From Paludibacteraceae bacterium (GTDB taxonomy: Bacteria; Bacteroidota; Bacteroidia; Bacteroidales; Paludibacteraceae): a DNA stretch of 64,000 bases. The stretch is taken from contig JAILMN010000030.1 of NCBI GenBank assembly GCA_024692565.1, positions 43 to 64,042 on the forward strand. Reading direction: 5' to 3'. Under the pieces are notes generated by a model. The model was given only the letters and a program-made list of their open reading frames with translations. It was not told the DNA's origin and made no database searches. Made by a program: the position numbers and the translations under genes. Of this stretch, positions 1 to 64,000 are shown piece after piece (within the stretch, counting starts at the first letter, position 1; each line of letters starts with the position of its first letter).

Positions 1-152
1 TCCGATAACTTGCTGCTGATGGTGGTAAGGACGCTTTTCTGCTGCTCGAGCGTGAGCGTTGCCCAGTACCGCCGCGTGCCTTCTTCTTTCTTGGCACTCG
101 CACCGTGGTCGTACAACAGCGGCCAGAGTTTGTTAAATAAAAATTCTTCCAT
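1..152 (-). CDS. hypothetical protein, 5' part only (runs off window start)
   Basis: ATG at 150-152 (minus) opens MEEFLFNKLWPLLYDHGASAKKEEGTRRYWATLTLEQQKSVLTTISSKLS to the window edge. Absent from the ORF track because it is truncated. No family recognised. Confidence 0.3.
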   Translation of the reverse strand, partial: MEEFLFNKLWPLLYDHGASAKKEEGTRRYWATLTLEQQKSVLTTISSKLS

Positions 153-419
153 AATGTTCTTAAAAAGGTGCTGGTGGTAAAGGTTCGCTATGGGGTTAGG
201 GGCATAGTATACACTTTACCACCACCAACTTTTTTCTTTATTCTTTTTTGGTTCTTTTTTCTGTTTCTTTTATACGAGATTTAGCAGCCGTCCCCTCAGG
301 GAAGATGTAGCATGTACTCCGGCAAAAACGTTGTGGAGCGGTTGGGGAACGCGGAACACGAATGCGGGGCAGCATGTTTTTTGAGGAGTATATGCGCTAT
401 CCGAATGGCTGCCCGGCTG

Positions 420-878
420 CTAAATCTCCGCTTGGCGAGAAAGCATCTCCTCGACGACTTCGGGCTGCTTATCGAAGCGGCTTTTGTTAAAATCCATTCT
501 CGTGAACATTTGTCCGGTGACATAGCCGATGAAGTTGGTGATTTTGAACGAACGCCAATCTTTTTTGTCGATGTCGTAATAGTTGATGACTTCGAAATTA
601 GGCTTGGCGGTACTTGTGCCTTTCGGGGCATCGTCACGAGGGATAACGTGCACGGAGAGCGTGCCGCGTGCTTCGCGGATAGAGCCGTCGTCTTTGAAAT
701 AGGAAAAGTGAATCACGCCGTTGGCGAGCCACTTGCGGAAACGAACGAAATACCAGCCGTAGCGGAGGATGTCGCCCCACCGGTTTAGAACCGGAGCAGG
801 ATAGCCATTCGGAGACACGGGTTTCTTGTTGTACAGGATGTGCGCCATACGCAAGGCGCGTTGATTGTTAGTGATCAT
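420..878 (-). CDS. phage/mobile-element associated SH3-like (DUF2693-like) protein
   Basis: Track ORF 420..1004 trimmed to the ATG at 876-878, just after the upstream HNH ORF stop (892). FSYFKDDGSIREARGTL...YYDIDKKDWRSFKITNF resembles the DUF2693 pattern (from memory). Confidence 0.5.
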   Translation of the reverse strand: MITNNQRALRMAHILYNKKPVSPNGYPAPVLNRWGDILRYGWYFVRFRKWLANGVIHFSYFKDDGSIREARGTLSVHVIPRDDAPKGTSTAKPNFEVINYYDIDKKDWRSFKITNFIGYVTGQMFTRMDFNKSRFDKQPEVVEEMLSRQAEI

Positions 879-891
879 AATTTTCGGGTTT

Positions 892-1302
892 TTAGATTTC
901 ACAATGGTGGGACATTTCGAAGACCATGGGGTCAACCAAAGACCGCACGTAGATCTTACCGGAACGCATGGCTTTGTCGAAGCGACGATGCTCGTCGGGG
1001 TCAAGAAAAATGAGGTTCGTGGGGCGGTTGTTGAACTTGTTTCCGTCCAGATGATGGCAGTGTTGCCCGGGTTTTCGCATGCCCCAAAAAGTGGAGCAAA
1101 CCAAGATGTGAATACGGCATTCTTTGCCGCCGATTCTCACATGCGGATGGCAACTGCCACGTTTGTAATTTCGGGCTGCCGGACCAAACCTGGGTTTGAT
1201 GATGTGCCCTTTAGCGTTTCTGATGTTGCCGTCTGAATCGGCATAGTACGTTTTACCGCCAATGAGTTCAGGCGGAATAAGTTTGATAATTGTTGGTTTC
1301 AT
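892..1302 (-). CDS. HNH endonuclease
   Basis: 136-aa ORF with core CHHLDGNKFNNRPTNL (H-N-N) and upstream Cys/His pairs. Phage-type HNH. Confidence 0.75.
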   Translation of the reverse strand: MKPTIIKLIPPELIGGKTYYADSDGNIRNAKGHIIKPRFGPAARNYKRGSCHPHVRIGGKECRIHILVCSTFWGMRKPGQHCHHLDGNKFNNRPTNLIFLDPDEHRRFDKAMRSGKIYVRSLVDPMVFEMSHHCEI

Positions 1303-1370
1303 AATGCATCGCCTCTCGGGGGAAAGTTAATCCCGAAAAGCGGTGCAAAGGTATAGGTATGTGAAAAAAC

Positions 1371-1434
1371 GGGGGATAGTTAGGGATATTTAGGGATATT
1401 TTAGGCACTTTTGGGTACTTTTGGGCACTTTTCC
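1371..1434. repeat. 10-bp phased array (TWGGGNAYTT x6-7)
   Basis: gggggatagt tagggatatt tagggatatt ttaggcactt ttgggtactt ttgggcactt, in exact 10-bp register. It lies 20-90 bp upstream of the -7-like box at 1346-1353. Confidence 0.85.
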
Positions 1435-1464
1435 GGCGGTGCACGGATGGGATAAATCATAGTT

Positions 1465-1650
1465 TTAGAGTTCGATATTAAAGGTTGAGCAGATATAGTT
1501 AACAGCGGTCGGAGGCAGCATTTTATCGTATTTACGCACTCCCAAGTCCGCGAGTTTTCGCTGATGTTCGGGGTCTTGCAACCATCGTTTAAGTACTTTA
1601 AGGCTCACTCCGGCAGCCCGCGCTATTTCAGATTTATACATAGATTTCAT
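1465..1650 (-). CDS. DUF4248-like small HTH protein
   Basis: Track ORF trimmed to M29. MKSMYKSEIARAAGVSLKVLKRWLQ...KMLPPTAVNYI fits Bacteroidales DUF4248 proteins. Confidence 0.5.
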   Translation of the reverse strand: MKSMYKSEIARAAGVSLKVLKRWLQDPEHQRKLADLGVRKYDKMLPPTAVNYICSTFNIEL

Positions 1651-1783
1651 TTTGCATAGATTATGTTGTTTCACATGGGTTGTTTCGCACAATCTAAGCA
1701 ACTCGGAGGTGCGCGTGCCATTACTTATAGGCATAAAAAAAGTGACCCACGATGTGAGTCACTTCGATCGATCGATTATTCGA

Positions 1784-3028
1784 TTACCTAACCTCTATAC
1801 CTTGTGCGTTAAAGGTCTTGCCGTTTTTCTCTATCAGCATCTGACCATCACGAACGCGCTTTACAGCATTCACCTTTGCGTCTGTATTGTCCAGAGCTGA
1901 AGGTAATAACTCCGAGAAGATAGCAGTAATCGTGATATCGCCGGTTACCGTGTGCGTGTAGGTCGGAGTGGTCTCATCAGGACTTAAATCTCCGTCAATA
2001 TCCCAACCCTCAAACTGCCAGTCGACATTAGCCATTGCTTCCATGGATGCTTCTGTGTTTTCGTCATAAACACCGGTACCGTCACCGTTGGTGAAATTAA
2101 CAACGCCATCTGCGTTATCCGGATATTTTGCCAATGTCACGGTGTATGTCTGCGCAGCCGGAGCCTGGTAATCTACCACCAGACGAACGGAATGGCCTGT
2201 AGAACGGTTGTAAAAATTCTCGCTCGTCTCCCGATGGACGTTGAAAGCATCGCAGTTCACCTCATTTTTTGTAAACTCAAAAGCACATGCCTGCGTAGCT
2301 TGGGTGCCAAAATGTGTAGCACTCCAGTAGATACCCGTAGCATTATTGCCTTCATACGCAGCCATAGCTGCTTCATCACGGTAACCGGCCGCAGGCAAGA
2401 ATACAGCACCAAAGCTCTCCATCTGATACCACTGTTCTGCATTATACACATTGGTATTCCAAGCCGTTCCTTCAAGTACATCATGGAAACTCAATCCGTC
2501 CGGGCAAACAGTCCAATCGTCTTCCAAAAGCACAAAGCCTTTTACACCGGCTACGGTTGCAAAACCCAGCAGCGTAGACGAGCGAGTGAAAATCAGGTAG
2601 TCCCACTCGGCCGCGGTCAGTGTGCGCCATTCGTTGTTCAGACCATTTGTAATTTCATTATTCACGCCCCAGTCATAATTAGTCCCGGCAATGTCGTTAT
2701 TACCGTCGCCGTACTGAGTGTTATCCGCTATGTTCTGGAACGGCCAAGTGTTGTTATATTTGCTCGTTCCCCAACCGAACAAGTCTATCCATGCATCCAC
2801 ATCACTGCCGATATTAGTATTACCCTCGCCAATGATGTCATACTGGTTGTCTGCAAAGCGAAACTCATCCTCATGCGAGTTGTACTGCAAGTTACCTTTG
2901 GAGAACTGCACCTGCTTGGTGTTTGAAACAGAGAATTTACCATAAGTCAATGCACCAATTGCTTGGGCATTTAATTGCATACCGGCTGTCAGCACGAGGG
3001 CTGCAGCAAATAAGAAAATTTTTCTCAT
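1784..3028 (-). CDS. secreted protein (FISUMP/DUF1566-like core, Listeria-Bacteroides-type repeat, conserved C-terminal tail)
   Basis: Signal peptide MRKIFLFAAALVLTAGMQLNAQA. WRTLTAAEWDYL motif and WQFEGWD repeat. The tail KRVRDGQMLIEKNGKTFNAQGIEVR is shared with the 49601 and 57039 genes. Canonical promoter upstream. Confidence 0.7.
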   Translation of the reverse strand: MRKIFLFAAALVLTAGMQLNAQAIGALTYGKFSVSNTKQVQFSKGNLQYNSHEDEFRFADNQYDIIGEGNTNIGSDVDAWIDLFGWGTSKYNNTWPFQNIADNTQYGDGNNDIAGTNYDWGVNNEITNGLNNEWRTLTAAEWDYLIFTRSSTLLGFATVAGVKGFVLLEDDWTVCPDGLSFHDVLEGTAWNTNVYNAEQWYQMESFGAVFLPAAGYRDEAAMAAYEGNNATGIYWSATHFGTQATQACAFEFTKNEVNCDAFNVHRETSENFYNRSTGHSVRLVVDYQAPAAQTYTVTLAKYPDNADGVVNFTNGDGTGVYDENTEASMEAMANVDWQFEGWDIDGDLSPDETTPTYTHTVTGDITITAIFSELLPSALDNTDAKVNAVKRVRDGQMLIEKNGKTFNAQGIEVR

Positions 3029-3089
3029 AATTGTTTGTTGTTTTATGGTTAATAATGTTGATTTATTGTTGCATTTTTCATTTCGGGTG

Positions 3090-3121
3090 CAAAGGTACTA
3101 CTTTTTTTTGATATATGCAAA
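3090..3121 (-). promoter_or_regulatory. Bacteroidota sigma-A type promoter (-33 TTTG / -7 TACCTTTG)
   Basis: Minus strand TTTGCATATATCAAAAAAAAGTAGTACCTTTGCAC with a 20-nt spacer, upstream of the 1784..3028 gene. Confidence 0.8.
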
Positions 3122-3133
3122 TTATTTCATTTT

Positions 3134-3952
3134 TTAATGAAGCGGGATGTGGTGGGACTGTTTGTAGTGCTTGAGGCGGAGGGTCATTTCGTTCCGGGTC
3201 TGCGGCGTGCAGAAGGTTTGAACGAAGCGCTCCCAGATATATTGGATCGCCAGCGAAGAAGGATGCACCAGGTCGTCCGCGTAAAAACGATAGTCACGCA
3301 GTTCGTCCAGCATGATTTCGTAGGAGGGGAAATAAGATGGGGTGAGTTCTTCGATGGCTTGCAGCAGGGTGGCTTTGCTCAATTGATTCTCATGCAGACC
3401 GTCTTTGATGTGCCGAATCGGTGAGACGGTGAAGAGCCATTTTTTGTCTGCATAACGTTCCAAAAGCGGTTTCCATGCTGCCACTATCTCCTCGACGCTC
3501 AGGCGCCTGCGAGTGAAAGTGCTCTCCGGCAACTTATGACAATTGCCCACGATCTGCCCGTTCATCTCATACACCCAAGCGGTGCCGAACGTGACGATGA
3601 TGACCGTCGCTTCTTCCAACGCGTGCTGCATCGTAGTTATCGAATCGGCTACTGCCTGCTCCGCTTCGATCTTGTCAGCACGCGAGAACGAACCATGATG
3701 CGCCATCGAGTGCCATAAACCTTCGTGGTAAACCAATGGAAGATTGGAGATTGAAGATTGAAGATTGATGGCATTCGCAATCGAAAGCGGGTTATACAGC
3801 GTGCCAAAGGGGTTACAAGTGACGTTCAAGCCGCGTTGCATCATCTGCTCGCCCATCGAGTCCGCGAAACACGAACCCAACATGAGGATGTTGTCCTCAA
3901 AGCCGATTTTCCACGGCGACGGAGCAATATCAACTATCGTTTGCAGTTTCAT
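3134..3952 (-). CDS. GSCFA family protein
   Basis: Literal LGSCFAD motif near the N-terminus; 272-aa ORF. Confidence 0.8.
   Translation of the reverse strand: MKLQTIVDIAPSPWKIGFEDNILMLGSCFADSMGEQMMQRGLNVTCNPFGTLYNPLSIANAINLQSSISNLPLVYHEGLWHSMAHHGSFSRADKIEAEQAVADSITTMQHALEEATVIIVTFGTAWVYEMNGQIVGNCHKLPESTFTRRRLSVEEIVAAWKPLLERYADKKWLFTVSPIRHIKDGLHENQLSKATLLQAIEELTPSYFPSYEIMLDELRDYRFYADDLVHPSSLAIQYIWERFVQTFCTPQTRNEMTLRLKHYKQSHHIPLH
3741..3768 (-). repeat. heptamer array AGATTGR x4 inside the GSCFA CDS
   Basis: agattgg agattga agattga agattga. The coding strand reads TCAATCT/CCAATCT and encodes NLQSSISNL. Confidence 0.9.
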
Positions 3953-3960
3953 CTTACACC

Positions 3961-5193
3961 TTACTCAAAATGCATCACTTTCGCAGGACTGATCTTACTG
4001 ATGATGACGGACGGCAACAGCAGTATGAGCAACGAGAACACGATCGTCAGCACATTGAGCGCGATAATCCACCCCCACGCAAAGACAATCGGCACACTGC
4101 TCACATAGTACGTAGCGGCATCGAGCGGCATCACATGACCGAAATACTGCACCGTTGCCAAACCCAAACCGAGGATATTTCCCCACAGCACACCTTTGCC
4201 GATGAGCATCGCCGCTTGCGTTAGGAAGATGCGCTGCACGAAGCGGTTGTCGGCTCCCAGGGCTTTGAGCGTACCAATCAGTTGCACGCCGTCCAGAATC
4301 AAGATAATCAGTCCCGACACCATGTTAAACCCTGCCACCAAGAGCATCAGAATGATGATGACGATGACATTCATGTCGAGTAGATCGAGCCACGCGAAGA
4401 TAGCCGGATTCTGCTCCTGCAGCGTCTGGACGTAATAGACATTATAGCCGTTCTCGTCCATCTGATGCACGGTAGCGAAGAACACTTTGTCTGCCACCTC
4501 GTCCAAATGCGCGATGTCGTCTATCAGCACCTCGACACCCGAATAGGTGTTCTTCTCCCAACCTTGCAAGCGCCGCGCCGTTTCCAAGGGCGTCAACACA
4601 AACAGGTCATCAAACTGACCGAAACCGGTGTCATACAATCCGACAATCTTAAAACGCCGTGCCCGGACGTCTGTCTCATCCACGAAATAACTGTTCACCG
4701 CCTCGCCTACCCGCAACTGCAGCGCTTGCGCTGTAGCCCGCGAAACCAATATCTCTTGCGGCGAAGAAGGCAATGTGCCTTCGATGATGTTGTGCGCAAA
4801 GAAGTCCCAATAGTCCGTGCCTTTAAGCACCATGCCGTGAAAAGAAGAATCGGTCTTGAGCATGCCGGGCTTGGTGATGAACGGCGCGGCAGAAACCACA
4901 TGTTCATAACTGCCCAGCGCCGCCAGCAACGAGTCGGACACGTCTATCGGATGCAGGTCGTAGGTGTTGTTGTTATCGAACGAAACGACCTGTATATGTG
5001 CCCCGAAACCGGCTACTTTATTCGTCACCGTTTGCTTGAATCCCACCACGATACAGATGGTCAGAATCATCACCATCACACCTACGATGATGCCCGCCAA
5101 AGCGACCCGCACAGCAGGACGCGCATTGCGCGTCTTACCTTGTTGCGAAAAATAAAGTCGCATTGCAAGCATTATTTCCGGCATTTTTTGCAT
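3961..5193 (-). CDS. ABC transporter permease, FtsX/LolE-like
   Basis: N-terminal TM, a large periplasmic domain, then a C-terminal FtsX-type 3-TM bundle. Start chosen at M14 (MQKMPEIM...); alternatives lie within about 30 nt. Confidence 0.8.
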   Translation of the reverse strand: MQKMPEIMLAMRLYFSQQGKTRNARPAVRVALAGIIVGVMVMILTICIVVGFKQTVTNKVAGFGAHIQVVSFDNNNTYDLHPIDVSDSLLAALGSYEHVVSAAPFITKPGMLKTDSSFHGMVLKGTDYWDFFAHNIIEGTLPSSPQEILVSRATAQALQLRVGEAVNSYFVDETDVRARRFKIVGLYDTGFGQFDDLFVLTPLETARRLQGWEKNTYSGVEVLIDDIAHLDEVADKVFFATVHQMDENGYNVYYVQTLQEQNPAIFAWLDLLDMNVIVIIILMLLVAGFNMVSGLIILILDGVQLIGTLKALGADNRFVQRIFLTQAAMLIGKGVLWGNILGLGLATVQYFGHVMPLDAATYYVSSVPIVFAWGWIIALNVLTIVFSLLILLLPSVIISKISPAKVMHFE

Positions 5194-5224
5194 TTTCGGC
5201 ACGATTTTTGTAGTGATTTTGTAT

Positions 5225-5635
5225 ATGTACAAACGGTTTTTATTTATCTTAGCGGGTTTGATGAGTGCTATACTCTCTTTGGCCCAGGTGCCACCTCAGG
5301 AGCGGCCTCAGCGTACGCCGGAGGAGGAAGCTCAGAAGCAGACGATGCGGTTGTGCCGCGAATTGGGTATCAAGGACTCCGTGCGTATCGATACCATCTA
5401 TCGGATGCACCTCAAGTATGCTCGTGTACGGCAGAAAGGACTGACGCGGCAGGAGAATATGGAGCGGATGCAGGCCATCTACAATGAGTTGAAACTGCTG
5501 CTCACGCCTGAGGAATTCGAGCTGTTCATGAATCACCCTGTGGAGCAGCCTCGCCGCCCGAAGGGAGCCAATGTAACTTCGAAACCGGATATCGTAGTGA
5601 TACAAAAACAAGCACCGCAAAAAGCGAGCCGATGA
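5225..5635 (+). CDS. small secreted helical protein (DUF4890/Spy-like guess)
   Basis: Signal peptide MYKRFLFILAGLMSAILSLAQ followed by a charged helical region with LTPEEFELF. The 3' end overlaps the convergent PAP2 gene. Confidence 0.5.
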   Translation: MYKRFLFILAGLMSAILSLAQVPPQERPQRTPEEEAQKQTMRLCRELGIKDSVRIDTIYRMHLKYARVRQKGLTRQENMERMQAIYNELKLLLTPEEFELFMNHPVEQPRRPKGANVTSKPDIVVIQKQAPQKASR

Positions 5636-6116
5636 GCAAACCGCACACGATATCGCTCGGATAATGTGCACCCACATACATGCGACTATAGCAGACCAAA
5701 GCCACCCAAGTCATCATACAGACGGTGGCTATTTTATTGCGATAGAGCAAACTGAACAGCAGTCCTACCGCCATCGTGTTCGCCGCGTGGCTGCTGCAGA
5801 ATCCGTACCTGCCGCCTACATAATTGCACACCAGCCGTATCGGGTCAAGCGCCGGCTCGTGCGTAGGACGCAACCTGCCCACCAGCGGTTTGATGATACC
5901 GCTCGTGGTAAAATCGCTCAACCCGACCGCGACTCCAAAGCCCACCAAAATCAGCAGCACCGCTTTCCAGTTGCGGTACTTATACGCAATCAGCGCCAAC
6001 AACACTACGTACAACGCGTACCAGGTCTTCGAGCGACTCACCGTCCACATGATCGTATCGAGCCATTCGTTCCCATGCCCGTTGATCCAAAGCAATATGT
6101 CGTAGTCTATATTCAT
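5526..6116 (-). CDS. PAP2 family phosphatase
   Basis: KPLVGRLRP, SSH and SRMYVGAHYPSD acid-phosphatase motifs in a multi-TM protein. Confidence 0.8.
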   Translation of the reverse strand: MNIDYDILLWINGHGNEWLDTIMWTVSRSKTWYALYVVLLALIAYKYRNWKAVLLILVGFGVAVGLSDFTTSGIIKPLVGRLRPTHEPALDPIRLVCNYVGGRYGFCSSHAANTMAVGLLFSLLYRNKIATVCMMTWVALVCYSRMYVGAHYPSDIVCGLLIGSLFAVLVFVSLRYPVSKLHWLPSGGEAAPQGDS

Positions 6117-6817
6117 TCGTTTGCAAGTACGGCAGTATGGCAGGCTACAACAGCTGCGGTCTCTGTGCGCAGACGACTGTTACCCAAACTGACAGGCTGA
6201 AAACCGTTCTTTAAAGCCCACTCTACTTCTGCCGGCGAGAAATCGCCTTCCGCGCCGATGAGCACGGTGGTCTGATGTCCACGTACCACGCGGTCTTTTA
6301 AGGCACGTTTGCTGTCCGTCGCTTCGTACCCTTCGATACAATGCGCGATGAACTTATCGCCGTCCACCTGCAGATTCGTCATCTTCGTCATGGGGTGCAA
6401 TATCGGGAAACGCGTCTTGAGGCTCTGTTTAGCCGCAGCCACGACTATCTTCTGCAAGCGCTCGAAGTTCACCGTCTTGCGCTCCGAATGGTCGCAAAGC
6501 AGCAGCGTGATCTCATCCGCACCTATCTCCACACATTTCTCCAGCGCCCACTCCGTGCGGTCGATGTTCTTGGTTGGTGCCAACGCTATATGTACCTGCC
6601 CTTCGTGCAGCGGTGACGGCATCTCCACGGACTCAATGCGCAGCTCGCAATGCTTGCGATGCGGATTGGTGATGACGCAGTGGTACAGATGCCCTATGCC
6701 GTCCGTGACACAGATGGTATCACCTGCCGTGCGACGCAACACCTGCACGCAATGCCCGCTCTCCTCTTCGGGAAGCGTCAACGTCGTCTCAATATCAGGG
6801 GCGTAAAAAAGGTACAT
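6113..6817 (-). CDS. rsmE: 16S rRNA (uracil1498-N3)-methyltransferase
   Basis: 234 aa with an N-terminal PUA-like region and a C-terminal SPOUT region typical of RsmE. ATGA overlap with the downstream PAP2 gene. Confidence 0.8.
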   Translation of the reverse strand: MYLFYAPDIETTLTLPEEESGHCVQVLRRTAGDTICVTDGIGHLYHCVITNPHRKHCELRIESVEMPSPLHEGQVHIALAPTKNIDRTEWALEKCVEIGADEITLLLCDHSERKTVNFERLQKIVVAAAKQSLKTRFPILHPMTKMTNLQVDGDKFIAHCIEGYEATDSKRALKDRVVRGHQTTVLIGAEGDFSPAEVEWALKNGFQPVSLGNSRLRTETAAVVACHTAVLANE

Positions 6818-6819
6818 TG

Positions 6820-6868
6820 ACGATTGACGATTGACGATTTACGATTTACGATTGACGATTTACGATTT
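6820..6868 (-). repeat. heptamer array ACGATTK x7 filling the prfA-rsmE spacer
   Basis: Seven contiguous units run from the prfA stop (6867-6869) to 2 nt before the rsmE start (6815-6817). Confidence 0.95.
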
Positions 6869-7967
6869 ATAATTCCGATTCTTTCAGTCGTTCTGCGTTC
6901 TCGGCTACCTGCAGCGCATCGATGACACCTTGGATGTCGCCGTCCATTAAGGCCGCGAGGTTATATACGGTATAGCCTATACGGTGGTCGGTGATACGTC
7001 CCTGCGGGTAGTTGTACGTACGAATCTTGGCACTGCGGTCACCCGTCGAAACCATCGTCTTACGTCTTGCCGCGATGTCGTCAATATATTTCTGGTGCTC
7101 TTTGTCGTAGATCTGCGTACGCAGACGACTCAATGCCCGCTCCTTATTCTTCGGCTGGTCGCGCGTCTCGGTACATTCAATCAATATCTCTTGCACCTCA
7201 CCCGTGTTGGGGTTTTTCCAGTTATAACGCAGTCGCACACCCGACTCCACTTTATTCACGTTCTGTCCTCCTGCACCGCCTGAACGGAAAGTCTCCCACT
7301 TGATTTCTCCTTCGTTGATGTGCACTTCAAACTCATCGGCTTCGGGCAACACTGCCACCGTCGCAGCTGACGTATGCACGCGTCCTTGCGTCTCCGTCAC
7401 CGGAACACGTTGCACACGATGCACCCCCGACTCGTACTTGAGTGTGCCGTACACATTCTCACCCGTCACATTGAAGATAATCTCCTTGTAACCGCCTGCC
7501 GCACCTTCGTTAAACGACGAAACGGAGTACTTGAAACCCTTGATCTCGAAATACTTGGTGTACATACGGAAAAGGTCTCCGGCGAAGATAGCCGCCTCGT
7601 CACCGCCCGTACCACCACGAATCTCCATTACCACGTTCTTTCCGTCTTCGGGGTCTTGCGGCAACAATTGCAATTTCAACTCCTCTTCCAACTTCGGAAT
7701 CTGCGGCTCGAGTTCGTCTATCTCTGCCCGCGCCATCTCTTTCATCTCCGGGTCGTCCTCCGTATGAAAAAGATCCTTTGCGTCCTGCAGCTCCATCACG
7801 GCTTTCTTATAGCGATGCGCACACTCGAGCACGCGCTCGAGGTCGTGGTATTCACGGTTCAGACGCACATACCGCGCCTGATCGGCTATCACCGCAGGGT
7901 CGGTAATCAGCAGACTCACCTCATGGAACTTCGCCTCTAATCCGTCTATCTTATCGAGAATGTTCAT
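6867..7967 (-). CDS. prfA: peptide chain release factor 1
   Basis: GGQ motif (SGGAGGQNVNKV) and RF1-type PVT tripeptide. Confidence 0.95.
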   Translation of the reverse strand: MNILDKIDGLEAKFHEVSLLITDPAVIADQARYVRLNREYHDLERVLECAHRYKKAVMELQDAKDLFHTEDDPEMKEMARAEIDELEPQIPKLEEELKLQLLPQDPEDGKNVVMEIRGGTGGDEAAIFAGDLFRMYTKYFEIKGFKYSVSSFNEGAAGGYKEIIFNVTGENVYGTLKYESGVHRVQRVPVTETQGRVHTSAATVAVLPEADEFEVHINEGEIKWETFRSGGAGGQNVNKVESGVRLRYNWKNPNTGEVQEILIECTETRDQPKNKERALSRLRTQIYDKEHQKYIDDIAARRKTMVSTGDRSAKIRTYNYPQGRITDHRIGYTVYNLAALMDGDIQGVIDALQVAENAERLKESEL

Positions 7968-7995
7968 ACACCTTACACATTACACCTTACACTTA
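7968..7995 (-). repeat. heptamer array ACACNTT x4 spanning the folD 3' end and the folD-prfA spacer
   Basis: acacctt acacatt acacctt acactta begins right after the prfA start codon. It contains the folD stop and encodes the folD tail YKCKV. Confidence 0.9.
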
Positions 7996-8882
7996 TACGC
8001 TTGCAGCGTATTCTGTAATAGCGAAACAATCGTCATGGGGCCTACTCCACCCGGCACAGGACTGATATACGCAGCTTTCTGCGATACGTGCTCAAAGTCC
8101 ACATCGCCGACGAGCCTGTACCCGCGCGGAGCATTCGCATCGTCCACACGGTTGATACCCACGTCGATAACCGTCGCTCCTTCGCGTACCATTTCGGCTG
8201 TCAGCAGACCCGGACAACCGGCTGCTACGATGATGATGTCGGCGGTCAAACAGATTGACTTCAGGTCTTGCGTCTTCGAGTGACAGATCGTCACCGTCGC
8301 GTCACCCAACGAAGCGGCGCTCATGCCCGGCAGACTCAGATACGGACGTTGCATCAACAATATCGCCATCGGTTTTCCGACTATGTTCGAACGACCGATG
8401 ACCACCACGTGCTTGCCTTCCGTCGCGATGTCGTAGCGCGCCAACAGTTCGCGTATACCACGCGGCGTGGCACTCACGATAGACGGCAAGCCTTGCACCG
8501 TGCGTCCTACGTTCTCCGGCGTCAGACCGTCCACATCTTTGCGGTAATCAATCGCCGAAAGGATGGTCGTCTCGGTGATGTGCGAAGGCAGCGGCAACTG
8601 CACGATGAAACCGTCAATAGACGGATCGTTATTCAAACGATGCACTTCGGCCAACAGCGTCTGCTCCGTGATCTCTTCCGGGTAAGCGATTTTCTCTGCC
8701 TCTATACCCACTTCGGCACACGCCTTCAACTTATTGTTCACATACGTCTCGCTCGCAGGATTATGTCCCACGATGACGATCGCTAACTTCGGCACACGCT
8801 TACCTGCCGCCTTCAGCGCCTCTACCTGCTCGCGTATCTCCCCGCGTATCTCCGCAGCTATTTTCTTGCCGTCAAGAATCAT
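7980..8882 (-). CDS. folD: bifunctional methylenetetrahydrofolate dehydrogenase/cyclohydrolase
   Basis: Full-length FolD pattern (MILDGKKIAAEIR..., GRSNIVGKP, PVPGGVGPMT). Confidence 0.95.
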   Translation of the reverse strand: MILDGKKIAAEIRGEIREQVEALKAAGKRVPKLAIVIVGHNPASETYVNNKLKACAEVGIEAEKIAYPEEITEQTLLAEVHRLNNDPSIDGFIVQLPLPSHITETTILSAIDYRKDVDGLTPENVGRTVQGLPSIVSATPRGIRELLARYDIATEGKHVVVIGRSNIVGKPMAILLMQRPYLSLPGMSAASLGDATVTICHSKTQDLKSICLTADIIIVAAGCPGLLTAEMVREGATVIDVGINRVDDANAPRGYRLVGDVDFEHVSQKAAYISPVPGGVGPMTIVSLLQNTLQAYKCKV

Positions 8883-8885
8883 TCG

Positions 8886-8903
8886 CTTTTACCTATTACC
8901 TAC
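8886..8903 (-). repeat. heptamer array CTNTTAC x2.5 (coding strand GTAANAG) in the ffh-folD spacer
   Basis: cttttac ctattac ctacg; contains the ffh stop (8896-8898). Confidence 0.7.
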
Positions 8904-10194
8904 GTTTCATCTGTTGTACTTTACGCATCATCTTTGAGGTCTGCTCGAACTGTTTGAGGAAGCGGTTGAGCGCCACAATATCGACACCTGCACCCTTGGC
9001 TATACGGTTCTTACGACTACCGTTCAGCAAGTTCGGGTTCGCACGCTCTGCCGGCGTCATCGAGTTGATCATCGCTTCGATGGGTTTGAACGCATCGTCG
9101 CTTACTTCTACGCCTTTCAGCGCTTTGTCCATGCCCGGAATCATGCCCATCAGGTCTTTCATCGAACCCATCTTCTTGATTTGGTTCAACTGACCGATGA
9201 AGTCATTGAAATCGAATTGGTTCTTGGCTATTTTCTTCGAGATTCTACGTGCCTCGGCTTCGTCGTACTGCTCTTGCGCACGCTCCACCAGCGACACCAC
9301 ATCACCCATTCCGAGGATTCGGTCTGCCATACGCGCGGGATGGAAGACATCCAACGCTTCCATCTTCTCGCCCGTACCGATGAACTTAATCGGTTTATCT
9401 ACTACCGAACGGATACTCAGCGCCGCACCACCGCGTGCGTCACCGTCTAACTTCGTCAGAATCACACCGTCGAAATCCAGGCGGTCGTTGAACTCTTTGG
9501 CTGTATTGACTGCATCCTGACCGGTCATCGCATCCACCACGAACAGGGTCTCGCTCGGGTTGATAGCATTCTTGATGGCCTCTATCTCGTTCATCATCTG
9601 CTCGTCCACCGCCAGACGACCCGCCGTATCGACGATCACTACGTCGTAGCCGAACTTACGCGCCTCGCTGATAGCGTCCTGCGCTTTCTTTACCGGATTC
9701 GACTCGTTCTCGCCGGTATAGACCTTCGCATTGATCTGTTCGCCGAGCACGCGCAACTGCTCGATAGCCGCCGGACGATAGACGTCGCACGCCACGAGCA
9801 TCACTTTTTTACCCTTCTTTGTTTGCAGATAATTGGCTAATTTGCTTGCGAAAGTGGTCTTACCCGAACCTTGCAAACCCGCCATCAGGATTACCGCCGG
9901 ACTACCTTTGAGGTTGATGTCCTGCGCCTCACCGCCCATCAACTCCGCCAACTCGTCGTGCGTGATTTTTACCATCAACTGACCCGGACGAACGGCGTTA
10001 ATCACGTTCTGTCCCAACGCTTTCTCCTTCACGCGGTCGGTAAACTGCTTCGCCGTCTTGTAGTTCACATCGGCTTCCAGCAGCGCCTTGCGGATGTCCT
10101 TGACCGTCTCGGCAATATTGATTTCGGTGATACGACCTTCACCTTTCAGAATCTTAAAACTTCGCTCTAATCGCTCTGATAAATTATCGAACAT
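8896..10194 (-). CDS. ffh: signal recognition particle protein
   Basis: Start at MFDNLSERL (cat at 10192-10194). GLQGSGKTT, DTAGR and a Met-rich M domain. Canonical promoter upstream. Confidence 0.95.
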   Translation of the reverse strand: MFDNLSERLERSFKILKGEGRITEINIAETVKDIRKALLEADVNYKTAKQFTDRVKEKALGQNVINAVRPGQLMVKITHDELAELMGGEAQDINLKGSPAVILMAGLQGSGKTTFASKLANYLQTKKGKKVMLVACDVYRPAAIEQLRVLGEQINAKVYTGENESNPVKKAQDAISEARKFGYDVVIVDTAGRLAVDEQMMNEIEAIKNAINPSETLFVVDAMTGQDAVNTAKEFNDRLDFDGVILTKLDGDARGGAALSIRSVVDKPIKFIGTGEKMEALDVFHPARMADRILGMGDVVSLVERAQEQYDEAEARRISKKIAKNQFDFNDFIGQLNQIKKMGSMKDLMGMIPGMDKALKGVEVSDDAFKPIEAMINSMTPAERANPNLLNGSRKNRIAKGAGVDIVALNRFLKQFEQTSKMMRKVQQMKRR

Positions 10195-10218
10195 AGTACT
10201 CCAAATTAAAATCGGCCG

Positions 10219-10250
10219 CAAAGGTACGAAAAAAATCACACATATGCAAA
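10219..10250 (-). promoter_or_regulatory. ffh promoter (-33 TTTG / -7 TACCTTTG)
   Basis: TTTGCATATGTGTGATTTTTTTCGTACCTTTGC with a 20-nt spacer. Back-to-back with the cdsA promoter. Confidence 0.8.
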
Positions 10251-10274
10251 TTTTTCTATAAATTTCCCCAATTA

Positions 10275-10306
10275 TTTGCATATGTCAAAAAAAAGCAGTA
10301 CTTTTG
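10275..10306 (+). promoter_or_regulatory. cdsA promoter (-33 TTTG / -7 TACTTTTG)
   Basis: TTTGCATATGTCAAAAAAAAGCAGTACTTTTGC with a 20-nt spacer. The -7 box is part of the palindrome CTTTTGC-AGGC-GCAAAAG. Confidence 0.8.
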
Positions 10307-10327
10307 CAGGCGCAAAAGTTTTGGAAT

Positions 10328-11197
10328 ATGAATGAATTCGTGAAGCGCACCCTGAGTGGGGCGGTGTTTGTGACCTGCGTAGTATGCAGTATTCTATGGA
10401 ACGAGTGGGCGTTTGCAGCGCTGTTTATGCTGTTCAGCGTGATTGCGGTGGATGAGTTTCACCGATTGGTGGGTTCACCTCGCGCGCTGCGTGTGTATGC
10501 GGCTTCGTCCACGATATTGCTTTGGACGATGGTGCAATGTCTGCTGTTCATCCCGGGCGATGAGTTAGAGCGTCGCGTATGGGGCGTCGCGTGCGGAATT
10601 GCGTACTCATTGTTGCTTGTGACTTGTCTATTGGACGAGATCTGGAACCACTCGGAGCGTCCGCTGCAGAACTGGGGCAATATGTTCATTTCGCAGTTTA
10701 TGATTGCTATTCCGCTGTGCACGCTGAGTCTGCTGCTGTTTTTGGACAAATGGTTGCTGCTGGCGCTATTTGTGCTGATCTGGGTAAACGATACGGGTGC
10801 GTACTGCGTAGGCAGCCTGACGGCGAAGCGTAAGGGCGGCAACCACAAGATGACGCCTCACATCAGTCCGAAGAAGAGTTGGGAAGGACTATTCGGCGGC
10901 ATCGCGTTCACCATCGGCGCGGCGTTTATCTTGGATGCCTGCGGTTGGTTCGCAAGCATCGATGCGCCCACGAACAGTTGGGTGACGGTGGTGCTGTTCG
11001 CTGTATTAGTAAGCGCGTTCGGCACGATGGGCGACCTAATGGAGAGCCTGATGAAACGCTCGGTAGGCGTGAAGGACTCGGGTCGTTTCTTGCCGGGGCA
11101 CGGCGGCGCTTTAGACCGATTCGACAGTATATTATTAGCTTCACCGATATTGACTTCGTTTAGTTGGTTATGTTACTTGCTTGTGCCTCTGCTTTAA
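10328..11197 (+). CDS. cdsA: phosphatidate cytidylyltransferase
   Basis: Multi-TM protein with the C-terminal CTP-transferase signature SxxKRxxxxKDxxxxxPGHGGxxDRxD. ATG at 10328 lies downstream of a canonical promoter. Confidence 0.85.
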   Translation: MNEFVKRTLSGAVFVTCVVCSILWNEWAFAALFMLFSVIAVDEFHRLVGSPRALRVYAASSTILLWTMVQCLLFIPGDELERRVWGVACGIAYSLLLVTCLLDEIWNHSERPLQNWGNMFISQFMIAIPLCTLSLLLFLDKWLLLALFVLIWVNDTGAYCVGSLTAKRKGGNHKMTPHISPKKSWEGLFGGIAFTIGAAFILDACGWFASIDAPTNSWVTVVLFAVLVSAFGTMGDLMESLMKRSVGVKDSGRFLPGHGGALDRFDSILLASPILTSFSWLCYLLVPLL

Positions 11198-12030
11198 GTC
11201 GCTTGCCGCTGCGCGTTCATTATGCGATAGCCGACGTGATGCTTTTTCCGCTGCTGTATCATGTAGCGCGGTATAGACGTAGGTTGGTAGCAAAGAACTT
11301 AGGTTTGGCTTTTCCGGAGAAGAGCGAAGCGGAGCGGCGGCAGATAGCACGGGATTTTTACAAGCAGTTCTGCTACACGTTCGTAGAGAGCATCTACGGC
11401 TACCGCTGTTCGGACGAGGAGATGCGGGAGCGCGTGGTATTCGAGCACATGGACGAGGTGAACAAGCTGATTGATGCGGCAGGCGGAGGCATATTCATGT
11501 TAGCGCATTTCGGCAACTGGGAATGGATGGCATCTATCCAACAATGGATCAGTCCGGGTGTGACGGAGATGAATATATACCGGCGGCTGAAGAGCGCATC
11601 GATGGACAAGCTGATGTTAGCCTTGCGCGCCAAACGGGGCGGCGTATGCGTGGAGAAGCAACGGGTGCTACGCGAGATGGTGCGATATCGGGCGGAGCAT
11701 AAGCCGGTGACGGTAGGACTGCTGAGCGACCAGAAACCGCGTCCCGAAGTGACCCGCACATGGGTAGATTTTTTGCACCAAGAGACGGGATTCTTAGACG
11801 GCGGCGAGGTATTGGGCAAGAAATTCGGCTACCCGGTATTCTACCTCTATATCACGCGTTCGAAGAGGGGTTATTACCGCGTGGAGATGAAGACGATTGC
11901 GGCAAAGCCGCAGGAGACGGCGGAAGGAGAGATTACGACGGCGTATGCACGATTGTTGGAACAAAATATACGGGAGCAGCCGGAGTTGTGGTTATGGACA
12001 CATGACCGTTGGAAATGGAAACGAGTGTAA
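11170..12030 (+). CDS. lysophospholipid/lipid A biosynthesis acyltransferase (LpxL/HtrB family)
   Basis: HFGNWEW catalytic HX4-type block and family length. The ATG at 11170 overlaps the cdsA 3' end. Confidence 0.75.
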   Translation: MLLACASALSRLPLRVHYAIADVMLFPLLYHVARYRRRLVAKNLGLAFPEKSEAERRQIARDFYKQFCYTFVESIYGYRCSDEEMRERVVFEHMDEVNKLIDAAGGGIFMLAHFGNWEWMASIQQWISPGVTEMNIYRRLKSASMDKLMLALRAKRGGVCVEKQRVLREMVRYRAEHKPVTVGLLSDQKPRPEVTRTWVDFLHQETGFLDGGEVLGKKFGYPVFYLYITRSKRGYYRVEMKTIAAKPQETAEGEITTAYARLLEQNIREQPELWLWTHDRWKWKRV

Positions 12031-12902
12031 TTATATTAAATTGGAATGGCGTAGAGATGTTACGTCGCTATCTTCCTTCGGTGGTCGCGCATACGACAGG
12101 TGCGGAGATAATCGTGGCGGATAATGGGAGTACGGACGACAGTTTGGAGGTGCTGCGCAAGGAGTTTCCGAGCGTGAAGACCATCGTATTGGATAAGAAC
12201 TACGGTTTTGCGGAAGGTTACAACCGCGCGATTGAGCAGGTGGACAGCGAGTACGTAGTGCTGCTGAACAGCGACGTAGAGACACCGGAGGATTGGTTAA
12301 CTCCCCTACTCGATTACATGGAGACGCACCCGGAGATAGCCGCCGTTCAGCCGAAGATACGGAGTTGGCGTCAACGCGATTACTTCGAGCACGCAGGTGC
12401 TGCAGGCGGGTACGTGAACCGGTTGGGGTATCCTTATTGCCGCGGTCGCGTGTTATGGCACGTGGAGCAGGACAAGGGTCAGTACGACACGATAGCCGAA
12501 GTAGATTGGACGTCGGGTGCCTGTATGTGTGTGCGCACGAGGGTATATAAGGAGTGCGGCGGCTTGGACGCGTCGTTTTTCGCGCACATGGAGGAGATCG
12601 ATTTATGCTGGCGCATGCGCAATGCGGGTTGGAAATTAGCCTGCATCCCGCAGAGCACGGTGTATCACCTCGGAGGGGGCTCGCTCAGCTACGAGAGTCC
12701 GCGCAAGACCTATCTGAATCACCGCAACAACCTGCTGATGATTCGCAAGAATATGCGTCATCCGGGAGGTGTGCTGTTTGTCCGCTTCTTCTTGGACTAC
12801 GCGGCGGCGCTGCTGTACCTGATGCAAGGACGATGGGAGGCATGCAAGGCAGTGTTCGCGGCGCGGAGGGATTTTCATAAAATGAAAATAAGTAATAGGT
12901 AA
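12009..12902 (+). CDS. glycosyltransferase family 2
   Basis: VIILNWNG...ADNGSTD...NSD GT2 (GT-A) motifs. Confidence 0.8.
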   Translation: MEMETSVIILNWNGVEMLRRYLPSVVAHTTGAEIIVADNGSTDDSLEVLRKEFPSVKTIVLDKNYGFAEGYNRAIEQVDSEYVVLLNSDVETPEDWLTPLLDYMETHPEIAAVQPKIRSWRQRDYFEHAGAAGGYVNRLGYPYCRGRVLWHVEQDKGQYDTIAEVDWTSGACMCVRTRVYKECGGLDASFFAHMEEIDLCWRMRNAGWKLACIPQSTVYHLGGGSLSYESPRKTYLNHRNNLLMIRKNMRHPGGVLFVRFFLDYAAALLYLMQGRWEACKAVFAARRDFHKMKISNR

Positions 12903-12919
12903 GAGGTAACAGGTAAGAA
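12892..12919 (+). repeat. heptamer array GTAANAG x4 in the GT2-serB spacer
   Basis: gtaatag gtaagag gtaacag gtaagaa, then t and the ATG. The GT2 stop (12900-12902) lies inside unit 2. Confidence 0.9.
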
Positions 12920-12920
12920 T

Positions 12921-14147
12921 ATGGATAGAGAATTTATATTGATTAACATCATCGGTTTTGATAAGCCGGGTGTGACGTCCGCGGTGACGGAAGTGTTAGG
13001 CAAATACAACGCCTATATTCAAGACATCGGGCAGTCCAATCTGCACCATCAATTGAACCTGAGTATTCTCATTCGCGTGGACGATCCGTCCACGAGCGGC
13101 GAGATGATCAAAGAGGTGCTGTTCTGCTGCTCGAAGCTGGAGATGATCGTTCGCTTCACGCCGCTGAGCGAAGAAGAGTATGCGGCTTGGGTCGGTCGTC
13201 AGGAGCAGGATCGCTACGTAGTGACGCTGTTGGCACGCGAGATCAATGCGCGGCACATCGCGCGGGTGACGGAACTGATTGCTGAACGACAGCTGAACAT
13301 CGATAACATCTTGCGTCTGAGCGAGCGTCCGAGTATGGACACGCCGGAGGACAAACGCCGTTCGTGCATGGAGTTCTCCATCCGAGGCAACATCGCCGAC
13401 CGCGAGGCGCTGCAGCGTCAGCTGTTGGCCGTAGCCCGCGAAGAAGGCATCGATATATCGTTCCAACGCGACGACATGTTCCGCCGCAACAGACGACTGA
13501 TCTGCCTGGATTTGGACTCGACCTGCATCCAGACGGAGGTAATTGACGAACTCGCGATGCGCGCCGGCGTAGGCGACGAGGTGAAAGCTATCACCCTTTC
13601 GGCGATGCGCGGAGAGATTGATTTCAAGGAGAGTTTCAAACGCCGTGTGGCGCTGCTCAAAGGTCTGGACGCCAACGTGCGGCAAGAGATCATCGACACG
13701 CTGCCGATCACGGAAGGCGCCGACCGATTATTCCATATTCTGAAGACCTGCGGATTCAAGATTGCGATTCTCTCCGGCGGCTTTATGTTCGTCGGCAAGT
13801 ACCTCAAAGAGCGCTTCGGCGTAGACTATGTGTACGCCAACGAACTGGAGATCGAAGACGGTAAGTTCACGGGCAATTATATCGGCGACATCGTGGATGC
13901 GACGCGTAAGGCGGAGTTGCTGGAACTGATTGCGCAAGTGGAGCACATCGACTTGGCACAAGTGATTGCCGTCGGCGACGGCGCGAACGACCTGAAGATG
14001 CTCGGCAAAGCCGGACTCGGCATCGCTTTCCACGCCAAACCGAAAGTGGTAGCGAGTGCCCAACAGGCCATCTCTACCGTAGGTTTGGACGGCATATTGT
14101 ATTTCCTCGGATTTAAGGATTCTTTCCTCAAAGAAACACACGAATAA
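12921..14147 (+). CDS. serB: phosphoserine phosphatase with N-terminal ACT domains
   Basis: HAD motifs DLDST, GDGAND and K-x-x; 408 aa. Confidence 0.85.
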   Translation: MDREFILINIIGFDKPGVTSAVTEVLGKYNAYIQDIGQSNLHHQLNLSILIRVDDPSTSGEMIKEVLFCCSKLEMIVRFTPLSEEEYAAWVGRQEQDRYVVTLLAREINARHIARVTELIAERQLNIDNILRLSERPSMDTPEDKRRSCMEFSIRGNIADREALQRQLLAVAREEGIDISFQRDDMFRRNRRLICLDLDSTCIQTEVIDELAMRAGVGDEVKAITLSAMRGEIDFKESFKRRVALLKGLDANVRQEIIDTLPITEGADRLFHILKTCGFKIAILSGGFMFVGKYLKERFGVDYVYANELEIEDGKFTGNYIGDIVDATRKAELLELIAQVEHIDLAQVIAVGDGANDLKMLGKAGLGIAFHAKPKVVASAQQAISTVGLDGILYFLGFKDSFLKETHE

Positions 14148-14149
14148 CT

Positions 14150-15106
14150 ATGGCATTTTTCGGACTATTCAGTAAAGAGAAAAAAGAGACACTGGACAAA
14201 GGCTTGGAGAAAAGCAAAGAGTCCGTGCTCAGTAAGATCGGGCACGCTATCGCGGGCAAATCAACTATCGACGACGATGTGTTGGATAACTTGGAAGAGG
14301 CGCTGATCACATCGGACGTAGGCGTAGAGACGACGCTGCGTATCATCGAGCGCGTGCAGGAACGCGTCAAACGCGACAAGTACGTAGGCACGGACGAGTT
14401 GAACCAACTGTTGGTGGACGAGATCGCCTCGCTGCTGCAGGAGAACAACGTGGAGGACGTATTGGATTTCAGCGCTCCCCTACCCGCCAAGCCGTATGTG
14501 GTGATGGTGGTAGGCGTGAACGGCGTAGGCAAGACGACGACCATCGGTAAGTTGGCATACCAATACAAAGCGGCAGGCAAAAAAGTGTACCTCGGTGCGG
14601 CAGATACGTTCCGCGCCGCTGCGGTAGAACAGCTGTGCATCTGGGGCGAACGCGTAGGAGTGCCGGTCATCAAGCAGCAGCAGGGTTCTGACCCGGCGTC
14701 GGTAGCCTTCGACACGCTGCAGTCCGCCAAAGCGAACGATGCCGACGTCGTGCTCATCGACACGGCGGGACGACTGCATAACAAGATCAACCTGATGAAC
14801 GAGTTGACGAAGATTAAGAATGTGATGCAGAAAGTGGTGCCCGATGCGCCGCACGATGTGATGTTGGTGCTGGACGGTTCGACGGGTCAGAATGCATTCG
14901 AGCAAGCGCGACAATTTACCGCGGCGACACAGGTGAGTTCGCTCGCTATCACCAAATTGGACGGCACTGCCAAAGGCGGCGTAGTGATCGGCATCAGCGA
15001 CCAGTTTAAGATTCCGGTGAAGTACATCGGCCTCGGCGAACAGATGACCGATCTGCAATGCTTCAACCGCGAAGAGTTTGTAAAATCGTTGATTTTGAAA
15101 GATTAG
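14150..15106 (+). CDS. ftsY: signal recognition particle receptor
   Basis: GVNGVGKTT, DTAGR and TKLDG motifs. Confidence 0.95.
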   Translation: MAFFGLFSKEKKETLDKGLEKSKESVLSKIGHAIAGKSTIDDDVLDNLEEALITSDVGVETTLRIIERVQERVKRDKYVGTDELNQLLVDEIASLLQENNVEDVLDFSAPLPAKPYVVMVVGVNGVGKTTTIGKLAYQYKAAGKKVYLGAADTFRAAAVEQLCIWGERVGVPVIKQQQGSDPASVAFDTLQSAKANDADVVLIDTAGRLHNKINLMNELTKIKNVMQKVVPDAPHDVMLVLDGSTGQNAFEQARQFTAATQVSSLAITKLDGTAKGGVVIGISDQFKIPVKYIGLGEQMTDLQCFNREEFVKSLILKD

Positions 15107-15139
15107 AGATTAAAAGGTTAGAGGATTAGAGGTAATAAA
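15101..15139 (+). repeat. 7/8-mer array GATTAGAG-like x5 after ftsY
   Basis: gattagag attaaaag gttagag gattagag gtaataaa. The ftsY stop (15104-15106) lies in unit 1. Confidence 0.8.
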
Positions 15140-15168
15140 AAAGGATGGCCGGTTGACCACCCTTTTTT
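15137..15168. terminator. bidirectional terminator between ftsY and the convergent 15172 gene
   Basis: AAAAAAGGaTGG-ccggttga-CCAcCCTTTTTT: a stem with one bulge per arm, an A-run on one side and a T-run on the other. Confidence 0.4.
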
Positions 15169-15171
15169 GTT

Positions 15172-16518
15172 TTATCTGCGATGACTTCCGCCACCACCGC
15201 CGCCACCGCGGCTACCGCCACCTGAGTGACCTCCTCCGGAGTATCCGCCTCCGCGGCTTCCACCGCCGGAATAACTTCCACCACTACGGCTGCTGCTGGA
15301 ATAACTTCCACCGCTACGGCTGCCGCCGGAATAGCTGCTTCCACCGCGGCTGCTGCTTCCGCTGCTGCGACTACCGGAATGACTGCCGGAGTAGCTGCTG
15401 CCGGAGCTACGACTGGGACCGCTGCTGTGGGTTGCGCTGGAGCGAGAGTCAGATGAACGATGCGTTGCTTCGGACGAGCGATGCGTGGACTCCGAGTTCG
15501 TGCTACGTGTAGCCGTGCTCTTGGTCGGACGCTCTGCGTTGGTTGTACGTTGTCTTTCGCCGCCGCGACGGGTCTCACCTTGACGGTGTGCATCTCCTTG
15601 ACGGTGTGCATCTCCTTGGCGATGCGATGCGCCATCCTGACGATGAGCTGCTTCGCCGCTGCGATGTGCATCCGTTTGCTTTGCTGCCGTGTTATGGCTA
15701 CCGAACGTGCGACTTGCGTTGTCATGACGACGACCGCCTTCTGCACGCATTCTGTCACCTTCAGCTCGTCTGTGACCGTCACCGCGACGGAAATCACGTG
15801 CGTTGGTCATGCCCTGGTTGCGCTCACGGAACGAACGATCGGGATGGGCTGTTGCGAAATCTCTACGTGTTACACCGCTGTGTAAGTCGTGGTATCCATG
15901 ATGGATAGTGTGTCCGTGGTGGAATGAGCACCAGTGGTGATGATGATGGTAGGTGTAGCAACGACGCCAGTACCAATCGCGTGCCCAGCAGTGATGATGG
16001 TACCACCAACCCGGGTAATATCCCCAATAGTAAGGACTGCGCCATGCGTACCAACCGGGTCCCCAGAACCAATCGTATATTACCGGACGATAGACGTAAA
16101 CGGGTTCGATGATGTAGTCGGCGCCATATACATACTCGTCGCCTACTACCTGAACGGAAACCTCGTTCTTCTCGTCTTTCTCTACGTAGATGGACGCTAC
16201 ATCCTGGTAGATGTCTTTCGCGAGGATAGCCTGCAGCACGATGAGCCTCTTGTTGCCTTCGCCGGTCTCTACAACACGCAGGTAATCCACTTCGCCGTCT
16301 CCGTTGAGATCGAGGTTACAGAACGCGCTGTCGGGGTTGTTGAGCAGGTTCTCAAACTCCTCCAGGTTCTTTGCCTGAGCGAACAGTTTGGCTACCACCT
16401 TCAGATCCAGACCTTCGGAGATATCCGAACTGTTGGCTGAAACGGTTACTGTCTCTTCTGCCCAAAGCGCTGTACTCATGAGCATCAACGCCATCAATAA
16501 TGTAGATAATTTTTTCAT
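15172..16518 (-). CDS. secreted protein: DxNGDG calcium-loop domain, W/Y/H-rich block and long R/S/G/H low-complexity tail
   Basis: Signal peptide MKKLSTLLMALMLMSTALWA. DLNGDGEVDYLRV, YYWGYYPGWWYHHH, then about 230 aa of RSG/HRQG repeats. The alternate-frame ORF 15126..15797 is a low-complexity shadow. Confidence 0.7.
   Translation of the reverse strand: MKKLSTLLMALMLMSTALWAEETVTVSANSSDISEGLDLKVVAKLFAQAKNLEEFENLLNNPDSAFCNLDLNGDGEVDYLRVVETGEGNKRLIVLQAILAKDIYQDVASIYVEKDEKNEVSVQVVGDEYVYGADYIIEPVYVYRPVIYDWFWGPGWYAWRSPYYWGYYPGWWYHHHCWARDWYWRRCYTYHHHHHWCSFHHGHTIHHGYHDLHSGVTRRDFATAHPDRSFRERNQGMTNARDFRRGDGHRRAEGDRMRAEGGRRHDNASRTFGSHNTAAKQTDAHRSGEAAHRQDGASHRQGDAHRQGDAHRQGETRRGGERQRTTNAERPTKSTATRSTNSESTHRSSEATHRSSDSRSSATHSSGPSRSSGSSYSGSHSGSRSSGSSSRGGSSYSGGSRSGGSYSSSSRSGGSYSGGGSRGGGYSGGGHSGGGSRGGGGGGGSHRR
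15578..15631 (-). repeat. 18-bp in-frame tandem repeat x3 (encodes (D/G)AHRQG units)
   Basis: ccttgacggtgtgcatct appears twice exactly, plus one degenerate copy. Further roughly 27-nt repeats encoding SRSGGSYS lie at about 15264-15330. Confidence 0.85.
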
Positions 16519-16607
16519 TGCTGTAAAATTTTAGGGGTTATTACTCTCGTTTTTTATATTCGATTTTTACCGTTTACTTACAGATAAGCAATAACCGTGC
16601 CAAACTT

Positions 16608-17861
16608 TTATACCATATTCAAATTATGGTGCATTTTTTCTTTTTTGGTCTTCATATAGCGCTCGTTCCAGCGGTTGGGACGAATCTCAAGTGCCACATT
16701 TTCAACGATTTGTATGCCATAACTCTCCAATCCGACACGTTTGACGGGATTATTGGTCATCAGGCGTAATTTGAGTGCTCCCATCTCGCGGAGTATCTGC
16801 GCACCGATACCGTAATCGCGTTCGTCCGGACGAAAACCGAGGTGCACATTCGCCTCCACCGTGTCCTCCCCCTGCTCCTGCAGCTTATACGCGCGTATTT
16901 TATTCATAAGGCCTATACCGCGTCCTTCCTGGTTCATATACACGATGATACCCCGTCCTTCGTCTTCAATCAGCTGCATGGCGCGCTCGAGTTGTTCACC
17001 GCATTCGCAGCGCAGCGAACCGAAGATATCACCGGTAGCACAGCTGGAGTGAACGCGACACAGCACGGGTTCATCCGGCTGCCACTCACCTTTGGTGAGT
17101 ACGATGTGCTCCAGACCCGTCGTCAGGTCGCGGAAAGGCGTGAGCATGAACTCGCCGTGGCGCGTAGGAAGGAAGACCGTTTCGCCGCGTTCGATCAGCC
17201 CATCATTGAGCGGTTTGTCCGCGCTCATTGCATCATTGAGTTCGCTTCGCGAACGCTCATTGAGCCGATAGGCGATTAAATCCTTGATAGCGATGATTTT
17301 GAGGTCGAACTGCTTTGCCACTTCCTGCAGTTGCGGCATGCGTGCCATCGAGCCGTCTTCGTTCATGATCTCGATCAGTGCCGCTGCAGGTTGGAAGCCT
17401 GCCAGACGCGCCAGATCGACACCTGCCTCCGTATGTCCAGCACGCTGCAGCACACCGCCGGCTTTGGCATACAGCGGGTTGATGTGACCCGGACGACCGA
17501 AAGTCTCAGGCTTGCTGTTGGGGTCTGCTAAGGCCAAGATAGTAGCGGCGCGGTCGGCTGCAGAAACACCCGTTGTGCAACCTTCCAACTTATCCACCGT
17601 CACCGTGAACGGCGTTCCGAGCATCGAGGTGTTGGTCGATACCTGGTGCACCAGATCCAGCTCCGCACAACGGCGTTCGGTAATTGGACAACACAACACG
17701 CCGCGACCGTGCTGCAACATAAAATTGACTTTCTCCGGCGTTATTTTCTCCGCCGCAATGATGAAATCGCCTTCGTTCTCGCGGTCCTCATCATCCACGA
17801 CGATCACGAACTTTCCTTCCCGAAAGTCGCTCAACGCCTCTTCTATAGTATTGAGTTTCAT
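16608..17861 (-). CDS. ribBA: bifunctional 3,4-dihydroxy-2-butanone-4-phosphate synthase / GTP cyclohydrolase II
   Basis: [13 protein letters not shown] in the RibB half; CxxxxCxC...GRGIG in the RibA half. Confidence 0.95.
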
Positions 17862-19317
17862 AATTCTTAAGCCGTATAAACAATTTCTTGGCTCCGATTT
17901 TCCACGCTTCGGGGTTGAAGAGCGGCGAATCGGTGGCTGCTTTGTACGTCAGGAAAATACCGGTCGGCAGCAGCACGAATGAACTGAGCCACATGCCTGC
18001 CCAGCAAGGCCACAACGCCTCGCGCGCCATCTTGTAACCCGTATTATCGATGATGTAATAGATGATGAACAGGATGACCGAGATCACCACCGGAGCACCT
18101 AACCCACCCTTTCGGATGATCGTTCCCAACGGCGCACCGATGAAGAAAAAGATAAGGCATGCGAAAGCCAGGGTGAACTTACGGTGCAGCTCTATCTCAT
18201 GCTTGCGGATATAGCGGTCGGAGTCCTCGAGCAGGATGGCGTTGTATTCAATCTGGTCGCGATAGTTACGCGCACGCTCTTCGGCGATCGACAGCACCTG
18301 TCCCCGCTGCTGCACATCCAGCTTCGCCCACAGCGAATCGAGGTCGTATATCTGCTTCTCTTCTTTCGTCACATGCTCCGGGATGACACATTGCGGGTTG
18401 ACCTCCCGTCCGAAATAGCGCTCGGAAATCAGTTGTTTGCTCTGCTCCTGGCATCGCACGTCAGACAGCGCCTGCACCGAGTCGATGGACTGCAACAGTT
18501 GCGCCACGTTCTTGCTCACATGCTGATCCTCGAGCATCGAATCGTCGTAGCGGTTGAACTCCGTCGAGAAATCGATCACAATCCGTTTATGCGTGAACAT
18601 CTCGCGCCGGTAAGGGATATTCTTTTTCGTGCCCGTAGCCCGCTGTTGCTGCTGATTGAGGTTCTCGAACGACTCGCCGTTCACCAGATCCAACATCAGG
18701 AATCGCTTGTCCGCACTCGCCGACAAACAACCCGTATCCGCCACCATCACTTTGGCGTTGTCAAAACCGTCCGAGTAATCATACAGCATGATATTGAGCA
18801 ACTCGCCACGCGGCGTTTTCTCCCGCACATAGATGTGAAAACCGCTTATCTCGTCGTAGAACTCACCCACCGGAATCTGCAACTCCGGACTCTTCTGCCG
18901 CAGCGAGAAGATGAGCGCCCATAGTTTCATCTGCGATTTGGGCAGCACATTATTGCTGAAGAAGAACGCACCGACGCTCAGCAGCGCCACCGCTATCGTC
19001 AGCGAACGCATGATGCGGAAGAGCGAGATGCCCGCGGCTTTCATCGCCGTCAACTCAAATTTCTCCGCCAAGTTACCGAAGCAGATGAGCGAACTGAGCA
19101 ATATCGCTAACGGTAGCGCCAACGGCACCACGGACGCCGCGGCATAGATGAAAAACTCCGCCAATACGCCGATACCGATACCTTTGCCCACCAGGTCGTT
19201 CACGTGCATCCACATGAACTGCATCAGCAGGATAAAAATAGCGATAAAGAAAGTAGCCAGGAATAGCCCCACGAAGTTCCGGAGCATATACCAATCTATT
19301 TTCTTCACAGCTCTCAC
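17791..19317 (-). CDS. LptF/LptG family permease
   Basis: YjgP/YjgQ-type topology: 3 TM, a large periplasmic domain, then 3 TM. GTG start. The last 71 nt overlap ribBA. Confidence 0.8.
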
Positions 19318-19333
19318 TAATTCCCTAACTCAC

Positions 19334-19816
19334 TCAACCTTTGAGGTTCTCGCTTACGAAAATCAACGGCAGCAGATCGGCAGCCGAGTCGAACACATAC
19401 GTCGCCTCATCGCCGTACAGCAGCACCTCCATCTTACCGCCGTAGCGATGCTCCGTCTCGATCATCACCTGGCGGCAGGCACCGCAAGGCGAACCCGGTT
19501 CTTTGGTGAAATGGCCGTCCGTGAAACAAGCGATTGCCAAGCGCTCTACCGGTTGATCCGGATACTGTGCACCTGCTGCGAAAAGCGCACTGCGCTCTGC
19601 GCACAAACCGCTCGGATAAGCCGCATTCTCTTGGTTGCAACCGCGAATCACTTCGCCGTTTGCCAACTTAGCCGCAGCACCTACATGGAAATGACTGTAA
19701 GGGCAATAACTGTGCTTCGTTTGCTCCTTAGCCACACTCACCAACGCACGTTGGTCTTCTGTTAACTCGTCCCATTTGTAGGCACGCATTTTGGTTGTCA
19801 GATTGTACTCTTTCAT
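19334..19816 (-). CDS. cdd: cytidine deaminase
   Basis: CAERSA and PCGACRQ zinc motifs. Confidence 0.9.
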   Translation of the reverse strand: MKEYNLTTKMRAYKWDELTEDQRALVSVAKEQTKHSYCPYSHFHVGAAAKLANGEVIRGCNQENAAYPSGLCAERSALFAAGAQYPDQPVERLAIACFTDGHFTKEPGSPCGACRQVMIETEHRYGGKMEVLLYGDEATYVFDSAADLLPLIFVSENLKG

Positions 19817-19841
19817 ACTATTGATTTGGTTAATTGTTTAC

Positions 19842-21653
19842 TTAAAAGCCGAAGCTCAGACCGCAGGTAAACGTGAAATTAGCGCCCTGCAGAAAGAGCG
19901 GTGTATATTTATTCAGATAATAGTCTTTGAGCTCGTCGCCCGTCAGGTTCTTGGACGTCCCGTCTTCGTTCCATCCGCGGTCTTCACCTAAGATGCGATC
20001 GGAGGTCGGCAGGTATGCCCGCGCGTTGTTGTACGTGAAATCGACGTGCGCGTAGCAGTTGTTGAATACCTCATATACCGCACGGAAATTGACGATGTCG
20101 TTCCGCCAGATCTTCTCGCTGAACGGCTTCTGCGCAATGATCGGATTGGACGTCGAGCGGTATCCGGCGATGTACGAACGGATATATTCGTAGGCGCGGT
20201 ACTTGGTGTCGCAGGTATAGTCCAGCATCAGGCGCAAACCCCGCACCGGACGATACGACACCTGCACGTAGATACTCTGCGCGTTGTCGCCCATGTAGTG
20301 ACCCATGTTGTAGGAATTCGACGTGAAGTCCGTCACCTTGATCGAGTGCGTGTAGCAGGCGATATACGACCGCATGAACTCGCCCCGTATCGCCAGACCT
20401 TTCACCGGCCAACCGCTCCAGTTGAAGCCCACCAAGTACGACACCGGATTATGCTCCGGATTGGACGGCTTCAGACGAGCCAACTTGAATTCGTCCAAGA
20501 AGAACGAACCGTACAGCCGCAAGTGGTCCGTCGGACGCACCGTGATAGACGCAAACGCCTGCGAGTTCTGGTTCTCCGAACCCAAGCCTTTGGTCAGCAG
20601 ATGATCCAGCGATTTATAGAAGGCGATCGGAATGAAGTACGCCGCCTGAACCGTACGCTCCGCATACACGATCGAGTTACCGAACGAGAACTGAATATAC
20701 TTGCACGGCATGAACGTGAACATGTTCGCCGCCATGAATTTGTTCGCCGGACGGTACTCGCGCTCATTCACCCCTTCCGCGGCCCACTCCGAGTAGAAAT
20801 AGGTCGAATCCATCACATTGCTCGGCAGCCAGGCGTGGAAATAATCGAATTGGAACCATTTGCAGGGCGTCAGCTGCAGCGTCACCATCGGAACCGCCGG
20901 GTTATGAGCCGACAGGATATTCGAGCAATGCTGCGCGTCGCCCCATGTGATACGCTCGCGTTGGATACCGATCGAGCCCCACCATGCGTACAGCGCCAAA
21001 CCGCCACGCGAGTCCGAGAAATCGCCGCCGTAGTTAGCCTCTTTGTACTGCACGCCGGGATAATTATTCAGATACGTCGGCTTCGTGATACGCGAGCCTT
21101 CGTAGCCCAAACCGCTCCACGAGTTGTCGCGGATCGAACCCCAGATAGATACGTGGTGCGCAATGTCCATCTGGATCTCCGCGCCGTACCAGCGGTGCTG
21201 CAGCAGACCCTTCTTGTTGTACATCAGGTCCATACCGAGTATCGGACGAACGCGCATCTTGAATATCTTATCCTTCGTCAGGATGTGCAGACTCGGGTCC
21301 GCCAACGACAGGTTCGATACCGGCGTGATCCACTGCGTCACATGGCGATGACCGTAACTGTAGTACGTCGGCAGCGTGTCTAATTCCAAGGCATAGTCCT
21401 GCAGGTAGAATTGCAGATCGTCGCGCTGGCGCTTGCTCAGCAACGTGTCCTTGCGCTGCGCCTCGGCCAACAACCGAGCGATGTGATCACGCGTGTACGG
21501 CTTGATCGCCGCATTCGATTGAATCACACCGTCCGTCGTCAACTCCTCCAGAAAATCATAAATCTCCGTGTACTCAATCGCCTGAGGTATCCGTTGCGCA
21601 TGCACGCATAGCGCCACACTCGCTGCCAATACTATTGTGAGAAGTTTTTTCAC
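19842..21653 (-). CDS. capsule assembly Wzi-like outer membrane protein
   Basis: Signal peptide. The N-terminal IYDFLEELTTDGVIQ...PYTRDHIARLL helix pattern and a long beta-rich body resemble the Wzi family. GTG start at 21651-21653. Confidence 0.55.
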   Translation of the reverse strand: MKKLLTIVLAASVALCVHAQRIPQAIEYTEIYDFLEELTTDGVIQSNAAIKPYTRDHIARLLAEAQRKDTLLSKRQRDDLQFYLQDYALELDTLPTYYSYGHRHVTQWITPVSNLSLADPSLHILTKDKIFKMRVRPILGMDLMYNKKGLLQHRWYGAEIQMDIAHHVSIWGSIRDNSWSGLGYEGSRITKPTYLNNYPGVQYKEANYGGDFSDSRGGLALYAWWGSIGIQRERITWGDAQHCSNILSAHNPAVPMVTLQLTPCKWFQFDYFHAWLPSNVMDSTYFYSEWAAEGVNEREYRPANKFMAANMFTFMPCKYIQFSFGNSIVYAERTVQAAYFIPIAFYKSLDHLLTKGLGSENQNSQAFASITVRPTDHLRLYGSFFLDEFKLARLKPSNPEHNPVSYLVGFNWSGWPVKGLAIRGEFMRSYIACYTHSIKVTDFTSNSYNMGHYMGDNAQSIYVQVSYRPVRGLRLMLDYTCDTKYRAYEYIRSYIAGYRSTSNPIIAQKPFSEKIWRNDIVNFRAVYEVFNNCYAHVDFTYNNARAYLPTSDRILGEDRGWNEDGTSKNLTGDELKDYYLNKYTPLFLQGANFTFTCGLSFGF

Positions 21654-21688
21654 CTCTTACCTATTACCTTTTACCTATTACCTTACTC
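21654..21688 (-). repeat. heptamer array CTNTTAC x5 (coding strand GTAANAG) filling the OmpH-Wzi spacer
   Basis: ctcttac ctattac cttttac ctattac cttactc runs from the Wzi-like GTG start (21651-21653) to the OmpH stop (21683-21685). Confidence 0.92.
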
Positions 21689-22312
21689 CTTGCTGTATCG
21701 TGCGTTCAGGCCTTCAATCACTTTTTCCGTGATATCGTAGCCCGCTACTTTGTTCATCATCACCGCGTCGTTCAGGATCAGGTGAAGATGACCGTCCGCA
21801 TTGTATTCGCGAAGGAATTGCTGAACCGAATCCTGCAATTGTTGCGTCAGGGCAGCTTGCTGCGTCATGAAGTCGTTGCTCAGCTTCTGACGAAGATTCT
21901 CCAGATCCTGCTGCTTGCTAACCAACTGCTGCTGTTTCTTCTCCAGTTTGGCAGCTTCGCTCTCTGCGCGCTCGCGCGTCAAGAAAGCACCCGTCTCCAC
22001 TTTCTTCTGAAAATTGATGTAGTCCTGCTGGAAGGTCTCCGCCTCGCGTTGAAGCGATTTAGCCTTTGCGTCTAATTTCAGCGTGGACTCCTCGTACTGC
22101 GACATCAGCTTGTCCGTGGACTCAACCGCCAACGTGTAGTGCTTAAGGATCGAATCGGTGTTCACTACCGCTATCGGCAGCAACTCGCCGGCTGCTTCCA
22201 CCTCCGCATCAGCGGTCTTCTTAGCGCCCGGAGTAACAGTAAAGAAAAGGATAAACAGGGCGATCACTGCTGCGCCCAAAATCGACTCAACGATAATTGA
22301 AATTTTGTTCAT
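21683..22312 (-). CDS. OmpH/Skp family periplasmic chaperone
   Basis: N-terminal TM/signal followed by a long coiled coil rich in Q/E/K. Confidence 0.8.
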   Translation of the reverse strand: MNKISIIVESILGAAVIALFILFFTVTPGAKKTADAEVEAAGELLPIAVVNTDSILKHYTLAVESTDKLMSQYEESTLKLDAKAKSLQREAETFQQDYINFQKKVETGAFLTRERAESEAAKLEKKQQQLVSKQQDLENLRQKLSNDFMTQQAALTQQLQDSVQQFLREYNADGHLHLILNDAVMMNKVAGYDITEKVIEGLNARYSKE

Positions 22313-22318
22313 GATGTT

Positions 22319-22528
22319 TTATAATTTTTTTGTGTTAATTTGATTCTTTTTGGCCCGTCGGGACTCGCGATCCTGACTCGTGGAGCAATGTATCTTATCG
22401 GCTTTCATCCGCGGGTTTTCCGAGATGTGCTGCGAGCGAAACGAGTGGTCCTTGCGCAGGATCACGCCCACGCAAAGCAGCACCACCGCCACACCCACAA
22501 TCACTATCACGATTACCATTTGGCGCAT
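22319..22528 (-). CDS. small single-pass membrane protein
   Basis: Track ORF 22319..22681 trimmed to MRQMVIVIVIVGVAVVLLCVGV. The longer version would run through its own canonical promoter (22548-22579). Confidence 0.4.
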   Translation of the reverse strand: MRQMVIVIVIVGVAVVLLCVGVILRKDHSFRSQHISENPRMKADKIHCSTSQDRESRRAKKNQINTKKL

Positions 22529-22547
22529 AATACGACAAAATACGCTG

Positions 22548-22579
22548 CAAAGGTACTGCTTTTTTTCGACATATGCAAA
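22548..22579 (-). promoter_or_regulatory. promoter of the small membrane protein / OmpH operon
   Basis: TTTGCATATGTCGAAAAAAAGCAGTACCTTTGC with a 20-nt spacer. Confidence 0.75.
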
Positions 22580-22719
22580 CGCAAACGGTCTGAAGGGTAA
22601 TTTTTTAGGAGAAAATGCATTTTTTTCGAAATAATATGCGTACGCGCTTGCGTATATGAAAAAGTTTTTGTATCTTTGCACGCTTTTTTGTGTAAATTAA
22701 CTAAAAACAAGATAGAATT

Positions 22720-23097
22720 ATGGCAAATGAGAAACAACAGAGCGGTTTGATGTTCAATGCGTTGACCGCAGGAAGTAAGATCGTAGGTAACATCGCAGCC
22801 GACAGTGATTTTCGTATCGACGGACTGATTGAGGGTGACCTGCAGTGTACGGGTAAAGTGGTGATCGGTGAGGCCGGTCGCGTGAAAGGCACGATCGTAT
22901 GCCAGCACGCAGAGATCATGGGTTTGTTGGAAGGTAAGATCAAGTGTCACCAGCAGTTGTCGCTTCGTTCGAGCGGTAAGATACAGGGCGATGTGCATAC
23001 GAAGACGCTGATTGTAGAACCGGGGGCGATATTCAATGGTACTTGCTCGATGGGCGCGGAGAAAGCGGCTGCTCCTGCTGCTGAACCTGCTAAATAA
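22720..23097 (+). CDS. bactofilin family polymer-forming protein
   Basis: Repetitive beta-helix pattern (G.I....I.G.V.G.I) typical of DUF583. Confidence 0.85.
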   Translation: MANEKQQSGLMFNALTAGSKIVGNIAADSDFRIDGLIEGDLQCTGKVVIGEAGRVKGTIVCQHAEIMGLLEGKIKCHQQLSLRSSGKIQGDVHTKTLIVEPGAIFNGTCSMGAEKAAAPAAEPAK

Positions 23098-23157
23098 TAA
23101 GACAAAAACAATCATTAGCAAAAATACCAAAAATATTTTCTATATTCTTTTTTCTTT

Positions 23158-24435
23158 ATGAGAATAAAGCCTTTTAAGGGTTTGAGGCCACCGAGGGAGA
23201 TGGTGGAACAAGTGAGCAGTAGGCCGTACGACGTGCTGAATTCGGAAGAGGCACGGGCGGAAGCGGCGGGCAATGCCAAGAGCCTATATCACATCATCAA
23301 GCCGGAGATCAATTTTGAGCCGGGTACGGATGAGCACGACCCGCGTGTGTATGCAGCCGCAGCCGAGCAGTTCGCCAAATTCAAGGCGAAAGGATGGTTG
23401 GTGCAAGATGCGGAAGAGAAGTACTACGTGTATGCGCAGACGGGTTTTGGGAAGACTCAATATGGTCTGGTGGTAGGTGCATGGGTGGACGATTATATCG
23501 AGGGTCGGATCAAGAAGCACGAGTTGACGCGTCGCGATAAAGAGGAAGACCGCATGAAGCACGTGCGCGTGTTGAACGCGAACATGGAGCCGGTTTTCTT
23601 TGCTTACCCGCACCGCGATGACTTGGATGTGATAGTAGCCGAGGTGGTGAAGCGTACGCCGGAGTACGATTTTGTGGCAGCGCCGGAAGGATTTCGACAC
23701 ACCTTCTGGGTGATCAACGACCGTGCGACGATTGACCGCATCACGGAGATCTTCGCTCAGATCCCGGCGATGTATATCGCAGACGGGCACCATCGTTCAG
23801 CTGCAGCTGCCGGCGTAGGAGCGGAGAGGAAAATGAACGCAGCAAAACTGCTCAATGATGGAATGAGCGCGACTACGTCGCTCAATGATGTTCCTGAATA
23901 CGAGTATTTCTTAGCGGTATGTTTTCCGGACAATCAGTTGAACATCATCGATTATAACCGCGTGGTGAAGGATTTGAACGGGTTGAGCGAGGAGGAGTTT
24001 CTAGAAGCCCTCAAAGAGGACTTCGATGTGGAATGTGTAATGTGTAATGTGTATAAGCCGCAGCGGTTGCATAATTTCAGTCTGTATTTGGGTGGAAAGT
24101 GGTACTCGTTGACGGCCAAGGAAGAACGGTATAATGATGCGGACCCGATAGGGGTGCTGGACGTCACGATATCGAGTAACCTGATTTTGGACAAGATATT
24201 GGGCATCAAAGATCTGAGGACGGAGAAGCGTATTGATTTCGTAGGCGGCATCCGCGGGTTAGGTGAGTTGAAGCGCAGAGTGGATAGCGGCGAGATGCGG
24301 ATGGCGTTGGCGCTTTATCCGGTAACGATGCAGCAGATCATTGATATCGCGGATAGCGGTAATATCATGCCGCCGAAGACGACGTGGTTTGAACCTAAAT
24401 TGCGCTCCGGGCTCGTTGTACATGAATTAAATTAG
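23158..24435 (+). CDS. DUF1015 domain-containing protein
   Basis: N-terminal IKPFKGLRP...RPYDV and ADGHHR motifs. Confidence 0.8.
   Translation: MRIKPFKGLRPPREMVEQVSSRPYDVLNSEEARAEAAGNAKSLYHIIKPEINFEPGTDEHDPRVYAAAAEQFAKFKAKGWLVQDAEEKYYVYAQTGFGKTQYGLVVGAWVDDYIEGRIKKHELTRRDKEEDRMKHVRVLNANMEPVFFAYPHRDDLDVIVAEVVKRTPEYDFVAAPEGFRHTFWVINDRATIDRITEIFAQIPAMYIADGHHRSAAAAGVGAERKMNAAKLLNDGMSATTSLNDVPEYEYFLAVCFPDNQLNIIDYNRVVKDLNGLSEEEFLEALKEDFDVECVMCNVYKPQRLHNFSLYLGGKWYSLTAKEERYNDADPIGVLDVTISSNLILDKILGIKDLRTEKRIDFVGGIRGLGELKRRVDSGEMRMALALYPVTMQQIIDIADSGNIMPPKTTWFEPKLRSGLVVHELN
24025..24052 (+). repeat. heptamer array RATGTGK x4 inside the DUF1015 CDS
   Basis: gatgtgg aatgtgt aatgtgt aatgtgt, encoding DVECVMCNVY. 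Same word as the coding-strand units of 7968-7995. Confidence 0.9.
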
Positions 24436-24480
24436 ATTTCTAGACGACTAGATGACTAGACGATTCGATGAGTAGACGAC
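24433..24480 (+). repeat. octamer array TAGAYGAY x6 spanning the DUF1015 stop, the spacer and the OmpA-family start
   Basis: tagatttc tagacgac tagatgac tagacgat tcgatgag tagacgac. Unit 1 holds the stop TAG; unit 5 holds the ATG at 24468. Confidence 0.9.
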
Positions 24481-26528
24481 TGGTTTACATAGTATTAGCG
24501 GCGGTGTGTTTGACAGGATGCAGCGTTCAGCAGCGGATCAAACGGGCGGATAAGAAATTCGCCATAGGGGAATACTACACCGCGGCGGATATATACAAGC
24601 AGTGCTACAGTCGTCTCTCGACGCAGAAAGACCGCGAGTTGAAGGGTTACGTAGCGTACAGGCAGGGCGAGTGCTACCGCATTCTCAATAACCCCAAAGC
24701 CGTCAACTGCTACCAGAGTGCGCTGCGATGCAAATACCACTTGCAGGACTCGACGATCTTCCTGCACGCCGGTCAAGCGCTGCAATATCAAGGTAAATAC
24801 AAAGATGCGGCGAAGAGTTACGAACTGTATCTCGAGGCGCATCCGAACGACTACGTGGCACGTGCGGGTAAGTACTCATGCAGTAAGATTGACGAATGGA
24901 AGAAAGAGGGTTCGCGCTACAAGGTGAGCGAAGCCAAGGAGTTTAATCAGAAGCGCACCAGCAGTTTTGCGCCTATGTTCATCGGTGACCAGACGGACGC
25001 GCTGATGTTCACGTCCAACCGTCCGGAGAAAGCGAAGACGGGTTCGAAGAAGATGCGTCGCCCGAGTAACGTAACCGGTCAGCAGTTGTTCCAGCTCTTC
25101 CAGACACGCAAGAACGCTGCCGGATTATGGGAAGACATCACGTTGGCGGAAGGACTGTACAACGCGCCGGACGAGTCGCAACAGGAGAATGACTCGACGG
25201 GCGGCAAGAACGCAGGTTCGGCAGAGATGGGTGTATGCTGCTTCACGCGCGACGGACGAACGATGTATTTCACCTATTCGAAGCCGATTAACGGTAAGGA
25301 CTTAGGTGCCAAGATTTGCCGCAGCGAACGCGCCAGCGGCGAATGGGGTGAGCCGCAAGAAGTGAAACTGTTTGCCGACAGTTCGATTACCGTGGGTCAT
25401 CCGGCGCTGAACGCATCCGGCGACACGCTTTATTTCGTGAGTGACGCAGCCGGTGGCGAAGGCGGTAAGGACATATGGATGGCGGAGCAGGACGGCGACG
25501 AATGGACGAACGTGCAGCCCTTGGGCAAAGGGATTAACACTTCTGCCGACGAGATGTACCCGTATATGCACGAAGACGGCACGCTGTATTTCGCATCGAA
25601 CGGTCATCCGGGTTACGGCGGACTTGATATTTTCAAAGCCGTGCGGGACACGACGCACAAAGACTCCACGGTCTGGGTGCTGTATAACATGGGTCCGATG
25701 TTCAACGGTATCGGTGACGACTTCGGAATCACCTTCGCCGGCAACACGCAGGACGGATTCTTCTCGTCCAACAAGGGCGACAAGAAAGGATTCGACCAGA
25801 TCTACCGCTTCACCTTGCCGGAGATGGAGTTCATTGCCGAAGGTATGGTGAGCGACGAAGCGGGTAATCCGATTACGGATGCGAAACTGCGTTTAGTGGG
25901 CTCGGACGGCACCAACAGCAAAGTGAACGCCCGTCGCGACGGCACGTACAAGATCAAGTTGAAACGCGATGTGAAGTATGTGATGTTAGCGACCGCCCGC
26001 GGTCACCTGAATGCCAAAGAGCAGTGGAACACCAACGGCTTGAAGGACAGCAAGACCTACACCATCAACTTCACGCTCAGCCCGATCAGTCGCCCCGTGA
26101 AGATGGACAACATCTTCTATGAGTTCGGCCGATGGGAGTTGACGAAAACTTCGGAAGAAGAGTTGAACAAGTTGGTTAAACTGCTGAACGACAACCCCAA
26201 TATCACGATTGAGCTGTCCGCGCACACCGATATGAAAGGTAATGAAGAGTTCAACCAGGAGTTGAGTCAGAAACGTGCGCAGAGTTGTTGCGATTTCCTC
26301 ATCGCGCACGGTATCGAGGCAGAGCGTCTGACGCCGCTAGGATACGGCAAGGCTAAGCCGGTGGTGGCAGACAAAGCGCTGAACAAACAATATCCGTGGT
26401 TGCCGGTTGAGCAAGTGCTGGACGAGGCATATATATCCGGTTTGCCGGCAGACAAGCAGGAGATTTGCAACCAAATCAACCGACGCACGGAATTTAAGGT
26501 GGTAAAAACCACATATAAACTATACTAA
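24468..26528 (+). CDS. OmpA family lipoprotein (TPR + TolB-like beta-propeller + OmpA C-terminal domain)
   Basis: Lipobox LTGC, WD40-like repeats, and a C-terminal NRRTEF peptidoglycan-binding motif. Confidence 0.85.
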   Translation: MSRRLVYIVLAAVCLTGCSVQQRIKRADKKFAIGEYYTAADIYKQCYSRLSTQKDRELKGYVAYRQGECYRILNNPKAVNCYQSALRCKYHLQDSTIFLHAGQALQYQGKYKDAAKSYELYLEAHPNDYVARAGKYSCSKIDEWKKEGSRYKVSEAKEFNQKRTSSFAPMFIGDQTDALMFTSNRPEKAKTGSKKMRRPSNVTGQQLFQLFQTRKNAAGLWEDITLAEGLYNAPDESQQENDSTGGKNAGSAEMGVCCFTRDGRTMYFTYSKPINGKDLGAKICRSERASGEWGEPQEVKLFADSSITVGHPALNASGDTLYFVSDAAGGEGGKDIWMAEQDGDEWTNVQPLGKGINTSADEMYPYMHEDGTLYFASNGHPGYGGLDIFKAVRDTTHKDSTVWVLYNMGPMFNGIGDDFGITFAGNTQDGFFSSNKGDKKGFDQIYRFTLPEMEFIAEGMVSDEAGNPITDAKLRLVGSDGTNSKVNARRDGTYKIKLKRDVKYVMLATARGHLNAKEQWNTNGLKDSKTYTINFTLSPISRPVKMDNIFYEFGRWELTKTSEEELNKLVKLLNDNPNITIELSAHTDMKGNEEFNQELSQKRAQSCCDFLIAHGIEAERLTPLGYGKAKPVVADKALNKQYPWLPVEQVLDEAYISGLPADKQEICNQINRRTEFKVVKTTYKLY

Positions 26529-26576
26529 AAAATGCCAAATGCTACTCTGCAAAAAACACAGTGCCCCCTGCTCGTG

Positions 26577-26601
26577 CTTTTGCGGACCCAAACCGCAAAA
26601 G
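26577..26601 (+). terminator. hairpin after the OmpA-family gene
   Basis: CTTTTGCGG-acccaaa-CCGCAAAAG is a perfect 9-bp stem. A T-run follows after 5 nt. Confidence 0.55.
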
Positions 26602-26653
26602 AACGTTTTTGCCGGAGTACATATTGCCAAGGCGGATGAATAATAATTGAGAT

Positions 26654-27448
26654 ATGATACAATACTTAGATTTATGCAAACGGGTGCTGGAGGAAGGCAC
26701 CGTCAAACATGACCGGACGGGAACGGGAACGATCTCGGTGTTCGGTCATCAGATGCGTTTTCACATGGAAGACGGTTTTCCGCTGTTGACCACGAAGAAA
26801 CTGCATCTGAAGTCGATTATCTACGAACTGCTTTGGTTCTTGCAGGGCGACACGAACGTCAAATACCTGCAGGAGCACGGCGTGCGTATTTGGAACGAAT
26901 GGGCCGACGAAAACGGCGAGTTGGGTCCGGTGTACGGTCATCAGTGGCGTTCTTGGCCGGATTATAACGGCGGTGCGATTGACCAGATTGCGAACATCGT
27001 AGAGATGATCAAGCACAACCCCGACAGCCGCCGTATGATGGTTAGCGCATGGAACGTGGCGGAAGTGGAGAAGATGGCGTTGCCGCCGTGTCACTGTTTG
27101 TTCCAGTTCTACGTGGCGGACGGTAAGTTGAGTCTGCAGTTGTACCAACGGAGTGCGGATATCTTCCTCGGTGTACCGTTCAACATCGCGAGTTATGCAT
27201 TGCTGCTGCAGATGATGGCGCAAGTGACGGGCTTGGCGTGCGGCGATTTCGTACACACGTTCGGCGACGCGCATATCTACTTGAATCACTTGGAGCAAGT
27301 GAAGTTGCAGTTGACGCGTGAGCCGCGGGCGCTACCGAAAATGATTATTAATCCTGAGGTCAAGGATTTGTTCGGCTTCCAATTCGAAGACTTCTCGCTG
27401 GAAGGCTACGATCCGCATCCTCACATTGCCGGAGTAGTAAGTGTATGA
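26654..27448 (+). CDS. thyA: thymidylate synthase
   Basis: Full-length match, including [11 protein letters not shown]. Confidence 0.97.
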
Positions 27449-27933
27449 TTAGTATTATAGTAGCAATAGCCGAGAATTATGCGATCGGCAAGAAAGGAGA
27501 TTTGTTGTGCCACATGCCAGCGGACTTGAAGCATTTCAAGGAAGTGACGAGCGGGCACACGGTGATGATGGGTGAAAGGACGTTTCTGTCGCTGCCCAAG
27601 CATCCGCTGCCTAACCGCCGCAACATCGTGCTGACGGACGTGAGAGGCAAGACCTTCGAAGGTGCGGAGACTGTGTATAGCATTGATGAAATGGTGCAAT
27701 TGGTTAATGGTGACGAAGAAGCGTTTGTGATTGGTGGCGGTATGGTGTATCGTCAGATGATGGAGCGTGCGGATAAATTGTATATCACGCATATTCATCA
27801 TAGTTGGGACGATGCGGATACGTTCTTCCCGGAGATTGACCCGAAGATTTGGAAGCAGTTGAGCGCGGAGAGACACAGCGCAGACGAGAATAACCCGTAC
27901 GATTATACATTCGCAGAATATGGCAGACGATAA
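27445..27933 (+). CDS. folA: dihydrofolate reductase
   Basis: [16 protein letters not shown]...MGERTF...VIGGG pattern. ATGA overlap with thyA. Confidence 0.9.
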
Positions 27934-29596
27934 GAAAATCATCTTTTCGATGGTGGGTGTAGGCAAGACCTTCCCGCCGCAGAAACGCGTACTCAATAAT
28001 ATCTATTTGAGTTTCTTCTATGGTGCCAAGATCGGTATCATCGGTTTGAACGGTGCCGGTAAATCGACGCTGATGAAAATCATCGCGGGTATTGAGAAAG
28101 AATACCAGGGCGAGGTGGTATGGGCCCCCGGTTACAGCGTGGGTTACCTCGAGCAAGACCCTAAACTGGACCCGAACAAGACGGTTCGTGAGGTGGTGCA
28201 AGAAGGTGTGCAACCGATCATGGACATGTTGAAGGAGTACGACGACATCAATATGGCGTTTGCGGAACCCGATGCGGATGTCGATAAGCTGTTGGCGCGT
28301 CAGGCGGAGCTGCAAGACAAACTCGATGCCGCTGACGCATGGAACATCGACCAGAAACTCGATCGCGCCATGAACGCGCTGCGTTGTCCGCCGGATGAGG
28401 CGAACGTCACTACCCTATCCGGAGGTGAGAGAAGACGCGTAGCATTGTGTCGATTGCTGCTGCAGCAACCCGATGTGCTGCTGCTCGACGAGCCGACGAA
28501 CCACCTCGACGCAGAGAGTATCGATTGGTTGGAGCAACACTTGCAACAGTACGCGGGCACGGTGATCTGCATCACGCACGATCGATATTTCCTGGATCAT
28601 GTAGCCGGTTGGATTTTGGAACTCGACCGCGGTGAAGGTATTCCGTGGAAAGGCAATTACTCGTCGTGGTTGGAGCAAAAGACCACGCGTATGGCGCAGG
28701 AGGAGAAACAGGCGAGCAAGCGTCGTAAGACCCTTGAGCGTGAGTTGGAATGGATTCATATGGCGCCGAAAGCCCGTCATGCGAAGCAGAAAGCACGTTT
28801 GGAAGCGTACGACCGCATGCTGAACGAGGAGCAGAAAGAGCGCGAGGAGAAGTTGGAGATATTCATTCCGAACGGTCCGCGTTTGGGTAATAAGGTCATC
28901 AACGCCGAGGGTGTAGCCAAATCGTTCGGCGACAGGTTGTTGTTCGAGGACCTCAATTTTATGTTGCCGCCTAACGGCATCGTAGGTGTGATCGGTCCGA
29001 ACGGAGCGGGTAAGACAACGCTGTTCCGGATGATCATCGGCACCGAGAAAGCGGACAAAGGTACGTTCTGCGTAGGCGAGACCGTGAAAATCGGTTACGT
29101 CGATCAGCAGCACACGGATATTGATCCCAATAAGTCGGTTTTTGAAACCATCAGTGGTGGTACGGAGTTCATTCGTGTAGCCGGTCGGGAGATTAATGCG
29201 CGTGCGTATTTGAGTCGATTCAATTTCACCGGTGCGGACCAAGAGAAGAAATGCGGTGTGTTGTCCGGCGGTGAACGCAACCGTTTGCATCTGGCGTTGA
29301 CGCTCAAGAGCGAAGCGAACGTGCTGCTGTTGGATGAGCCGACGAACGATATTGACGTGAACACGCTGCGTGCGTTGGAAGAAGGTTTGGAGAACTTCGC
29401 GGGTTGCGCTGTGGTTATCTCGCACGACCGTTGGTTCCTGGACCGCATCTGTACGCACATCTTGGCATACGAAGGTGAGGGCAAGGTGTTCTGGTTCGAA
29501 GGCAGTTATTCGGAGTACGAGGAGAACAAGAAAATGCGGTTGGGTGAAGAGGCCTGTGAACCGAAGCGAGCACGCTACCGCGGATTAACGGATTAG
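27920..29596 (+). CDS. ettA: energy-dependent translational throttle protein (ABC-F)
   Basis: Two ABC cassettes (GLNGAGKST, GPNGAGKTT), an EttA-type N-terminus and an arm linker. Confidence 0.93.
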   Translation: MADDKKIIFSMVGVGKTFPPQKRVLNNIYLSFFYGAKIGIIGLNGAGKSTLMKIIAGIEKEYQGEVVWAPGYSVGYLEQDPKLDPNKTVREVVQEGVQPIMDMLKEYDDINMAFAEPDADVDKLLARQAELQDKLDAADAWNIDQKLDRAMNALRCPPDEANVTTLSGGERRRVALCRLLLQQPDVLLLDEPTNHLDAESIDWLEQHLQQYAGTVICITHDRYFLDHVAGWILELDRGEGIPWKGNYSSWLEQKTTRMAQEEKQASKRRKTLERELEWIHMAPKARHAKQKARLEAYDRMLNEEQKEREEKLEIFIPNGPRLGNKVINAEGVAKSFGDRLLFEDLNFMLPPNGIVGVIGPNGAGKTTLFRMIIGTEKADKGTFCVGETVKIGYVDQQHTDIDPNKSVFETISGGTEFIRVAGREINARAYLSRFNFTGADQEKKCGVLSGGERNRLHLALTLKSEANVLLLDEPTNDIDVNTLRALEEGLENFAGCAVVISHDRWFLDRICTHILAYEGEGKVFWFEGSYSEYEENKKMRLGEEACEPKRARYRGLTD

Positions 29597-29627
29597 AGGA
29601 TTAGAGATTAGAGATTAGAAGTTAGAG
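29583..29627 (+). repeat. 7/8-mer array GATTAGA(G) x6 filling the ettA-tilS spacer
   Basis: gattaacg gattagag gattaga gattaga gattagaa gttagag, then the GTG. The ettA stop lies in unit 2. Confidence 0.92.
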
Positions 29628-30506
29628 GTGCTTCGCAGAGTTAGTACATATATTCGGCAGCGGGGATTGTTGGAGCAAGACAAGCCGGTTTTGGTAGCCA
29701 TCAGTGGCGGCGCAGACAGCGTAGCGTTGTTGGATGTGCTCTTGCGCGCCGGATATACGTGCATTGCAGTTCATTGCAATTTTCACTTGCGGGGCGCAGA
29801 GAGCGATCGGGATGAGGCTTTTGTGCGGGAACTTTGTGCAAAGCTGAATGTGCCGCTGGATGTGAAGCATTTTGACACGGTGTCTTATGCCCAAGCGCAT
29901 GAGGTGAGTATAGAAGTGGCGGCAAGAGAATTGCGCTATGCATGGTTCGATGAAGTGGCCAAAGCGCACGGATGTCAGGCTATTGCGGTAGCGCATCATC
30001 AGAACGATCAGGCGGAGACGATATTGCTGAATCTCAAACGCGGCACAGGTTTGCGCGGTTTGGCAGGTATGCGACCCGTCAGCAGCAATCCGATGGCGCC
30101 GGAGAGTATTAAAGTCGTACGACCGCTGCTCTGCACGACACGCGATTATATCGAGCATTACTTGCGTGACAAACGTCATCTAACGTGGGTGAACGACAGC
30201 ACGAATGCGGACATCGCGATCACACGTAATGCCGTGCGGGAACAGTTGAAGACATACAGCAAAGCGGAGATTGAGCACATGGCGCAGACCGCGGAATATA
30301 TGCAGGGGTATATTGACTTGCTGGACGGCAAAGCCACACGTGAGGCGGAACTGACGAAGTTATACGAACAACTGCGTGAGTACGGTTTTGCGGAGATTGA
30401 TAAGATTTACGACGCGTTGCAGCGAGGTGAAGGCGGCAAAACTTTCACGTCCAAAACGCACCGCGGCGTGATACGAAAAGGACAACTATGCGTCACTACG
30501 GTATAA
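29628..30506 (+). CDS. tilS: tRNA(Ile)-lysidine synthetase (short form)
   Basis: PP-loop SGGADS. GTG start directly after a repeat array. Confidence 0.85.
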   Translation: MLRRVSTYIRQRGLLEQDKPVLVAISGGADSVALLDVLLRAGYTCIAVHCNFHLRGAESDRDEAFVRELCAKLNVPLDVKHFDTVSYAQAHEVSIEVAARELRYAWFDEVAKAHGCQAIAVAHHQNDQAETILLNLKRGTGLRGLAGMRPVSSNPMAPESIKVVRPLLCTTRDYIEHYLRDKRHLTWVNDSTNADIAITRNAVREQLKTYSKAEIEHMAQTAEYMQGYIDLLDGKATREAELTKLYEQLREYGFAEIDKIYDALQRGEGGKTFTSKTHRGVIRKGQLCVTTV

Positions 30507-31201
30507 TAGGATATCCATTGGAGCATTCGTTTTCAGCGAAGTATTTCAATGAGAAATTTGCGGCAGAGCACATCGATGCCGAATACTCGTTGTACCCGGT
30601 TGCCGAGGCGGAGATTGCGCGACTGAAGGAATACATCGACACCTTGGACGGCATGAATATCACATTCCCGTACAAGCGCGCCGTTATTCCTTATTTAGAG
30701 CGTTTGGACGCAACGGCGCAAGCGATCGGTGCGGTGAACGTGGTGCATCGGCATGTAGGTTATAACACAGATTGTATCGGATTCATACAAGCTATCCAAC
30801 CGCTGCTGCGACCGGACGATCGAAAGGCACTAGTGTTAGGTACAGGCGGTGCATCCAAAGCCGTGTGTTACGGTTTGCGTCAGTTGGGTATCACGCCTAC
30901 GCTCGTTAGTCGCACACCGCAGGACGGGCAGATAGGTTACAGCGACTTGGATGCCGACATCATGGCGCAGCACACGATGATTATCAACTGCACGCCTTTA
31001 GGTATGTTGCCCGATACCGATACGTGTTCGCCGATACCGTACGAACATATTTCGGCACAACATTTGCTCTTTGATTGTGTGTACAACCCCGAAGAGACAC
31101 TCTTTTTGCGCAAAGGTAAAGCGCAGGGAGCGGCCACACACAACGGCATGCAGATGCTGATCGGGCAAGCAAAAGCAGCATGGGAAATATGGTCAAATTG
31201 A
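30488..31201 (+). CDS. aroE: shikimate dehydrogenase
   Basis: IIGYPLEHSFS...NITFPYK...LGTGGASKA pattern. Confidence 0.85.
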   Translation: MRHYGIIGYPLEHSFSAKYFNEKFAAEHIDAEYSLYPVAEAEIARLKEYIDTLDGMNITFPYKRAVIPYLERLDATAQAIGAVNVVHRHVGYNTDCIGFIQAIQPLLRPDDRKALVLGTGGASKAVCYGLRQLGITPTLVSRTPQDGQIGYSDLDADIMAQHTMIINCTPLGMLPDTDTCSPIPYEHISAQHLLFDCVYNPEETLFLRKGKAQGAATHNGMQMLIGQAKAAWEIWSN

Positions 31202-31243
31202 CATTTGACATTTTAGATTTTAGATTTTATATTTTAGATTAAT
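31198..31243 (+). repeat. heptamer array TTGACAT x2 + TTTAGAT x4 filling the aroE-DUF4831 spacer
   Basis: Unit 1 contains the aroE TGA (31199-31201). The array ends taat and then the ATG at 31244. Confidence 0.95.
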
Positions 31244-32287
31244 ATGAAAAAGTTATTTTTGATGCTCGTAGGAGCAATGATGATCAGCGCGATGCACGCG
31301 CAAGTAGTTGACCAGGGAGAAGCGGCATTGGTGTACTACTCCCCGAAGACCCTCGTGTCCTTAGATTTTGCATACACGGTGGAGACGCAAGAGATGGGAA
31401 TCTATGCGCAGTATGCCGAAAGTATGCTTGGTGCGACGGAGGTAATCAAAGAGAACAAAACGACTTATTCGTTGACCCATGTGCAGATCGGTACACGTAC
31501 GTTAACGGACTACGAGCGTCCGCACAAAGTGACCGCCGATGCCGGTATTCCGTTGCTGCTTACAATCAACGAAAGAGGTATGCTCGTGGGTTACAACCTG
31601 CCGCCGTTCGAGAAAAAACCGGCTCCTTTCAGACCTGACACTTGCCACAAACCGGGTGCAAGGAATAGGGTTAGCGTTGCTCCTTACCCTGAGGAAGTGC
31701 TGACGGCAGCCAATCCGTTGGCGCAGGCGCATGCGGTGGCGAAACAGATCTTCCATTTGCGTGAAACGCGTATGTATCTGCTTAACGGCGAAGTGGAGCA
31801 TGCTCCGGCTGACGGTCGTGCGATGCAATTGGTGCTGGCGGAACTGGACAAACAGGAGCGCACGCTGACGGAGTTATTCGTGGGAAAGAAATGCACTCGC
31901 ACCGAGCACAAACGCGTCGAGATGTTGCCCGAAGAGCAGGAAGAGTTGTTCTTCTTCTCTACCGACAACGGTTTTACGGACGCGGAGAACATCGATGCGG
32001 ATACGATTCGCGTGAATGTAGTTCTGCATCCGCAGGAGTTCAAACCGGTGGTGGAAGACAAGAAGAAGAAAGCCAAAGCGCCGGAGGTATCGCCGATCGT
32101 GTATAATCTGCCGGGTAGCGGCGATGTGAAGGTGGTGTTCGACGGTCGCACGTTGGGTTCGCGCACTATTCCTGTTGCGCAGATCGGTGTGGATGTGCCG
32201 TTGGCGAAAAGTGTGTTCTCCGGCGCTGAGTTACCGGTGATCATCTTCAACGAAAAGACCGGAAACATCCTATCTATTTCCAAATGA
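31244..32287 (+). CDS. DUF4831-like secreted protein
   Basis: Signal peptide. Sits immediately upstream of the DUF4835 gene, as in other Bacteroidales (from memory). Confidence 0.5.
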   Translation: MKKLFLMLVGAMMISAMHAQVVDQGEAALVYYSPKTLVSLDFAYTVETQEMGIYAQYAESMLGATEVIKENKTTYSLTHVQIGTRTLTDYERPHKVTADAGIPLLLTINERGMLVGYNLPPFEKKPAPFRPDTCHKPGARNRVSVAPYPEEVLTAANPLAQAHAVAKQIFHLRETRMYLLNGEVEHAPADGRAMQLVLAELDKQERTLTELFVGKKCTRTEHKRVEMLPEEQEELFFFSTDNGFTDAENIDADTIRVNVVLHPQEFKPVVEDKKKKAKAPEVSPIVYNLPGSGDVKVVFDGRTLGSRTIPVAQIGVDVPLAKSVFSGAELPVIIFNEKTGNILSISK

Positions 32288-33189
32288 GAAGAATAGCTAT
32301 CATATTAGCTCTGTCCGCATTCTCGTATGCCGCGGCGCAGGAGATTAACTGTACTGTGACCATCAATTCCGACCAGATTGAGGGTTCGAACAAACAAGTC
32401 TATGAGACGCTCAAGAAAGGCATCGAGGAGTACATGAACCAGAATCGCTGGACAAACATGACGTACGCGGAGCACGAGAAGATCGAATGCAGCATGCTGA
32501 TCGTGGTGAAAGCGGTTGCAGGCAACAGTTACACCTGCGAGATGACGCTGCAGAGTCGTCGTCCGGTATATGGTACTACTTACTCTACGCCGCTGTTAAA
32601 CTTCAAGGACAACGCGTTCAATTTCACGTACCAGGAGTTCGACCGCATCGAATGGCAACAGAATCAGTTCACGACGAACCTCACCGCGATGCTGGCGTAC
32701 TACTGCTACCTCATCATCGGGCACGATCAAGACAGTTTTCAACGCATGGGCGGCACACCATTCTTCCAGATGTGCGAAGAGATTGTGAACGTCTGTCAGT
32801 CGGCAAGCATGGACGGTGTGGAGCAAAAAGGTTGGCTCGCTTTTGACAGCAACCGCAACCGCTATGCGCTGATTAACAACCTGTTAGACGAAGCTTTTAA
32901 GAAATATCGCAATTTCTACTACGAGTACCATCGTTTGGGTTTGGACGAGATGAGCGCTAATGTGACGAACGGTCGCGCACGCATCGCCGATGGTCTGCCG
33001 GTGCTCAAAGAAGCGTATCGCGCAAGACCTGCGACCTATGTCATTAACACGTTTTTGGATGCCAAAGCGGACGAACTCGTGGACATCTTCCGCAAAGGTA
33101 CGGACAAAGAGAAAAAAGCTGTTTATGAGATGCTCATGGACATCGATCCGACGCGACAGAACACGTACGAAAAAATTACTGCTAACTGA
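32284..33189 (+). CDS. porD: DUF4835 / type IX secretion PorD-like protein
   Basis: Signal peptide then QEINCTVTINSDQI...NQNRWTN pattern. Conserved neighbourhood with recN. Confidence 0.55.
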   Translation: MRRIAIILALSAFSYAAAQEINCTVTINSDQIEGSNKQVYETLKKGIEEYMNQNRWTNMTYAEHEKIECSMLIVVKAVAGNSYTCEMTLQSRRPVYGTTYSTPLLNFKDNAFNFTYQEFDRIEWQQNQFTTNLTAMLAYYCYLIIGHDQDSFQRMGGTPFFQMCEEIVNVCQSASMDGVEQKGWLAFDSNRNRYALINNLLDEAFKKYRNFYYEYHRLGLDEMSANVTNGRARIADGLPVLKEAYRARPATYVINTFLDAKADELVDIFRKGTDKEKKAVYEMLMDIDPTRQNTYEKITAN

Positions 33190-34766
33190 TGTTAAAGCAT
33201 TTACACATACAAAACTACGCGCTTATCAGCCATTTGGACATCGACTTCGGTGCCGGTTTTTCGGTGCTGACCGGTGAGACAGGTGCGGGAAAGAGTATCA
33301 TCCTCGGTGCGCTGGCACTGGTCTTGGGTGCGCGCGCAGAAAGCAAAGCGATCACCGATGGCGAAGACAAATGTATCATCGAGGCGGAGTTTGATGAAGG
33401 TATCATTCGCCGCGAGCTGTATGCCAACGGCAAGAGTCGTTCGTTCGTGGACGATGGTGTGGTGACGCTGCAGGAACTCAAAGTGCTGGCGAACAAACTG
33501 ATTGATATTCACTCGCAGCACGCTAATCTGCTGATTGAGAATGCGGATTTTCAATTGGAGGTCGTTGATGCGATTGCCAAGAATGAATCGCTGCTGAACG
33601 AGTACAGTGCGCAGTACGAGCGCTATACGGCAGCTGTGGAAGCCTTGCAGAAGCTGCAGGCGCTGGCGAAAAAAAGTCAGGCTGATGCCGATTATATCCA
33701 ATATCGATTCCAGTTGTTGGACGAGGCGAATCTGCAGGCGGGCGAGTTGGAAGAGCTGGAGAACGAGCAATATCGCTTGAGTCACGCGGAAGAGATTCGT
33801 GCGGCGTTGGACACGGCGATTGCGGCGCTCAGTGGCGAACAAGGTAGCGCTATCGAAGCTTTGCGTGCGTGTCGTTTAGATGAGGCTGCGCCGGAGTTGC
33901 AAGAGCGTTTGGATAGTACGCGGATTGAGTTGCAGGACATTGCTTCGGAGGCGGAACGTGCGCTCAACCGCATCGAGATGGATCCGCAACGCTTGGCGTG
34001 GGTAGAAGAACGGTTGAACACGCTCAACGGCTTGCTGCATAAGTTCAGCGCAGAGAACGTGGAGGAGTTGATTCAGACGCGCGATGAGTTGGCGGAGCAA
34101 GTGAATCGTTTGGACTCGTTCGATTATGATATTGCGCAAGCGCAGAAAACCGTTGAGGCAGAGAAAGCTACGTTGACGAAGTTGGCAAAAGCCTTGACGC
34201 TAAGCCGTCAAGCCGTTGTGCCGCAGATCTGTGAACGATTGGTAAACGGCCTCACACGCTTGGGCGTAGCGCATGCCAAAGTGGAGATTCCTATTACGGC
34301 GACACCGGACTTCACGCCGCGCGGCTGCGACGAAGTGCAGATCCTATTTGCCGCCAACCTCAACCAGAGTCTGCGCAATGTGAGCGAAGTGGCATCCGGC
34401 GGTGAGATAAGTCGATTGATGCTGTGCGTGAAGGCACTTATCGCAAGCACCAAAGGTCTGCCGACCATCATCTTCGATGAGATTGACACCGGTGTCAGCG
34501 GAGATATTGCTACGCAGATGGCGGCGATTATGAAAGAGATGGCGGCGCACCGACAGATCATCGCCATCACGCATCTGCCGCAGATAGCGTCGCTCGGTCA
34601 GACGCATTACAAAGTGTACAAAGCCGATACGGCCACACGAACCGAGACACACATCAGTCGCCTCAACGACGACGAACGTATCATAGAAATCGCTTCGATG
34701 TTGAGCGGAAAGAACCCCTCACCCGAAGCGATTGCCAACGCCAAACAGTTATTATGTTACCATTAG
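33189..34766 (+). CDS. recN: DNA repair protein RecN
   Basis: Walker A GETGAGKS, a long coiled coil, and the C-terminal SGGE signature with DEID Walker B. Confidence 0.9.
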   Translation: MLKHLHIQNYALISHLDIDFGAGFSVLTGETGAGKSIILGALALVLGARAESKAITDGEDKCIIEAEFDEGIIRRELYANGKSRSFVDDGVVTLQELKVLANKLIDIHSQHANLLIENADFQLEVVDAIAKNESLLNEYSAQYERYTAAVEALQKLQALAKKSQADADYIQYRFQLLDEANLQAGELEELENEQYRLSHAEEIRAALDTAIAALSGEQGSAIEALRACRLDEAAPELQERLDSTRIELQDIASEAERALNRIEMDPQRLAWVEERLNTLNGLLHKFSAENVEELIQTRDELAEQVNRLDSFDYDIAQAQKTVEAEKATLTKLAKALTLSRQAVVPQICERLVNGLTRLGVAHAKVEIPITATPDFTPRGCDEVQILFAANLNQSLRNVSEVASGGEISRLMLCVKALIASTKGLPTIIFDEIDTGVSGDIATQMAAIMKEMAAHRQIIAITHLPQIASLGQTHYKVYKADTATRTETHISRLNDDERIIEIASMLSGKNPSPEAIANAKQLLCYH

Positions 34767-35974
34767 CGGAACGCATGCGTCCGAAGACGCTGAACGATTA
34801 CATAGGCCAGAAACATCTGGTGGGCGAAGGAGCGATCTTGCGCCAAATGATTGAAAGCGGTAACATCGCCAGCTTCATTCTGTGGGGTCCTCCGGGCGTA
34901 GGCAAGACGACGCTTGCGCGCATCATCGCGCATCAGTTGCAACGTCCGTTCTACACGCTCAGTGCGGTCACCAGTGGTGTGAAAGAGGTGCGGGACGTGA
35001 TTGACAAAGCCAAACGTAACGCATCGCTCAATAGTGGTCTTTTTGCACCTGCGGACGGTCGCAGTCCGATATTGTTCATCGATGAGATTCACCGCTTCAG
35101 CAAAAGTCAGCAAGACAGTCTGTTGGGCGCCGTGGAGGAAGGAACGATTACGCTGGTCGGTGCGACCACCGAAAACCCTTCGTTCGAAGTGATTACGCCG
35201 CTACTCAGTCGCTGTCAGGTGTATGTACTTAAGGCCTTAGACAAAGAGGACTTGTTGGAATTGCTCAACCGCACGCTGACGCAAGACGAGTATATCCGTT
35301 CGCTCAATCTGCAGATCAAAGACACGGATGCACTACTTCGCTACAGCGGAGGCGATGCACGTAAACTGCTCAATATTATTGAGTTAGTGAGCAACAGCGG
35401 TGCGAAGATCATTGACAACGAAACGGTTACCAAGCAGTTGCAACAGAATCCGGTGGCGTACGACAAGGATGGCGAGATGCACTATGACATCATCTCAGCG
35501 TTCATCAAATCGGTACGCGGTAGCGACCCGAACGCGGCAATTTACTGGCTTGCGCGAATGATTGAAGGCGGCGAAGATCCGAAATTCATTGCGCGAAGGC
35601 TTGTCATTTTAGCCAGCGAAGATATCGGTCTGGCGAATCCCAACGCGATGCTGCTGGCGAACACCTGCTTCGATGTGGTGAATAAGATCGGTTGGCCGGA
35701 AGGACGTATTCCGTTGGCGGAAACAACGATTTATTTGGCGACCTGCAAGAAAGATAACTCGGCTTACTTAGCCATCGACGAGGCCTTGGCGAAAGTACGC
35801 GAGACCGGTAATCTGCCGGTACCCTTACATCTGCGCAACGCACCGACGTCGCTGATGAAAGAACTCGGATACTCGGACGGATACAAGTACCCACACGATT
35901 TTCCGGGACATTGGATTGAACAACAATACATGCCGGACGAAGTGCAGGGGACGGTATTTTGGAAGAAAGATTGA
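34754..35974 (+). CDS. rarA: replication-associated recombination protein A
   Basis: GPPGVGKTT, FIDEIHRF and the MgsA C-terminal domain. Confidence 0.92.
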   Translation: MLPLAERMRPKTLNDYIGQKHLVGEGAILRQMIESGNIASFILWGPPGVGKTTLARIIAHQLQRPFYTLSAVTSGVKEVRDVIDKAKRNASLNSGLFAPADGRSPILFIDEIHRFSKSQQDSLLGAVEEGTITLVGATTENPSFEVITPLLSRCQVYVLKALDKEDLLELLNRTLTQDEYIRSLNLQIKDTDALLRYSGGDARKLLNIIELVSNSGAKIIDNETVTKQLQQNPVAYDKDGEMHYDIISAFIKSVRGSDPNAAIYWLARMIEGGEDPKFIARRLVILASEDIGLANPNAMLLANTCFDVVNKIGWPEGRIPLAETTIYLATCKKDNSAYLAIDEALAKVRETGNLPVPLHLRNAPTSLMKELGYSDGYKYPHDFPGHWIEQQYMPDEVQGTVFWKKD

Positions 35975-37068
35975 TGGCAGGCGTGTACGTACATATTCCG
36001 TTTTGCAAGAAACGCTGTCTGTACTGCGATTTCTTCTCCACTACCCTGCTGGAGCGACGTGCGGAATATGTGACTGCCCTGCTGGAAGAGATCCGAGCAC
36101 GAAAGCACGAACTCGACGACATACGCACTGTTTACCTCGGCGGAGGAACACCCAGCGTATTGGACGTCGCTGACATACAACAGATCTTTGACACGATTGG
36201 CACCGAGCGCGCAGAAGAGATTACGATGGAACTCAATCCGGGTGATGCGACGCCGGCGTACCTCGCTGCGATCCGCGCAGCAGGCATCAACCGTTTGTCC
36301 ATTGGTGTGCAATCGTTGGATGACCGTTTGCTTCAACTCATCGGGCGCAGGCACACGGCGGCACAGGCTATTGACACGGTGCGTTGGGCACAAGCCGCAG
36401 GGTTTGACAATATCTCCATTGATCTGATGTACGCGCTGCCTACGCAGACGTTCGACCAATGGAAAACGGACATACAGCGCGCGCTGGACTTGGGCGTACA
36501 GCATATTTCGTCTTACGGGCTGATGTACGAAGAAGGCACTGCGTTGACGAAGATGCGAGACGCAGGCGCCATCGAAGCCATCGACGAGGACACCGAGAAC
36601 GAGATGTACGATGTCTTGTGCGAACAACTGAAAAAAGCGGGCTTTGTGCATTATGAAGTGAGCAATTTCGCCTTGCCGGGCTACGAAGCCAAACATAACA
36701 GCAGCTATTGGGACGGAACGCCGTACATAGGCGTCGGCGCCGGAGCGCACAGTTACTTACCGCCCGTGCGAAGTTGGAATCCCGACGACCTCGATGCGTA
36801 CATCTACGGCATCATGGCACATAATTTGCTGAGGGAAAGTGAGACACTGACGGAAAAAGATCGGTACAACGAAAGCATCATGTTGGGTCTGCGGACGCGT
36901 CAAGGAATTAACGAGGAGTTAACGAGACGTTATCGAGACGTTATCGAGACCTCAACGAGGTTTTTGAACGACGGCTCGTTACAAAAAACACCCGAAGGAC
37001 GCATCGTTGCTACACAAAAAGGATTACACATCCTCAACCGCATCATTGAGGCATTGATGATAGAATAA
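35974..37068 (+). CDS. hemW: radical SAM heme chaperone HemW (HemN-like)
   Basis: MAGVYVHIPFCKKRCLYCDF with CxxxCxxC. TGATG overlap with rarA. Confidence 0.88.
   Translation: MAGVYVHIPFCKKRCLYCDFFSTTLLERRAEYVTALLEEIRARKHELDDIRTVYLGGGTPSVLDVADIQQIFDTIGTERAEEITMELNPGDATPAYLAAIRAAGINRLSIGVQSLDDRLLQLIGRRHTAAQAIDTVRWAQAAGFDNISIDLMYALPTQTFDQWKTDIQRALDLGVQHISSYGLMYEEGTALTKMRDAGAIEAIDEDTENEMYDVLCEQLKKAGFVHYEVSNFALPGYEAKHNSSYWDGTPYIGVGAGAHSYLPPVRSWNPDDLDAYIYGIMAHNLLRESETLTEKDRYNESIMLGLRTRQGINEELTRRYRDVIETSTRFLNDGSLQKTPEGRIVATQKGLHILNRIIEALMIE
36908..36962 (+). repeat. 11-bp array TTAWCGAGRNS x5 inside the hemW CDS
   Basis: ttaacgaggag ttaacgagacg ttatcgagacg ttatcgagacc tcaacgaggtt. The 17-nt word TTAACGAGGAGTTAACG is also present, reverse-complemented, at 47442-47460. 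Confidence 0.85.
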
Positions 37069-37083
37069 AAAAACAACAATTAT

Positions 37084-39354
37084 ATGACTACAAAATCGTG
37101 GCATAAACCATTTTTGGTTTGGTTTTGGGGCCTTTTTATCGCAGGCCTCACAACGGCATTTGTCGTTATTTGGTTAATCACCGAAGGTGTATTGGGTTAC
37201 CTGCCGCCTCTGGAGGAATTGCAGAACCCGAAGAACTCCTTCGCCAGCGAAGTCATTTCAGCCGACATGCAATCGCTCGGACGTTATTATCGCTACGAGA
37301 ACCGCGTAGGCGTGGAGTACACGGACTTGTCGCCGGATCTGATTCACGCGCTGGTAGCTACCGAAGATGTGCGTTTCTATGAGCATACGGGCGTGGATTT
37401 CAAGTCTATGTTCCGCGCCATCATCAAACTCGGACGCGCAGGAGGTGGTAGTACGCTCACGCAGCAGTTGGCGAAGCAACTCTGGTCACCGCACGCAAAC
37501 AATATCATCGAGCGCGCGATGCAGAAACCCATCGAATGGGTCATCGCTACCAAGTTGGAGCGACTCTATTCGAAAGATGAGATTCTGCTGATGTACCTCA
37601 ACCAATTCGACTTTCTCTACAACGCGGTCGGCATTCAATCGGCGGCACAGGTCTATTTCTCCACGACCCCGATGGATCTGAAGAAGGAAGAGGCTGCGAT
37701 GCTCGTCGGCATGTGTAAGAACCCGTCGTTGTATAACCCTGTGCGTCACCCGGTTAGAGCTACCGAGCGCCGTAATACAGTGCTTTCACAAATGGCCAAA
37801 TACGGCTATTTGGATGAAGCCGCACGTGACTCACTGGCGGCTCTTCCGCTGGAATTGCACTATAGTTCCGTGGACCACAAACAAGGTCTGGCACCTTATT
37901 TCCGCGAGTTCCTGCGTGGTGTGCTGACCGCCAAGAAACCCGTGGAGGACGATTATCCTTCCTGGGCGCAGCAGCAGTACAAACTCGATAAATGGGCGTG
38001 GGACAACAACCCGCTCTACGGTTTCTGCGAGAAAAACAAGAAGGCGGACGGCAGTACCTACGACATCTATCAGGATGGTCTGCGCATCTACACCACGATT
38101 GATTCCAAGATGCAGCGCTATGCCGAAGAGGCCGTCAGCGAACATATGCAAGAGCAACAAAAAGCCTTCGATAAAGAGCTCAAGCGCAAACGCAACGCAC
38201 CTTTCTCCTGGTCGCTCAAGCAATCGGAGATTGACGGCATCATGAATCGCTCCATAAAGCAGACCGACCGCTACCGTCACATGAAAAATGCGGGCTACAC
38301 GGCGGAGGAGATTGAGAAAGAATTCATGAATCCCCGCGAGATGCAAGTCTTCACGTACGACCGCGGCATGATTGATACCATCCTCTCGCCGTACGACTCA
38401 ATCAAATGGCAGAAGAGTTTCTTGCGTTGCGGTTTCATGTCGATGGATCCGCGTACAGGACACGTCAAAGCATATGTCGGAGGACCTAACTTCGCACATT
38501 TCCAATACGATATGGTGACGAAAGGTCGCCGTCAGATCGGTTCTACCGTCAAGCCTTTCCTCTACACCTTGGCCATGGACGAAGGAATGTGGCCGTGTGA
38601 CAAAGCAGTGAATGAACCGATCACACTCGTGGACGCAACCGGTAAAGAATGGACGCCGCGAGACGGACATACCAAGAACAGGGGAGACACCGTCACCCTC
38701 ACATGGGGACTCAAAAACTCCAGCAACTGGATCTCGGCTTACCTCATGTCCCTCTTTACGCCGGAGCAGTTAGTGCGCATGATGCGTTCGTTCGGGATCC
38801 AAGGAGATATCGTACCGGTCGTTTCGCTCTGCCTCGGTCCGTGCGAAGTGAGCCTGGAGGAGATGGTCAACGCCTACTCCACGTTCCCGAACAAAGGTAT
38901 CCGAACCGAACCGCTCTACGTCACACGAATCGAAGACAGTAACGGCAATGTCATCGGAACCTTCACTCCGCGCACGCACGAGATCATCGGCGAGACAACG
39001 TCTTACAAGATGCTGTATATGATGCGCGCTGTGATGGATCAGGGAACCGGTGTGCGCGTGCGATACAAATACAATGTCAACGCTCCTATGGGCGGTAAAA
39101 CGGGTACGACGCAGAATAACTCGGACGGTTGGTTCATGTGCTACACGCCTTCGCTCGTCAACGGAGCTTGGGTAGGCGGTGAAGACCGCGCCGTGCATTT
39201 CGATAATATGTCGGAAGGTCAGGGTGCAGCCATGGCCTTGCCAATCTGCGCACTGTATATGCAGAAGATTTTGGCGGATCCCGACTTAGGCTATGACCCG
39301 AATGAGCAATTCGATGTGCCGAAAGAATTTAACCCGAATGCTGGTTGCCGATAA
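37084..39354 (+). CDS. mrcA: penicillin-binding protein 1A (transglycosylase/transpeptidase)
   Basis: EDVRFYEH glycosyltransferase motif; STVKP and KTGTT transpeptidase motifs. Confidence 0.9.
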   Translation: MTTKSWHKPFLVWFWGLFIAGLTTAFVVIWLITEGVLGYLPPLEELQNPKNSFASEVISADMQSLGRYYRYENRVGVEYTDLSPDLIHALVATEDVRFYEHTGVDFKSMFRAIIKLGRAGGGSTLTQQLAKQLWSPHANNIIERAMQKPIEWVIATKLERLYSKDEILLMYLNQFDFLYNAVGIQSAAQVYFSTTPMDLKKEEAAMLVGMCKNPSLYNPVRHPVRATERRNTVLSQMAKYGYLDEAARDSLAALPLELHYSSVDHKQGLAPYFREFLRGVLTAKKPVEDDYPSWAQQQYKLDKWAWDNNPLYGFCEKNKKADGSTYDIYQDGLRIYTTIDSKMQRYAEEAVSEHMQEQQKAFDKELKRKRNAPFSWSLKQSEIDGIMNRSIKQTDRYRHMKNAGYTAEEIEKEFMNPREMQVFTYDRGMIDTILSPYDSIKWQKSFLRCGFMSMDPRTGHVKAYVGGPNFAHFQYDMVTKGRRQIGSTVKPFLYTLAMDEGMWPCDKAVNEPITLVDATGKEWTPRDGHTKNRGDTVTLTWGLKNSSNWISAYLMSLFTPEQLVRMMRSFGIQGDIVPVVSLCLGPCEVSLEEMVNAYSTFPNKGIRTEPLYVTRIEDSNGNVIGTFTPRTHEIIGETTSYKMLYMMRAVMDQGTGVRVRYKYNVNAPMGGKTGTTQNNSDGWFMCYTPSLVNGAWVGGEDRAVHFDNMSEGQGAAMALPICALYMQKILADPDLGYDPNEQFDVPKEFNPNAGCR

Positions 39355-39357
39355 ACA

Positions 39358-41313
39358 ATGACCCGAATACGGCACATAGTACTTCTTGCGCTTTTGTCGT
39401 TCTGCCTCATGCCGGCGAAAGCACAACTGAATACCGATCGCATCACCGCCATCGGGCGTAACGCCTTGTATTTCGAAGACTACGTGCTGTCTATTCAGTA
39501 TTTCAATCAGGTCATTCATCTCAAGCCCTACCTCGCGGAGCCTTATTTCTACAGAGCGATTGCGAAGATTCAATTGGAGGACTATCAAGGTGCGCTACGC
39601 GATTGCAATGCCGCGATTGAGCGCAATCCGTTCTCGCCGGGTTGTTATTATGCCCGCGGGTATATATACTGCCAACTGAAGCGTTGGGACGAAGCGGAAG
39701 AGGACTACACCACGGCACTGCGTTTCTCGCCGGAAAACCGCACCTATATATTATTGCGCGCAGACGTACGCGCGCAAAAGAAACAATATGATCTGGCGCT
39801 CGAAGATATAGAGCAATTGCTTCGTCGCGAACCGCAAGCGGCTACTGTATGGAGCGAGAAAGGACGTATATGCCTTCTCAAGGACGATACTCTGGCGGCT
39901 TTAGACGCGTTCACGCAAGCTGCTACGTACGACAAAGCGAATCCGGCTGTGTGGTCGGCGTTAGGAGTGACGAACCTGATGTTGGAGCGCGAAGATGAAG
40001 CCTATGTGCAGTTGACGCAAGCCATCAATTTGGGCTCCAAATGGGCAGGTGATTTCACCAACCGCGGCGTTATTCACTATCATCGTCATAATTATCGCGG
40101 CGCGTTGGCGGATTATGATCAGGCCGTTAAGTTGGCACCGCGGGAAGCAGACAGTTATTACAACCGCGGCGTAATGCGGCAGGAGGTAGGCGATTACAAC
40201 CGCGCCTTGGAAGATCTGCGCATGGCTGTCTCCTTGGCACCCGAACGCGTAGAGATGCGTTATCAGTTGGGCTTAGTGCTGATGCAACTCAAACAATGGA
40301 AAGAAGTGGTCAATAATATGGATTCGCTCATCGCGCGGTATCCGTATTTCCTGCCTGCCTACTACGTAGCGTCGCAAGCGAAATTGCAGCAAGGCAATCA
40401 GGCCGCGGCATATAAGTATCGAATGCGTGCGCAGGAACTGGAGCAGCGCAAAGAGTCCATCCAAGCGCAACAAGCCGCGCAGCCGCACACCGACATGATG
40501 ATCGCGCAAGCGCAGCCGCAGAAAAAAGACCATCGTAAGGAATTCTCCACTTCTACGGCACAGAATCAATCGGAGATTCCTGACGAAGAGCAGAAATACG
40601 AGTCCAAGACACGCGGTACGGTGCAAAAACGCTATCAGGACGTAGTGAACGAACCCAATATAGTGCTCAGTTATTACAGCAAGGACATGAGCCTGAGGCG
40701 CACAAATTATTACCATCCGCTGGTGGATCAGTTGAACCGAAGCGAACAACTGCCTGCAACCCTGCGTTTCACGGCGCAAGAGATGGCACTGACGGCAGAG
40801 ATGGTAGATTTCCATTTTGCGGAGATCACACGCCTCTCGCGATTGATTGACGAGACACCTTCTGCAGCACTATACCTTGCGCGCGCCCTGGAATTCGCCA
40901 TCATCAAAGATTACGCGAGCGCAGTTGATGATTGTACCAAAGCCATCGTCATCGCCGATAAAGACTTGGAACCCGTCATCGTCTTCTGCCGCGCTACATG
41001 GCGTTACCGTTTGGCGGAGATTGATTATGAACTGATCTTACGCGATTATGATCAGGTCATTCGCCTGCAATCAGACTTTGCCTTTGCGTTTTACAACAAA
41101 GCAAATATCCTCTGCGCACAGCGCGAATACAAAGATGCAATCGCTTACTACACGCGTGCCATCCAACGGGACAATGACTTCGCAGAAGCGTATTTTAATA
41201 GGGGTTTGACGTACGTCTATATCGGCGAAAACGAGAAAGGATTAGCTGACCTGTCCAAAGCCGGCGAACTCGGAATTTACCAGGCATACAACCTAATCAC
41301 GCGATTCAAATGA
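39358..41313 (+). CDS. tetratricopeptide repeat protein
   Basis: Signal peptide plus many TPR units (A..Y.RG......Y..A..D...A). Confidence 0.8.
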   Translation: MTRIRHIVLLALLSFCLMPAKAQLNTDRITAIGRNALYFEDYVLSIQYFNQVIHLKPYLAEPYFYRAIAKIQLEDYQGALRDCNAAIERNPFSPGCYYARGYIYCQLKRWDEAEEDYTTALRFSPENRTYILLRADVRAQKKQYDLALEDIEQLLRREPQAATVWSEKGRICLLKDDTLAALDAFTQAATYDKANPAVWSALGVTNLMLEREDEAYVQLTQAINLGSKWAGDFTNRGVIHYHRHNYRGALADYDQAVKLAPREADSYYNRGVMRQEVGDYNRALEDLRMAVSLAPERVEMRYQLGLVLMQLKQWKEVVNNMDSLIARYPYFLPAYYVASQAKLQQGNQAAAYKYRMRAQELEQRKESIQAQQAAQPHTDMMIAQAQPQKKDHRKEFSTSTAQNQSEIPDEEQKYESKTRGTVQKRYQDVVNEPNIVLSYYSKDMSLRRTNYYHPLVDQLNRSEQLPATLRFTAQEMALTAEMVDFHFAEITRLSRLIDETPSAALYLARALEFAIIKDYASAVDDCTKAIVIADKDLEPVIVFCRATWRYRLAEIDYELILRDYDQVIRLQSDFAFAFYNKANILCAQREYKDAIAYYTRAIQRDNDFAEAYFNRGLTYVYIGENEKGLADLSKAGELGIYQAYNLITRFK

Positions 41314-42209
41314 GAACCATTCGATACATAGTGACAGCCCTTCTGCTGATGGTTTGCTTGGTTCCCGCCAAGGCGCAACTACTGTGGGAGATCAGCGGAC
41401 GCTCGAGCAAACAGAAATCGTACATCCTCGCGACCAACCGACTCGTGGAGATGCAGTTTTTGGATACGATTCCGAATGTGTTCAAATGTTTCGGACGATG
41501 CAAAAAAGTGGTGACGGAATTTGCGATGCAGGACTATGAGGCCCTCGCGGCACTGCGTCAGGCAGCCAGCCTACCCGACTCCATCAAACTGAGCAATTTC
41601 TATACCGATAAAGAATACGAATATATCGACAATAGTTTGCGCGTCAACCTCAATATGGGACTCGATAAGTTATGCCGAATGAAACCCGCGTACCTCACCG
41701 AGATGTTCCGCACCGAACTGATGAAACAATGGCTCAAATACGATGAGCAGAAATCGATGGAAGGCTTCTTCGAATCGGTTGCCGGCGAGCGGAACATGCC
41801 GGTCGTAGGGCTGGATAATATCGGCGAAACGATGTATATGCTCTTCGATCGCGAACCCTTCCATTGGCAGTGCAAAGAACTGCTCAAAGTGATTGAGTAT
41901 CCGGAGAACGAAGTGAAGCAAGAGCGCGCCATCAAAGAGATGTACCTCACAGGACGATTGACGGATATCGCTTTTCAGGTCGAGGCGCCGGACAATAAAT
42001 CGAGCATTTCCTACTCGGATTATCAGGTTTATTGTCAGCGCAATCAGCAGTGGGTCAAACGATTGCAACCCATCTTAGCCGAAGGCGGAGCGTTCATCAC
42101 GCTCAATGCGATTTACCTGGGCGGAGACAAAGGACTGTTGCAGCAACTGCGTGCCGCAGGATACCGCGTGCGACCGGTGAACAGACGAATACAATTAAAA
42201 AAACAATGA
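41310..42209 (+). CDS. TraB/GumN family protein (degenerate motifs)
   Basis: LWEISG...SYILATNRL and C-terminal AIYLGGDKGLLQQLRAAGYRV parallel the TraB/GumN blocks. The usual His residues are replaced. Confidence 0.55.
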   Translation: MRTIRYIVTALLLMVCLVPAKAQLLWEISGRSSKQKSYILATNRLVEMQFLDTIPNVFKCFGRCKKVVTEFAMQDYEALAALRQAASLPDSIKLSNFYTDKEYEYIDNSLRVNLNMGLDKLCRMKPAYLTEMFRTELMKQWLKYDEQKSMEGFFESVAGERNMPVVGLDNIGETMYMLFDREPFHWQCKELLKVIEYPENEVKQERAIKEMYLTGRLTDIAFQVEAPDNKSSISYSDYQVYCQRNQQWVKRLQPILAEGGAFITLNAIYLGGDKGLLQQLRAAGYRVRPVNRRIQLKKQ

Positions 42210-42775
42210 ATATGAAAAAAATCCTCTTTTTCCTCGTAGCAATCCTCACAGCTACGATGATGAATGTCAACGCTGCGGAACGCGGCAAGTTTATCCACGT
42301 GGATGCTTCGGTGAACAAGAATCTCAAGCCCCAATTGGCTTTCTTGCAAGAGCACAAAGGCGGAAAGGATGTCACCACGCTGCTGGTAAAAACGGTCAGC
42401 GCCAACAATTTCTATGAGTTCACGGATGCCTCACGCGTCCTCGTGCGTTTCGCGGATGGTACTGCTATTCGTCTGCCGCGCGTAGCAGGCTCGGACGTGC
42501 AGAAAAACAAGTTCTCCAAGAAAAACGGCAATGCAACCATCCAATTCTGCGAGACCGTTACTACCTACGAGACAACGCCGGAGATGATTTCCAAACTGGA
42601 GAGCAATATCGCCATCATCAAAGTGCGTATCGTATTCAAGGAGAATGATGCTAAGGATTATGACATCGAAGCGGGCTATCAGGCGAAGATGGCGGCTGAC
42701 TTGCTCAAATCGTATCAGGAAACCGCGCAAAAGAATAAACAATCCAACGGAGATTTAAGTGATGACGATTTCTAA
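42206..42775 (+). CDS. hypothetical secreted protein
   Basis: Track ORF trimmed to MNMKKILFFLVAILTATMMNVNA. ATGA overlap with the upstream gene. Confidence 0.55.
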   Translation: MNMKKILFFLVAILTATMMNVNAAERGKFIHVDASVNKNLKPQLAFLQEHKGGKDVTTLLVKTVSANNFYEFTDASRVLVRFADGTAIRLPRVAGSDVQKNKFSKKNGNATIQFCETVTTYETTPEMISKLESNIAIIKVRIVFKENDAKDYDIEAGYQAKMAADLLKSYQETAQKNKQSNGDLSDDDF

Positions 42776-45062
42776 AAAAATACTGGTATTTTGTCTGTTT
42801 ATATTCAGTGCAGCAGCGTTCTGCCCTACCCATGCAGCCCGCACGTTAGGCATGCGTGAGTTGGGTGACTCGCTCATGGCCTACACCGGTTTCTCCAAAG
42901 TGTGGTCGCCTATCGTGCGCATCAAAAACCTGCGCATCGATGATAAAACGGTCACCCTCCACACCAATGCCATCCTCGGTCATGTTCGATGGACACCGGA
43001 GAACGTGGAGGAACTGAAAAAACGGGTCAGTGTCTGGACGCTGGGCGAGGAAGATGGCGAAGTGTCGATCTTCACCAATGATAAAGCTATCGATTCGCTC
43101 ATCACCGATTGCGCACGCGGCATCGGGCCGACTACACGCAAGAAAGATCTGACCGACCGCAATATCGCCTTGTGGCCGAGTCACGGTCTGTATTATAATA
43201 TCGAGCGCGAAGAATGGATCTGGCAGCGCGCCACACTGTGGACCACGGTCGAAGACCTCTATAGCCAAGAATGCGTGCGCCTTATTCGTAAGATGCTGGA
43301 GAATGCCGGAGCTACTATCTATATGCCTCGTGCAGGCGTGGAGAACCAGGAACTCGGTGTTTCGGGTCTGCCGCAGTGGGCAGAAGGAGCACGCTATTGG
43401 TTGAAATCGAAAGGCGTCCGTTCGGGCATCTGGAACTTGTACGACGCAGATGAATACAAAGACGACATGAAGTGTCGTCCTACGTGGGTCAACTCCCTCA
43501 AAGCGCCGATTGACTTATGCCTTGCTTTCCATACGGACGGACAAGACAGCGGCAATGACACCACAATCATCGGTACGCTCGTCATCTACACGGAGAAAAA
43601 CGATAAGGGCAAGAAAGAACTCAAAGACGGTCGTAATCGTGAGAAAGAGAATCGTAACTTAGGCGATTGGATCCAAACGCAGGTGACCGAAGACTTACAG
43701 CACATTGCGCCGGAATGGGTGCGACGCCAGTTGCGCGAAGCTAACTATTGCGAGAGCCGCGTACCGGATGTACCGAGTATCATTCTGGAATTGCTCAGCC
43801 ATAAGAATTTTGCCGATATGAAATACGGCCTCGATCCTAATTTCCGTTTCGCCTCTGCGCGCGCGGTATATAAAGGTATCTTGCGTTATCTCAACGGCAA
43901 ATCGGCTGTGGTTCAACCGCTTCCCGTGCAGCAGTTGTCCATCAGTACGGATGGTACCTTGCGCTGGAAAGCACGCAAAGATCCGTGGGAACCTACAGCC
44001 AAAGCCATATATTACATGGTGTATGTGCAGGAGAACGACGGCGAATGGGATGTGCAGCAGGTGGATAAGAAGACCGAAGTGAAATTGGAGCTGAAGCGCG
44101 GCGTGAAATATAATTATTATGTCGTAGCCGGTAACGATGGCGGTCTCAGTCTGCCCAGCCCTATTATCAGTGCGTACCTCAGCGAACGAGACAAAGCGCC
44201 GCTTGCGCTCATCATCGATGGCTTTGATGACGTCTATGGACCGGAATGGTTCGCGGAAACCAATTATGCCGGTATTGTTCCCGGTTCCTTCGCTTGCGAA
44301 GATGGCTTCAGTTGTGCCTATATCGGACCTCAATGGGATTTCCGACGCACCAGTCAATGGGTCAATGATGACAACTGCGGTTGGGGAGCTTGCTATCGCG
44401 ACCATGCGGGACAACTCACCATCGGCAACACACACGATTGGGCTGCGCAACACGGACGAGTGCTGCGGAAAATGCGCATCTCGTACGTCTCTGCTACAGC
44501 CGAGATGGCGAAGATCAACCGCAATTATAAGTTCGTGGACTATGTATGCGGACGCCAGCGCCAACCGTTCACCGAGAATATGCAAAAGCAACTGACGGAG
44601 TACCTGTCCGGAGGAGGAAACATGCTGCTCAGCGCGGAAAACTATAGCAAGATTGACCAGGAATGGGCAGAGATTTTCTTACATGCTACGTTCTATGCCG
44701 AGCGCACAACGCGTAACGGACGTATTTCTACGCCCAGACATCGTCTCTATAATCTGCAATTGGAGCCGAACGAAGACCAGATCTTCACCGCCAAGCCGGA
44801 AGGATTGAAACCGACGGAAGATGCCAAACGAATGGCGGAGTACCAAGATATGCGTTGTGGCGCAGCGGTGGGATGGGAAGGCGTGCTGACGCTCGATACG
44901 ATCACCGATGCGTCGCCGGAGATGTTGGAGCAGTTGGCGGCGTATCAGACACCCAAACCCAACCAACCTACCTCACGAACGCTCGTCTATGGCTTCCCGC
45001 TTGAAGCCGTTATGGAGTTTGACAAGATCTACCGCAACGCCGTTGAATGGATCACAGAATAA
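42759..45062 (+). CDS. large secreted protein with MurNAc-LAA (amidase_3)-like core
   Basis: Signal peptide. LCLAFHTDG...ILELLSHKN blocks resemble the amidase_3 zinc ligand context. Assignment is tentative. Confidence 0.45.
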   Translation: MMTISKKILVFCLFIFSAAAFCPTHAARTLGMRELGDSLMAYTGFSKVWSPIVRIKNLRIDDKTVTLHTNAILGHVRWTPENVEELKKRVSVWTLGEEDGEVSIFTNDKAIDSLITDCARGIGPTTRKKDLTDRNIALWPSHGLYYNIEREEWIWQRATLWTTVEDLYSQECVRLIRKMLENAGATIYMPRAGVENQELGVSGLPQWAEGARYWLKSKGVRSGIWNLYDADEYKDDMKCRPTWVNSLKAPIDLCLAFHTDGQDSGNDTTIIGTLVIYTEKNDKGKKELKDGRNREKENRNLGDWIQTQVTEDLQHIAPEWVRRQLREANYCESRVPDVPSIILELLSHKNFADMKYGLDPNFRFASARAVYKGILRYLNGKSAVVQPLPVQQLSISTDGTLRWKARKDPWEPTAKAIYYMVYVQENDGEWDVQQVDKKTEVKLELKRGVKYNYYVVAGNDGGLSLPSPIISAYLSERDKAPLALIIDGFDDVYGPEWFAETNYAGIVPGSFACEDGFSCAYIGPQWDFRRTSQWVNDDNCGWGACYRDHAGQLTIGNTHDWAAQHGRVLRKMRISYVSATAEMAKINRNYKFVDYVCGRQRQPFTENMQKQLTEYLSGGGNMLLSAENYSKIDQEWAEIFLHATFYAERTTRNGRISTPRHRLYNLQLEPNEDQIFTAKPEGLKPTEDAKRMAEYQDMRCGAAVGWEGVLTLDTITDASPEMLEQLAAYQTPKPNQPTSRTLVYGFPLEAVMEFDKIYRNAVEWITE

Positions 45063-45075
45063 CACGGATTCGTAC

Positions 45076-45160
45076 ATTGCAGCCTGGCTGCAATAATCGA
45101 CAGAGCGTAGCGGCGGAGAAAATTGCTCTGCAATAATCGTTCGAACGTAGTGAGATAAGA
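45076..45160. repeat. two tandem ~40-bp units, each a hairpin followed by AATCG..GA.CGTAG
   Basis: ATTGCAGC-CTG-GCTGCAAT AATCGACAGAGCGTAGCGG and ATTGC-TCT-GCAAT AATCGTTCGAACGTAGTGAG, offset 40 bp. Confidence 0.7.
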
Positions 45161-45198
45161 ACCCAGACCGGTCTGCAGGAAGAAGGCCGTAGGGCCTT

Positions 45199-45239
45199 AA
45201 AACGAAGAAAGATACCTTCTCGGTATCTTCTTTCGTTTT
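45199..45239. terminator. long bidirectional hairpin between the amidase-like gene and the tRNA-Val 3' end
   Basis: AAAACGAAGAAAGATACC-ttctc-GGTATCTTCTTTCGTTTT is an 18-bp stem with 2 mismatches. It is preceded by two smaller palindromes (CAGACCGGTCTG, AAGGCC-gtag-GGCCTT). Confidence 0.7.
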
Positions 45240-45241
45240 CG

Positions 45242-45316
45242 TGGGCGTTTACGGATTCGAACCGCAGACCCTCTGCTTGTAAGGCAGATGCTCTAAACCA
45301 GCTGAGCTAAACGCCC
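45242..45316 (-). tRNA. tRNA-Val (anticodon TAC)
   Basis: Reverse complement GGGCGTTTAGCTCAGCTGGTTTAGAGCATCTGCCTTACAAGCAGAGGGTCTGCGGTTCGAATCCGTAAACGCCCA folds as a cloverleaf with anticodon loop CTTACAA. No encoded CCA. Has its own promoter and a downstream hairpin. Confidence 0.9.
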
Positions 45317-45347
45317 TCAAATCTGCTCTTTTTTTCAAAAGCGAGTG

Positions 45348-45379
45348 CAAAGGTACTGCTTTTTTTTGAATTGACCAAA
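45348..45379 (-). promoter_or_regulatory. tRNA-Val promoter
   Basis: TTTGGTCAATTCAAAAAAAAGCAGTACCTTTGC with a 20-nt spacer, about 30 nt upstream of the tRNA 5' end. Confidence 0.8.
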
Positions 45380-45425
45380 TTTTTTTGCATTTTTTTTGCG
45401 AATTCGTGCATTTTTTTGCAAAAAG

Positions 45426-46838
45426 TCATCTCTGCTTGTCAAAATGGATGCCATTCAGTCGCTTCATTTGCCGATGGAACCGTACATGGAAGAGGACTGC
45501 CGGAATAGCCAACGCGATGACGAACGCGAGCCACATACCCTTTGCTCCGAGGCCTAACGGGAACGTGAGCGTGATGCCCAACGGTAGCGCCACACCGATA
45601 TAAGCGAACAAAGCGATGCGCATCGGCACCCGCACATCCTGGATACCACGCAGCATGGCAGCTCCGATACATTGCAGTCCGTCGGCATATTGGAATGTTC
45701 CGGCGATGATGAGCAGCGTTGAAGCGATAGGAATCACTTCCGGATCACTCGTAAAAATATACGGTATCACATTGCGTCCGAAGATCATGATGGCCGCACC
45801 TATCGTATTCATCAATAAGCACAAATGTACCGACGCATGACTCGCCATACGCACGGCTTGCAGGTCACCTTTGCCTAATTGATGCGAAACGCGGATAGTC
45901 GTTGCCGAACCGATTCCCAAGGCTAACATAAACGTCAAATCAGCCATCTGATTAGCTATATGGTGCGCCGCCAACGACTCCTTACTGATCCAACCGATGA
46001 TGACAAACGAAGCTGTAAAAAGGAAGGCTTCCGCGAAGGACTGCAAACCGATCGGCATGCCGATATTGATCAGGTGTTCCACTTCGCGACGCGTGATGAG
46101 CCAACGACGCATGGACGTAATATACCGTCGCCATTCGGTCTTCCAAAGCATCGCGATGAAGAAACAAACCGGCATCAGGCATCGCGCAATAAGGCTTGCC
46201 CACCCTGCGCCTTCGGCACCCATCGCTTCAAAGCCCCAGTGACCATAAATGAACACCCAGTTCAGCAATATATTGAGCAAATTACAACCGATAGTGATGA
46301 GCATCGCGACAGTCGTGTTACCGAGTCCTTCCAAAAATTGTTTGCTGAACGAGAACAACAGAAACGGCACGATGGAGAGGACAATGAGAATGTAATACGG
46401 TCGTGCGCATTTGACCACCTCGGGTTCTTGTCCGAACGCATCCAGAAAACCGATACACGGAGCGAGTAACGCCAACGAGAACACGCTCATGATAGCGGTA
46501 AAGACCAGACCGTTGATGAGGTACGCCGTGATCTGCTCGTGTTTATGCGCAATCTCATCGTCCGTAGTGCCTTCGACCAGCAGTTTCTCAAGTCGTCCGT
46601 GCACGTGTCCGACGAGCGGCGTGATACCCATGAGCGCACCCATCGCGAACACCATCACCGTGAAAAACAGCGCATTGGAGAAACTGACCGCCGCCAAGTC
46701 TGCCGTACCGTAGTGCCCCACCATGATCGAGTCAGCCAGGCCCACCAACGCAGCACCGAGCTGCGTCAGCATCACCGGAAACGCCAACTTCAGGTTGCGT
46801 TTGTAGTACGGATAATATGCCCGAAACGAATAACTCAC
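45426..46838 (-). CDS. MATE family efflux transporter
   Basis: 12-TM protein with a NorM-like N-terminus (LAFPVMLTQLGAALVGLADSIMVG). Confidence 0.9.
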   Translation of the reverse strand: MSYSFRAYYPYYKRNLKLAFPVMLTQLGAALVGLADSIMVGHYGTADLAAVSFSNALFFTVMVFAMGALMGITPLVGHVHGRLEKLLVEGTTDDEIAHKHEQITAYLINGLVFTAIMSVFSLALLAPCIGFLDAFGQEPEVVKCARPYYILIVLSIVPFLLFSFSKQFLEGLGNTTVAMLITIGCNLLNILLNWVFIYGHWGFEAMGAEGAGWASLIARCLMPVCFFIAMLWKTEWRRYITSMRRWLITRREVEHLINIGMPIGLQSFAEAFLFTASFVIIGWISKESLAAHHIANQMADLTFMLALGIGSATTIRVSHQLGKGDLQAVRMASHASVHLCLLMNTIGAAIMIFGRNVIPYIFTSDPEVIPIASTLLIIAGTFQYADGLQCIGAAMLRGIQDVRVPMRIALFAYIGVALPLGITLTFPLGLGAKGMWLAFVIALAIPAVLFHVRFHRQMKRLNGIHFDKQR

Positions 46839-46852
46839 TGCTCCATCGCCAA

Positions 46853-47329
46853 CTAAAGCGTATGTCTTAACATCCCTTGACAGCCTTCCAATATATCCTC
46901 GTACGCTTTCGTAAAATCACCCGTGTACCAGGGGTCAGCCACGTCACGCGTTTTCCCTGCCCATGCCATCATCAGCGACACTTTGCGATCCGTACTACCT
47001 GAATGGATATCTTGCTCCGGTTCTAAACCGGTGATGTAGCGCATCCATCTCAGATTGCTCTGATCCATGCACACGATATAGTCGTAATATGCATAGTCTG
47101 CCTGCGTCATCTGTCGCGCCGCACGATGCTCAAACGGCACATTTTTCGCAGCCAACATCCGCTTAGCCGGAGGATAAATGTCATTGCCGATCTCTTCTGT
47201 GGACACCGCAGCCGAAGCAATCTCGAACTCGTCCGCACGACCTGCATGCTCCACCAATTGCTTCATGATATACTCCGCCATCGGTGACCGGCATATGTTG
47301 CCGTGACATATAAAAAGAATCTTAATCAT
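46853..47329 (-). CDS. low molecular weight protein-tyrosine phosphatase
   Basis: Start at MIKILFICHGNICRSPMAE with the CX5R(S) P-loop. The upstream part of the track ORF crosses the promoter. Confidence 0.88.
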   Translation of the reverse strand: MIKILFICHGNICRSPMAEYIMKQLVEHAGRADEFEIASAAVSTEEIGNDIYPPAKRMLAAKNVPFEHRAARQMTQADYAYYDYIVCMDQSNLRWMRYITGLEPEQDIHSGSTDRKVSLMMAWAGKTRDVADPWYTGDFTKAYEDILEGCQGMLRHTL

Positions 47330-47346
47330 GTCCTCAGATTTGCGTG

Positions 47347-47378
47347 CAAAGGTACGAAAAAAAAATGATATATGCAAG
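47347..47378 (-). promoter_or_regulatory. LMW-PTP promoter (-33 CTTG variant / -7 TACCTTTG)
   Basis: CTTGCATATATCATTTTTTTTTCGTACCTTTGCACGCAAA with a 20-nt spacer. Confidence 0.7.
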
Positions 47379-47441
47379 AAAAAGGGTGTAAAAAAAAGCT
47401 TCATATACCGTAATTGGACCGATGTTGACTCGATAATGACC

Positions 47442-47540
47442 CGTTAACTCCTCGTTAACTCTCGTGCAAAAGTAATCGGAGTTTTATCGGTATTACATCG
47501 GAGGTAAATCGGGGTTTTATCGAGGTTTTGTCGGGTTGTC
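47442..47540. repeat. 11-bp phased array, 9 units (CGTTAACTCNY x2, a -7-like unit, ATCGGNGNTTT x6)
   Basis: cgttaactcct cgttaactctc gtgcaaaagta atcggagtttt atcggtattac atcggaggtaa atcggggtttt atcgaggtttt gtcgggttgtc, in an unbroken 11-bp register. Confidence 0.85.
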
Positions 47541-47654
47541 GTTGGAAGATGATCCCGTGATGGTATTGTTATTCACAGCTTGCCAGCCCTGCCAGCCTAT
47601 AACAAAAATAAATAAATTCCTTTTTTAGAAAAAATTATTAATGATAGCCTGCCC

Positions 47655-47690
47655 GCCATGCCCCATATAATAGCATGGCTTTTATTTTTT
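47655..47690 (+). terminator. orphan plus-strand intrinsic terminator
   Basis: GCCATGC-cccatataata-GCATGGC followed by TTTTATTTTTTTT. No plus-strand ORF lies upstream. Confidence 0.5.
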
Positions 47691-47801
47691 TTATTATTAT
47701 TTTATTATATGTGTCCGATTTTCGCACACTATTGCACGAAATCCGTACAAACACGCACGATTTCCGTTCATGCGTGTCCGGTATCCGTTCATTTGGAAGC
47801 C

Positions 47802-48155
47802 TTAAAACGGCACATTAGTACCCTCTGCATCTGAAAAAGTGTCCGGATTTCGGACAATGGGCTTTTCCGGCTCTACTTTAGAAGGCAAATCACGATGGAA
47901 GTTGCTGAGAATGAAGCCGTTACAGTGACGGATGTAGGCTTTCTCTTCCAGGCGATTAATGATGTCATTCATAGTAGACGGGCTCACATGCAGCACTTTC
48001 GCCAAGCGTCTGGTAGATCCGCGCCAGCCTTGCTTACCCAACTCTTCCGAATTGGTCAAACCATTGATATACGCGAATACTGCGACGTCGGTGAGGGACA
48101 GCCCCAACTCCTCCAACATCCAACTCTGTATCGAAAAATAAAAACTCTTAGCCAT
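47802..48155 (-). CDS. winged-helix DNA-binding protein (mobile-element type)
   Basis: Start at MAKSFYFSIQSWMLEELGLSLTDVAVFAYINGL with a MarR/replication-initiator-like wHTH. Canonical -7 box upstream. Confidence 0.5.
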   Translation of the reverse strand: MAKSFYFSIQSWMLEELGLSLTDVAVFAYINGLTNSEELGKQGWRGSTRRLAKVLHVSPSTMNDIINRLEEKAYIRHCNGFILSNFHRDLPSKVEPEKPIVRNPDTFSDAEGTNVPF

Positions 48156-48175
48156 GATCGTTTTCAAATCTGCTG

Positions 48176-48207
48176 CAAAGGTACAACAAATTTTTGGAAT
48201 GTGCAAG
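48176..48207 (-). promoter_or_regulatory. wHTH gene promoter (-33 CTTG / -7 TACCTTTG)
   Basis: CTTGCACATTCCAAAAATTTGTTGTACCTTTGCAGC with a 20-nt spacer. Confidence 0.65.
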
Positions 48208-48220
48208 GATTGTTACAGAA

Positions 48221-48257
48221 AAATAATACAGGCTTGATAATATAGCCTGTATTATTT
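48221..48257 (-). terminator. terminator retained downstream of the tail remnant
   Basis: AAATAATACAGGC-ttgataatata-GCCTGTATTATTT is a 13-bp perfect stem. A T-run follows on the minus strand. Confidence 0.7.
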
Positions 48258-48281
48258 GGAGTTAGAGTGTGTGAGGATTCT

Positions 48282-48365
48282 TTATTTGACCTCTTGACCG
48301 GTGAGGGTGTAGGTCTTCTCCCCGCGGAGGATGAGGATTTGGCCGTTGACGAGGATGAAAATGTG
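48282..48365 (-). pseudogene. orphan 3' remnant of a surface-protein gene (conserved C-terminal tail only)
   Basis: Minus strand reads ...IFILVNGQILILRGEKTYTLTGQEVK*. 22 nt (48313-48334) are identical to 49632-49653 in the LRR gene tail. No upstream ORF, and its terminator hairpin is retained. Confidence 0.65.
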
Positions 48366-48477
48366 AAATTTTGGCAAATCGGCTCAAAAAAGTAAGATTT
48401 TTTGCATTTTTTGATTCAATTTGAGCCGATTATTCAAATATTTTTTGTAATTTTGCACCGATTTTACAATTTGGCTT

Positions 48478-49512
48478 ATGGAAACAGCACGAGAAATACT
48501 GCAATTTTTGCACTATCATCCTTCTTCTTCGCGTGAAGAAATCCGAACAGGTATCGGTTTTGAAGAAAGCGATGCGACTCTCAAAAGGACTATTGCTGCC
48601 GGAGTAGAAAAAGGAGACATTGTTGTTGGAGGAAAAGCGCGCGCGACGCGTTATTCCTTGTCTAATCGCGCGCATTTGTTAATGCCGCTGAATTTGGACA
48701 CCTATTTTGCGCAAGAGACTGATGAGCGACAAGTGCAGACGAGTTTTAATTTTGCACTTATAAATGAGCGACTTCCGCAAGTATCGCTCTTTACGGAGGA
48801 TGAATTGGCGCGTTTGAATGCGTTACAAGCAGAGTTCCGCGCACACTTGGCAGATATGAGTGAGAGTGAATATCGCAAGGAAATGGAACGATTGGGTATT
48901 GACCTGAGTTGGAAATCCTCGCAGATAGAGGGAAACACCTATTCGCTGCTGGAGACAGAACGTCTGTTGCGCGAAAGTAAGACCGCGGAGGGGAAAACCA
49001 AAGAGGAAGCAGTAATGCTTTTGAATCATAAGGATGCTTTGCGGTTTGTATTGGACAATCCGGATTATTTGCAGACACTGACCATTGGTCATATAGAGGA
49101 CATTCATCAACTATTGACCAAAGAATTGTCGGTAGATACTGGTTTGCGGCATCGCCGTGTGGGTATAACCGGTACGCAATACAGACCATTGGACAATGAG
49201 TTTCAGATCCGTGAAGCGATGTGTGATACCTGCGAACTCATTAATAGCCGTACGAACGTGTTTGATAAAGGCTTGTTGGCTCTGTTGCTGCTGAGTTATA
49301 TTCAGCCGTTCATGGACGGCAATAAGCGCACGGCACGTATTACGAGCAATGCTTTGCTGATTGCGAATGGTTATTGCCCACTCTCTTTTAGAACGGTGGA
49401 TTCGATTGATTATAAGAAGGCTATGCTCATTTTCTACGAGCAAAACAACTTGCACGCCTTTAAGCAAATCTTCATTGACCAATATGAATTTGCCGTAAGG
49501 GAATACTTCTAA
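48478..49512 (+). CDS. Fic family protein with N-terminal wHTH; catalytic His replaced by Gln
   Basis: Fic loop reads QPFMDGNKRTAR (CAG at 49303-49305) instead of HPFxDGNxR. An SSQIEGN inhibitory-helix-like motif is present. Confidence 0.85.
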   Translation: METAREILQFLHYHPSSSREEIRTGIGFEESDATLKRTIAAGVEKGDIVVGGKARATRYSLSNRAHLLMPLNLDTYFAQETDERQVQTSFNFALINERLPQVSLFTEDELARLNALQAEFRAHLADMSESEYRKEMERLGIDLSWKSSQIEGNTYSLLETERLLRESKTAEGKTKEEAVMLLNHKDALRFVLDNPDYLQTLTIGHIEDIHQLLTKELSVDTGLRHRRVGITGTQYRPLDNEFQIREAMCDTCELINSRTNVFDKGLLALLLLSYIQPFMDGNKRTARITSNALLIANGYCPLSFRTVDSIDYKKAMLIFYEQNNLHAFKQIFIDQYEFAVREYF

Positions 49513-49519
49513 AACAAAC

Positions 49520-49551
49520 ACACGGGCGACTCATTATTGAGCCGCCCGTGT
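49520..49551. terminator. bidirectional terminator between the convergent Fic and LRR genes
   Basis: ACACGGGCGaCTCA-ttat-TGAGcCGCCCGTGT. Confidence 0.7.
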
Positions 49552-49600
49552 TGTTAAATCACAAATTTGAAATTATAAATCTCAAATGTGAAACTCGGTT

Positions 49601-52600
49601 TCACTTTACCTCTTGTCCCGTAACGGTATATGTCTTCTCCCCGCGGAGGATGAAGATTTGACCGTTGCGGATGAATTTTTGAGCACCGTTAATGTTGGCG
49701 GGCATATCGTCTATGCCCTGCGAAGCAGGCATGGTGAATTGAACCGATTGCTCAAACAATTTGGTGTCAGAGTCATCTTTTGCCGTCACGGAATAGGTGT
49801 AGGTTGCGCCTGCTTCCATTCCTGTAACGGTATAAGTCCAACCCTTTCCGGCTTGCGTTGCAGCGACTACATTTCTACCATCCTTATTGCGGGCAGGGGC
49901 TGCGAACCGGATAGCCAGCAATTGTCCATTCTCATTGAAGACCAGAGTACAGATGATTTCTCCGTTTTTAGCAATCTCAATGGTATATATAGTTGCGCCC
50001 TCCACGGCCGGCCATGCAATAACAACACTTCCGTCTTCGGTAGGAGTAGCCGTTACTTCCGTTGTTTGCGTTTCCTCTGCCTGACCATGCACTTCTTTCG
50101 GAGTGCCTTTGTAGGTGGCTTTATAGGTAAAATCTTTGATGGCTGGAGAGATAGTAGGCGTCCAACCTCTAAACTCGTAGGTATAGTACTCGTCATCTGC
50201 ACGCATAGGCGTTGCGCCAGTATATTCAGGCGTTGTGGCAAACTCGACAGGTGAACTCTGCAATTCTGTGCCATCCCAGTTGATGAAACGGATGGTATAA
50301 TAGGTCTTTTCGCTGGTCCGTTCGAGGATTTCGAAAGTACCGTTGGATATTTCCGGAGTAGATTGGTTGTAAACAGAAAGTTTACCTACTATTTTCACTT
50401 TATCTCCCACATTCGGAGCTTCATCAGCAGTCTCACATTTGGCGCTATAAGCCTCAAATACTTTGCCGCCGTCTTTCGTGTCGGCCATCCAGAAAGAAAC
50501 ACTCTTAAACGAGGAACTCCAAAGGTAAACGTATTCTGTAACATAACCAACAACTGTTACCTCATCGGTGCTTCCTCCAAGTGCCGCTTCTCGAGCTTCA
50601 GTACAGGTCATCGCACCTTCCGGCAGTTCTCCCGCTGAACAATCAACGATAGTTACCGTTCTCTTTTCACCGGATAGACTATTTAACTTGTAGCAAGTGC
50701 TTGCTGTTACATCGTTGATATCTACGGTCTGATCTCCTTCTCCATTAGTCCAAATGATATTTACCGATTTGATAGAAGAAGCGAAGGTGTAACTGTACCA
50801 ACCGTCCGTATTAGTGACGGCTATACCAGGCCATTCATATCCGGAAATACCATCGCCCCAGTAGAACAACTTGACAACATCCCAAGCAGCTGCGCTGGAT
50901 GCTTGCAAACGAACGGTTATTGATTCTGCACACTTCGAGTCTTGCCAATCACTAATCCTTACATAGGCAAGGCCCGAATTCGTTATGACAATATTTCCAT
51001 CGTCATCAATTGAGGCGTTCGCTGTCGTTTTCGCGTCAATAACAGAGTAATTTATGGCCTGACCTTCCCAATAGTTATCGTCTGGATAAATCAAACATAT
51101 TTTACCTATCAGGCCGATTGTGCCGAGTTTGTAGGTCGCCTTATACCAAGTTCGCGTTCCTTCAATCTTAGTGAATTTAATGCACTCATCTGTAGAAGCA
51201 TTTACTTTTGTTTCGCCAACGTAAGTGTTTGGACTGCTCCAAGTTGAACCATCCATTGTTCCTTTGAACGCAATGCCGTTACATTCAGAACCTTCAGGAA
51301 TGTTAATAACGATTGTCGCATAACCCTCTGCGGGGGAAGTTACTGTCACATCGTCAACTTCATCCCCACTTACTCTTTCAAGAATTTCGAAGGTGCCACC
51401 GGCATCTATTCCGGGTGTAGTGGAATTATACACAGTGAGTTTGCCTGTAACTTTCACTTTATCACCAACAACCGGTGCCTCTGCCTGAGTTGCGCAATTA
51501 ATGCGGTAAGCTTCTAACACTTTTCCTCCGTCCTTGTTGTCGGCCATCCAGAAAGAGATGTTTTTGTACGTAGCATCCCAAGCAAAAAGGATGTCAGTCA
51601 CGTATCCTATAACACTCACCTCGTCCGTCCTGCCACCTAACGCAGCCTCACGAGCCTCAGCGCAGGTCATTGAGGAATCGTTTTGTTTATATAGGGCAGT
51701 TACCGTCAAGTCGGATGTTACATTACTAAACTCTTTGTCCCAACCGGTAAATGTATAGCCTTCGCGAATTGGATCTGCTGGTGAAGTAGCATCTTGTAAG
51801 TATTCAACTGTATCTACTTTTAGTATTGATGCATCCCAGTCCACAAATTGTACGATATATGTGTTAATTGAATATTGCGCAGTTACCGTCAAGTCGGATG
51901 TCACATTACTAAAGTCCTTATCCCAACCTGCAAAGGTATAGCCTTTGCGGGTCGGGTCTACAGGGGCAGTAGCAGATTGGCCATATTCAACAGTGTCGGT
52001 TTTCAGTATTGTTCCGTCCCAATCTAAAAATATAAGGGTATAATACGTCGTACCTCCTATAGCCCTTATATTAGTGAAGTCTTTCCACGAATCTGCTGCT
52101 TTGTAAGCCGCTACACTCTCTGCCGGGACGTAAACGGGAATCTTTTTATCCACCATGTTGAATGCATTAGTAGCACAAGTGGGAGGGACATCCGCCTCGC
52201 AGGTGATACTCGTTAGACCGCTACAATTATAGAAAGCTTCGAACGAAATACTTGTCACACTACTTGGCATAGTGATACTTGTCAAACCGGAGCAATAAGC
52301 GAAAGTCCTCTCTCCAATGCTTGTGACGCTGTTGCCAATTGTTACACTCGTCAGACCAGAGCAATCACTGAAAGCCTCATCACCTATACTTGTGACACTA
52401 TTAGGAATAGTCACACTTGATAGATTTGAGCAGTAAGAAAAAGCACTATTTCCAATGTTTGTGACGCTGTTAGGAATACTAATATTCCCTGTCGCGGCAT
52501 AAGAACATGCAGAAAGACTTGTTTTCGAATTGTCACTATAAACAAACAACCCGTCTACATAGCCCCCAACTGTTCGTGCACCGGTCCATTCATTATCCCA

Positions 52601-53473
52601 TATTTTTGCAGTATAAACAACATTTGGCACAAGCTGGAAAGCCATTTCTTCAATATCTGTTACACTACTAGGAATAATTAAATTCATCAAACTCAAACAT
52701 AATGCGAAAGTCCAAGCTCCAATGCTTGTGACGGTATTGGGAATTTCAATACTCGTTAGACTCTCGCAGTCTTGAAAAGCACCGCCTCCAATGCTAGTGA
52801 CACTGCTGGGAATGGTCACACTCGTCAAACTGGAGCAATTATAGAAAGCACTACTTCCAATGCTAGTGACACTGCTGGGAATGGTCACACTCGTCAAACT
52901 GGAGCAATTATAGAAAGCACCACTTCCAATGCTAGTGACACTGCTGGGAATGGTCACACTTAATAGACCAGAGCAACCATAGAAAGCATTACTTCCAATC
53001 CATTTGGTTCCTTCTTTTATGGTATATGTAGTCAGCGATTCGTCCGCGGCGCACACTAAGTATGTATCTGCATAGCGTAGATTATCAATCACAGGAAGAC
53101 TTATACAATCTCTAAACGCCTCATCACCTATACTTGTGACACTATTAGGAATAGTCACACTTGATAGATCTGAGCAGTAAGAAAAAGCACCGCCTCCAAT
53201 GCTAGTGACACTGCTGGGAATGGTCACACTCGTCAAACTGGAGCAATTATAGAAAGCACCGCCTCCAATGCTAGTGACACTATAAGTTACACTATTATAA
53301 GTAACCGAAGAGGGAATAACGACTTCACCTGAATAACTACCGCCCTTGGTTACTTCTGCTGTCCGGCCATTAGCATCCAAATTGTATGCGATGCCATCTA
53401 TAGTAACTGAGGCATTGATAATTCCTACGCTGGCTACCAGCACGAGGAATAAAGAAAAAAGCTTTGTTTTCAT
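49601..53473 (-). CDS. BspA-type leucine-rich repeat surface protein with Listeria-Bacteroides repeats, duplicated OB-like domains and a conserved C-terminal tail
   Basis: Signal peptide MKTKLFSLFLVLVASVGIINA. More than 15 23-aa LRR units (SVTIPSSVTSIGxxAFxxCSSLT). GYTFxGWD repeats x3. An alternative start lies at 53485. Confidence 0.85.
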   Translation of the reverse strand: MKTKLFSLFLVLVASVGIINASVTIDGIAYNLDANGRTAEVTKGGSYSGEVVIPSSVTYNSVTYSVTSIGGGAFYNCSSLTSVTIPSSVTSIGGGAFSYCSDLSSVTIPNSVTSIGDEAFRDCISLPVIDNLRYADTYLVCAADESLTTYTIKEGTKWIGSNAFYGCSGLLSVTIPSSVTSIGSGAFYNCSSLTSVTIPSSVTSIGSSAFYNCSSLTSVTIPSSVTSIGGGAFQDCESLTSIEIPNTVTSIGAWTFALCLSLMNLIIPSSVTDIEEMAFQLVPNVVYTAKIWDNEWTGARTVGGYVDGLFVYSDNSKTSLSACSYAATGNISIPNSVTNIGNSAFSYCSNLSSVTIPNSVTSIGDEAFSDCSGLTSVTIGNSVTSIGERTFAYCSGLTSITMPSSVTSISFEAFYNCSGLTSITCEADVPPTCATNAFNMVDKKIPVYVPAESVAAYKAADSWKDFTNIRAIGGTTYYTLIFLDWDGTILKTDTVEYGQSATAPVDPTRKGYTFAGWDKDFSNVTSDLTVTAQYSINTYIVQFVDWDASILKVDTVEYLQDATSPADPIREGYTFTGWDKEFSNVTSDLTVTALYKQNDSSMTCAEAREAALGGRTDEVSVIGYVTDILFAWDATYKNISFWMADNKDGGKVLEAYRINCATQAEAPVVGDKVKVTGKLTVYNSTTPGIDAGGTFEILERVSGDEVDDVTVTSPAEGYATIVINIPEGSECNGIAFKGTMDGSTWSSPNTYVGETKVNASTDECIKFTKIEGTRTWYKATYKLGTIGLIGKICLIYPDDNYWEGQAINYSVIDAKTTANASIDDDGNIVITNSGLAYVRISDWQDSKCAESITVRLQASSAAAWDVVKLFYWGDGISGYEWPGIAVTNTDGWYSYTFASSIKSVNIIWTNGEGDQTVDINDVTASTCYKLNSLSGEKRTVTIVDCSAGELPEGAMTCTEAREAALGGSTDEVTVVGYVTEYVYLWSSSFKSVSFWMADTKDGGKVFEAYSAKCETADEAPNVGDKVKIVGKLSVYNQSTPEISNGTFEILERTSEKTYYTIRFINWDGTELQSSPVEFATTPEYTGATPMRADDEYYTYEFRGWTPTISPAIKDFTYKATYKGTPKEVHGQAEETQTTEVTATPTEDGSVVIAWPAVEGATIYTIEIAKNGEIICTLVFNENGQLLAIRFAAPARNKDGRNVVAATQAGKGWTYTVTGMEAGATYTYSVTAKDDSDTKLFEQSVQFTMPASQGIDDMPANINGAQKFIRNGQIFILRGEKTYTVTGQEVK
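52788..52965 (-). repeat. near-perfect 69-bp (23-codon LRR) tandem units x2.6
   Basis: The unit ccaatgctagtgacactgctgggaatggtcacactcgtcaaactggagcaattatagaaagcac... restarts at 52788, 52857 and 52926. Confidence 0.9.
53196..53282 (-). repeat. second block of the same 69-bp LRR unit
   Basis: The same unit restarts at 53196 and 53265, about 270 bp from the first block. Confidence 0.9.
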
Positions 53474-54090
53474 TATTCTATACATTTAAGTTCAACAATA
53501 TGTATTCCTGCCGGACAATAGAAATCGTCTACTAATTGTTTATAATCGGGGATATCACTAAAATCCGTCCATCTGTTATTCCTCTGCGTTATTCTCTTAT
53601 TTTCTGATTGCAATATTCGAGCAATATGCATTTTGTCAAGGATTTTCATTACATCATCCGGGCACAAAGGAGATTGGTGATTCTCAAGCACTTTTATAAC
53701 ATCAGAAACAGGAGTTATATGTTCAGAGATGAATATTTTATTGAAAGGAGTTTTTTTGCCTTCCTCTATAATAATACTCTCTCCTATTTCCATTGTATCA
53801 TCCAATTTATTAATGTCGATTTGTTGTTGGAAAGTAAATTTTCGGATATCATCATCTGTTATAGAGTCCCAAACCTTCTTTGCCGCTTCAGATATATGCC
53901 AATGATCTTGAGGTATAATATATTGGCGTACAGCTTGGTTTAACAAGTATCCAAATTGAATAGGGTTGTTTTTAAATACCTTTTTTGCATCAAGCAATGA
54001 AATGATTGTATCTACAAGTGGCTTGTTCCTGCAGATTCTTTCTTCTTCTGACATTTCTACAGGATAGAATGCAGTTTGATTTTTTGTCAT
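53473..54090 (-). CDS. hypothetical protein (weak EHxxP...N nuclease-like motif)
   Basis: 205-aa ORF that looks AT-rich relative to flanks. Its stop shares one nt with the LRR ATG (TAATG). ISEHITPV...ARILQSENKR is faintly DUF1524/HNH-like. No confident family. Confidence 0.55.
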   Translation of the reverse strand: MTKNQTAFYPVEMSEEERICRNKPLVDTIISLLDAKKVFKNNPIQFGYLLNQAVRQYIIPQDHWHISEAAKKVWDSITDDDIRKFTFQQQIDINKLDDTMEIGESIIIEEGKKTPFNKIFISEHITPVSDVIKVLENHQSPLCPDDVMKILDKMHIARILQSENKRITQRNNRWTDFSDIPDYKQLVDDFYCPAGIHIVELKCIE

Positions 54091-54179
54091 AGTATTAAAT
54101 TTTAGTTCGCCTCCATTTTGATATTAGGGAGGAGGCGTTATCCTTTGTATTAGTTTTAATGTTCGCGCATATACATACG

Positions 54180-54211
54180 AAAAAGCGTGAAGTTCACTTG
54201 TTCTTCACGCT
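54180..54211 (-). terminator. intrinsic terminator ending the structured leader
   Basis: Minus strand AGCGTGAAG-aacaagtgaa-CTTCACGCT followed by TTTTT, 90 nt upstream of the ORF205 ATG. Confidence 0.7.
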
Positions 54212-54470
54212 AATCCAGGGCTTCGCAATCCCCTCTTACAGTAGAAAAACAACCGAATTCCACGCCCGATATGTATAACCCACCTCGCCCTCGCGGGCGT
54301 GGAGTATCTAACATACCCACATGGACATTCATTGCGGTTGTCACGACTGTAAGATGAATTTTGCGAAGATTCGGATTAGTCGCAAACAACGTTAATAAAC
54401 GCCTTTTTATGTACTCACTTTTTTACACTGTTGAGCCCAGTGGTATTGGTTCAAAAACCTTTGCGGCTGC
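54180..54470 (-). ncRNA. structured 5' leader / candidate cis-regulatory RNA ending in an intrinsic terminator
   Basis: A canonical promoter (54470-54501) is followed by about 290 nt with no ORF. It holds nested long-range helices, competing hairpins and the terminator at 54180-54211. Confidence 0.45.
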
Positions 54471-54552
54471 AAAGGTACAACAAAAAAATGACACATGCAA
54501 ATTTTTGTGCCATTTTTTGCGAAATTTCAAAATATCAGCTGTTATTCTGCGT
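54459..54552 (-). repeat. 93-bp direct repeat, copy 1 (stop-codon context + promoter + palindromic -7 box)
   Basis: Nearly identical to 54990-55082. Runs from ...ttattctgcgt to the hairpin CCTTTGC-AGCC-GCAAAGG. Confidence 0.9.
54470..54501 (-). promoter_or_regulatory. promoter of the structured leader / ORF205-LRR operon
   Basis: TTTGCATGTGTCATTTTTTTGTTGTACCTTTGCAGCC with a 20-nt spacer. Confidence 0.75.
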
Positions 54553-54900
54553 CTATTTCACGCATTTTTGCTTGTAAGAGTTTCTTGTCCGGCAAGCAAA
54601 GCTTATATTCTGCTACCATCCAAGGGCTGATTTCATCGAGTTCTCCGTCTTGTATTCCTTGCCTCCTATAAACTCCATTACATACTGATCACGGAACACT
54701 TGTTCTGCGGAAGGAGCAATTTCTCTCAACAGTGGTGAGAGTTTTTCATCCGCATTGCGATAGGCCTCGTAAAACTGTTTCATTCGCCAGAGGTTCTGAG
54801 CAGAGAAACCCTTCAAATCAGGCGCTTTGCGGGTGATATATTCCGCCAACTGCTGTACGACACTATCTCCCCATTGAGCTGATTCAAAACGCCTTTTTCA
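54542..54900 (-). pseudogene. decayed DUF1016 (YhcG-like PD-(D/E)xK nuclease) gene
   Basis: Three fragments lie in two frames: WGDSVVQQLAEYITRKAPDLKGFSAQNLWRMKQFY, FRDQYVMEFIGG, and the C-terminal EYKLCLPDKKLLQAKMREIDAE*. The N-terminus and nuclease core are missing. Confidence 0.65.
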
Positions 54901-54989
54901 TATGTTCTGTATTCACCCACCCGAAAGACATATACCCTCGGCGTGGGCTTAATACTACAAAACTTTCTTAGCCACAGGGGCACGATTCA

Positions 54990-55082
54990 TTTTGCGCTGC
55001 AAAATTACACAAAAAAAATGACACATGCAAATTTTTGTGCCATTTTTTGCGAAATTACAAAATATCAGCTGTTATTCTGCGT
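54990..55082 (-). repeat. 93-bp direct repeat, copy 2 (includes the last codons of sod)
   Basis: Same element 530 bp away. The hairpin here is ATTTTGC-AGC-GCAAAAT, with both arms changed together. Confidence 0.9.
55000..55031 (-). promoter_or_regulatory. duplicate promoter downstream of sod, facing the DUF1016 relic
   Basis: TTTGCATGTGTCATTTTTTTTGTGTAATTTTGCAGC with a 20-nt spacer. Confidence 0.65.
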
Positions 55083-55668
55083 ATCTGCGATTGATCTCGT
55101 CCCAATTGATAATCTGCCAGAGTGCTTGGAGATGTGCCGCACGACGATTGCGATAGTCGATGTAATAGGCATGCTCCCAAACATCCATCGTCAACAGCGG
55201 TTTCAGGCCTTTGGTGACGGGGTTACCGGCATTGGGTTCCTGAGTAATGACGAGTTTACCGTCCTTGTCCGAAGCGAGCCAAACCCAGCCAGAACCGAAG
55301 AGTGTCGTCCCTTTCTGCTCAAACTCCGCTTTGAAAGCATCGAACGAACCGAAATCGCGGTTGATGGCGGCGAGTATGGCTCCTTTCGGCGCGTGGTTGT
55401 CGGCTGCAACCGGAGAGAACTGCAAGAAATACAGATTATGGTTCAAAATCTGTCCGGCATTGTTAAAGATGCCGCCTTGCGATTTGGCGACAATCTGCTC
55501 CAACGGCATGGACTCGAATTCCGTTCCGGCAACGAGTTTGTTGAGGTTGTCCACATAGGTTTGCAAGTGCTTACCGTGGTGATATTCAATCGTCTCTTGA
55601 CTGATCACCGGTTCCAGCGCATTGGGTGCGTAGGGCAAAGTGATCAGAGTAAATAATACCTCAATCAT
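55072..55668 (-). CDS. sodB: Fe/Mn superoxide dismutase
   Basis: LPYAPNALEP, HHGKHH-like and DVWEHAYYIDYRN motifs. Confidence 0.93.
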   Translation of the reverse strand: MIEVLFTLITLPYAPNALEPVISQETIEYHHGKHLQTYVDNLNKLVAGTEFESMPLEQIVAKSQGGIFNNAGQILNHNLYFLQFSPVAADNHAPKGAILAAINRDFGSFDAFKAEFEQKGTTLFGSGWVWLASDKDGKLVITQEPNAGNPVTKGLKPLLTMDVWEHAYYIDYRNRRAAHLQALWQIINWDEINRRYAE

Positions 55669-55672
55669 AATG

Positions 55673-55704
55673 TTTAAAGAATTAAAGAGTTAACGAATTA
55701 ACGA
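55673..55704 (-). repeat. octamer array NTTAAMGA x4 filling the rubrerythrin-sod spacer
   Basis: tttaaaga attaaaga gttaacga attaacga, followed directly by the rubrerythrin stop (55705-55707). Confidence 0.9.
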
Positions 55705-56280
55705 TCAATAATTTTCCGCGAGTAACTGGAAATAGGCCTGGGCGTGGTGGCAAACGGGACACTCTTCCGGAGCAGCCTTGCCGACAACGATATGGCCACA
55801 GTTGGAGCATTGCCAGATACAATCGCCGTCACGTGAGAAGACCACTTTATCCTCGATGTTCTTGAGCAGTTTGCGATAACGCTCTTCGTGGTGTTTCTCA
55901 ATCTCGCCTACCATCGCAAACTTGGCAGCAATCTCGATAAATCCCTCTTCCTCAGCCTCTTTCGCCATGCGAGCATACATGTCCGTCCACTCGGCATTCT
56001 CACCTGCAGCAGCATCGGCCAGGTTGGCAGCAGTGTCGCTGATCTTACCACCGTTCAGGTATTTGTACCAGAGTTCTGCGTGCTCTTTCTCGTTGGCAGC
56101 AGTCTCCTCAAAAATCTTGCTAATCTGCACATAACCATCCTTTTTAGCCTTCGATGCGAAATAGGTGTACTTGTTACGCGCCATCGATTCACCGGCAAAA
56201 GCCTCCATGAGGTTCTTCTCGGTCTTTGTTCCTTTTAAGTTGTTCTTAGCCGCAGGGGCACGACTAATTTCATTGTTCAT
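55705..56280 (-). CDS. rbr: rubrerythrin
   Basis: Diiron ExxH motifs plus a C-terminal rubredoxin-like CxxC...CxxC. Confidence 0.92.
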
Positions 56281-56310
56281 AATGTTGTGAGTTTATTGGG
56301 TTAAACGTTT

Positions 56311-57021
56311 CTATTTTTTTGCTAAAAGACGGGTATTATACCATTTTTTATCCTCGAAACGGCTGAAAATGGCATAGCAAACGACGGTGATGATGAGGCC
56401 GACACAACTGCCGCCGAAGACATCCATCGCGAAATGTTGGCTGAGATAGATGCGGCTGTAACCGCCCAATACTGCCAGCACAAAGAGCAACAACTGGACC
56501 GCTACGCTGCAAGACCACTGCGCTATTAGACCGCTACGCTGCGAGACCGGCTGAGCCTTTGAGATTTTTTGAGTAGCCAGTATGGAAGCGGCGAAAGCGA
56601 GTGCGAAGAAAGAAGTGGTATGTCCGGAGGGGAAAGACAGCCAATGGTTCATCTGCACGCCGTCCACCAGCGGTAATTGAATCTCCGGCATGTTGGATTC
56701 GAACCAAATAAGCGGTCGAGGTGCATTGAGAATATGCTTGATGATCTGCGTCGTCAACGCAGACATCGCTTGGCAGGAAGCCGCAAAAGCAGCGTCACCT
56801 ACACGACCGAAAAGCAGTATTATTGCGCATAAGGCATACGGAAACCACTCCGCTACATGCGTATAATAGCGGAAGAAGATATCTCCTGCCGGTGTGTGCC
56901 GATCGCATAGCCAGAGATGCAGATCTCCTTTCTGGACCAGTAATAAGGCCAAGCCCATCGTGATAAGATACGCCAGGCTCAGACCTATGAAGACTGCATT
57001 GCGCTTGATAAAATCTTTCAT
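56311..57021 (-). CDS. PAP2 family phosphatase
   Basis: Multi-TM protein with KHILNAPRP, PSGH and SRIYLSQHFAMD motifs. Confidence 0.75.
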   Translation of the reverse strand: MKDFIKRNAVFIGLSLAYLITMGLALLLVQKGDLHLWLCDRHTPAGDIFFRYYTHVAEWFPYALCAIILLFGRVGDAAFAASCQAMSALTTQIIKHILNAPRPLIWFESNMPEIQLPLVDGVQMNHWLSFPSGHTTSFFALAFAASILATQKISKAQPVSQRSGLIAQWSCSVAVQLLLFVLAVLGGYSRIYLSQHFAMDVFGGSCVGLIITVVCYAIFSRFEDKKWYNTRLLAKK

Positions 57022-57038
57022 TGCAAGTGCGAATTGGT

Positions 57039-58856
57039 TTATTTAATCGGTTGTCCCAAGACCGTATATTCGGATGCATTGCGGATGATGACTACTTTGC
57101 CTTCGCGAATCTCCTTGCGTGCGGTGTTACCCACCGACAGATCGTCGAGAGCTTGCTCCTCGCTATACTCATCGCCGTAACTCTGCTGCATCTTCGTGAA
57201 ATCAACCGCTTCGCCTTGTTTTTTACCCCAGATATACTCCGCGAGTTCAGGATAGTCAATAAACGGATTGCGGTTACCTTGGATCTTATTGACCTCGATA
57301 GCACGGTCCAGTTCTTTCTTGCTCACCGGATCCATACGATGCCATTCGAGCAACAGGTCACGCAGCCACGGACGGAACTCCTGCCAACCTTCATTGGTCA
57401 TAGCCTGACCCGGTTCGCCGGACGTTAACCACGTGAGCGAATCGCCGTAGCATGTAGCGATATAGAAATACGCGCGGGCGAAATCACCCTTGTACTCATC
57501 TGCCGGACAGAAAACGCGTTTCAAATCATGAATAGCATCATAACCGGTAACAAAACTGCCGTTATTGAATGAACTATCCGCAGGCACACCCGGCGCGTGA
57601 TTCGATTTGCTGCGGTTAGCCGAAGCATCGCCGGGAACCAGATGATAGATGTCGCAGTAAGCAGGGTTGACGTCCCCACCCCACCAGCTCTTCGGCAACA
57701 TATGCTCGATGTCAAAGCCGGCAACGCTGGCTGTCGGGTTCGCCGGGTCGAAGTAGCGATGGTCATTGGAATACATATCGAGCACTTCGTTGGTCAGCGT
57801 GTCGCGGTCAGTATGGAAGAAAGCGTCCCAACTCTTACGCGGACCGCTACCATAACGGTAACGTTTGCCGACGCAGATGATAGCACCTAAATGGTTTTTC
57901 AGCACGGAATCTCGTTCTCCTTGCGCGAACTTATAATACGGACCGGGCATAGGGCCAATAGCCATGCGCGTGGTATCAATATCGAATGTGCTGGCGCCTT
58001 TGCCTTCAGGCTTGATAGTAACCGAAACCGGCACACTGCGACGAATCTTATTTCCACTCGTACCTTCTGCTGTGATGATGACCGAATCCTTATAAGTTAC
58101 CTGACTCTGCGGTGCGGAAGACATCGTTACACTATAGACCACACTCACTTCGCCGCCTTTGGAAGGTAAAGAGCTCGGAGTAACCGCGAATTTAGAGCTA
58201 TTCGACTTAACGGCAACGCTGATATTACCGTTGATATTTTTACCTGCGACCTCGAAATCAATCACATCTTCCATAGGTTCGTCTGCGCTTACCCAAGATA
58301 CAGCCTCAAAAGTAAGAGCTACGTACGGCATCTCCACAACGCCTTTGGTCGGGTTCGGGTTCTCTGCTTCAAACTCGATTTTCTGCACGTACCAGCGGTT
58401 GTAACTTGCTACTTGACCGGCAATTGCAATGGAATCTACATCGTTATTAACTTCAAATTTGTATGGACGAATAACTGTGCGATAACCTGCTTCCCAAATA
58501 AACTCATGATCATATACGTAAAATCCTCTTGCGGATGCAGTGTCTTTAGCGTGTGGATAAGTAGCTGCATATACGGTCATTGTCGTAATATGGTACGTTG
58601 CATCAAGCCCGAGCTTCAATTCGCCTTTGGCACTACTGGTTCCACCTTTGATACCAAAGCCCGGTTTCGCACGAGCTACTTTGCTGGCATAAATAATACT
58701 TTCCACGCAGTTATTGGTAGCCGAATATACGAGGGCTTCCAATTTGTCCGTAGCATTGCCATCACCATTCTCATTGCTGTTAAACACAATGGTGTAGGTC
58801 TCGGCGTTGACACCGATAGCCAAGACGGCTAAAAGGAGTAAAAAATACTTTCTCAT
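57039..58856 (-). CDS. secreted endonuclease I family nuclease with conserved C-terminal tail
   Basis: Signal peptide. FDIEHMLPKSWW...DIYHLVPGDASANRSKSN...GDFARAYFY is the Endonuclease_1 pattern. Tail is KEIREGKVVIIRNASEYTVLGQPIK. Confidence 0.75.
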   Translation of the reverse strand: MRKYFLLLLAVLAIGVNAETYTIVFNSNENGDGNATDKLEALVYSATNNCVESIIYASKVARAKPGFGIKGGTSSAKGELKLGLDATYHITTMTVYAATYPHAKDTASARGFYVYDHEFIWEAGYRTVIRPYKFEVNNDVDSIAIAGQVASYNRWYVQKIEFEAENPNPTKGVVEMPYVALTFEAVSWVSADEPMEDVIDFEVAGKNINGNISVAVKSNSSKFAVTPSSLPSKGGEVSVVYSVTMSSAPQSQVTYKDSVIITAEGTSGNKIRRSVPVSVTIKPEGKGASTFDIDTTRMAIGPMPGPYYKFAQGERDSVLKNHLGAIICVGKRYRYGSGPRKSWDAFFHTDRDTLTNEVLDMYSNDHRYFDPANPTASVAGFDIEHMLPKSWWGGDVNPAYCDIYHLVPGDASANRSKSNHAPGVPADSSFNNGSFVTGYDAIHDLKRVFCPADEYKGDFARAYFYIATCYGDSLTWLTSGEPGQAMTNEGWQEFRPWLRDLLLEWHRMDPVSKKELDRAIEVNKIQGNRNPFIDYPELAEYIWGKKQGEAVDFTKMQQSYGDEYSEEQALDDLSVGNTARKEIREGKVVIIRNASEYTVLGQPIK

Positions 58857-58867
58857 GATATTTGAAT

Positions 58868-59581
58868 TTATATATTTTTCTTTTTAGGTGCACATGCCAG
58901 CAGAAGGTTCAACGCTACGTACCAAACGATACAAGCCGTACCGCTGAAGAGTGCAAATTCGATATGCTTGGTGACGATGGCTTTCGCTACGCAGAAGCCA
59001 ATTAAGATGAGGCAACCGATCAGGAAACTGATCACCACCACTTTCTCGCGTTTGAATGATTTGAAACTGAAGAAGGGGATTTCTGCGTTCAGCAGGTAAC
59101 CGCTGATGAGCGAAAGGGCTATCAACACCCATGCCATCCAATCGTAAGCGATGACTGAAATAGGCAGACAGCAGATACCGCCCCAGAAGATGGCGTTTGC
59201 CGGAGTTGCCAGACCGATAAACGAATCATGCTGACGTTCGTCCACATTGAATTTCGCTAAGCGAAGGGCAGAGAACGCAGCCATCAGCAATGCTAACAAT
59301 CCCCACCAACCGAGGATAGGACGGAGGAAGCAGAAGAGCATCATCGCCGGCGCCAAACCAAAAGTGATATCGTCTGCCAACGAGTCCAGTTGGATACCTA
59401 TCGGACTTGGTGCTTTGAGTGCGCGTGCGCTTAGACCGTCAAAGAAATCGAAGCACGCACCGGCAAGGATGAACACAAAGGCCCAAATGAACGCACCTTG
59501 CGTTGCCAAGAACACCGCTATACTGCCGCAAAGCAGGTTACCACTCGTCAGAGCGTCGGGAATGATTCGTTTACAATTCAT
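58868..59581 (-). CDS. pssA: CDP-diacylglycerol--serine O-phosphatidyltransferase
   Basis: DxxDGxxARx8Gx3Dx3D motif (DFFDGLSARALKAPSPIGIQLDSLAD). Confidence 0.8.
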   Translation of the reverse strand: MNCKRIIPDALTSGNLLCGSIAVFLATQGAFIWAFVFILAGACFDFFDGLSARALKAPSPIGIQLDSLADDITFGLAPAMMLFCFLRPILGWWGLLALLMAAFSALRLAKFNVDERQHDSFIGLATPANAIFWGGICCLPISVIAYDWMAWVLIALSLISGYLLNAEIPFFSFKSFKREKVVVISFLIGCLILIGFCVAKAIVTKHIEFALFSGTACIVWYVALNLLLACAPKKKNI

Positions 59582-60912
59582 AATTTTTTATATACAAAAT
59601 ACGTAATCAAAAATGTCGTTATACTGCAGGCGTTGGCGATCCAGAAGAACGTGGAGTAACCTACTGCTAGTTCGAGTGTACCTGCCACAAAGCCCGGAAT
59701 CATCATACTCAGCGCCATGAAAGCGGTACAGATCGCATAGTGCGCGGTTTTGTATTTGCCTTCCGAGAAATGCATCATATACATCATATAGGCGGTAAAA
59801 CCGAAGCCGTAGCCGAATTGCTCGAAGCTGACGGCAGTACCTATTATCCACAGCGATTCGGGTTGCGCCATACTCAGGTAACAATAGACGAAACTGGGTA
59901 ATGTCAGCGCAGCTGCCATCCACCAAATCGAATGTTTCAAGCCTCTGCGAGCGATAAAAACACCGCCTAATATACCTCCTACCAGCAGGCAAATCACACC
60001 TATTGTGCCGTATAACAAACCTACCGTGTCGGTGCTCAGTTGCAGTCCTCCGCCGAGGATCTGTCCGTCCCGTACGAATGCTTCGCGCGTGTCCACCAGG
60101 AAAGGTTGGCATAGTTTGACCAAAAATCCTTCACTTAGGCGGTACAGCAGCATGAAAGCAATCGCCAACCACACGCCGGGTTTGGTAAAAAATGTAGCAA
60201 ACGATTCGCCTAACTCTTTCCAAATCTCGCGTCCCTTGGCTCTTTCGCCATTCTCCATCAGCCGCGGTTGGTCTTCTGCCGGACGAGGCAAGAAGAAACT
60301 ATGGTAAAGCGTAATGATGAGCATCAATACACTCGTCACACCTAATGTCACTTGCCACGACAACGGGATATTGCCCGTGCGGTTCTCTATCAAACCCGCG
60401 ATATAGACGATGACGCCTTGCGAGAACACGGCTGCGATGCGGTAGAACGTGGAGCGGATTCCTACAAACGCCGCCTGACTCTTGCTGTCATGCGCCAGCA
60501 TGTAATAGCCGTCTGCCGCGATGTCGTGCGTCGCCGAAGCGAAAGCTGCTATGATAAAGAACACCAGTGTCCAGCGGAACAAACCTACGGACGTTGCTTT
60601 GGCAGCTATCGTCTCTGCCTCCGGATGAGGTAGCGTCACCGTCAATAAGACGCACAACGCCGTGAGCAACACCTGCATCGCTATGATCCACCATCGTTTG
60701 GTACGCAATATGTCAACGAACGGGCTCCATAGACCTTTGAGGAACCAAGGAAAATAGAGCAAAGTAGTAAAGAACGCCAATTGGTCGTTCGGTACTCCCA
60801 TTTTAGCAAACAGCATCACGGAGATGCTGTTTACCAAAAAATAAGGGATTCCTTCTGTGAAGTACAACGTTGGTACCCACACCCAAGGTGATATGTGCTT
60901 TTCGCCGTTCAC
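59578..60912 (-). CDS. MFS transporter, AmpG-like
   Basis: 12-14 TM MFS protein with an AmpG-like N-terminus. ATGA overlap with pssA. Confidence 0.65.
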   Translation of the reverse strand: MNGEKHISPWVWVPTLYFTEGIPYFLVNSISVMLFAKMGVPNDQLAFFTTLLYFPWFLKGLWSPFVDILRTKRWWIIAMQVLLTALCVLLTVTLPHPEAETIAAKATSVGLFRWTLVFFIIAAFASATHDIAADGYYMLAHDSKSQAAFVGIRSTFYRIAAVFSQGVIVYIAGLIENRTGNIPLSWQVTLGVTSVLMLIITLYHSFFLPRPAEDQPRLMENGERAKGREIWKELGESFATFFTKPGVWLAIAFMLLYRLSEGFLVKLCQPFLVDTREAFVRDGQILGGGLQLSTDTVGLLYGTIGVICLLVGGILGGVFIARRGLKHSIWWMAAALTLPSFVYCYLSMAQPESLWIIGTAVSFEQFGYGFGFTAYMMYMMHFSEGKYKTAHYAICTAFMALSMMIPGFVAGTLELAVGYSTFFWIANACSITTFLITYFVYKKL

Positions 60913-60938
60913 CTTATTATTATATTACGCGCGCGCGT

Positions 60939-62945
60939 TTATTGGAAATTAGCGCGGTTGTCTTCTACTTTTGCGTTGTCCTCAATCAACTGCATAGCCT
61001 GATAAGGCAGGTATGCATAGCGGCTGGACAGTTGTGCTTTCTCTGCGTCTGCATTGAATTCCTCAGCCAGGTCATTGGCAGCGCCGGTCTTAACGACGAA
61101 CACGCCTGCGTTACCTTGGATAGGTTCGCTCAATGCGTTCTCACCCAGCGCGATAGTAGCTCCGATGACAGCAGGCTCCATACCTGCGTTGCCGAAACGA
61201 CTGTCTGCCAAGCTCACGCGCTCAACAGCCTGTACCTCTTGGCCCATGATCTTCGCAGTTGCCTCAAGGTTCTCAGCGTCTTTGAGTTGCTTGATGATAT
61301 ACTCAGCCTTCGCGTTGTTACGAGCCTCGTAAGTCAGTTCAGCACGAACAGCTTCCAACGGACGATAGTCGCCGTCGTTCACTTCGGTCAGGGCCGCAAT
61401 CACGAATTGCTGACCGCACTCGAAGACGTCAGAAACAGCACCTTCTTTAGCCTCGAATGCCCAACGAACGATAGGACGGCTGGCTTTGAGTTGACCCACT
61501 TTGTCGGTAGTAGCCGTCAGGTTAAACTGCGGAATAACAGCCATTCCCTGCTCCTGTGCAGCTACTTCCAATGCTTCGGCATTATTATTATCTACGATGA
61601 ACTGTTTTGCTTTGTTGTAGAGGGCAGAATAGGTCTTGCTCGACGGAGTGACCTCACGCGCGAGGATCGCCAGTTTCACTTTCGGAGTCGGTTTACCCAG
61701 TTCCATGATCTCATAGGTCTGCTCACCCATACCTTGCGCTACCGTGAAACGTGCACCGCGTTTGCCGTTGAAGGCCGGCTCTGCGATGTTCTTCGGCAGC
61801 TGGTCTGCTTTGAACCAACCTAACTCCTGATCTTCCTGACCTTCCTCAGCCGCAATCGCTTTCAACTCAACCGAGTCAGGCAGCGAGTAGCCGGCTTGCA
61901 TAATACGAGCCATTGCGTAGGTATTGTTCTCGAAGAGGATCTCGGTGCATTGGCCCGCTTTCGCACCCTTGGCGAACGCAAACTCTTTGAACTGAGCGGG
62001 CACGGTCTGCTCCGAATAATCGCGACCGTCGTACATAATATCCGAGTTGGTGTTGACTACAACGCTCACGTCCTCCGCCGTGCGGAACTCCTCTTGCAGT
62101 TTCTCCATCAACTCCTGCGCAGCCTTGAAATCATCCTCACTCGGCACGATGTCGAATGCGATATATTTGATGGCGCGGTTCGGAGTCTGCTTGAATTGCT
62201 CTTTGTGCTGCTTGTACAGCTTCTTGACAGCACTCTCGCTAACGGTTACCAAGCTGTCGGCTACGGTGAAATACGGCTGCATAGCGTACTCAGCGCTTAC
62301 GCCGTGCTGACGACCATTGAAAGCGAATTCCGCATCTACGGAGTTAGCCTTGAGCAGGTGTTGCAGCAAAGCGGTGTATTTCTCCTGCATGTAACTGATA
62401 CGAACTGCTTTCTCCCAATACAGCCAATAGGTTTTCGCCTGCTTGAGGTTCGCATTCTGCTCTGCATCCTCGCTGTCTTGGCTGATCGTCTGCAGCAGGT
62501 TGACTACTGCATTGCGGTTGAACTGACCATTCTCGTCCATGAACACACGGCGGGAGCGGATGATCTGGTGAGGATTCTCACCGATGCAGAGTTCGCTCAA
62601 CTCATCTTTGGTAATGTCCATACCGATCTTGTCGGCCTGCGCACGAAGCGTGTAATCCATCATCAGCATGTTCCACACCTGATTGCGGATCTGCGCGTTC
62701 ATGTCTTCGTCAAAATCCGAACGACCGGTTTCAATCTTGTAAACTTCCGTCAATTGGTCCTTGGCTGCTTCATACTCCGTGTAGTGAATCTTCTGTCCCT
62801 CGATCACACCTACGTTCTCGCGGCTGCGGTTGAAGAAACTGCTACCGGAGTTCAGAAAGTCTCCAAGGATAAATGCCAGCATGGCCAAACCCACAATCGC
62901 AATCAACAGGGCGCCATGATTTCTAATCTTTTGTAAACTTGCCAT
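60939..62945 (-). CDS. ppiD: periplasmic chaperone PpiD-like (SurA N-terminal domain protein)
   Basis: N-terminal MASLQKIRNHGALLIAIVGLAMLAF anchor and a long chaperone body. Confidence 0.8.
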   Translation of the reverse strand: MASLQKIRNHGALLIAIVGLAMLAFILGDFLNSGSSFFNRSRENVGVIEGQKIHYTEYEAAKDQLTEVYKIETGRSDFDEDMNAQIRNQVWNMLMMDYTLRAQADKIGMDITKDELSELCIGENPHQIIRSRRVFMDENGQFNRNAVVNLLQTISQDSEDAEQNANLKQAKTYWLYWEKAVRISYMQEKYTALLQHLLKANSVDAEFAFNGRQHGVSAEYAMQPYFTVADSLVTVSESAVKKLYKQHKEQFKQTPNRAIKYIAFDIVPSEDDFKAAQELMEKLQEEFRTAEDVSVVVNTNSDIMYDGRDYSEQTVPAQFKEFAFAKGAKAGQCTEILFENNTYAMARIMQAGYSLPDSVELKAIAAEEGQEDQELGWFKADQLPKNIAEPAFNGKRGARFTVAQGMGEQTYEIMELGKPTPKVKLAILAREVTPSSKTYSALYNKAKQFIVDNNNAEALEVAAQEQGMAVIPQFNLTATTDKVGQLKASRPIVRWAFEAKEGAVSDVFECGQQFVIAALTEVNDGDYRPLEAVRAELTYEARNNAKAEYIIKQLKDAENLEATAKIMGQEVQAVERVSLADSRFGNAGMEPAVIGATIALGENALSEPIQGNAGVFVVKTGAANDLAEEFNADAEKAQLSSRYAYLPYQAMQLIEDNAKVEDNRANFQ

Positions 62946-62973
62946 TTTTTGTATCTAAATAAAACTAATTGTC

Positions 62974-63528
62974 TTAGAAGTTCGGATTGCTCGACGAATA
63001 TACATAAGCCGATCCGTTACCCGTGGTCTCAATCACTTTGTTGCTATAGTTCGTGAATTTACCGCGGAGCACAACGAAGTCGCCAACCTGAACCTGACTC
63101 AAACCAACTTCGGTCTTGTCAAACGGCTTCTTACCCTTACCATAAACGCGGTATGCCTCGATGGAGAAATCTGCGCCTCGACCGTCACTACACGGGCAGA
63201 TATAGAAGGTTGCATTACCATAAGAAGACATACCACTCGCGTGGTTCTTATCCAACTGGTAGATCCAACCCTTCACATACAACGAGTCTTCGGTCTGCGC
63301 GCCTGCTGCGAGTTTCTTACAAATCTTCAACGCTTCATACACGTTGAGCGTACCTTCCGGAACATCTACGCCCTCCGGATCCGGAGTCGGAGTAGGACCG
63401 GCCATTTCCGGAATTGTGTCAGGGATCTGCGGGTTGGGTTCACCAGGACCATTGATGTACGATTTCTCGTTACAACTTACCAAACCTAATGTGACCAATG
63501 CGGTCAAAGCTAAAAAAATCTTCTTCAT
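62974..63528 (-). CDS. lipoprotein with OB-like domain related to the LRR protein's internal duplicated domain
   Basis: Lipobox LVSCNE. The EAL...YVKGWI...FYI...EAYRVYG...VQVGDFVVLRGKFTNY pattern parallels LRR residues TEAREAAL...VVGYV...FWMAD...EAY...VGDKVKIVGKLSVY. Confidence 0.65.
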   Translation of the reverse strand: MKKIFLALTALVTLGLVSCNEKSYINGPGEPNPQIPDTIPEMAGPTPTPDPEGVDVPEGTLNVYEALKICKKLAAGAQTEDSLYVKGWIYQLDKNHASGMSSYGNATFYICPCSDGRGADFSIEAYRVYGKGKKPFDKTEVGLSQVQVGDFVVLRGKFTNYSNKVIETTGNGSAYVYSSSNPNF

Positions 63529-63696
63529 ATGTGTATTATTTTTAAGATATTAAATTCAAGGTTAGGCGCATTATGCGCACTTTCTCAAAATCGGCTACAA
63601 AATTACAAAAAATATTTCACGCGCGCAAATATTTTATAAAAAAAGTGCAAAAAAATGCATTTTTCTTTGCGACGTGCAATTATTCTTGCGAATTTT

Positions 63697-63728
63697 CTTG
63701 CGTATATCAGAAATTTGTTGTACTTTTG
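63697..63728 (+). promoter_or_regulatory. infC promoter (-33 CTTG / -7 TACTTTTG)
   Basis: CTTGCGTATATCAGAAATTTGTTGTACTTTTG with a 20-nt spacer, about 75 nt upstream of the infC start. Confidence 0.65.
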
Positions 63729-63801
63729 TCCGCTTTTTCGATGGTCGGGCAATATGTGCACGCACGAGAAGCAGTATTACTAACCCTAATAGTTTAAAAC
63801 T

Positions 63802-64000
63802 ATAGCAACTATTACTCCCAGACCACGCGGTGGTCGAGTTATCAAAGAAGACCCGCATCGTATCAACGATAAGATACGCGGAGTCGCACAAGTACGCCTT
63901 ATTGGCGACAACGTAGAGCAAGGCATCTACTCGTATCAACAGGCTATGAAAATAGCCGATGACCAGAACCTCGACTTGGTCGAGATCGCGCCTACGGCGA
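63802..64000 (+). CDS. infC: translation initiation factor IF-3, 5' part, non-AUG start
   Basis: The frame from 63802 reads IATITPRPRGGRVIKEDPHRINDKIRGVAQVRLIGDNVEQGIYSYQQAMKIADDQNLDLVEIAPTA. There is no in-frame ATG/GTG/TTG after the stop at 63790, so the start is ATA (63802) or ATT (63811). Not in the ORF track. Confidence 0.8.
   Translation, partial: MATITPRPRGGRVIKEDPHRINDKIRGVAQVRLIGDNVEQGIYSYQQAMKIADDQNLDLVEIAPTA

Follow-up and report, generated by a model that had tools for sequence, protein, structure and literature searches.

Why do so many spacers between housekeeping genes in a rumen bacterium consist of tandem copies of a unit of seven or eight nucleotides? The question is raised by a 64,000-nucleotide stretch of DNA (hereafter, the window) from an uncultured rumen Paludibacteraceae bacterium. 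In its clearest case, seven copies of ATCGTMA (6818-6866, minus strand; called at 6816-6867 by TRF) form the entire 49-nt spacer from the prfA stop codon (6867-6869) to the rsmE start codon (6815-6817). An earlier note, made from the sequence alone, had reported such arrays at this and further junctions, and they do exist where it placed them: TRF finds nine intergenic arrays of period 7 or 8 in the window, compared with a mean of 0.07 and a maximum of 1 in 40 within-spacer shuffles, and the ffh>folD junction holds only two units. The window has 19 co-directional spacers with a length of 9-70 nt, and 9 of them are arrays, often adjoining the downstream start codon.

The arrays differ in their units and in how they sit between their neighbors. 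On the minus strand, approximately 3.7 units of GGTGTAA/TGTGTAA (7967-7992) span the 12-nt folD>prfA spacer together with the final FolD residues (KCKV*), and two TAGGTAA units (8883-8903) stand at the ffh stop codon within the ffh>folD spacer. The whole 29-nt spacer between OmpH and a Wzi-like gene is filled by 4.6 units of AGGTAAN (21652-21684), and the GTG start of the latter gene is backed by its orthologue in locus L005. Octamers of the forms TCGTTAAT, TCGTTAAC, TCTTTAAT and TCTTTAAA (55674-55701) lie in the 36-nt rubrerythrin>sod spacer, a co-directional, minus-strand stop-to-start spacer. One further pair, GAGTAAG GTGTAAG (3953-3967), absent from the earlier list, stands at the stop codon of a MacB/FtsX-like gene, 8 nt ahead of GSCFA. 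On the plus strand, approximately 4.3 units of NAGGTAA (12887-12918) cover the final codons and the stop codon of a GT2 gene and the 18-nt spacer ahead of serB; 5.2 units of CTAGACGA, of period 8 (24440-24481), occupy the spacer between DUF1015 and an OmpA-family gene and extend 14 nt into the downstream ORF; approximately six GATTAGA units (29582-29628) run from the final ettA codons to a putative GTG start of tilS; and two ATTTGAC units followed by 4.4 units of ATTTTAG (31198-31240) lie in the 42-nt aroE>DUF4831 spacer. The tilS start is uncertain, and an alternative ATG is found at 29667. Approximately four GATTAGAG-like units of period 8 (15101-15132, plus strand) begin at the ftsY stop codon; here the earlier list needs correcting, as this junction is convergent and the array therefore has no downstream start codon.

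The identities of RsmE, PrfA, FolD, Ffh, SerB, FtsY, OmpH, the Wzi-like, DUF1015, OmpA-family and TilS-like proteins, DUF4831, rubrerythrin and SOD were confirmed; exact matches to the PrfA, rubrerythrin and RsmE proteins of the window were sought and none was returned, so that homologues of 88-99% identity took their place. An Rfam scan of the window returned no family at any array, its sole match above the gathering score being a tRNA-Val (45241-45316). A sigma-70 scan of the window gave nothing beyond shuffles, with a model that is ill-suited to Bacteroidota promoters. Heptamer arrays also occur within genes, with the reading frame preserved. In the window, 4.3 units of AATCTTC (3739-3768, minus strand) lie within the GSCFA coding region, with orthologous arrays in L004 and L005, and four units of ATGTGTA (24026-24053, plus strand) lie in frame within the DUF1015 coding region. 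Relative to array-free orthologues, the GSCFA array adds a net 3 or 5 residues, ruling out the idea that coding arrays are clean 21-nt insertions of three units added to one.

We analyzed the window together with 80 related loci. In this set, a period of 7 is found in 86 intergenic arrays and a period of 8 in 23, compared with 4 arrays for period 6 and 12 for period 9. The expectation that periods 7 and 8 prevail over 6 and 9 was thus borne out; the stronger claim that the period is never a multiple of three holds in the window, but the related loci do include periods 6 and 9, making periods 7 and 8 dominant rather than exclusive. Co-directional spacers hold 1.11 arrays of these two periods per kb, compared with 0.034 for coding DNA. 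Per kilobase, arrays are densest in co-directional spacers only because those spacers are short; counted per junction, arrays are found at 9.0% of co-directional, 7.7% of convergent and 5.7% of divergent junctions, which rules out specificity to co-directional junctions.

The arrays are anchored mainly at stop codons. Where an array has 40 nt of slack or more (55 cases), it is no more than 6 nt from a stop codon in 16, compared with 4.5 expected (P<5e-5), whereas adjacency to the start codon in the same long spacers is weaker (12 compared with 7.1 expected, P=0.04); these positional statistics carry some error, as the genes of the related loci come from a rough, imperfect in-house caller based on a dicodon model. 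A stop codon is at most 12 nt away for 9 of 10 arrays at convergent junctions, and a start codon at most 10 nt away for only 1 of 7 at divergent ones. Of the proposed rule that the first unit holds the upstream stop codon and the last abuts the next start codon, the first half has statistical support, and the second is at most a weaker tendency.

Strain variation is extensive. Same-species metagenome contigs, 96-97% identical to the window at the DNA level, carry between identical flanks 0 (L081, L088, L092), 3 (L086, L087, L089, L091), 4 (L085, L090), 6 (L095), 7 (the window and L082) or 10 (L094) units of ATCGTMA at prfA>rsmE. In every allele prfA ends at the same stop codon, and the allele with no units is a TAATG overlap of stop and start. 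The suspicion that copy number is hypervariable was therefore correct. Three further junctions of the prfA-rsmE operon show length differences of 7, 14 or approximately 24 nt. The ffh>folD spacer measures 13 nt or, with the 14 extra nt and four units of sister strains L086-L089, 27 nt; the MacB>GSCFA spacer measures 8 nt or, with one extra heptamer in six sister strains, 15 nt; and in L088, which lacks the folD>prfA array, the two genes share 17 nt and FolD terminates in HEHSR* instead of the KCKV* of the array alleles. The arrays thus alter C-terminal codons, as in FolD, and part genes that formerly overlapped. In strain alignments of up to 14 kb, all indels of at least 5 nt fall inside tandem arrays, with the sole exception of a 21-nt indel in folD. 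This confinement and the allelic series support the proposal that these are slippage-type repeats.

At the rubrerythrin>sod junction of the L106 contig, whose SOD is 97% identical, copy number is unchanged and the units carry substitutions. In a cluster of 22 SOD contigs (P0169), the gene upstream is another one and the spacer is array-free, with an invariant length of 39 nt. The best SOD matches were 96-97% identical, one named Prevotella among them. A scan of JGI metagenomes with the prfA 3' end (GAAAGAATCGGAATTRTAA) recovered 45 loci, which were chance matches or prfA of other species and included zero same-species alleles.

Between species, the turnover extends to the units themselves. The prfA>rsmE junction carries ATCGTMA, TAATTTT, TAACCYG, AATTTTC or AATTCAC units, or no array at all. 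Among the Paludibacteraceae, some relatives are rich in arrays (L003, L004 and L031 type) and others poor in them (L001, L002 and L009 type). Different or absent units at the same junctions in related species indicate that the arrays are young, dispensable and driven by slippage.

We consider it fairly probable (roughly 0.6) that the arrays are hepta- and octanucleotide simple-sequence repeats, tolerated by-products of slippage rather than a new regulatory device. Tandem duplication would create them, strand slippage would lengthen and shorten them, and they would persist at sites where a repeat length that does not divide by three is not selected against. Several units may go back to the heptamer, including the stop codon, with which the upstream gene ends: the prfA end ATTGTAA could have given rise to ATCGTAA, the terminal ffh heptamer TAGGTAA to the units beside it, and GAGTAAG of the MacB-like gene to GTGTAAG. 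The stop anchoring would then reflect tolerance of insertions in a dispensable C-terminal tail or immediately behind it, with the gene taking as its new stop codon the first one that the inserted array offers in frame. Likewise, the richness of spacer arrays in stop codons would reflect survivorship rather than design. If the arrays affect expression at all, the effect is probably generic, that of a longer AT-rich gap from termination to the next start. Four observations speak against the slippage reading: the sharing of units within genomes and a 30-nt identity between arrays at two junctions, both of which it leaves unexplained, and, in addition, co-orientation with transcription and the depletion of ATG.

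The foremost alternative, possible though doubtful, is that the arrays are tunable operon spacers, in which the number of units sets the distance from stop to start and hence translational coupling. They would then act as heritable expression "tuning knobs" under second-order selection in a phylum without Shine-Dalgarno pairing. In housekeeping operons, overlaps such as TAATG and the 17-nt overlap are indeed replaced by spacers of 12 to 70 nt, and many alleles segregate in one species. Starts at junctions with an overlap or a short spacer are also predicted to be slightly less accessible (median opening energy 5.98, compared with 5.1 kcal/mol with any spacer; P=0.02). Furthermore, sense-strand ATG is depleted in spacer arrays (2 compared with 12.1 expected; 9 compared with 17.8 in all arrays pooled), which hints at some constraint at the RNA level. 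However, the coexistence of alleles with 0 to 10 units at prfA>rsmE argues against a strong effect, and coupling is irrelevant at the convergent junctions and in the ORFs that also carry arrays. Array spacers are also predicted to fold as ordinary spacers do: opening the rsmE start costs 7.5-8.0 kcal/mol in the absence of the array and 7.1-10.9 kcal/mol in its presence, and across the whole data set the median is 5.12 for arrays and 5.10 for ordinary spacers. On these folding predictions we rejected the idea that arrays raise the accessibility of the start region, and the suggestion that they are unstructured spacers that help initiation is not supported.

A second alternative, which we regard as unlikely, is that the arrays form a dispersed, actively copied family, with ready-made arrays transferred among gene ends through ectopic gene conversion, template switching or an enzyme dedicated to the task. 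Such a family would be akin to the cyanobacterial STRR or the Beggiatoa TAACTGA repeats, with an RNA-level role possibly fixing its orientation. Exact unit matches are found in 7.5% of array pairs within genomes and 0.79% between genomes, an approximately 9.5-fold difference whose P values are soft because array pairs are not independent. In the window, AGGTAAN recurs at three junctions, and GGTGTAA and GATTAGA at two each, the former also having a relative in a coding array. Identity also extends beyond single units. A 30-nt string is common to the OmpH>Wzi-like array of the window and the ffh>folD array of L086 (L086-L089), at junctions 12.8 kb apart, a finding for which purely local duplication is insufficient. 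The folD>prfA array shares 17 nt with the MacB>GSCFA array and a 13-mer with the DUF1015 coding array, and 14 nt are common to the ettA>tilS and ftsY arrays. Members of a family are co-oriented with transcription by 16 to 5 within genomes and by 129 to 92 between genomes, and TAACTGA, TAGCTGA, TAATTGA and TAAATCG recur across genera in the related loci. On the other side, unequal exchange between two shorter alleles at ffh>folD is enough to yield the longer one, several units differ by no more than one base from the heptamer that ends the adjoining gene, and we saw no candidate enzyme or mobile element. The 30-nt identity, the genome-specific unit families and the co-orientation also leave room for a broader proposal, which we hold to be quite unlikely: an actively propagating, transcription-oriented repeat system whose length changes serve as a population-level rheostat of translational coupling in Bacteroidota. 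If this were true, housekeeping operons would have expression variability built in.

It is very improbable that the arrays are selected as all-frame stop ladders that halt read-through or frameshifted ribosomes ahead of the next gene. All three sense frames are closed in 6 of the 10 window spacers, and spacer arrays contain more sense stop codons than shuffles of their units predict (59 compared with 50.6 expected, P=0.008; 44 compared with 31.1 for TAA). The excess vanishes when spacer and ORF-embedded arrays are pooled (72 compared with 68.9 expected from composition), which matches a simple filter, as stop-free units can survive in ORFs and stop-bearing ones cannot. The earlier note had held that every unit or unit junction carries a stop codon and that all frames are covered. 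This fails at the prfA>rsmE array: four of its seven units (ATCGTCA) lack a sense stop, and the spacer closes just two of three sense frames and all three antisense frames. Among the relatives, 18 of 88 arrays lack any sense stop, and full closure is found in 39 of 88 on the sense strand and 31 of 88 on the antisense strand. The proposed orientation rule survives as a tendency, with sense stops exceeding antisense stops in 43 arrays and the reverse in 27. Array-free alleles likewise speak against a selected stop ladder.

Still less probable is the role that MacGregor proposed for TAACTGA, in which a single-strand-binding protein of the S1 or cold-shock type, covering approximately 7 nt, would bind the mRNA at the units and recruit ribosomes. 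The 7-nt period equals the cold-shock protein footprint cited in PMC4679880, many arrays end a few nucleotides from a start codon, and their sense strand is A-rich (38% A). However, the arrays are dispensable and anchored at stop codons rather than starts, and units are not conserved across species at the same junction, which also tells against the earlier suggestion of specific binding-site arrays in general. Shine-Dalgarno-like 4-mers are not enriched in the units (5 compared with 3.2 expected). Finally, repeat sizes can be wrong in short-read assemblies, yet an assembly or sequencing artefact is hardly credible, given that the arrays are at most 70 nt long and thus shorter than the reads of current short-read platforms and that the alleles recur in independent ENA, Logan and NCBI assemblies as clean multiples of 7 between identical flanks.

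Taken together, the observation behind the earlier note is partly confirmed and its interpretation partly supported. In rumen Paludibacteraceae and related Bacteroidales, the arrays are a leading cause of indels and of changes to gene ends. These repeats will mislead the annotation of starts and stops and the typing of strains, and they can serve as ready strain markers in metagenomes. The series of 0 to 10 units at prfA>rsmE offers a natural test of spacer length against re-initiation in a phylum without Shine-Dalgarno pairing. Should the arrays be functional, a minority view on the present evidence, they would add a new layer of expression variability to core operons.

Several known repeat systems resemble these arrays in part. 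Phase-variable contingency loci, simple-sequence repeats in the promoters or ORFs of surface genes, share the reversible change of copy number by slippage; in contrast, the present arrays are found in the gaps of housekeeping genes, not in promoters and for the most part not in ORFs, and they involve no on/off switch of frame. The cyanobacterial STRR likewise comprise a few genome-specific heptamer families scattered over many intergenic sites. Their consensus units are CCCCAGT, TTGGTCA and CAACAGT, to which the AT-rich units found here are unrelated, and the host here belongs to the Paludibacteraceae rather than to the heterocystous cyanobacteria; STRR arrays are not known as stop-anchored fillers of operon junctions. 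The GGGAATC repeats of Xanthomonas and the GGGGAYT repeats of Nostoc (Rehm 2015) resemble ours in occasional inverted pairs, yet those units are G-rich and quadruplex-forming (PMC4692102), whereas the window units are AT-rich and diverse.

Another such system is formed by the TAACTGA repeats of Beggiatoaceae, cyanobacteria and five Bacteroidetes, intergenic forward heptamer arrays near start codons with stop triplets in the unit, whose hosts rarely use Shine-Dalgarno sequences (PMC4679880). The earlier note knew of no such repeats in Bacteroidota; MacGregor had in fact described these start-proximal heptamers in five Bacteroidetes in 2015, Paludibacter among them (PMC4679880). Two of the related loci, L029 and L078, do have genuine TAACTGA arrays, and none of the window arrays has this unit. 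In the window, by contrast, each junction has its own unit or small family, the anchor is the upstream stop codon rather than the start, and a strain-level copy-number series is given.

The best reading is that the window arrays belong to an already published class, the long simple-sequence repeats (LSSRs) of Mrazek, Guo and Shah (2007), among which, as summarized in PMC4679880 and PMC4692102, heptanucleotides are the commonest in most prokaryotes. In those summaries, LSSRs are head-to-tail units with a dominant period of 7; periods indivisible by three are mostly extragenic; their distribution among lineages is patchy; and polymerase slippage is the proposed origin. The window arrays found by TRF are head-to-tail copies, 3-7 of them, of a unit within the 1-11-nt range of LSSRs and beyond chance; non-multiple-of-three periods lie mainly outside coding regions; and copy number changes by whole units among close strains at prfA>rsmE and three other junctions. 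Unlike the LSSRs as summarized there, the arrays are stop-anchored and often fill complete stop-to-start spacers of housekeeping operons, they make up approximately half of the window's co-directional spacers of 9-70 nt, and their hosts, rumen Paludibacteraceae and other Bacteroidales, are absent from the repeat-rich genomes that the two summaries name.

The arrays are genuine and far from chance. At nine of the ten gene junctions listed in the earlier note, TRF recovered a period-7/8 array; the remaining site, ffh>folD (A>B denotes the spacer from the stop of A to the start of B, in gene direction), holds two units in the window. Over 40 shuffles of each intergenic segment, such arrays averaged 0.07 per shuffle and never exceeded 1, whereas 9 were seen; of the window's 19 spacers of 9-70 nt between co-directional genes, 9 are arrays. 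The gene names assigned at these junctions were agreed by NCBIfam and Pfam, and two details required correction. Rubrerythrin (55705-56280) and SOD (55072-55668) both lie on the minus strand, so their array fills a co-directional stop-to-start spacer; the ftsY array lies in a convergent junction and is therefore not followed by a start codon. The flagship array occupies the 49-base minus-strand spacer from prfA (stop at 6867-6869) to rsmE (start at 6815-6817), its units reading, in gene direction, ATCGTAA, ATCGTCA, ATCGTAA twice and ATCGTCA three times.

The decisive result is a copy-number series among strains. Contigs of the same species (within L081-L095; L-numbers denote related loci) were found through RsmE homologues of 88-99% identity, their DNA being 96-97% identical to the window; the window's own proteins had no entry in the contig index searched. 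As had been suspected, copy number is hypervariable: between identical flanks, prfA>rsmE is (ATCGTMA)n, with n ranging from 0 to 10. The array-less allele, GAATTGTAATGTACC, in which the start overlaps the stop, occurs in L081, L088 and L092; n is 3 in L086, L087, L089 and L091, 4 in L085 and L090, 6 in L095, 7 in the window and in L082, where the A/C variants are ordered differently, and 10 in L094. Three more junctions of this operon vary, namely ffh>folD (13 or 27 nt), MacB>GSCFA (8 or 15 nt) and folD>prfA. The last is a 17-nt gene overlap in L088, the ancestral state, with FolD ending in LQAYHEHSR*; in the other allele an array directly precedes the prfA ATG and FolD ends in LQAYKCKV*. Across up to 14 kb of alignment, all indels of at least 5 nt but one fall in tandem arrays (four heptamer junctions and two in-frame coding repeats), the exception being a 21-nt (7-residue) in-frame indel in folD, at 8337-8357, between the window and L088. 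The degenerate rubrerythrin>sod array kept its copy number in the sole close contig found. That perfect arrays vary and decayed ones are stable is as expected of slippage.

Slippage alone is insufficient to account for the recurrence of units within a genome. Among arrays at different junctions, an exact unit is common to 7.5% of within-genome pairs versus 0.79% of between-genome pairs. Three junctions of the window carry AGGTAAN, two carry GATTAGA and two GGTGTAA, to which a coding array is related; the 30-nt AGGTAATAGGTAAAAGGTAATAGGTAAGAG is identical in OmpH>Wzi of the window and ffh>folD of L086-L089. Arrays of one family mostly share their orientation relative to transcription (16 to 5 within genomes and 129 to 92 across them), and TAACTGA, TAGCTGA, TAATTGA and TAAATCG arrays occur repeatedly across genera. 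These sequences suggest ectopic copying of arrays between junctions, and do no more than suggest it, since the longer ffh>folD allele could also arise if two shorter alleles of that locus recombined unequally. Given the shared families, active copying or a tuning role is a minority reading; a dedicated function of the arrays is not supported. Some spacers hold inverted pairs of one heptamer family, such as (TCAGTTA)n followed by (TAACTGA)n (L029, 2987-3062; L062, 17578-17740; ffh>folD of L040 and L059), which would form long hairpins as RNA or single-stranded DNA.

We scanned the window and 80 related loci (1.34 Mb) with TRF, counting arrays of at least 2.8 copies. The period of 7 or 8 holds within the window. 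Over all loci we counted 119 arrays of period 7 (86 intergenic) and 31 of period 8 (23), with 10 of period 5 (4), 18 of period 6 (4), 30 of period 9 (12), 7 of period 10 (5) and 12 of period 11 (11). Period-10/11 arrays, near the DNA helical repeat, lie in the window at 1373-1432, 45379-45420, 47475-47535 and 36908-36959; one 11-mer array is coding, and the units in long non-coding regions are GGGATATTTA/TTTTGGGCAC, ATTTTTTTGC and ATCGGGGTTTT.

Anchoring to the upstream stop was borne out: where the spacer left at least 40 nt of slack (55 arrays), the stop was no more than 6 nt away in 16 cases versus 4.5 expected (P<5e-5). The companion claim, that arrays abut the next start, survives as a weak proximity in the same arrays (12 versus 7.1 expected, P=0.04). 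At convergent junctions the stop is within 12 nt of 9/10 arrays, and at divergent junctions a start is within 10 nt of only 1/7. The idea that each unit carries a sense stop fails at the flagship itself, where the four ATCGTCA units have none and two sense frames are closed versus all three antisense frames; in relatives, a sense stop is missing from 18 of the 88 arrays between co-directional genes. Orientation relative to transcription is a tendency rather than a rule, sense stops exceeding antisense in 43 arrays and falling below them in 27 (37 versus 23 stops over the ten window spacers).

Several units are identical to the terminal heptamer of the gene before them or differ from it at a single position: prfA in the array-less allele ends in ATTGTAA (unit ATCGTAA), the MacB-like gene in GAGTAAG (unit GTGTAAG), and the ffh terminal heptamer, TAGGTAA, is the unit itself. 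Heptamer arrays also lie within ORFs, including GSCFA, DUF1015 and many more in relatives. Those of GSCFA (3739-3768, residues 61-71), DUF1015 (24026-24053, residues 290-299) and a GSCFA orthologue (L031, 13098-13142) are read in frame and yield short variable peptide insertions; the first, which lengthens the protein by 3 or 5 residues net, is common to the window, L004 and L005 and missing from six other orthologues. Separately, a Ser/Gly/Ala-rich minus-strand gene (15172-16518) contains in-frame coding tandem repeats at 15263-15357 and 15578-15618, with units of 30 and 18 nt, and L085 differs by exactly one of each. We infer that heptamer duplication arises everywhere, with frame-breaking events purged by selection; insertions in or just past a dispensable C-terminal tail would persist, the first in-frame stop of the array becoming the gene's new stop. 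Survival of such tail insertions would explain why stop anchoring is strong and start anchoring weak.

The earlier note also entertained an all-frame stop ladder. Comparing every consensus unit with random permutations of its letters, we found sense stops enriched in spacer arrays (59 versus 50.6 expected, P=0.008), no enrichment of antisense stops there (42 versus 47), and sense stops below expectation in ORF-called arrays (13 versus 18.8). Pooled, spacer and ORF arrays match expectation (72 versus 68.9 sense stops), which argues against a selected ladder; the stop-richness of spacer arrays is therefore what a filter would give and does not call for design. Spacer arrays contain few sense ATGs (2 versus 12.1 expected), and the depletion persists after pooling (9 versus 17.8, P=0.007), antisense ATG being somewhat low too (11 versus 16.1); classification bias accounts for part, not all, of this depletion.

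A role as unstructured spacers aiding initiation was not supported. The predicted opening energy around the start had a median of 5.12 kcal/mol for starts with an array at most 12 nt upstream (n=35), indistinguishable from 5.10 for ordinary spacers of 15-90 nt (n=120; P=0.44), so the arrays appear to behave like any AT-rich spacer. They were predicted to be modestly more open than overlaps or spacers below 8 nt (5.98 kcal/mol, n=120; P=0.02). For positions -18 to +12 of the rsmE start, predicted opening was 7.5-8.0 kcal/mol in array-less alleles and 7.1-10.9 in alleles with 3-10 units. SD-like 4-mers showed no enrichment in units. Antisense to the flagship (6817-6873, plus strand), a phased TTGACG-17 nt-TACGAT/TATAAT matches the consensus of sigma-70 promoters, which probably has no significance, the Bacteroidota promoter type being different.

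A FolD search placed the window in uncultured rumen Paludibacteraceae, the best species-level relatives having 80-84% FolD identity. About ten of these relatives keep the ffh-folD-prfA-rsmE-PAP2-MacB-GSCFA block in synteny, and at a given junction the unit differs or the array is absent. At prfA>rsmE, ATCGTMA x7 of the window is replaced by arrays of TAATTTT (L004), TAACCYG (L005), AATTTTC (L006) or AATTCAC (L031), by array-less spacers of 10 nt (L001) and 30 nt (L002), or by a TAATG stop/start overlap (L008). Array density is uneven even between close relatives, ranging from 0 to 0.56 per kb: several loci of Paludibacteraceae and Proteiniphilum are array-rich, and those of Muribaculaceae, Bacteroidaceae and Parabacteroides have almost no arrays. 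Since units vary or vanish between species and density is patchy, a conserved sequence-specific element is ruled out. An assembly artefact is likewise ruled out, since independent assemblies agree.

Other features of the window were recorded. A conserved 140-residue ORF (5213-5635, plus strand) lies opposite the operon strand, in overlap with the PAP2-like gene at the latter's 3' end. All syntenic relatives retain the DNA of this ORF, and the gene call is present in public contigs. The stretch 48000-56000 has 42-45% GC versus about 52% elsewhere and may be horizontally acquired; it includes a 1294-residue ORF (49601-53485) with 69- and 138-nt tandem repeats, next to which the SOD has best database matches of 96-97%, one named Prevotella. 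No Rfam family matched at the arrays, and a tRNA-Val (anticodon TAC; 45241-45316, minus strand) was the sole Rfam or ARAGORN match in the window.

Mrazek 2007, as represented in PMC4679880 and PMC4692102, describes heptanucleotides as outnumbering all other long simple-sequence repeats in most prokaryotic genomes, places repeats of a length not divisible by three outside genes, and proposes polymerase slippage over a contact of ~7 nt. In Xanthomonas strains, heptamer arrays between the same genes vary widely in length and sequence (Rehm 2015, PMC4692102). Forward TAACTGA arrays directly upstream of starts, proposed to bind S1 or Csp, were described in Beggiatoaceae, cyanobacteria and five Bacteroidetes, Paludibacter propionicigenes among them (MacGregor 2015, PMC4679880), and the belief that Bacteroidota lacked any prior description must be given up. 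In the literature searched, we found no published account of the array pattern in rumen Bacteroidales. The arrays belong to the heptanucleotide simple-sequence-repeat class, of which they are a well-documented new case, and are distinctive in their stop-anchoring, their filling of operon junctions, their rewriting of gene ends and their 0-10-unit series in core genes.

Follow-up and report, generated by a model that had tools for sequence, protein, structure and literature searches.

The Bacteroidales are the dominant members of gut and rumen communities, and their surface proteins influence adhesion, the capture of glycans, sensitivity to phages and interaction with the host. Control of the respective genes is known to operate through invertible promoters, sigma/anti-sigma pairs and NusG paralogues. 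Among structured RNAs that act in cis, EAR, of the Bacillus eps operons, and put, of phage HK022, are examples that work through processive antitermination. The ERIC/IRU and Correia elements are examples of intergenic palindromic repeats that are transcribed together with their neighbours. Two systems in the Bacteroidales, GibS/FopS and UpxY-ops, are regulatory RNAs or leader elements for surface or outer-membrane functions: FopS presents a single-stranded seed and a terminator and acts in trans (PMC11697453), and the opsX sites are DNA and pause signals of about 40 bp, read by NusG paralogues (PMC11685472). Neither of these resembles the rod-shaped RNA described here, and no large cis-acting RNA for Bacteroidales surface-protein genes has been described in the sources that we searched.

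The RNA in question is encoded within a 64-kb stretch of DNA that was analysed as a whole (hereafter, the window), and it represents a strongly supported and apparently undescribed family of structured leader RNAs of the Bacteroidales, with rods of about 235 nt located before genes for surface proteins. With attenuation leaders and riboswitch platforms the family shares the position between a promoter and a co-oriented operon, a conserved structured domain, a closing helix that overlaps a predicted intrinsic terminator, and exclusive folds that are predicted to be of nearly equal energy; unlike these, it forms a long viroid-like rod of about 88 bp and not a compact junction, its cargo consists of surface-protein and not metabolic genes, and it has no match in Rfam. 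The conserved structured 5'-leader domain with covariation by which riboswitches are recognized is present, and so is, by prediction, the G+C-rich hairpin followed by a U-tract that marks intrinsic terminators. EAR and put are likewise cis-acting structured RNAs heading long operons for cell-surface products, but the rod family matches no Rfam 15 family in sequence or structure and carries a conserved terminator of its own. The ERIC/IRU and Correia elements are also intergenic imperfect palindromes of 100-250 nt that are co-transcribed and form RNA hairpins; the rod family differs from them in its fixed orientation, in having ancient, divergent paralogues as its copies within a genome, in its combination of conserved loops with variable helices, and in a strong G.U bias on one strand. 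A third example is 6S RNA, a similarly sized rod in which the 5' end pairs with the 3' end; the present family, however, is multi-copy (at least four copies in some genomes), is tied to particular genes, has no large central bubble and gives no Rfam 6S match, and this identity was therefore rejected.

The features of the locus are collected in Table 1. The preliminary description, made from the sequence alone, had proposed five nested helices downstream of a promoter, in a leader free of open reading frames of 60 aa or more and closed by a terminator, and all of these elements are present. The ORFs of the leader reach 59 aa at most. An inverted-repeat search recovers repeat I2 (54210-28 / 54361-79), spanning H1 and H2, repeat I12 (54234-42 / 54346-54), which is H3, and repeat I8 (54259-68 / 54294-303), which is the fifth helix of that description, and the 7-bp H4 is seen in the minimum free energy (MFE) structure from RNAfold. 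As to the fifth helix, placed at 54294-302/54260-68, the complementarity does exist, but as an alternative only, as both the MFE structure and the family consensus use another pairing: CGGGCGUGG on the 3' side pairs with UCCAUGU (54325-54319) and not with CCACGCCCG, which in the MFE structure is part of the GNRA-capped apical hairpin. Below H1 the rod runs for about 23 further pairs, represented in the MFE structure by UUUGCG/CGUGAA, GUU/AAC and UUAUU/AGUGA, and then by AAAAGGCGU / ACGCUUUUU (54407-54399 / 54188-54180). The rod alone (237 nt, 54412-54176) folds at -94.9 kcal/mol (z = -7.6, RNAfold), and the 301-nt leader (54470-54170) at -110.3 kcal/mol, versus -78.3 +/- 5.1 for dinucleotide shuffles (z = -6.3, RNAfold), none of 100 shuffles matching the native folding energy.

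Table 1. Positions of the leader RNA, its parts and the neighbouring features, numbered from the first nucleotide of the window.
Feature	Position	Strand	Remarks
87-nt direct repeat, copy A	54996-55082	minus	530-nt spacing from copy B
DUF1016 (YhcG-like) gene fragment	54613-54849	minus	Pfam DUF1016_N 6.6e-08; frame breaks
87-nt direct repeat, copy B (sodB 3' end and promoter)	54466-54552	minus	94% identity to copy A
Promoter, -33 element TTTG	54501-54498	minus	direct reading; 20-nt spacer to the -7 element
Promoter, -7 element TACCTTTG	54477-54470	minus	direct reading
H-type pseudoknot unit	54414-54442	minus	between promoter and rod
Rod-shaped RNA	54180-54407	minus	about 88 bp, 17 helical segments
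5' flank of rod (AAAAGGCGUUUAUUAACGUUGUUUGCG)	54381-54407	minus	MFE, family covariation
H1	54379-72/54217-10	minus	rod helix map
H2	54368-61/54228-21	minus	rod helix map
H3	54354-46/54242-34	minus	rod helix map
H4	54342-35/54255-48	minus	rod helix map
Middle helices	54325-19/54265-59 and 54317-11/54274-68	minus	rod helix map
Apical hairpin CGCCC-GCGA-GGGCG, GNRA-capped	54299-54286	minus	rod helix map
Intrinsic-terminator-like hairpin AGCGUGAAG / CUUCACGCU and UUUUU	54179-54211	minus	inverted repeat I10
Spacer, terminator to ORF205	54091-54178	minus	without canonical -7 box
ORF205	53473-54090	minus	rare protein, nine clusters of homologues
1294-aa BspA-type LRR surface protein	49601-53485	minus	Pfam LRR_5 6.6e-93, Flg_new, CBM26
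Fic gene	48478-49512		past the LRR gene
tRNA gene	45242-45316	minus	Rfam 70.4 bits; sole gathering-level match in the window

The RNA could not be placed in any known family when first described, and the Rfam scan proposed at that time agrees. At the gathering level, Rfam 15 recovers nothing in the 64-kb window besides the tRNA gene; a permissive scan of 53900-54800 (E <= 10) gives scores of 21.6 bits or less, versus gathering scores of at least 47; and eight diverse relatives give no match at E <= 0.5. The conserved strings of the family are absent from the literature searched, and the motif lists of Weinberg 2010 and 2017 contain nothing fitting, with the caveat that formal exclusion extends to motifs with an Rfam number, which Bacteroides-2 does not have in the 2010 table.

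Relatives of the rod were sought in contigs carrying homologues of ORF205, by two pattern scans, and with an nhmmer profile run on the fetched loci. The profile recovers at least 143 related elements in the fetched loci and a single element in the window (54170-54412, E = 6e-55). A pattern of two conserved blocks, run over one genome per species, recovers at least 119 stretches, and a flank-based pattern, run over metagenomes, recovers 70 loci, about 22 of them true relatives and none of these with ORF205; about 45 of the 70 were rejected as chance matches, and nhmmer does not recover them. No match to the element is found in plasmid and phage collections, and the sole match in viral contigs, located inside a gene, was dismissed as chance. 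Among the matches listed, the host metagenome-assembled genomes (MAGs) are mostly labelled Paludibacteraceae or unclassified Bacteroidales, with fewer assigned to Prevotellaceae/Prevotella, Muribaculaceae, Parabacteroides, Barnesiella, Bacteroidaceae and Phocaeicola, and one cultured strain, Parabacteroides gordonii DSM 23371, is represented, with its element near position 183,400 of contig NZ_KQ033922.1 (locus L190). Three pattern matches (L142, L167 and L179) come from bins labelled Mycobacteriaceae, Lachnospiraceae and Gammaproteobacteria; L142 and L167 look like typical family sequences with Bacteroidales-style lipoprotein genes downstream, and these contigs may therefore be mis-binned. 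Copies within one genome are 63-85% identical to each other, while for each of them a closer relative, with 78-96% identity, is found in a different genome (among the matches listed), and, judged by these identities, same-genome copies are old paralogues inherited with their genes and not a spreading repeat.

The contigs with ORF205 homologues carry the same hairpin in the same place, with compensatory changes of whole helices, one example being H1, which is CTAATCC/GGATTAG in the window versus CTCCTTG/CAAGGAG in L006. In the L002-L004 and L008 groups the flanks are kept and the rod sequence is largely different, the nested architecture being the same. These variant rods (L002 3703-3920, L003, L004, and L008 10-216), situated between near-identical flanks, accompany ORF205 homologues that are 90% and 67% identical and possess a stronger 5' hairpin (GTGCAAGGCGTTGCAC). 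Rods of this type are not detected by the nhmmer profile, and the family must therefore be broader than the set collected. Among more distant ORF205 homologues, locus L009 (P0008) has no obvious element on reading, and neither L009 nor L010-L012 gives an nhmmer match.

For the analysis of covariation, 118 elements among the matches listed were reduced to 97 representatives at less than 93% identity, and 95 of these, with the divergent L002 and L008 types left out, were aligned with MAFFT (alignment A3). H3, H4 and the apex align poorly in A3 and were excluded from the covariation count, and the invariance of AAGGCGTT and ATATC.GGCGTG, both required by the search patterns, is not evidence. RNAalifold folds A3 into the extended rod, with 43 pairs, 23 of which show compensatory changes. 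In A3, 96.0% of the cells pair, versus 31-54% when the partners are slid by 1-3 columns, 619 cells are changed on both sides, versus at most 131 with slid partners, and none of 500 shuffles attains the observed value. Each position of H1 and H2 is occupied by four or five different types of pair. The helices drift in sequence while the internal loops stay conserved. G.U pairs outnumber A.C pairs by 23 to 1 (851 versus 37), which means that the fold exists on this strand only, and thus at the level of RNA and not of a DNA palindrome. Selection on RNA pairing, as opposed to a decaying DNA repeat, had been suggested from the window alone, and the abundant compensatory changes in homologous loci, where the helices are kept, bear this out.

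A promoter had been called at 54470-54501, and direct reading gives a putative one of the Bacteroidetes type there; its elements fit the Bacteroidetes -33/-7 consensus, and not that of sigma-70. Among the matches listed, the motif TAnnTTTG occurs within 200 nt upstream in 54 of 87 relatives, with a peak at -60 to -140, and is absent from this interval in about 38% of the copies. In the leader model, transcription would start about 60-140 nt upstream of AAAGGCGUU.

The pseudoknot located between the promoter and the rod consists, in the window, of S1 (CACUG/CAGUG), the loop GGCUCAA, the linker UAAAAAAG, and S2 (UGAG), which pairs with CUCA of the loop. The general unit is made up of a 5-bp S1, a 7-nt loop, a UAAAAAAG-like linker and an S2 of 4-5 nt pairing into the loop, and 36 such units are found in 91 upstream regions among the matches listed, versus 2.7 in shuffles, a 13-fold enrichment. 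Each ends 10-15 nt ahead of AAGGCGUU, and a comparison of copies shows covariation of the loop with S2. Upstream of the rod, units with an A-rich linker are found repeatedly in L084, L062, L097 and other loci, sometimes in tandem, with two or three copies and up to three in a row (L084). This unit shares with the preQ1-I pseudoknot the H-type topology, the 5-bp S1, the A-rich 3' linker and the short S2 pairing into the loop; unlike preQ1-I, its loop is of 7 nt only and varies freely so as to keep S2, and the units may be tandem. A preQ1-I aptamer was rejected as the identity of the unit, given the freely varying loops and the lack of a match to PreQ1 in Rfam.

The promoter sits within copy B of the 87-nt direct repeat, which includes the final codons of sodB along with the promoter, and the two copies flank the DUF1016 fragment. 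Past copy A, a second leader start is seen (ACATATGAAAAAGGCGTTTT, near 54905-54925), which then gives way to the DUF1016 fragment (region 54900-54995). The repeat and the broken second leader suggest that two leader copies have recombined, or that a cassette was exchanged at the leader. Genes positioned just upstream of the element are often of an 'island' type, represented by DUF1016/YhcG, RhuM-like proteins and AAA_14-DUF4143 ATPases (L041 2589-3731, L070 2093-3232, L030 7472-8362, L017 684-1568, L005 2094-3389, and the DUF1016 fragment of the window), these calls being made from N-terminal sequences, and from Pfam for L005 and the window fragment.

On the downstream side, the nearest ORF of at least 150 aa is co-oriented with the element in 95 of 98 cases among the matches listed, while the upstream neighbours, also among the matches listed, are mixed in orientation (53 to 20). 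The nearest downstream gene usually encodes a signal-peptide protein, a lipoprotein or an LRR protein, and in 84 of 106 cases, versus 44 of 216 in the background (among the matches listed), a signal-peptide-like protein is encoded by one of the first two downstream ORFs, many of these proteins being LRR proteins of the BspA type. A median gap of 95 nt separates the terminator from the ORF, and TAnnTTTG is found in this gap in 13 of 106 copies, both figures referring to the matches listed. This frequency, set against that upstream of the element, along with the co-orientation, agrees with the 5'-leader behaviour originally proposed. In the window, the spacer between the terminator and ORF205 was likewise said to be free of promoters, and no canonical -7 box is found in it. 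A hairpin, GCCUCC (54136-31) / GGAGGC (54114-09), with a 16-nt loop, is found in this spacer on the minus strand, some 20 nt ahead of the start codon of ORF205, and is kept only in the ORF205 group (L001-L004), not in the wider family.

ORF205 itself had been presented as the gene linked to the leader, and this link now appears incidental, as the gene is carried only by the few closest relatives and most elements are without it. The ORF205 protein has no match in Pfam, NCBIfam or PADLOC, and its AlphaFold model is poor (pLDDT 55). It does possess a conserved motif, FN..FI.EH.TP.SD, that looks like a His-Me finger. The presumed regulated cargo in the window is the LRR protein, whose gene overlaps the ORF205 stop by 13 nt and whose matches in NCBIfam are sub-threshold only, with the best score (123 bits, against a cut-off of 1250) obtained for the model of the LRR adhesin HupY/LrrG. 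Small ORFs situated like ORF205, between the RNA and the surface-protein gene, are mutually unrelated (L076 5291-6154, L041 4082-4747, L024 11258-11737, L159, and ORF205). One of these encodes a PvuRts1I-like methyl-directed restriction enzyme (PADLOC 4e-64), one a DUF4760 membrane protein, and two possess N-terminal GKT/GKS motifs, with a weak, sub-threshold AAA_23 match in the case of L159. The position that these ORFs occupy may serve defence-type genes as a landing site.

At the 3' end of the leader, a strong intrinsic terminator had been placed at 54180-54211, and a 9-bp stem with a U-tract is indeed predicted there: AGCGTGAAG (54211-54203) pairs with CTTCACGCT (54192-54184) across a 10-nt loop (I10), and UUUUU (54183-54179) follows directly. 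The consensus terminator scanner considers loops of up to 8 nt and hence missed it. Of 95 relatives, 90-92 have a hairpin flush with the U-tract, the variants of its stem being compensatory, and in the 92 of 95 copies where a hairpin adjoins the U-tract it has on average 8.7 bp and -11.8 kcal/mol (both among the matches listed). The stem covaries, as exemplified by GCGUGAAG/CUUCACGC, CGUGGAAC/GUUCCACG and GCGGGA/UCCCGC, and, since the genome search pattern demanded no terminator, its conservation is an independent observation.

The 5' arm of this terminator doubles as the 3' strand of P1, a helix at the base of the rod that also covaries (RNAalifold, A3 pair counts), while for P0 there is no covariation evidence and its invariance is partly due to the search patterns. 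The 5' flank of the rod in the window can form a hairpin of its own (GGCGUU/AACGUU) or provide the 5' strands of P0 and P1, pairing with the terminator region. In the family the 5' flank (AAAAGGCGUUUAUU.ACG...) is both complementary to the whole terminator region and self-complementary, and two exclusive folds follow from this. Forcing the terminator hairpin costs a median of 3.9 kcal/mol versus the MFE (among the matches listed), and 84 of 92 copies then have the 5' hairpin. For the nascent RNA at the stage when the 3' arm of the terminator is still to be made, the MFE structures of 91 of 92 copies already show the 5' arm of the terminator in a helix with the 5' flank. In these folding models, the base of the rod thus possesses two conserved, mutually exclusive and nearly isoenergetic folds. 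Mutually exclusive folds had been proposed earlier, but for the apex (54294-54302), where competition is not family-wide, because some subfamilies lack the complementarity and the consensus lacks H5 (the fifth helix).

The reading that we favour, with a probability of about 0.55, is that of an unclassified but widespread leader family in which the two alternative folds at the base set read-through into the co-oriented operon. Transcription would begin at the Bacteroidetes-type promoter, and the RNA would first fold one or more small pseudoknots and then the rod of about 235 nt. In one state, the 5' flank would pair with the terminator-forming segment (P0/P1, extended rod), leading to read-through; in the other, the 5' flank would fold on itself, and the 9-bp terminator hairpin would form beside the U-tract. 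The extended rod would let the polymerase pass, the local hairpin would stop it, and some factor would shift the balance between the two, thus setting transcription into the downstream co-oriented operon, which in the window would comprise ORF205 and the 1294-aa LRR adhesin-like protein, and elsewhere other secreted-protein or lipoprotein genes. For this scheme we infer the promoter, the transcript ends and the read-through from sequence. Of the earlier interpretation, selection on RNA, the lack of a known family, the leader, the terminator and the exclusive folds are retained, while the switch at the apex and the link to ORF205 are not.

An alternative that we consider unlikely, if deserving of attention, is a stand-alone, stable, rod-shaped sRNA that would always end at the U-tract and act in trans as a sponge or partner of a protein, the downstream gene having a non-canonical promoter of its own. 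The MFE structure joins both ends of the RNA in 87 of 95 copies, the terminator hairpin is conserved, variable helices are combined with conserved loops, as in protein-binding RNAs, and several divergent copies are present per genome, all of which such an sRNA would explain. In addition, the extended rod itself has a short terminal G-C helix beside the U-tract and might also terminate, in which case the RNA would be a stable sRNA. The co-orientation with the next gene, at 97%, is however hard to explain in this way, and so are the short gaps to that gene, mostly without a -7 box, and the inheritance of RNA and gene as a unit across genomes, as exemplified by L110 and L060, which share both.

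Improbable, in our assessment, is a processing or stability element, in which RNase III would cut the base helix in a read-through transcript and so set the 5' end and the half-life of the mRNA. The base of the rod does offer a stack of about 23 pairs, or 31 if H1 is counted in, that is seldom interrupted, and past the U-tract a GURURUAU motif is complementary to an ACAUA motif ahead of the A-tract, the native flanks pairing at -4.65 kcal/mol, versus -3.34 +/- 0.20 with shuffled 3' flanks. Non-cognate flanks, however, pair nearly as strongly (-4.29 +/- 0.17 kcal/mol): the pairing past the U-tract is real family-wide, with almost no copy-specific covariation. Cleavage by RNase III would also leave the conserved local terminator and the conserved internal loops unexplained. 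We regard as more doubtful still a processive antitermination RNA like EAR or put, which would modify RNA polymerase in cis by means of its pseudoknots, its rod, or both. The promoter-proximal position before long genes (up to 2157 aa) and the recurrence of structured units upstream of a terminator would suit such a function, but many of the cargo genes are short, and there is no likeness to any Rfam 15 family (EAR presumably included, if curated there).

A MITE or a DNA-level palindrome (cruciform or recombination site) is disfavoured and very improbable, even though the element as a whole forms an imperfect palindrome bounded by an A-tract and a T-tract, adjoins DUF1016, RhuM and AAA_14 genes in variable regions and, in the window, is accompanied by a truncated leader start and an 87-nt duplication that point to recombination at leaders, because only one strand can fold, the orientation relative to the next gene is fixed, same-genome copies are old and divergent, the window has a single copy, and the plasmid and phage collections have no match. 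An invertible promoter was also considered and rejected, as the complementarity runs through the whole element and not its ends alone, and the promoter is outside the element; no recombinase is seen in 45426-58856.

Returning to the favoured reading of a leader with two alternative folds at its base, the conserved loops suggest a protein or a small ligand as the interacting partner, and the regulated surface-protein genes hint at no metabolic ligand; the switch may be set by a ligand, by a protein or by folding kinetics alone, and a riboswitch is a possibility and not a finding. Tentatively, and with more doubt than confidence, we propose that the family may be a new class of leader RNA that responds to a signal, as a riboswitch or through an RNA-binding regulator that targets it, and that would gate operons for adhesin-like and other surface proteins in gut and rumen Bacteroidales. 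If this is true, the several divergent copies per genome would allow individual control of each surface gene. With over 140 representatives, strong covariation and a two-state terminator, the leader family would add an RNA layer to the control of surface proteins. It would also be a well-defined orphan RNA with which to search for a ligand or a protein, directly testable in a cultured host, Parabacteroides gordonii DSM 23371, and its addition to Rfam could improve the annotation of many MAGs.
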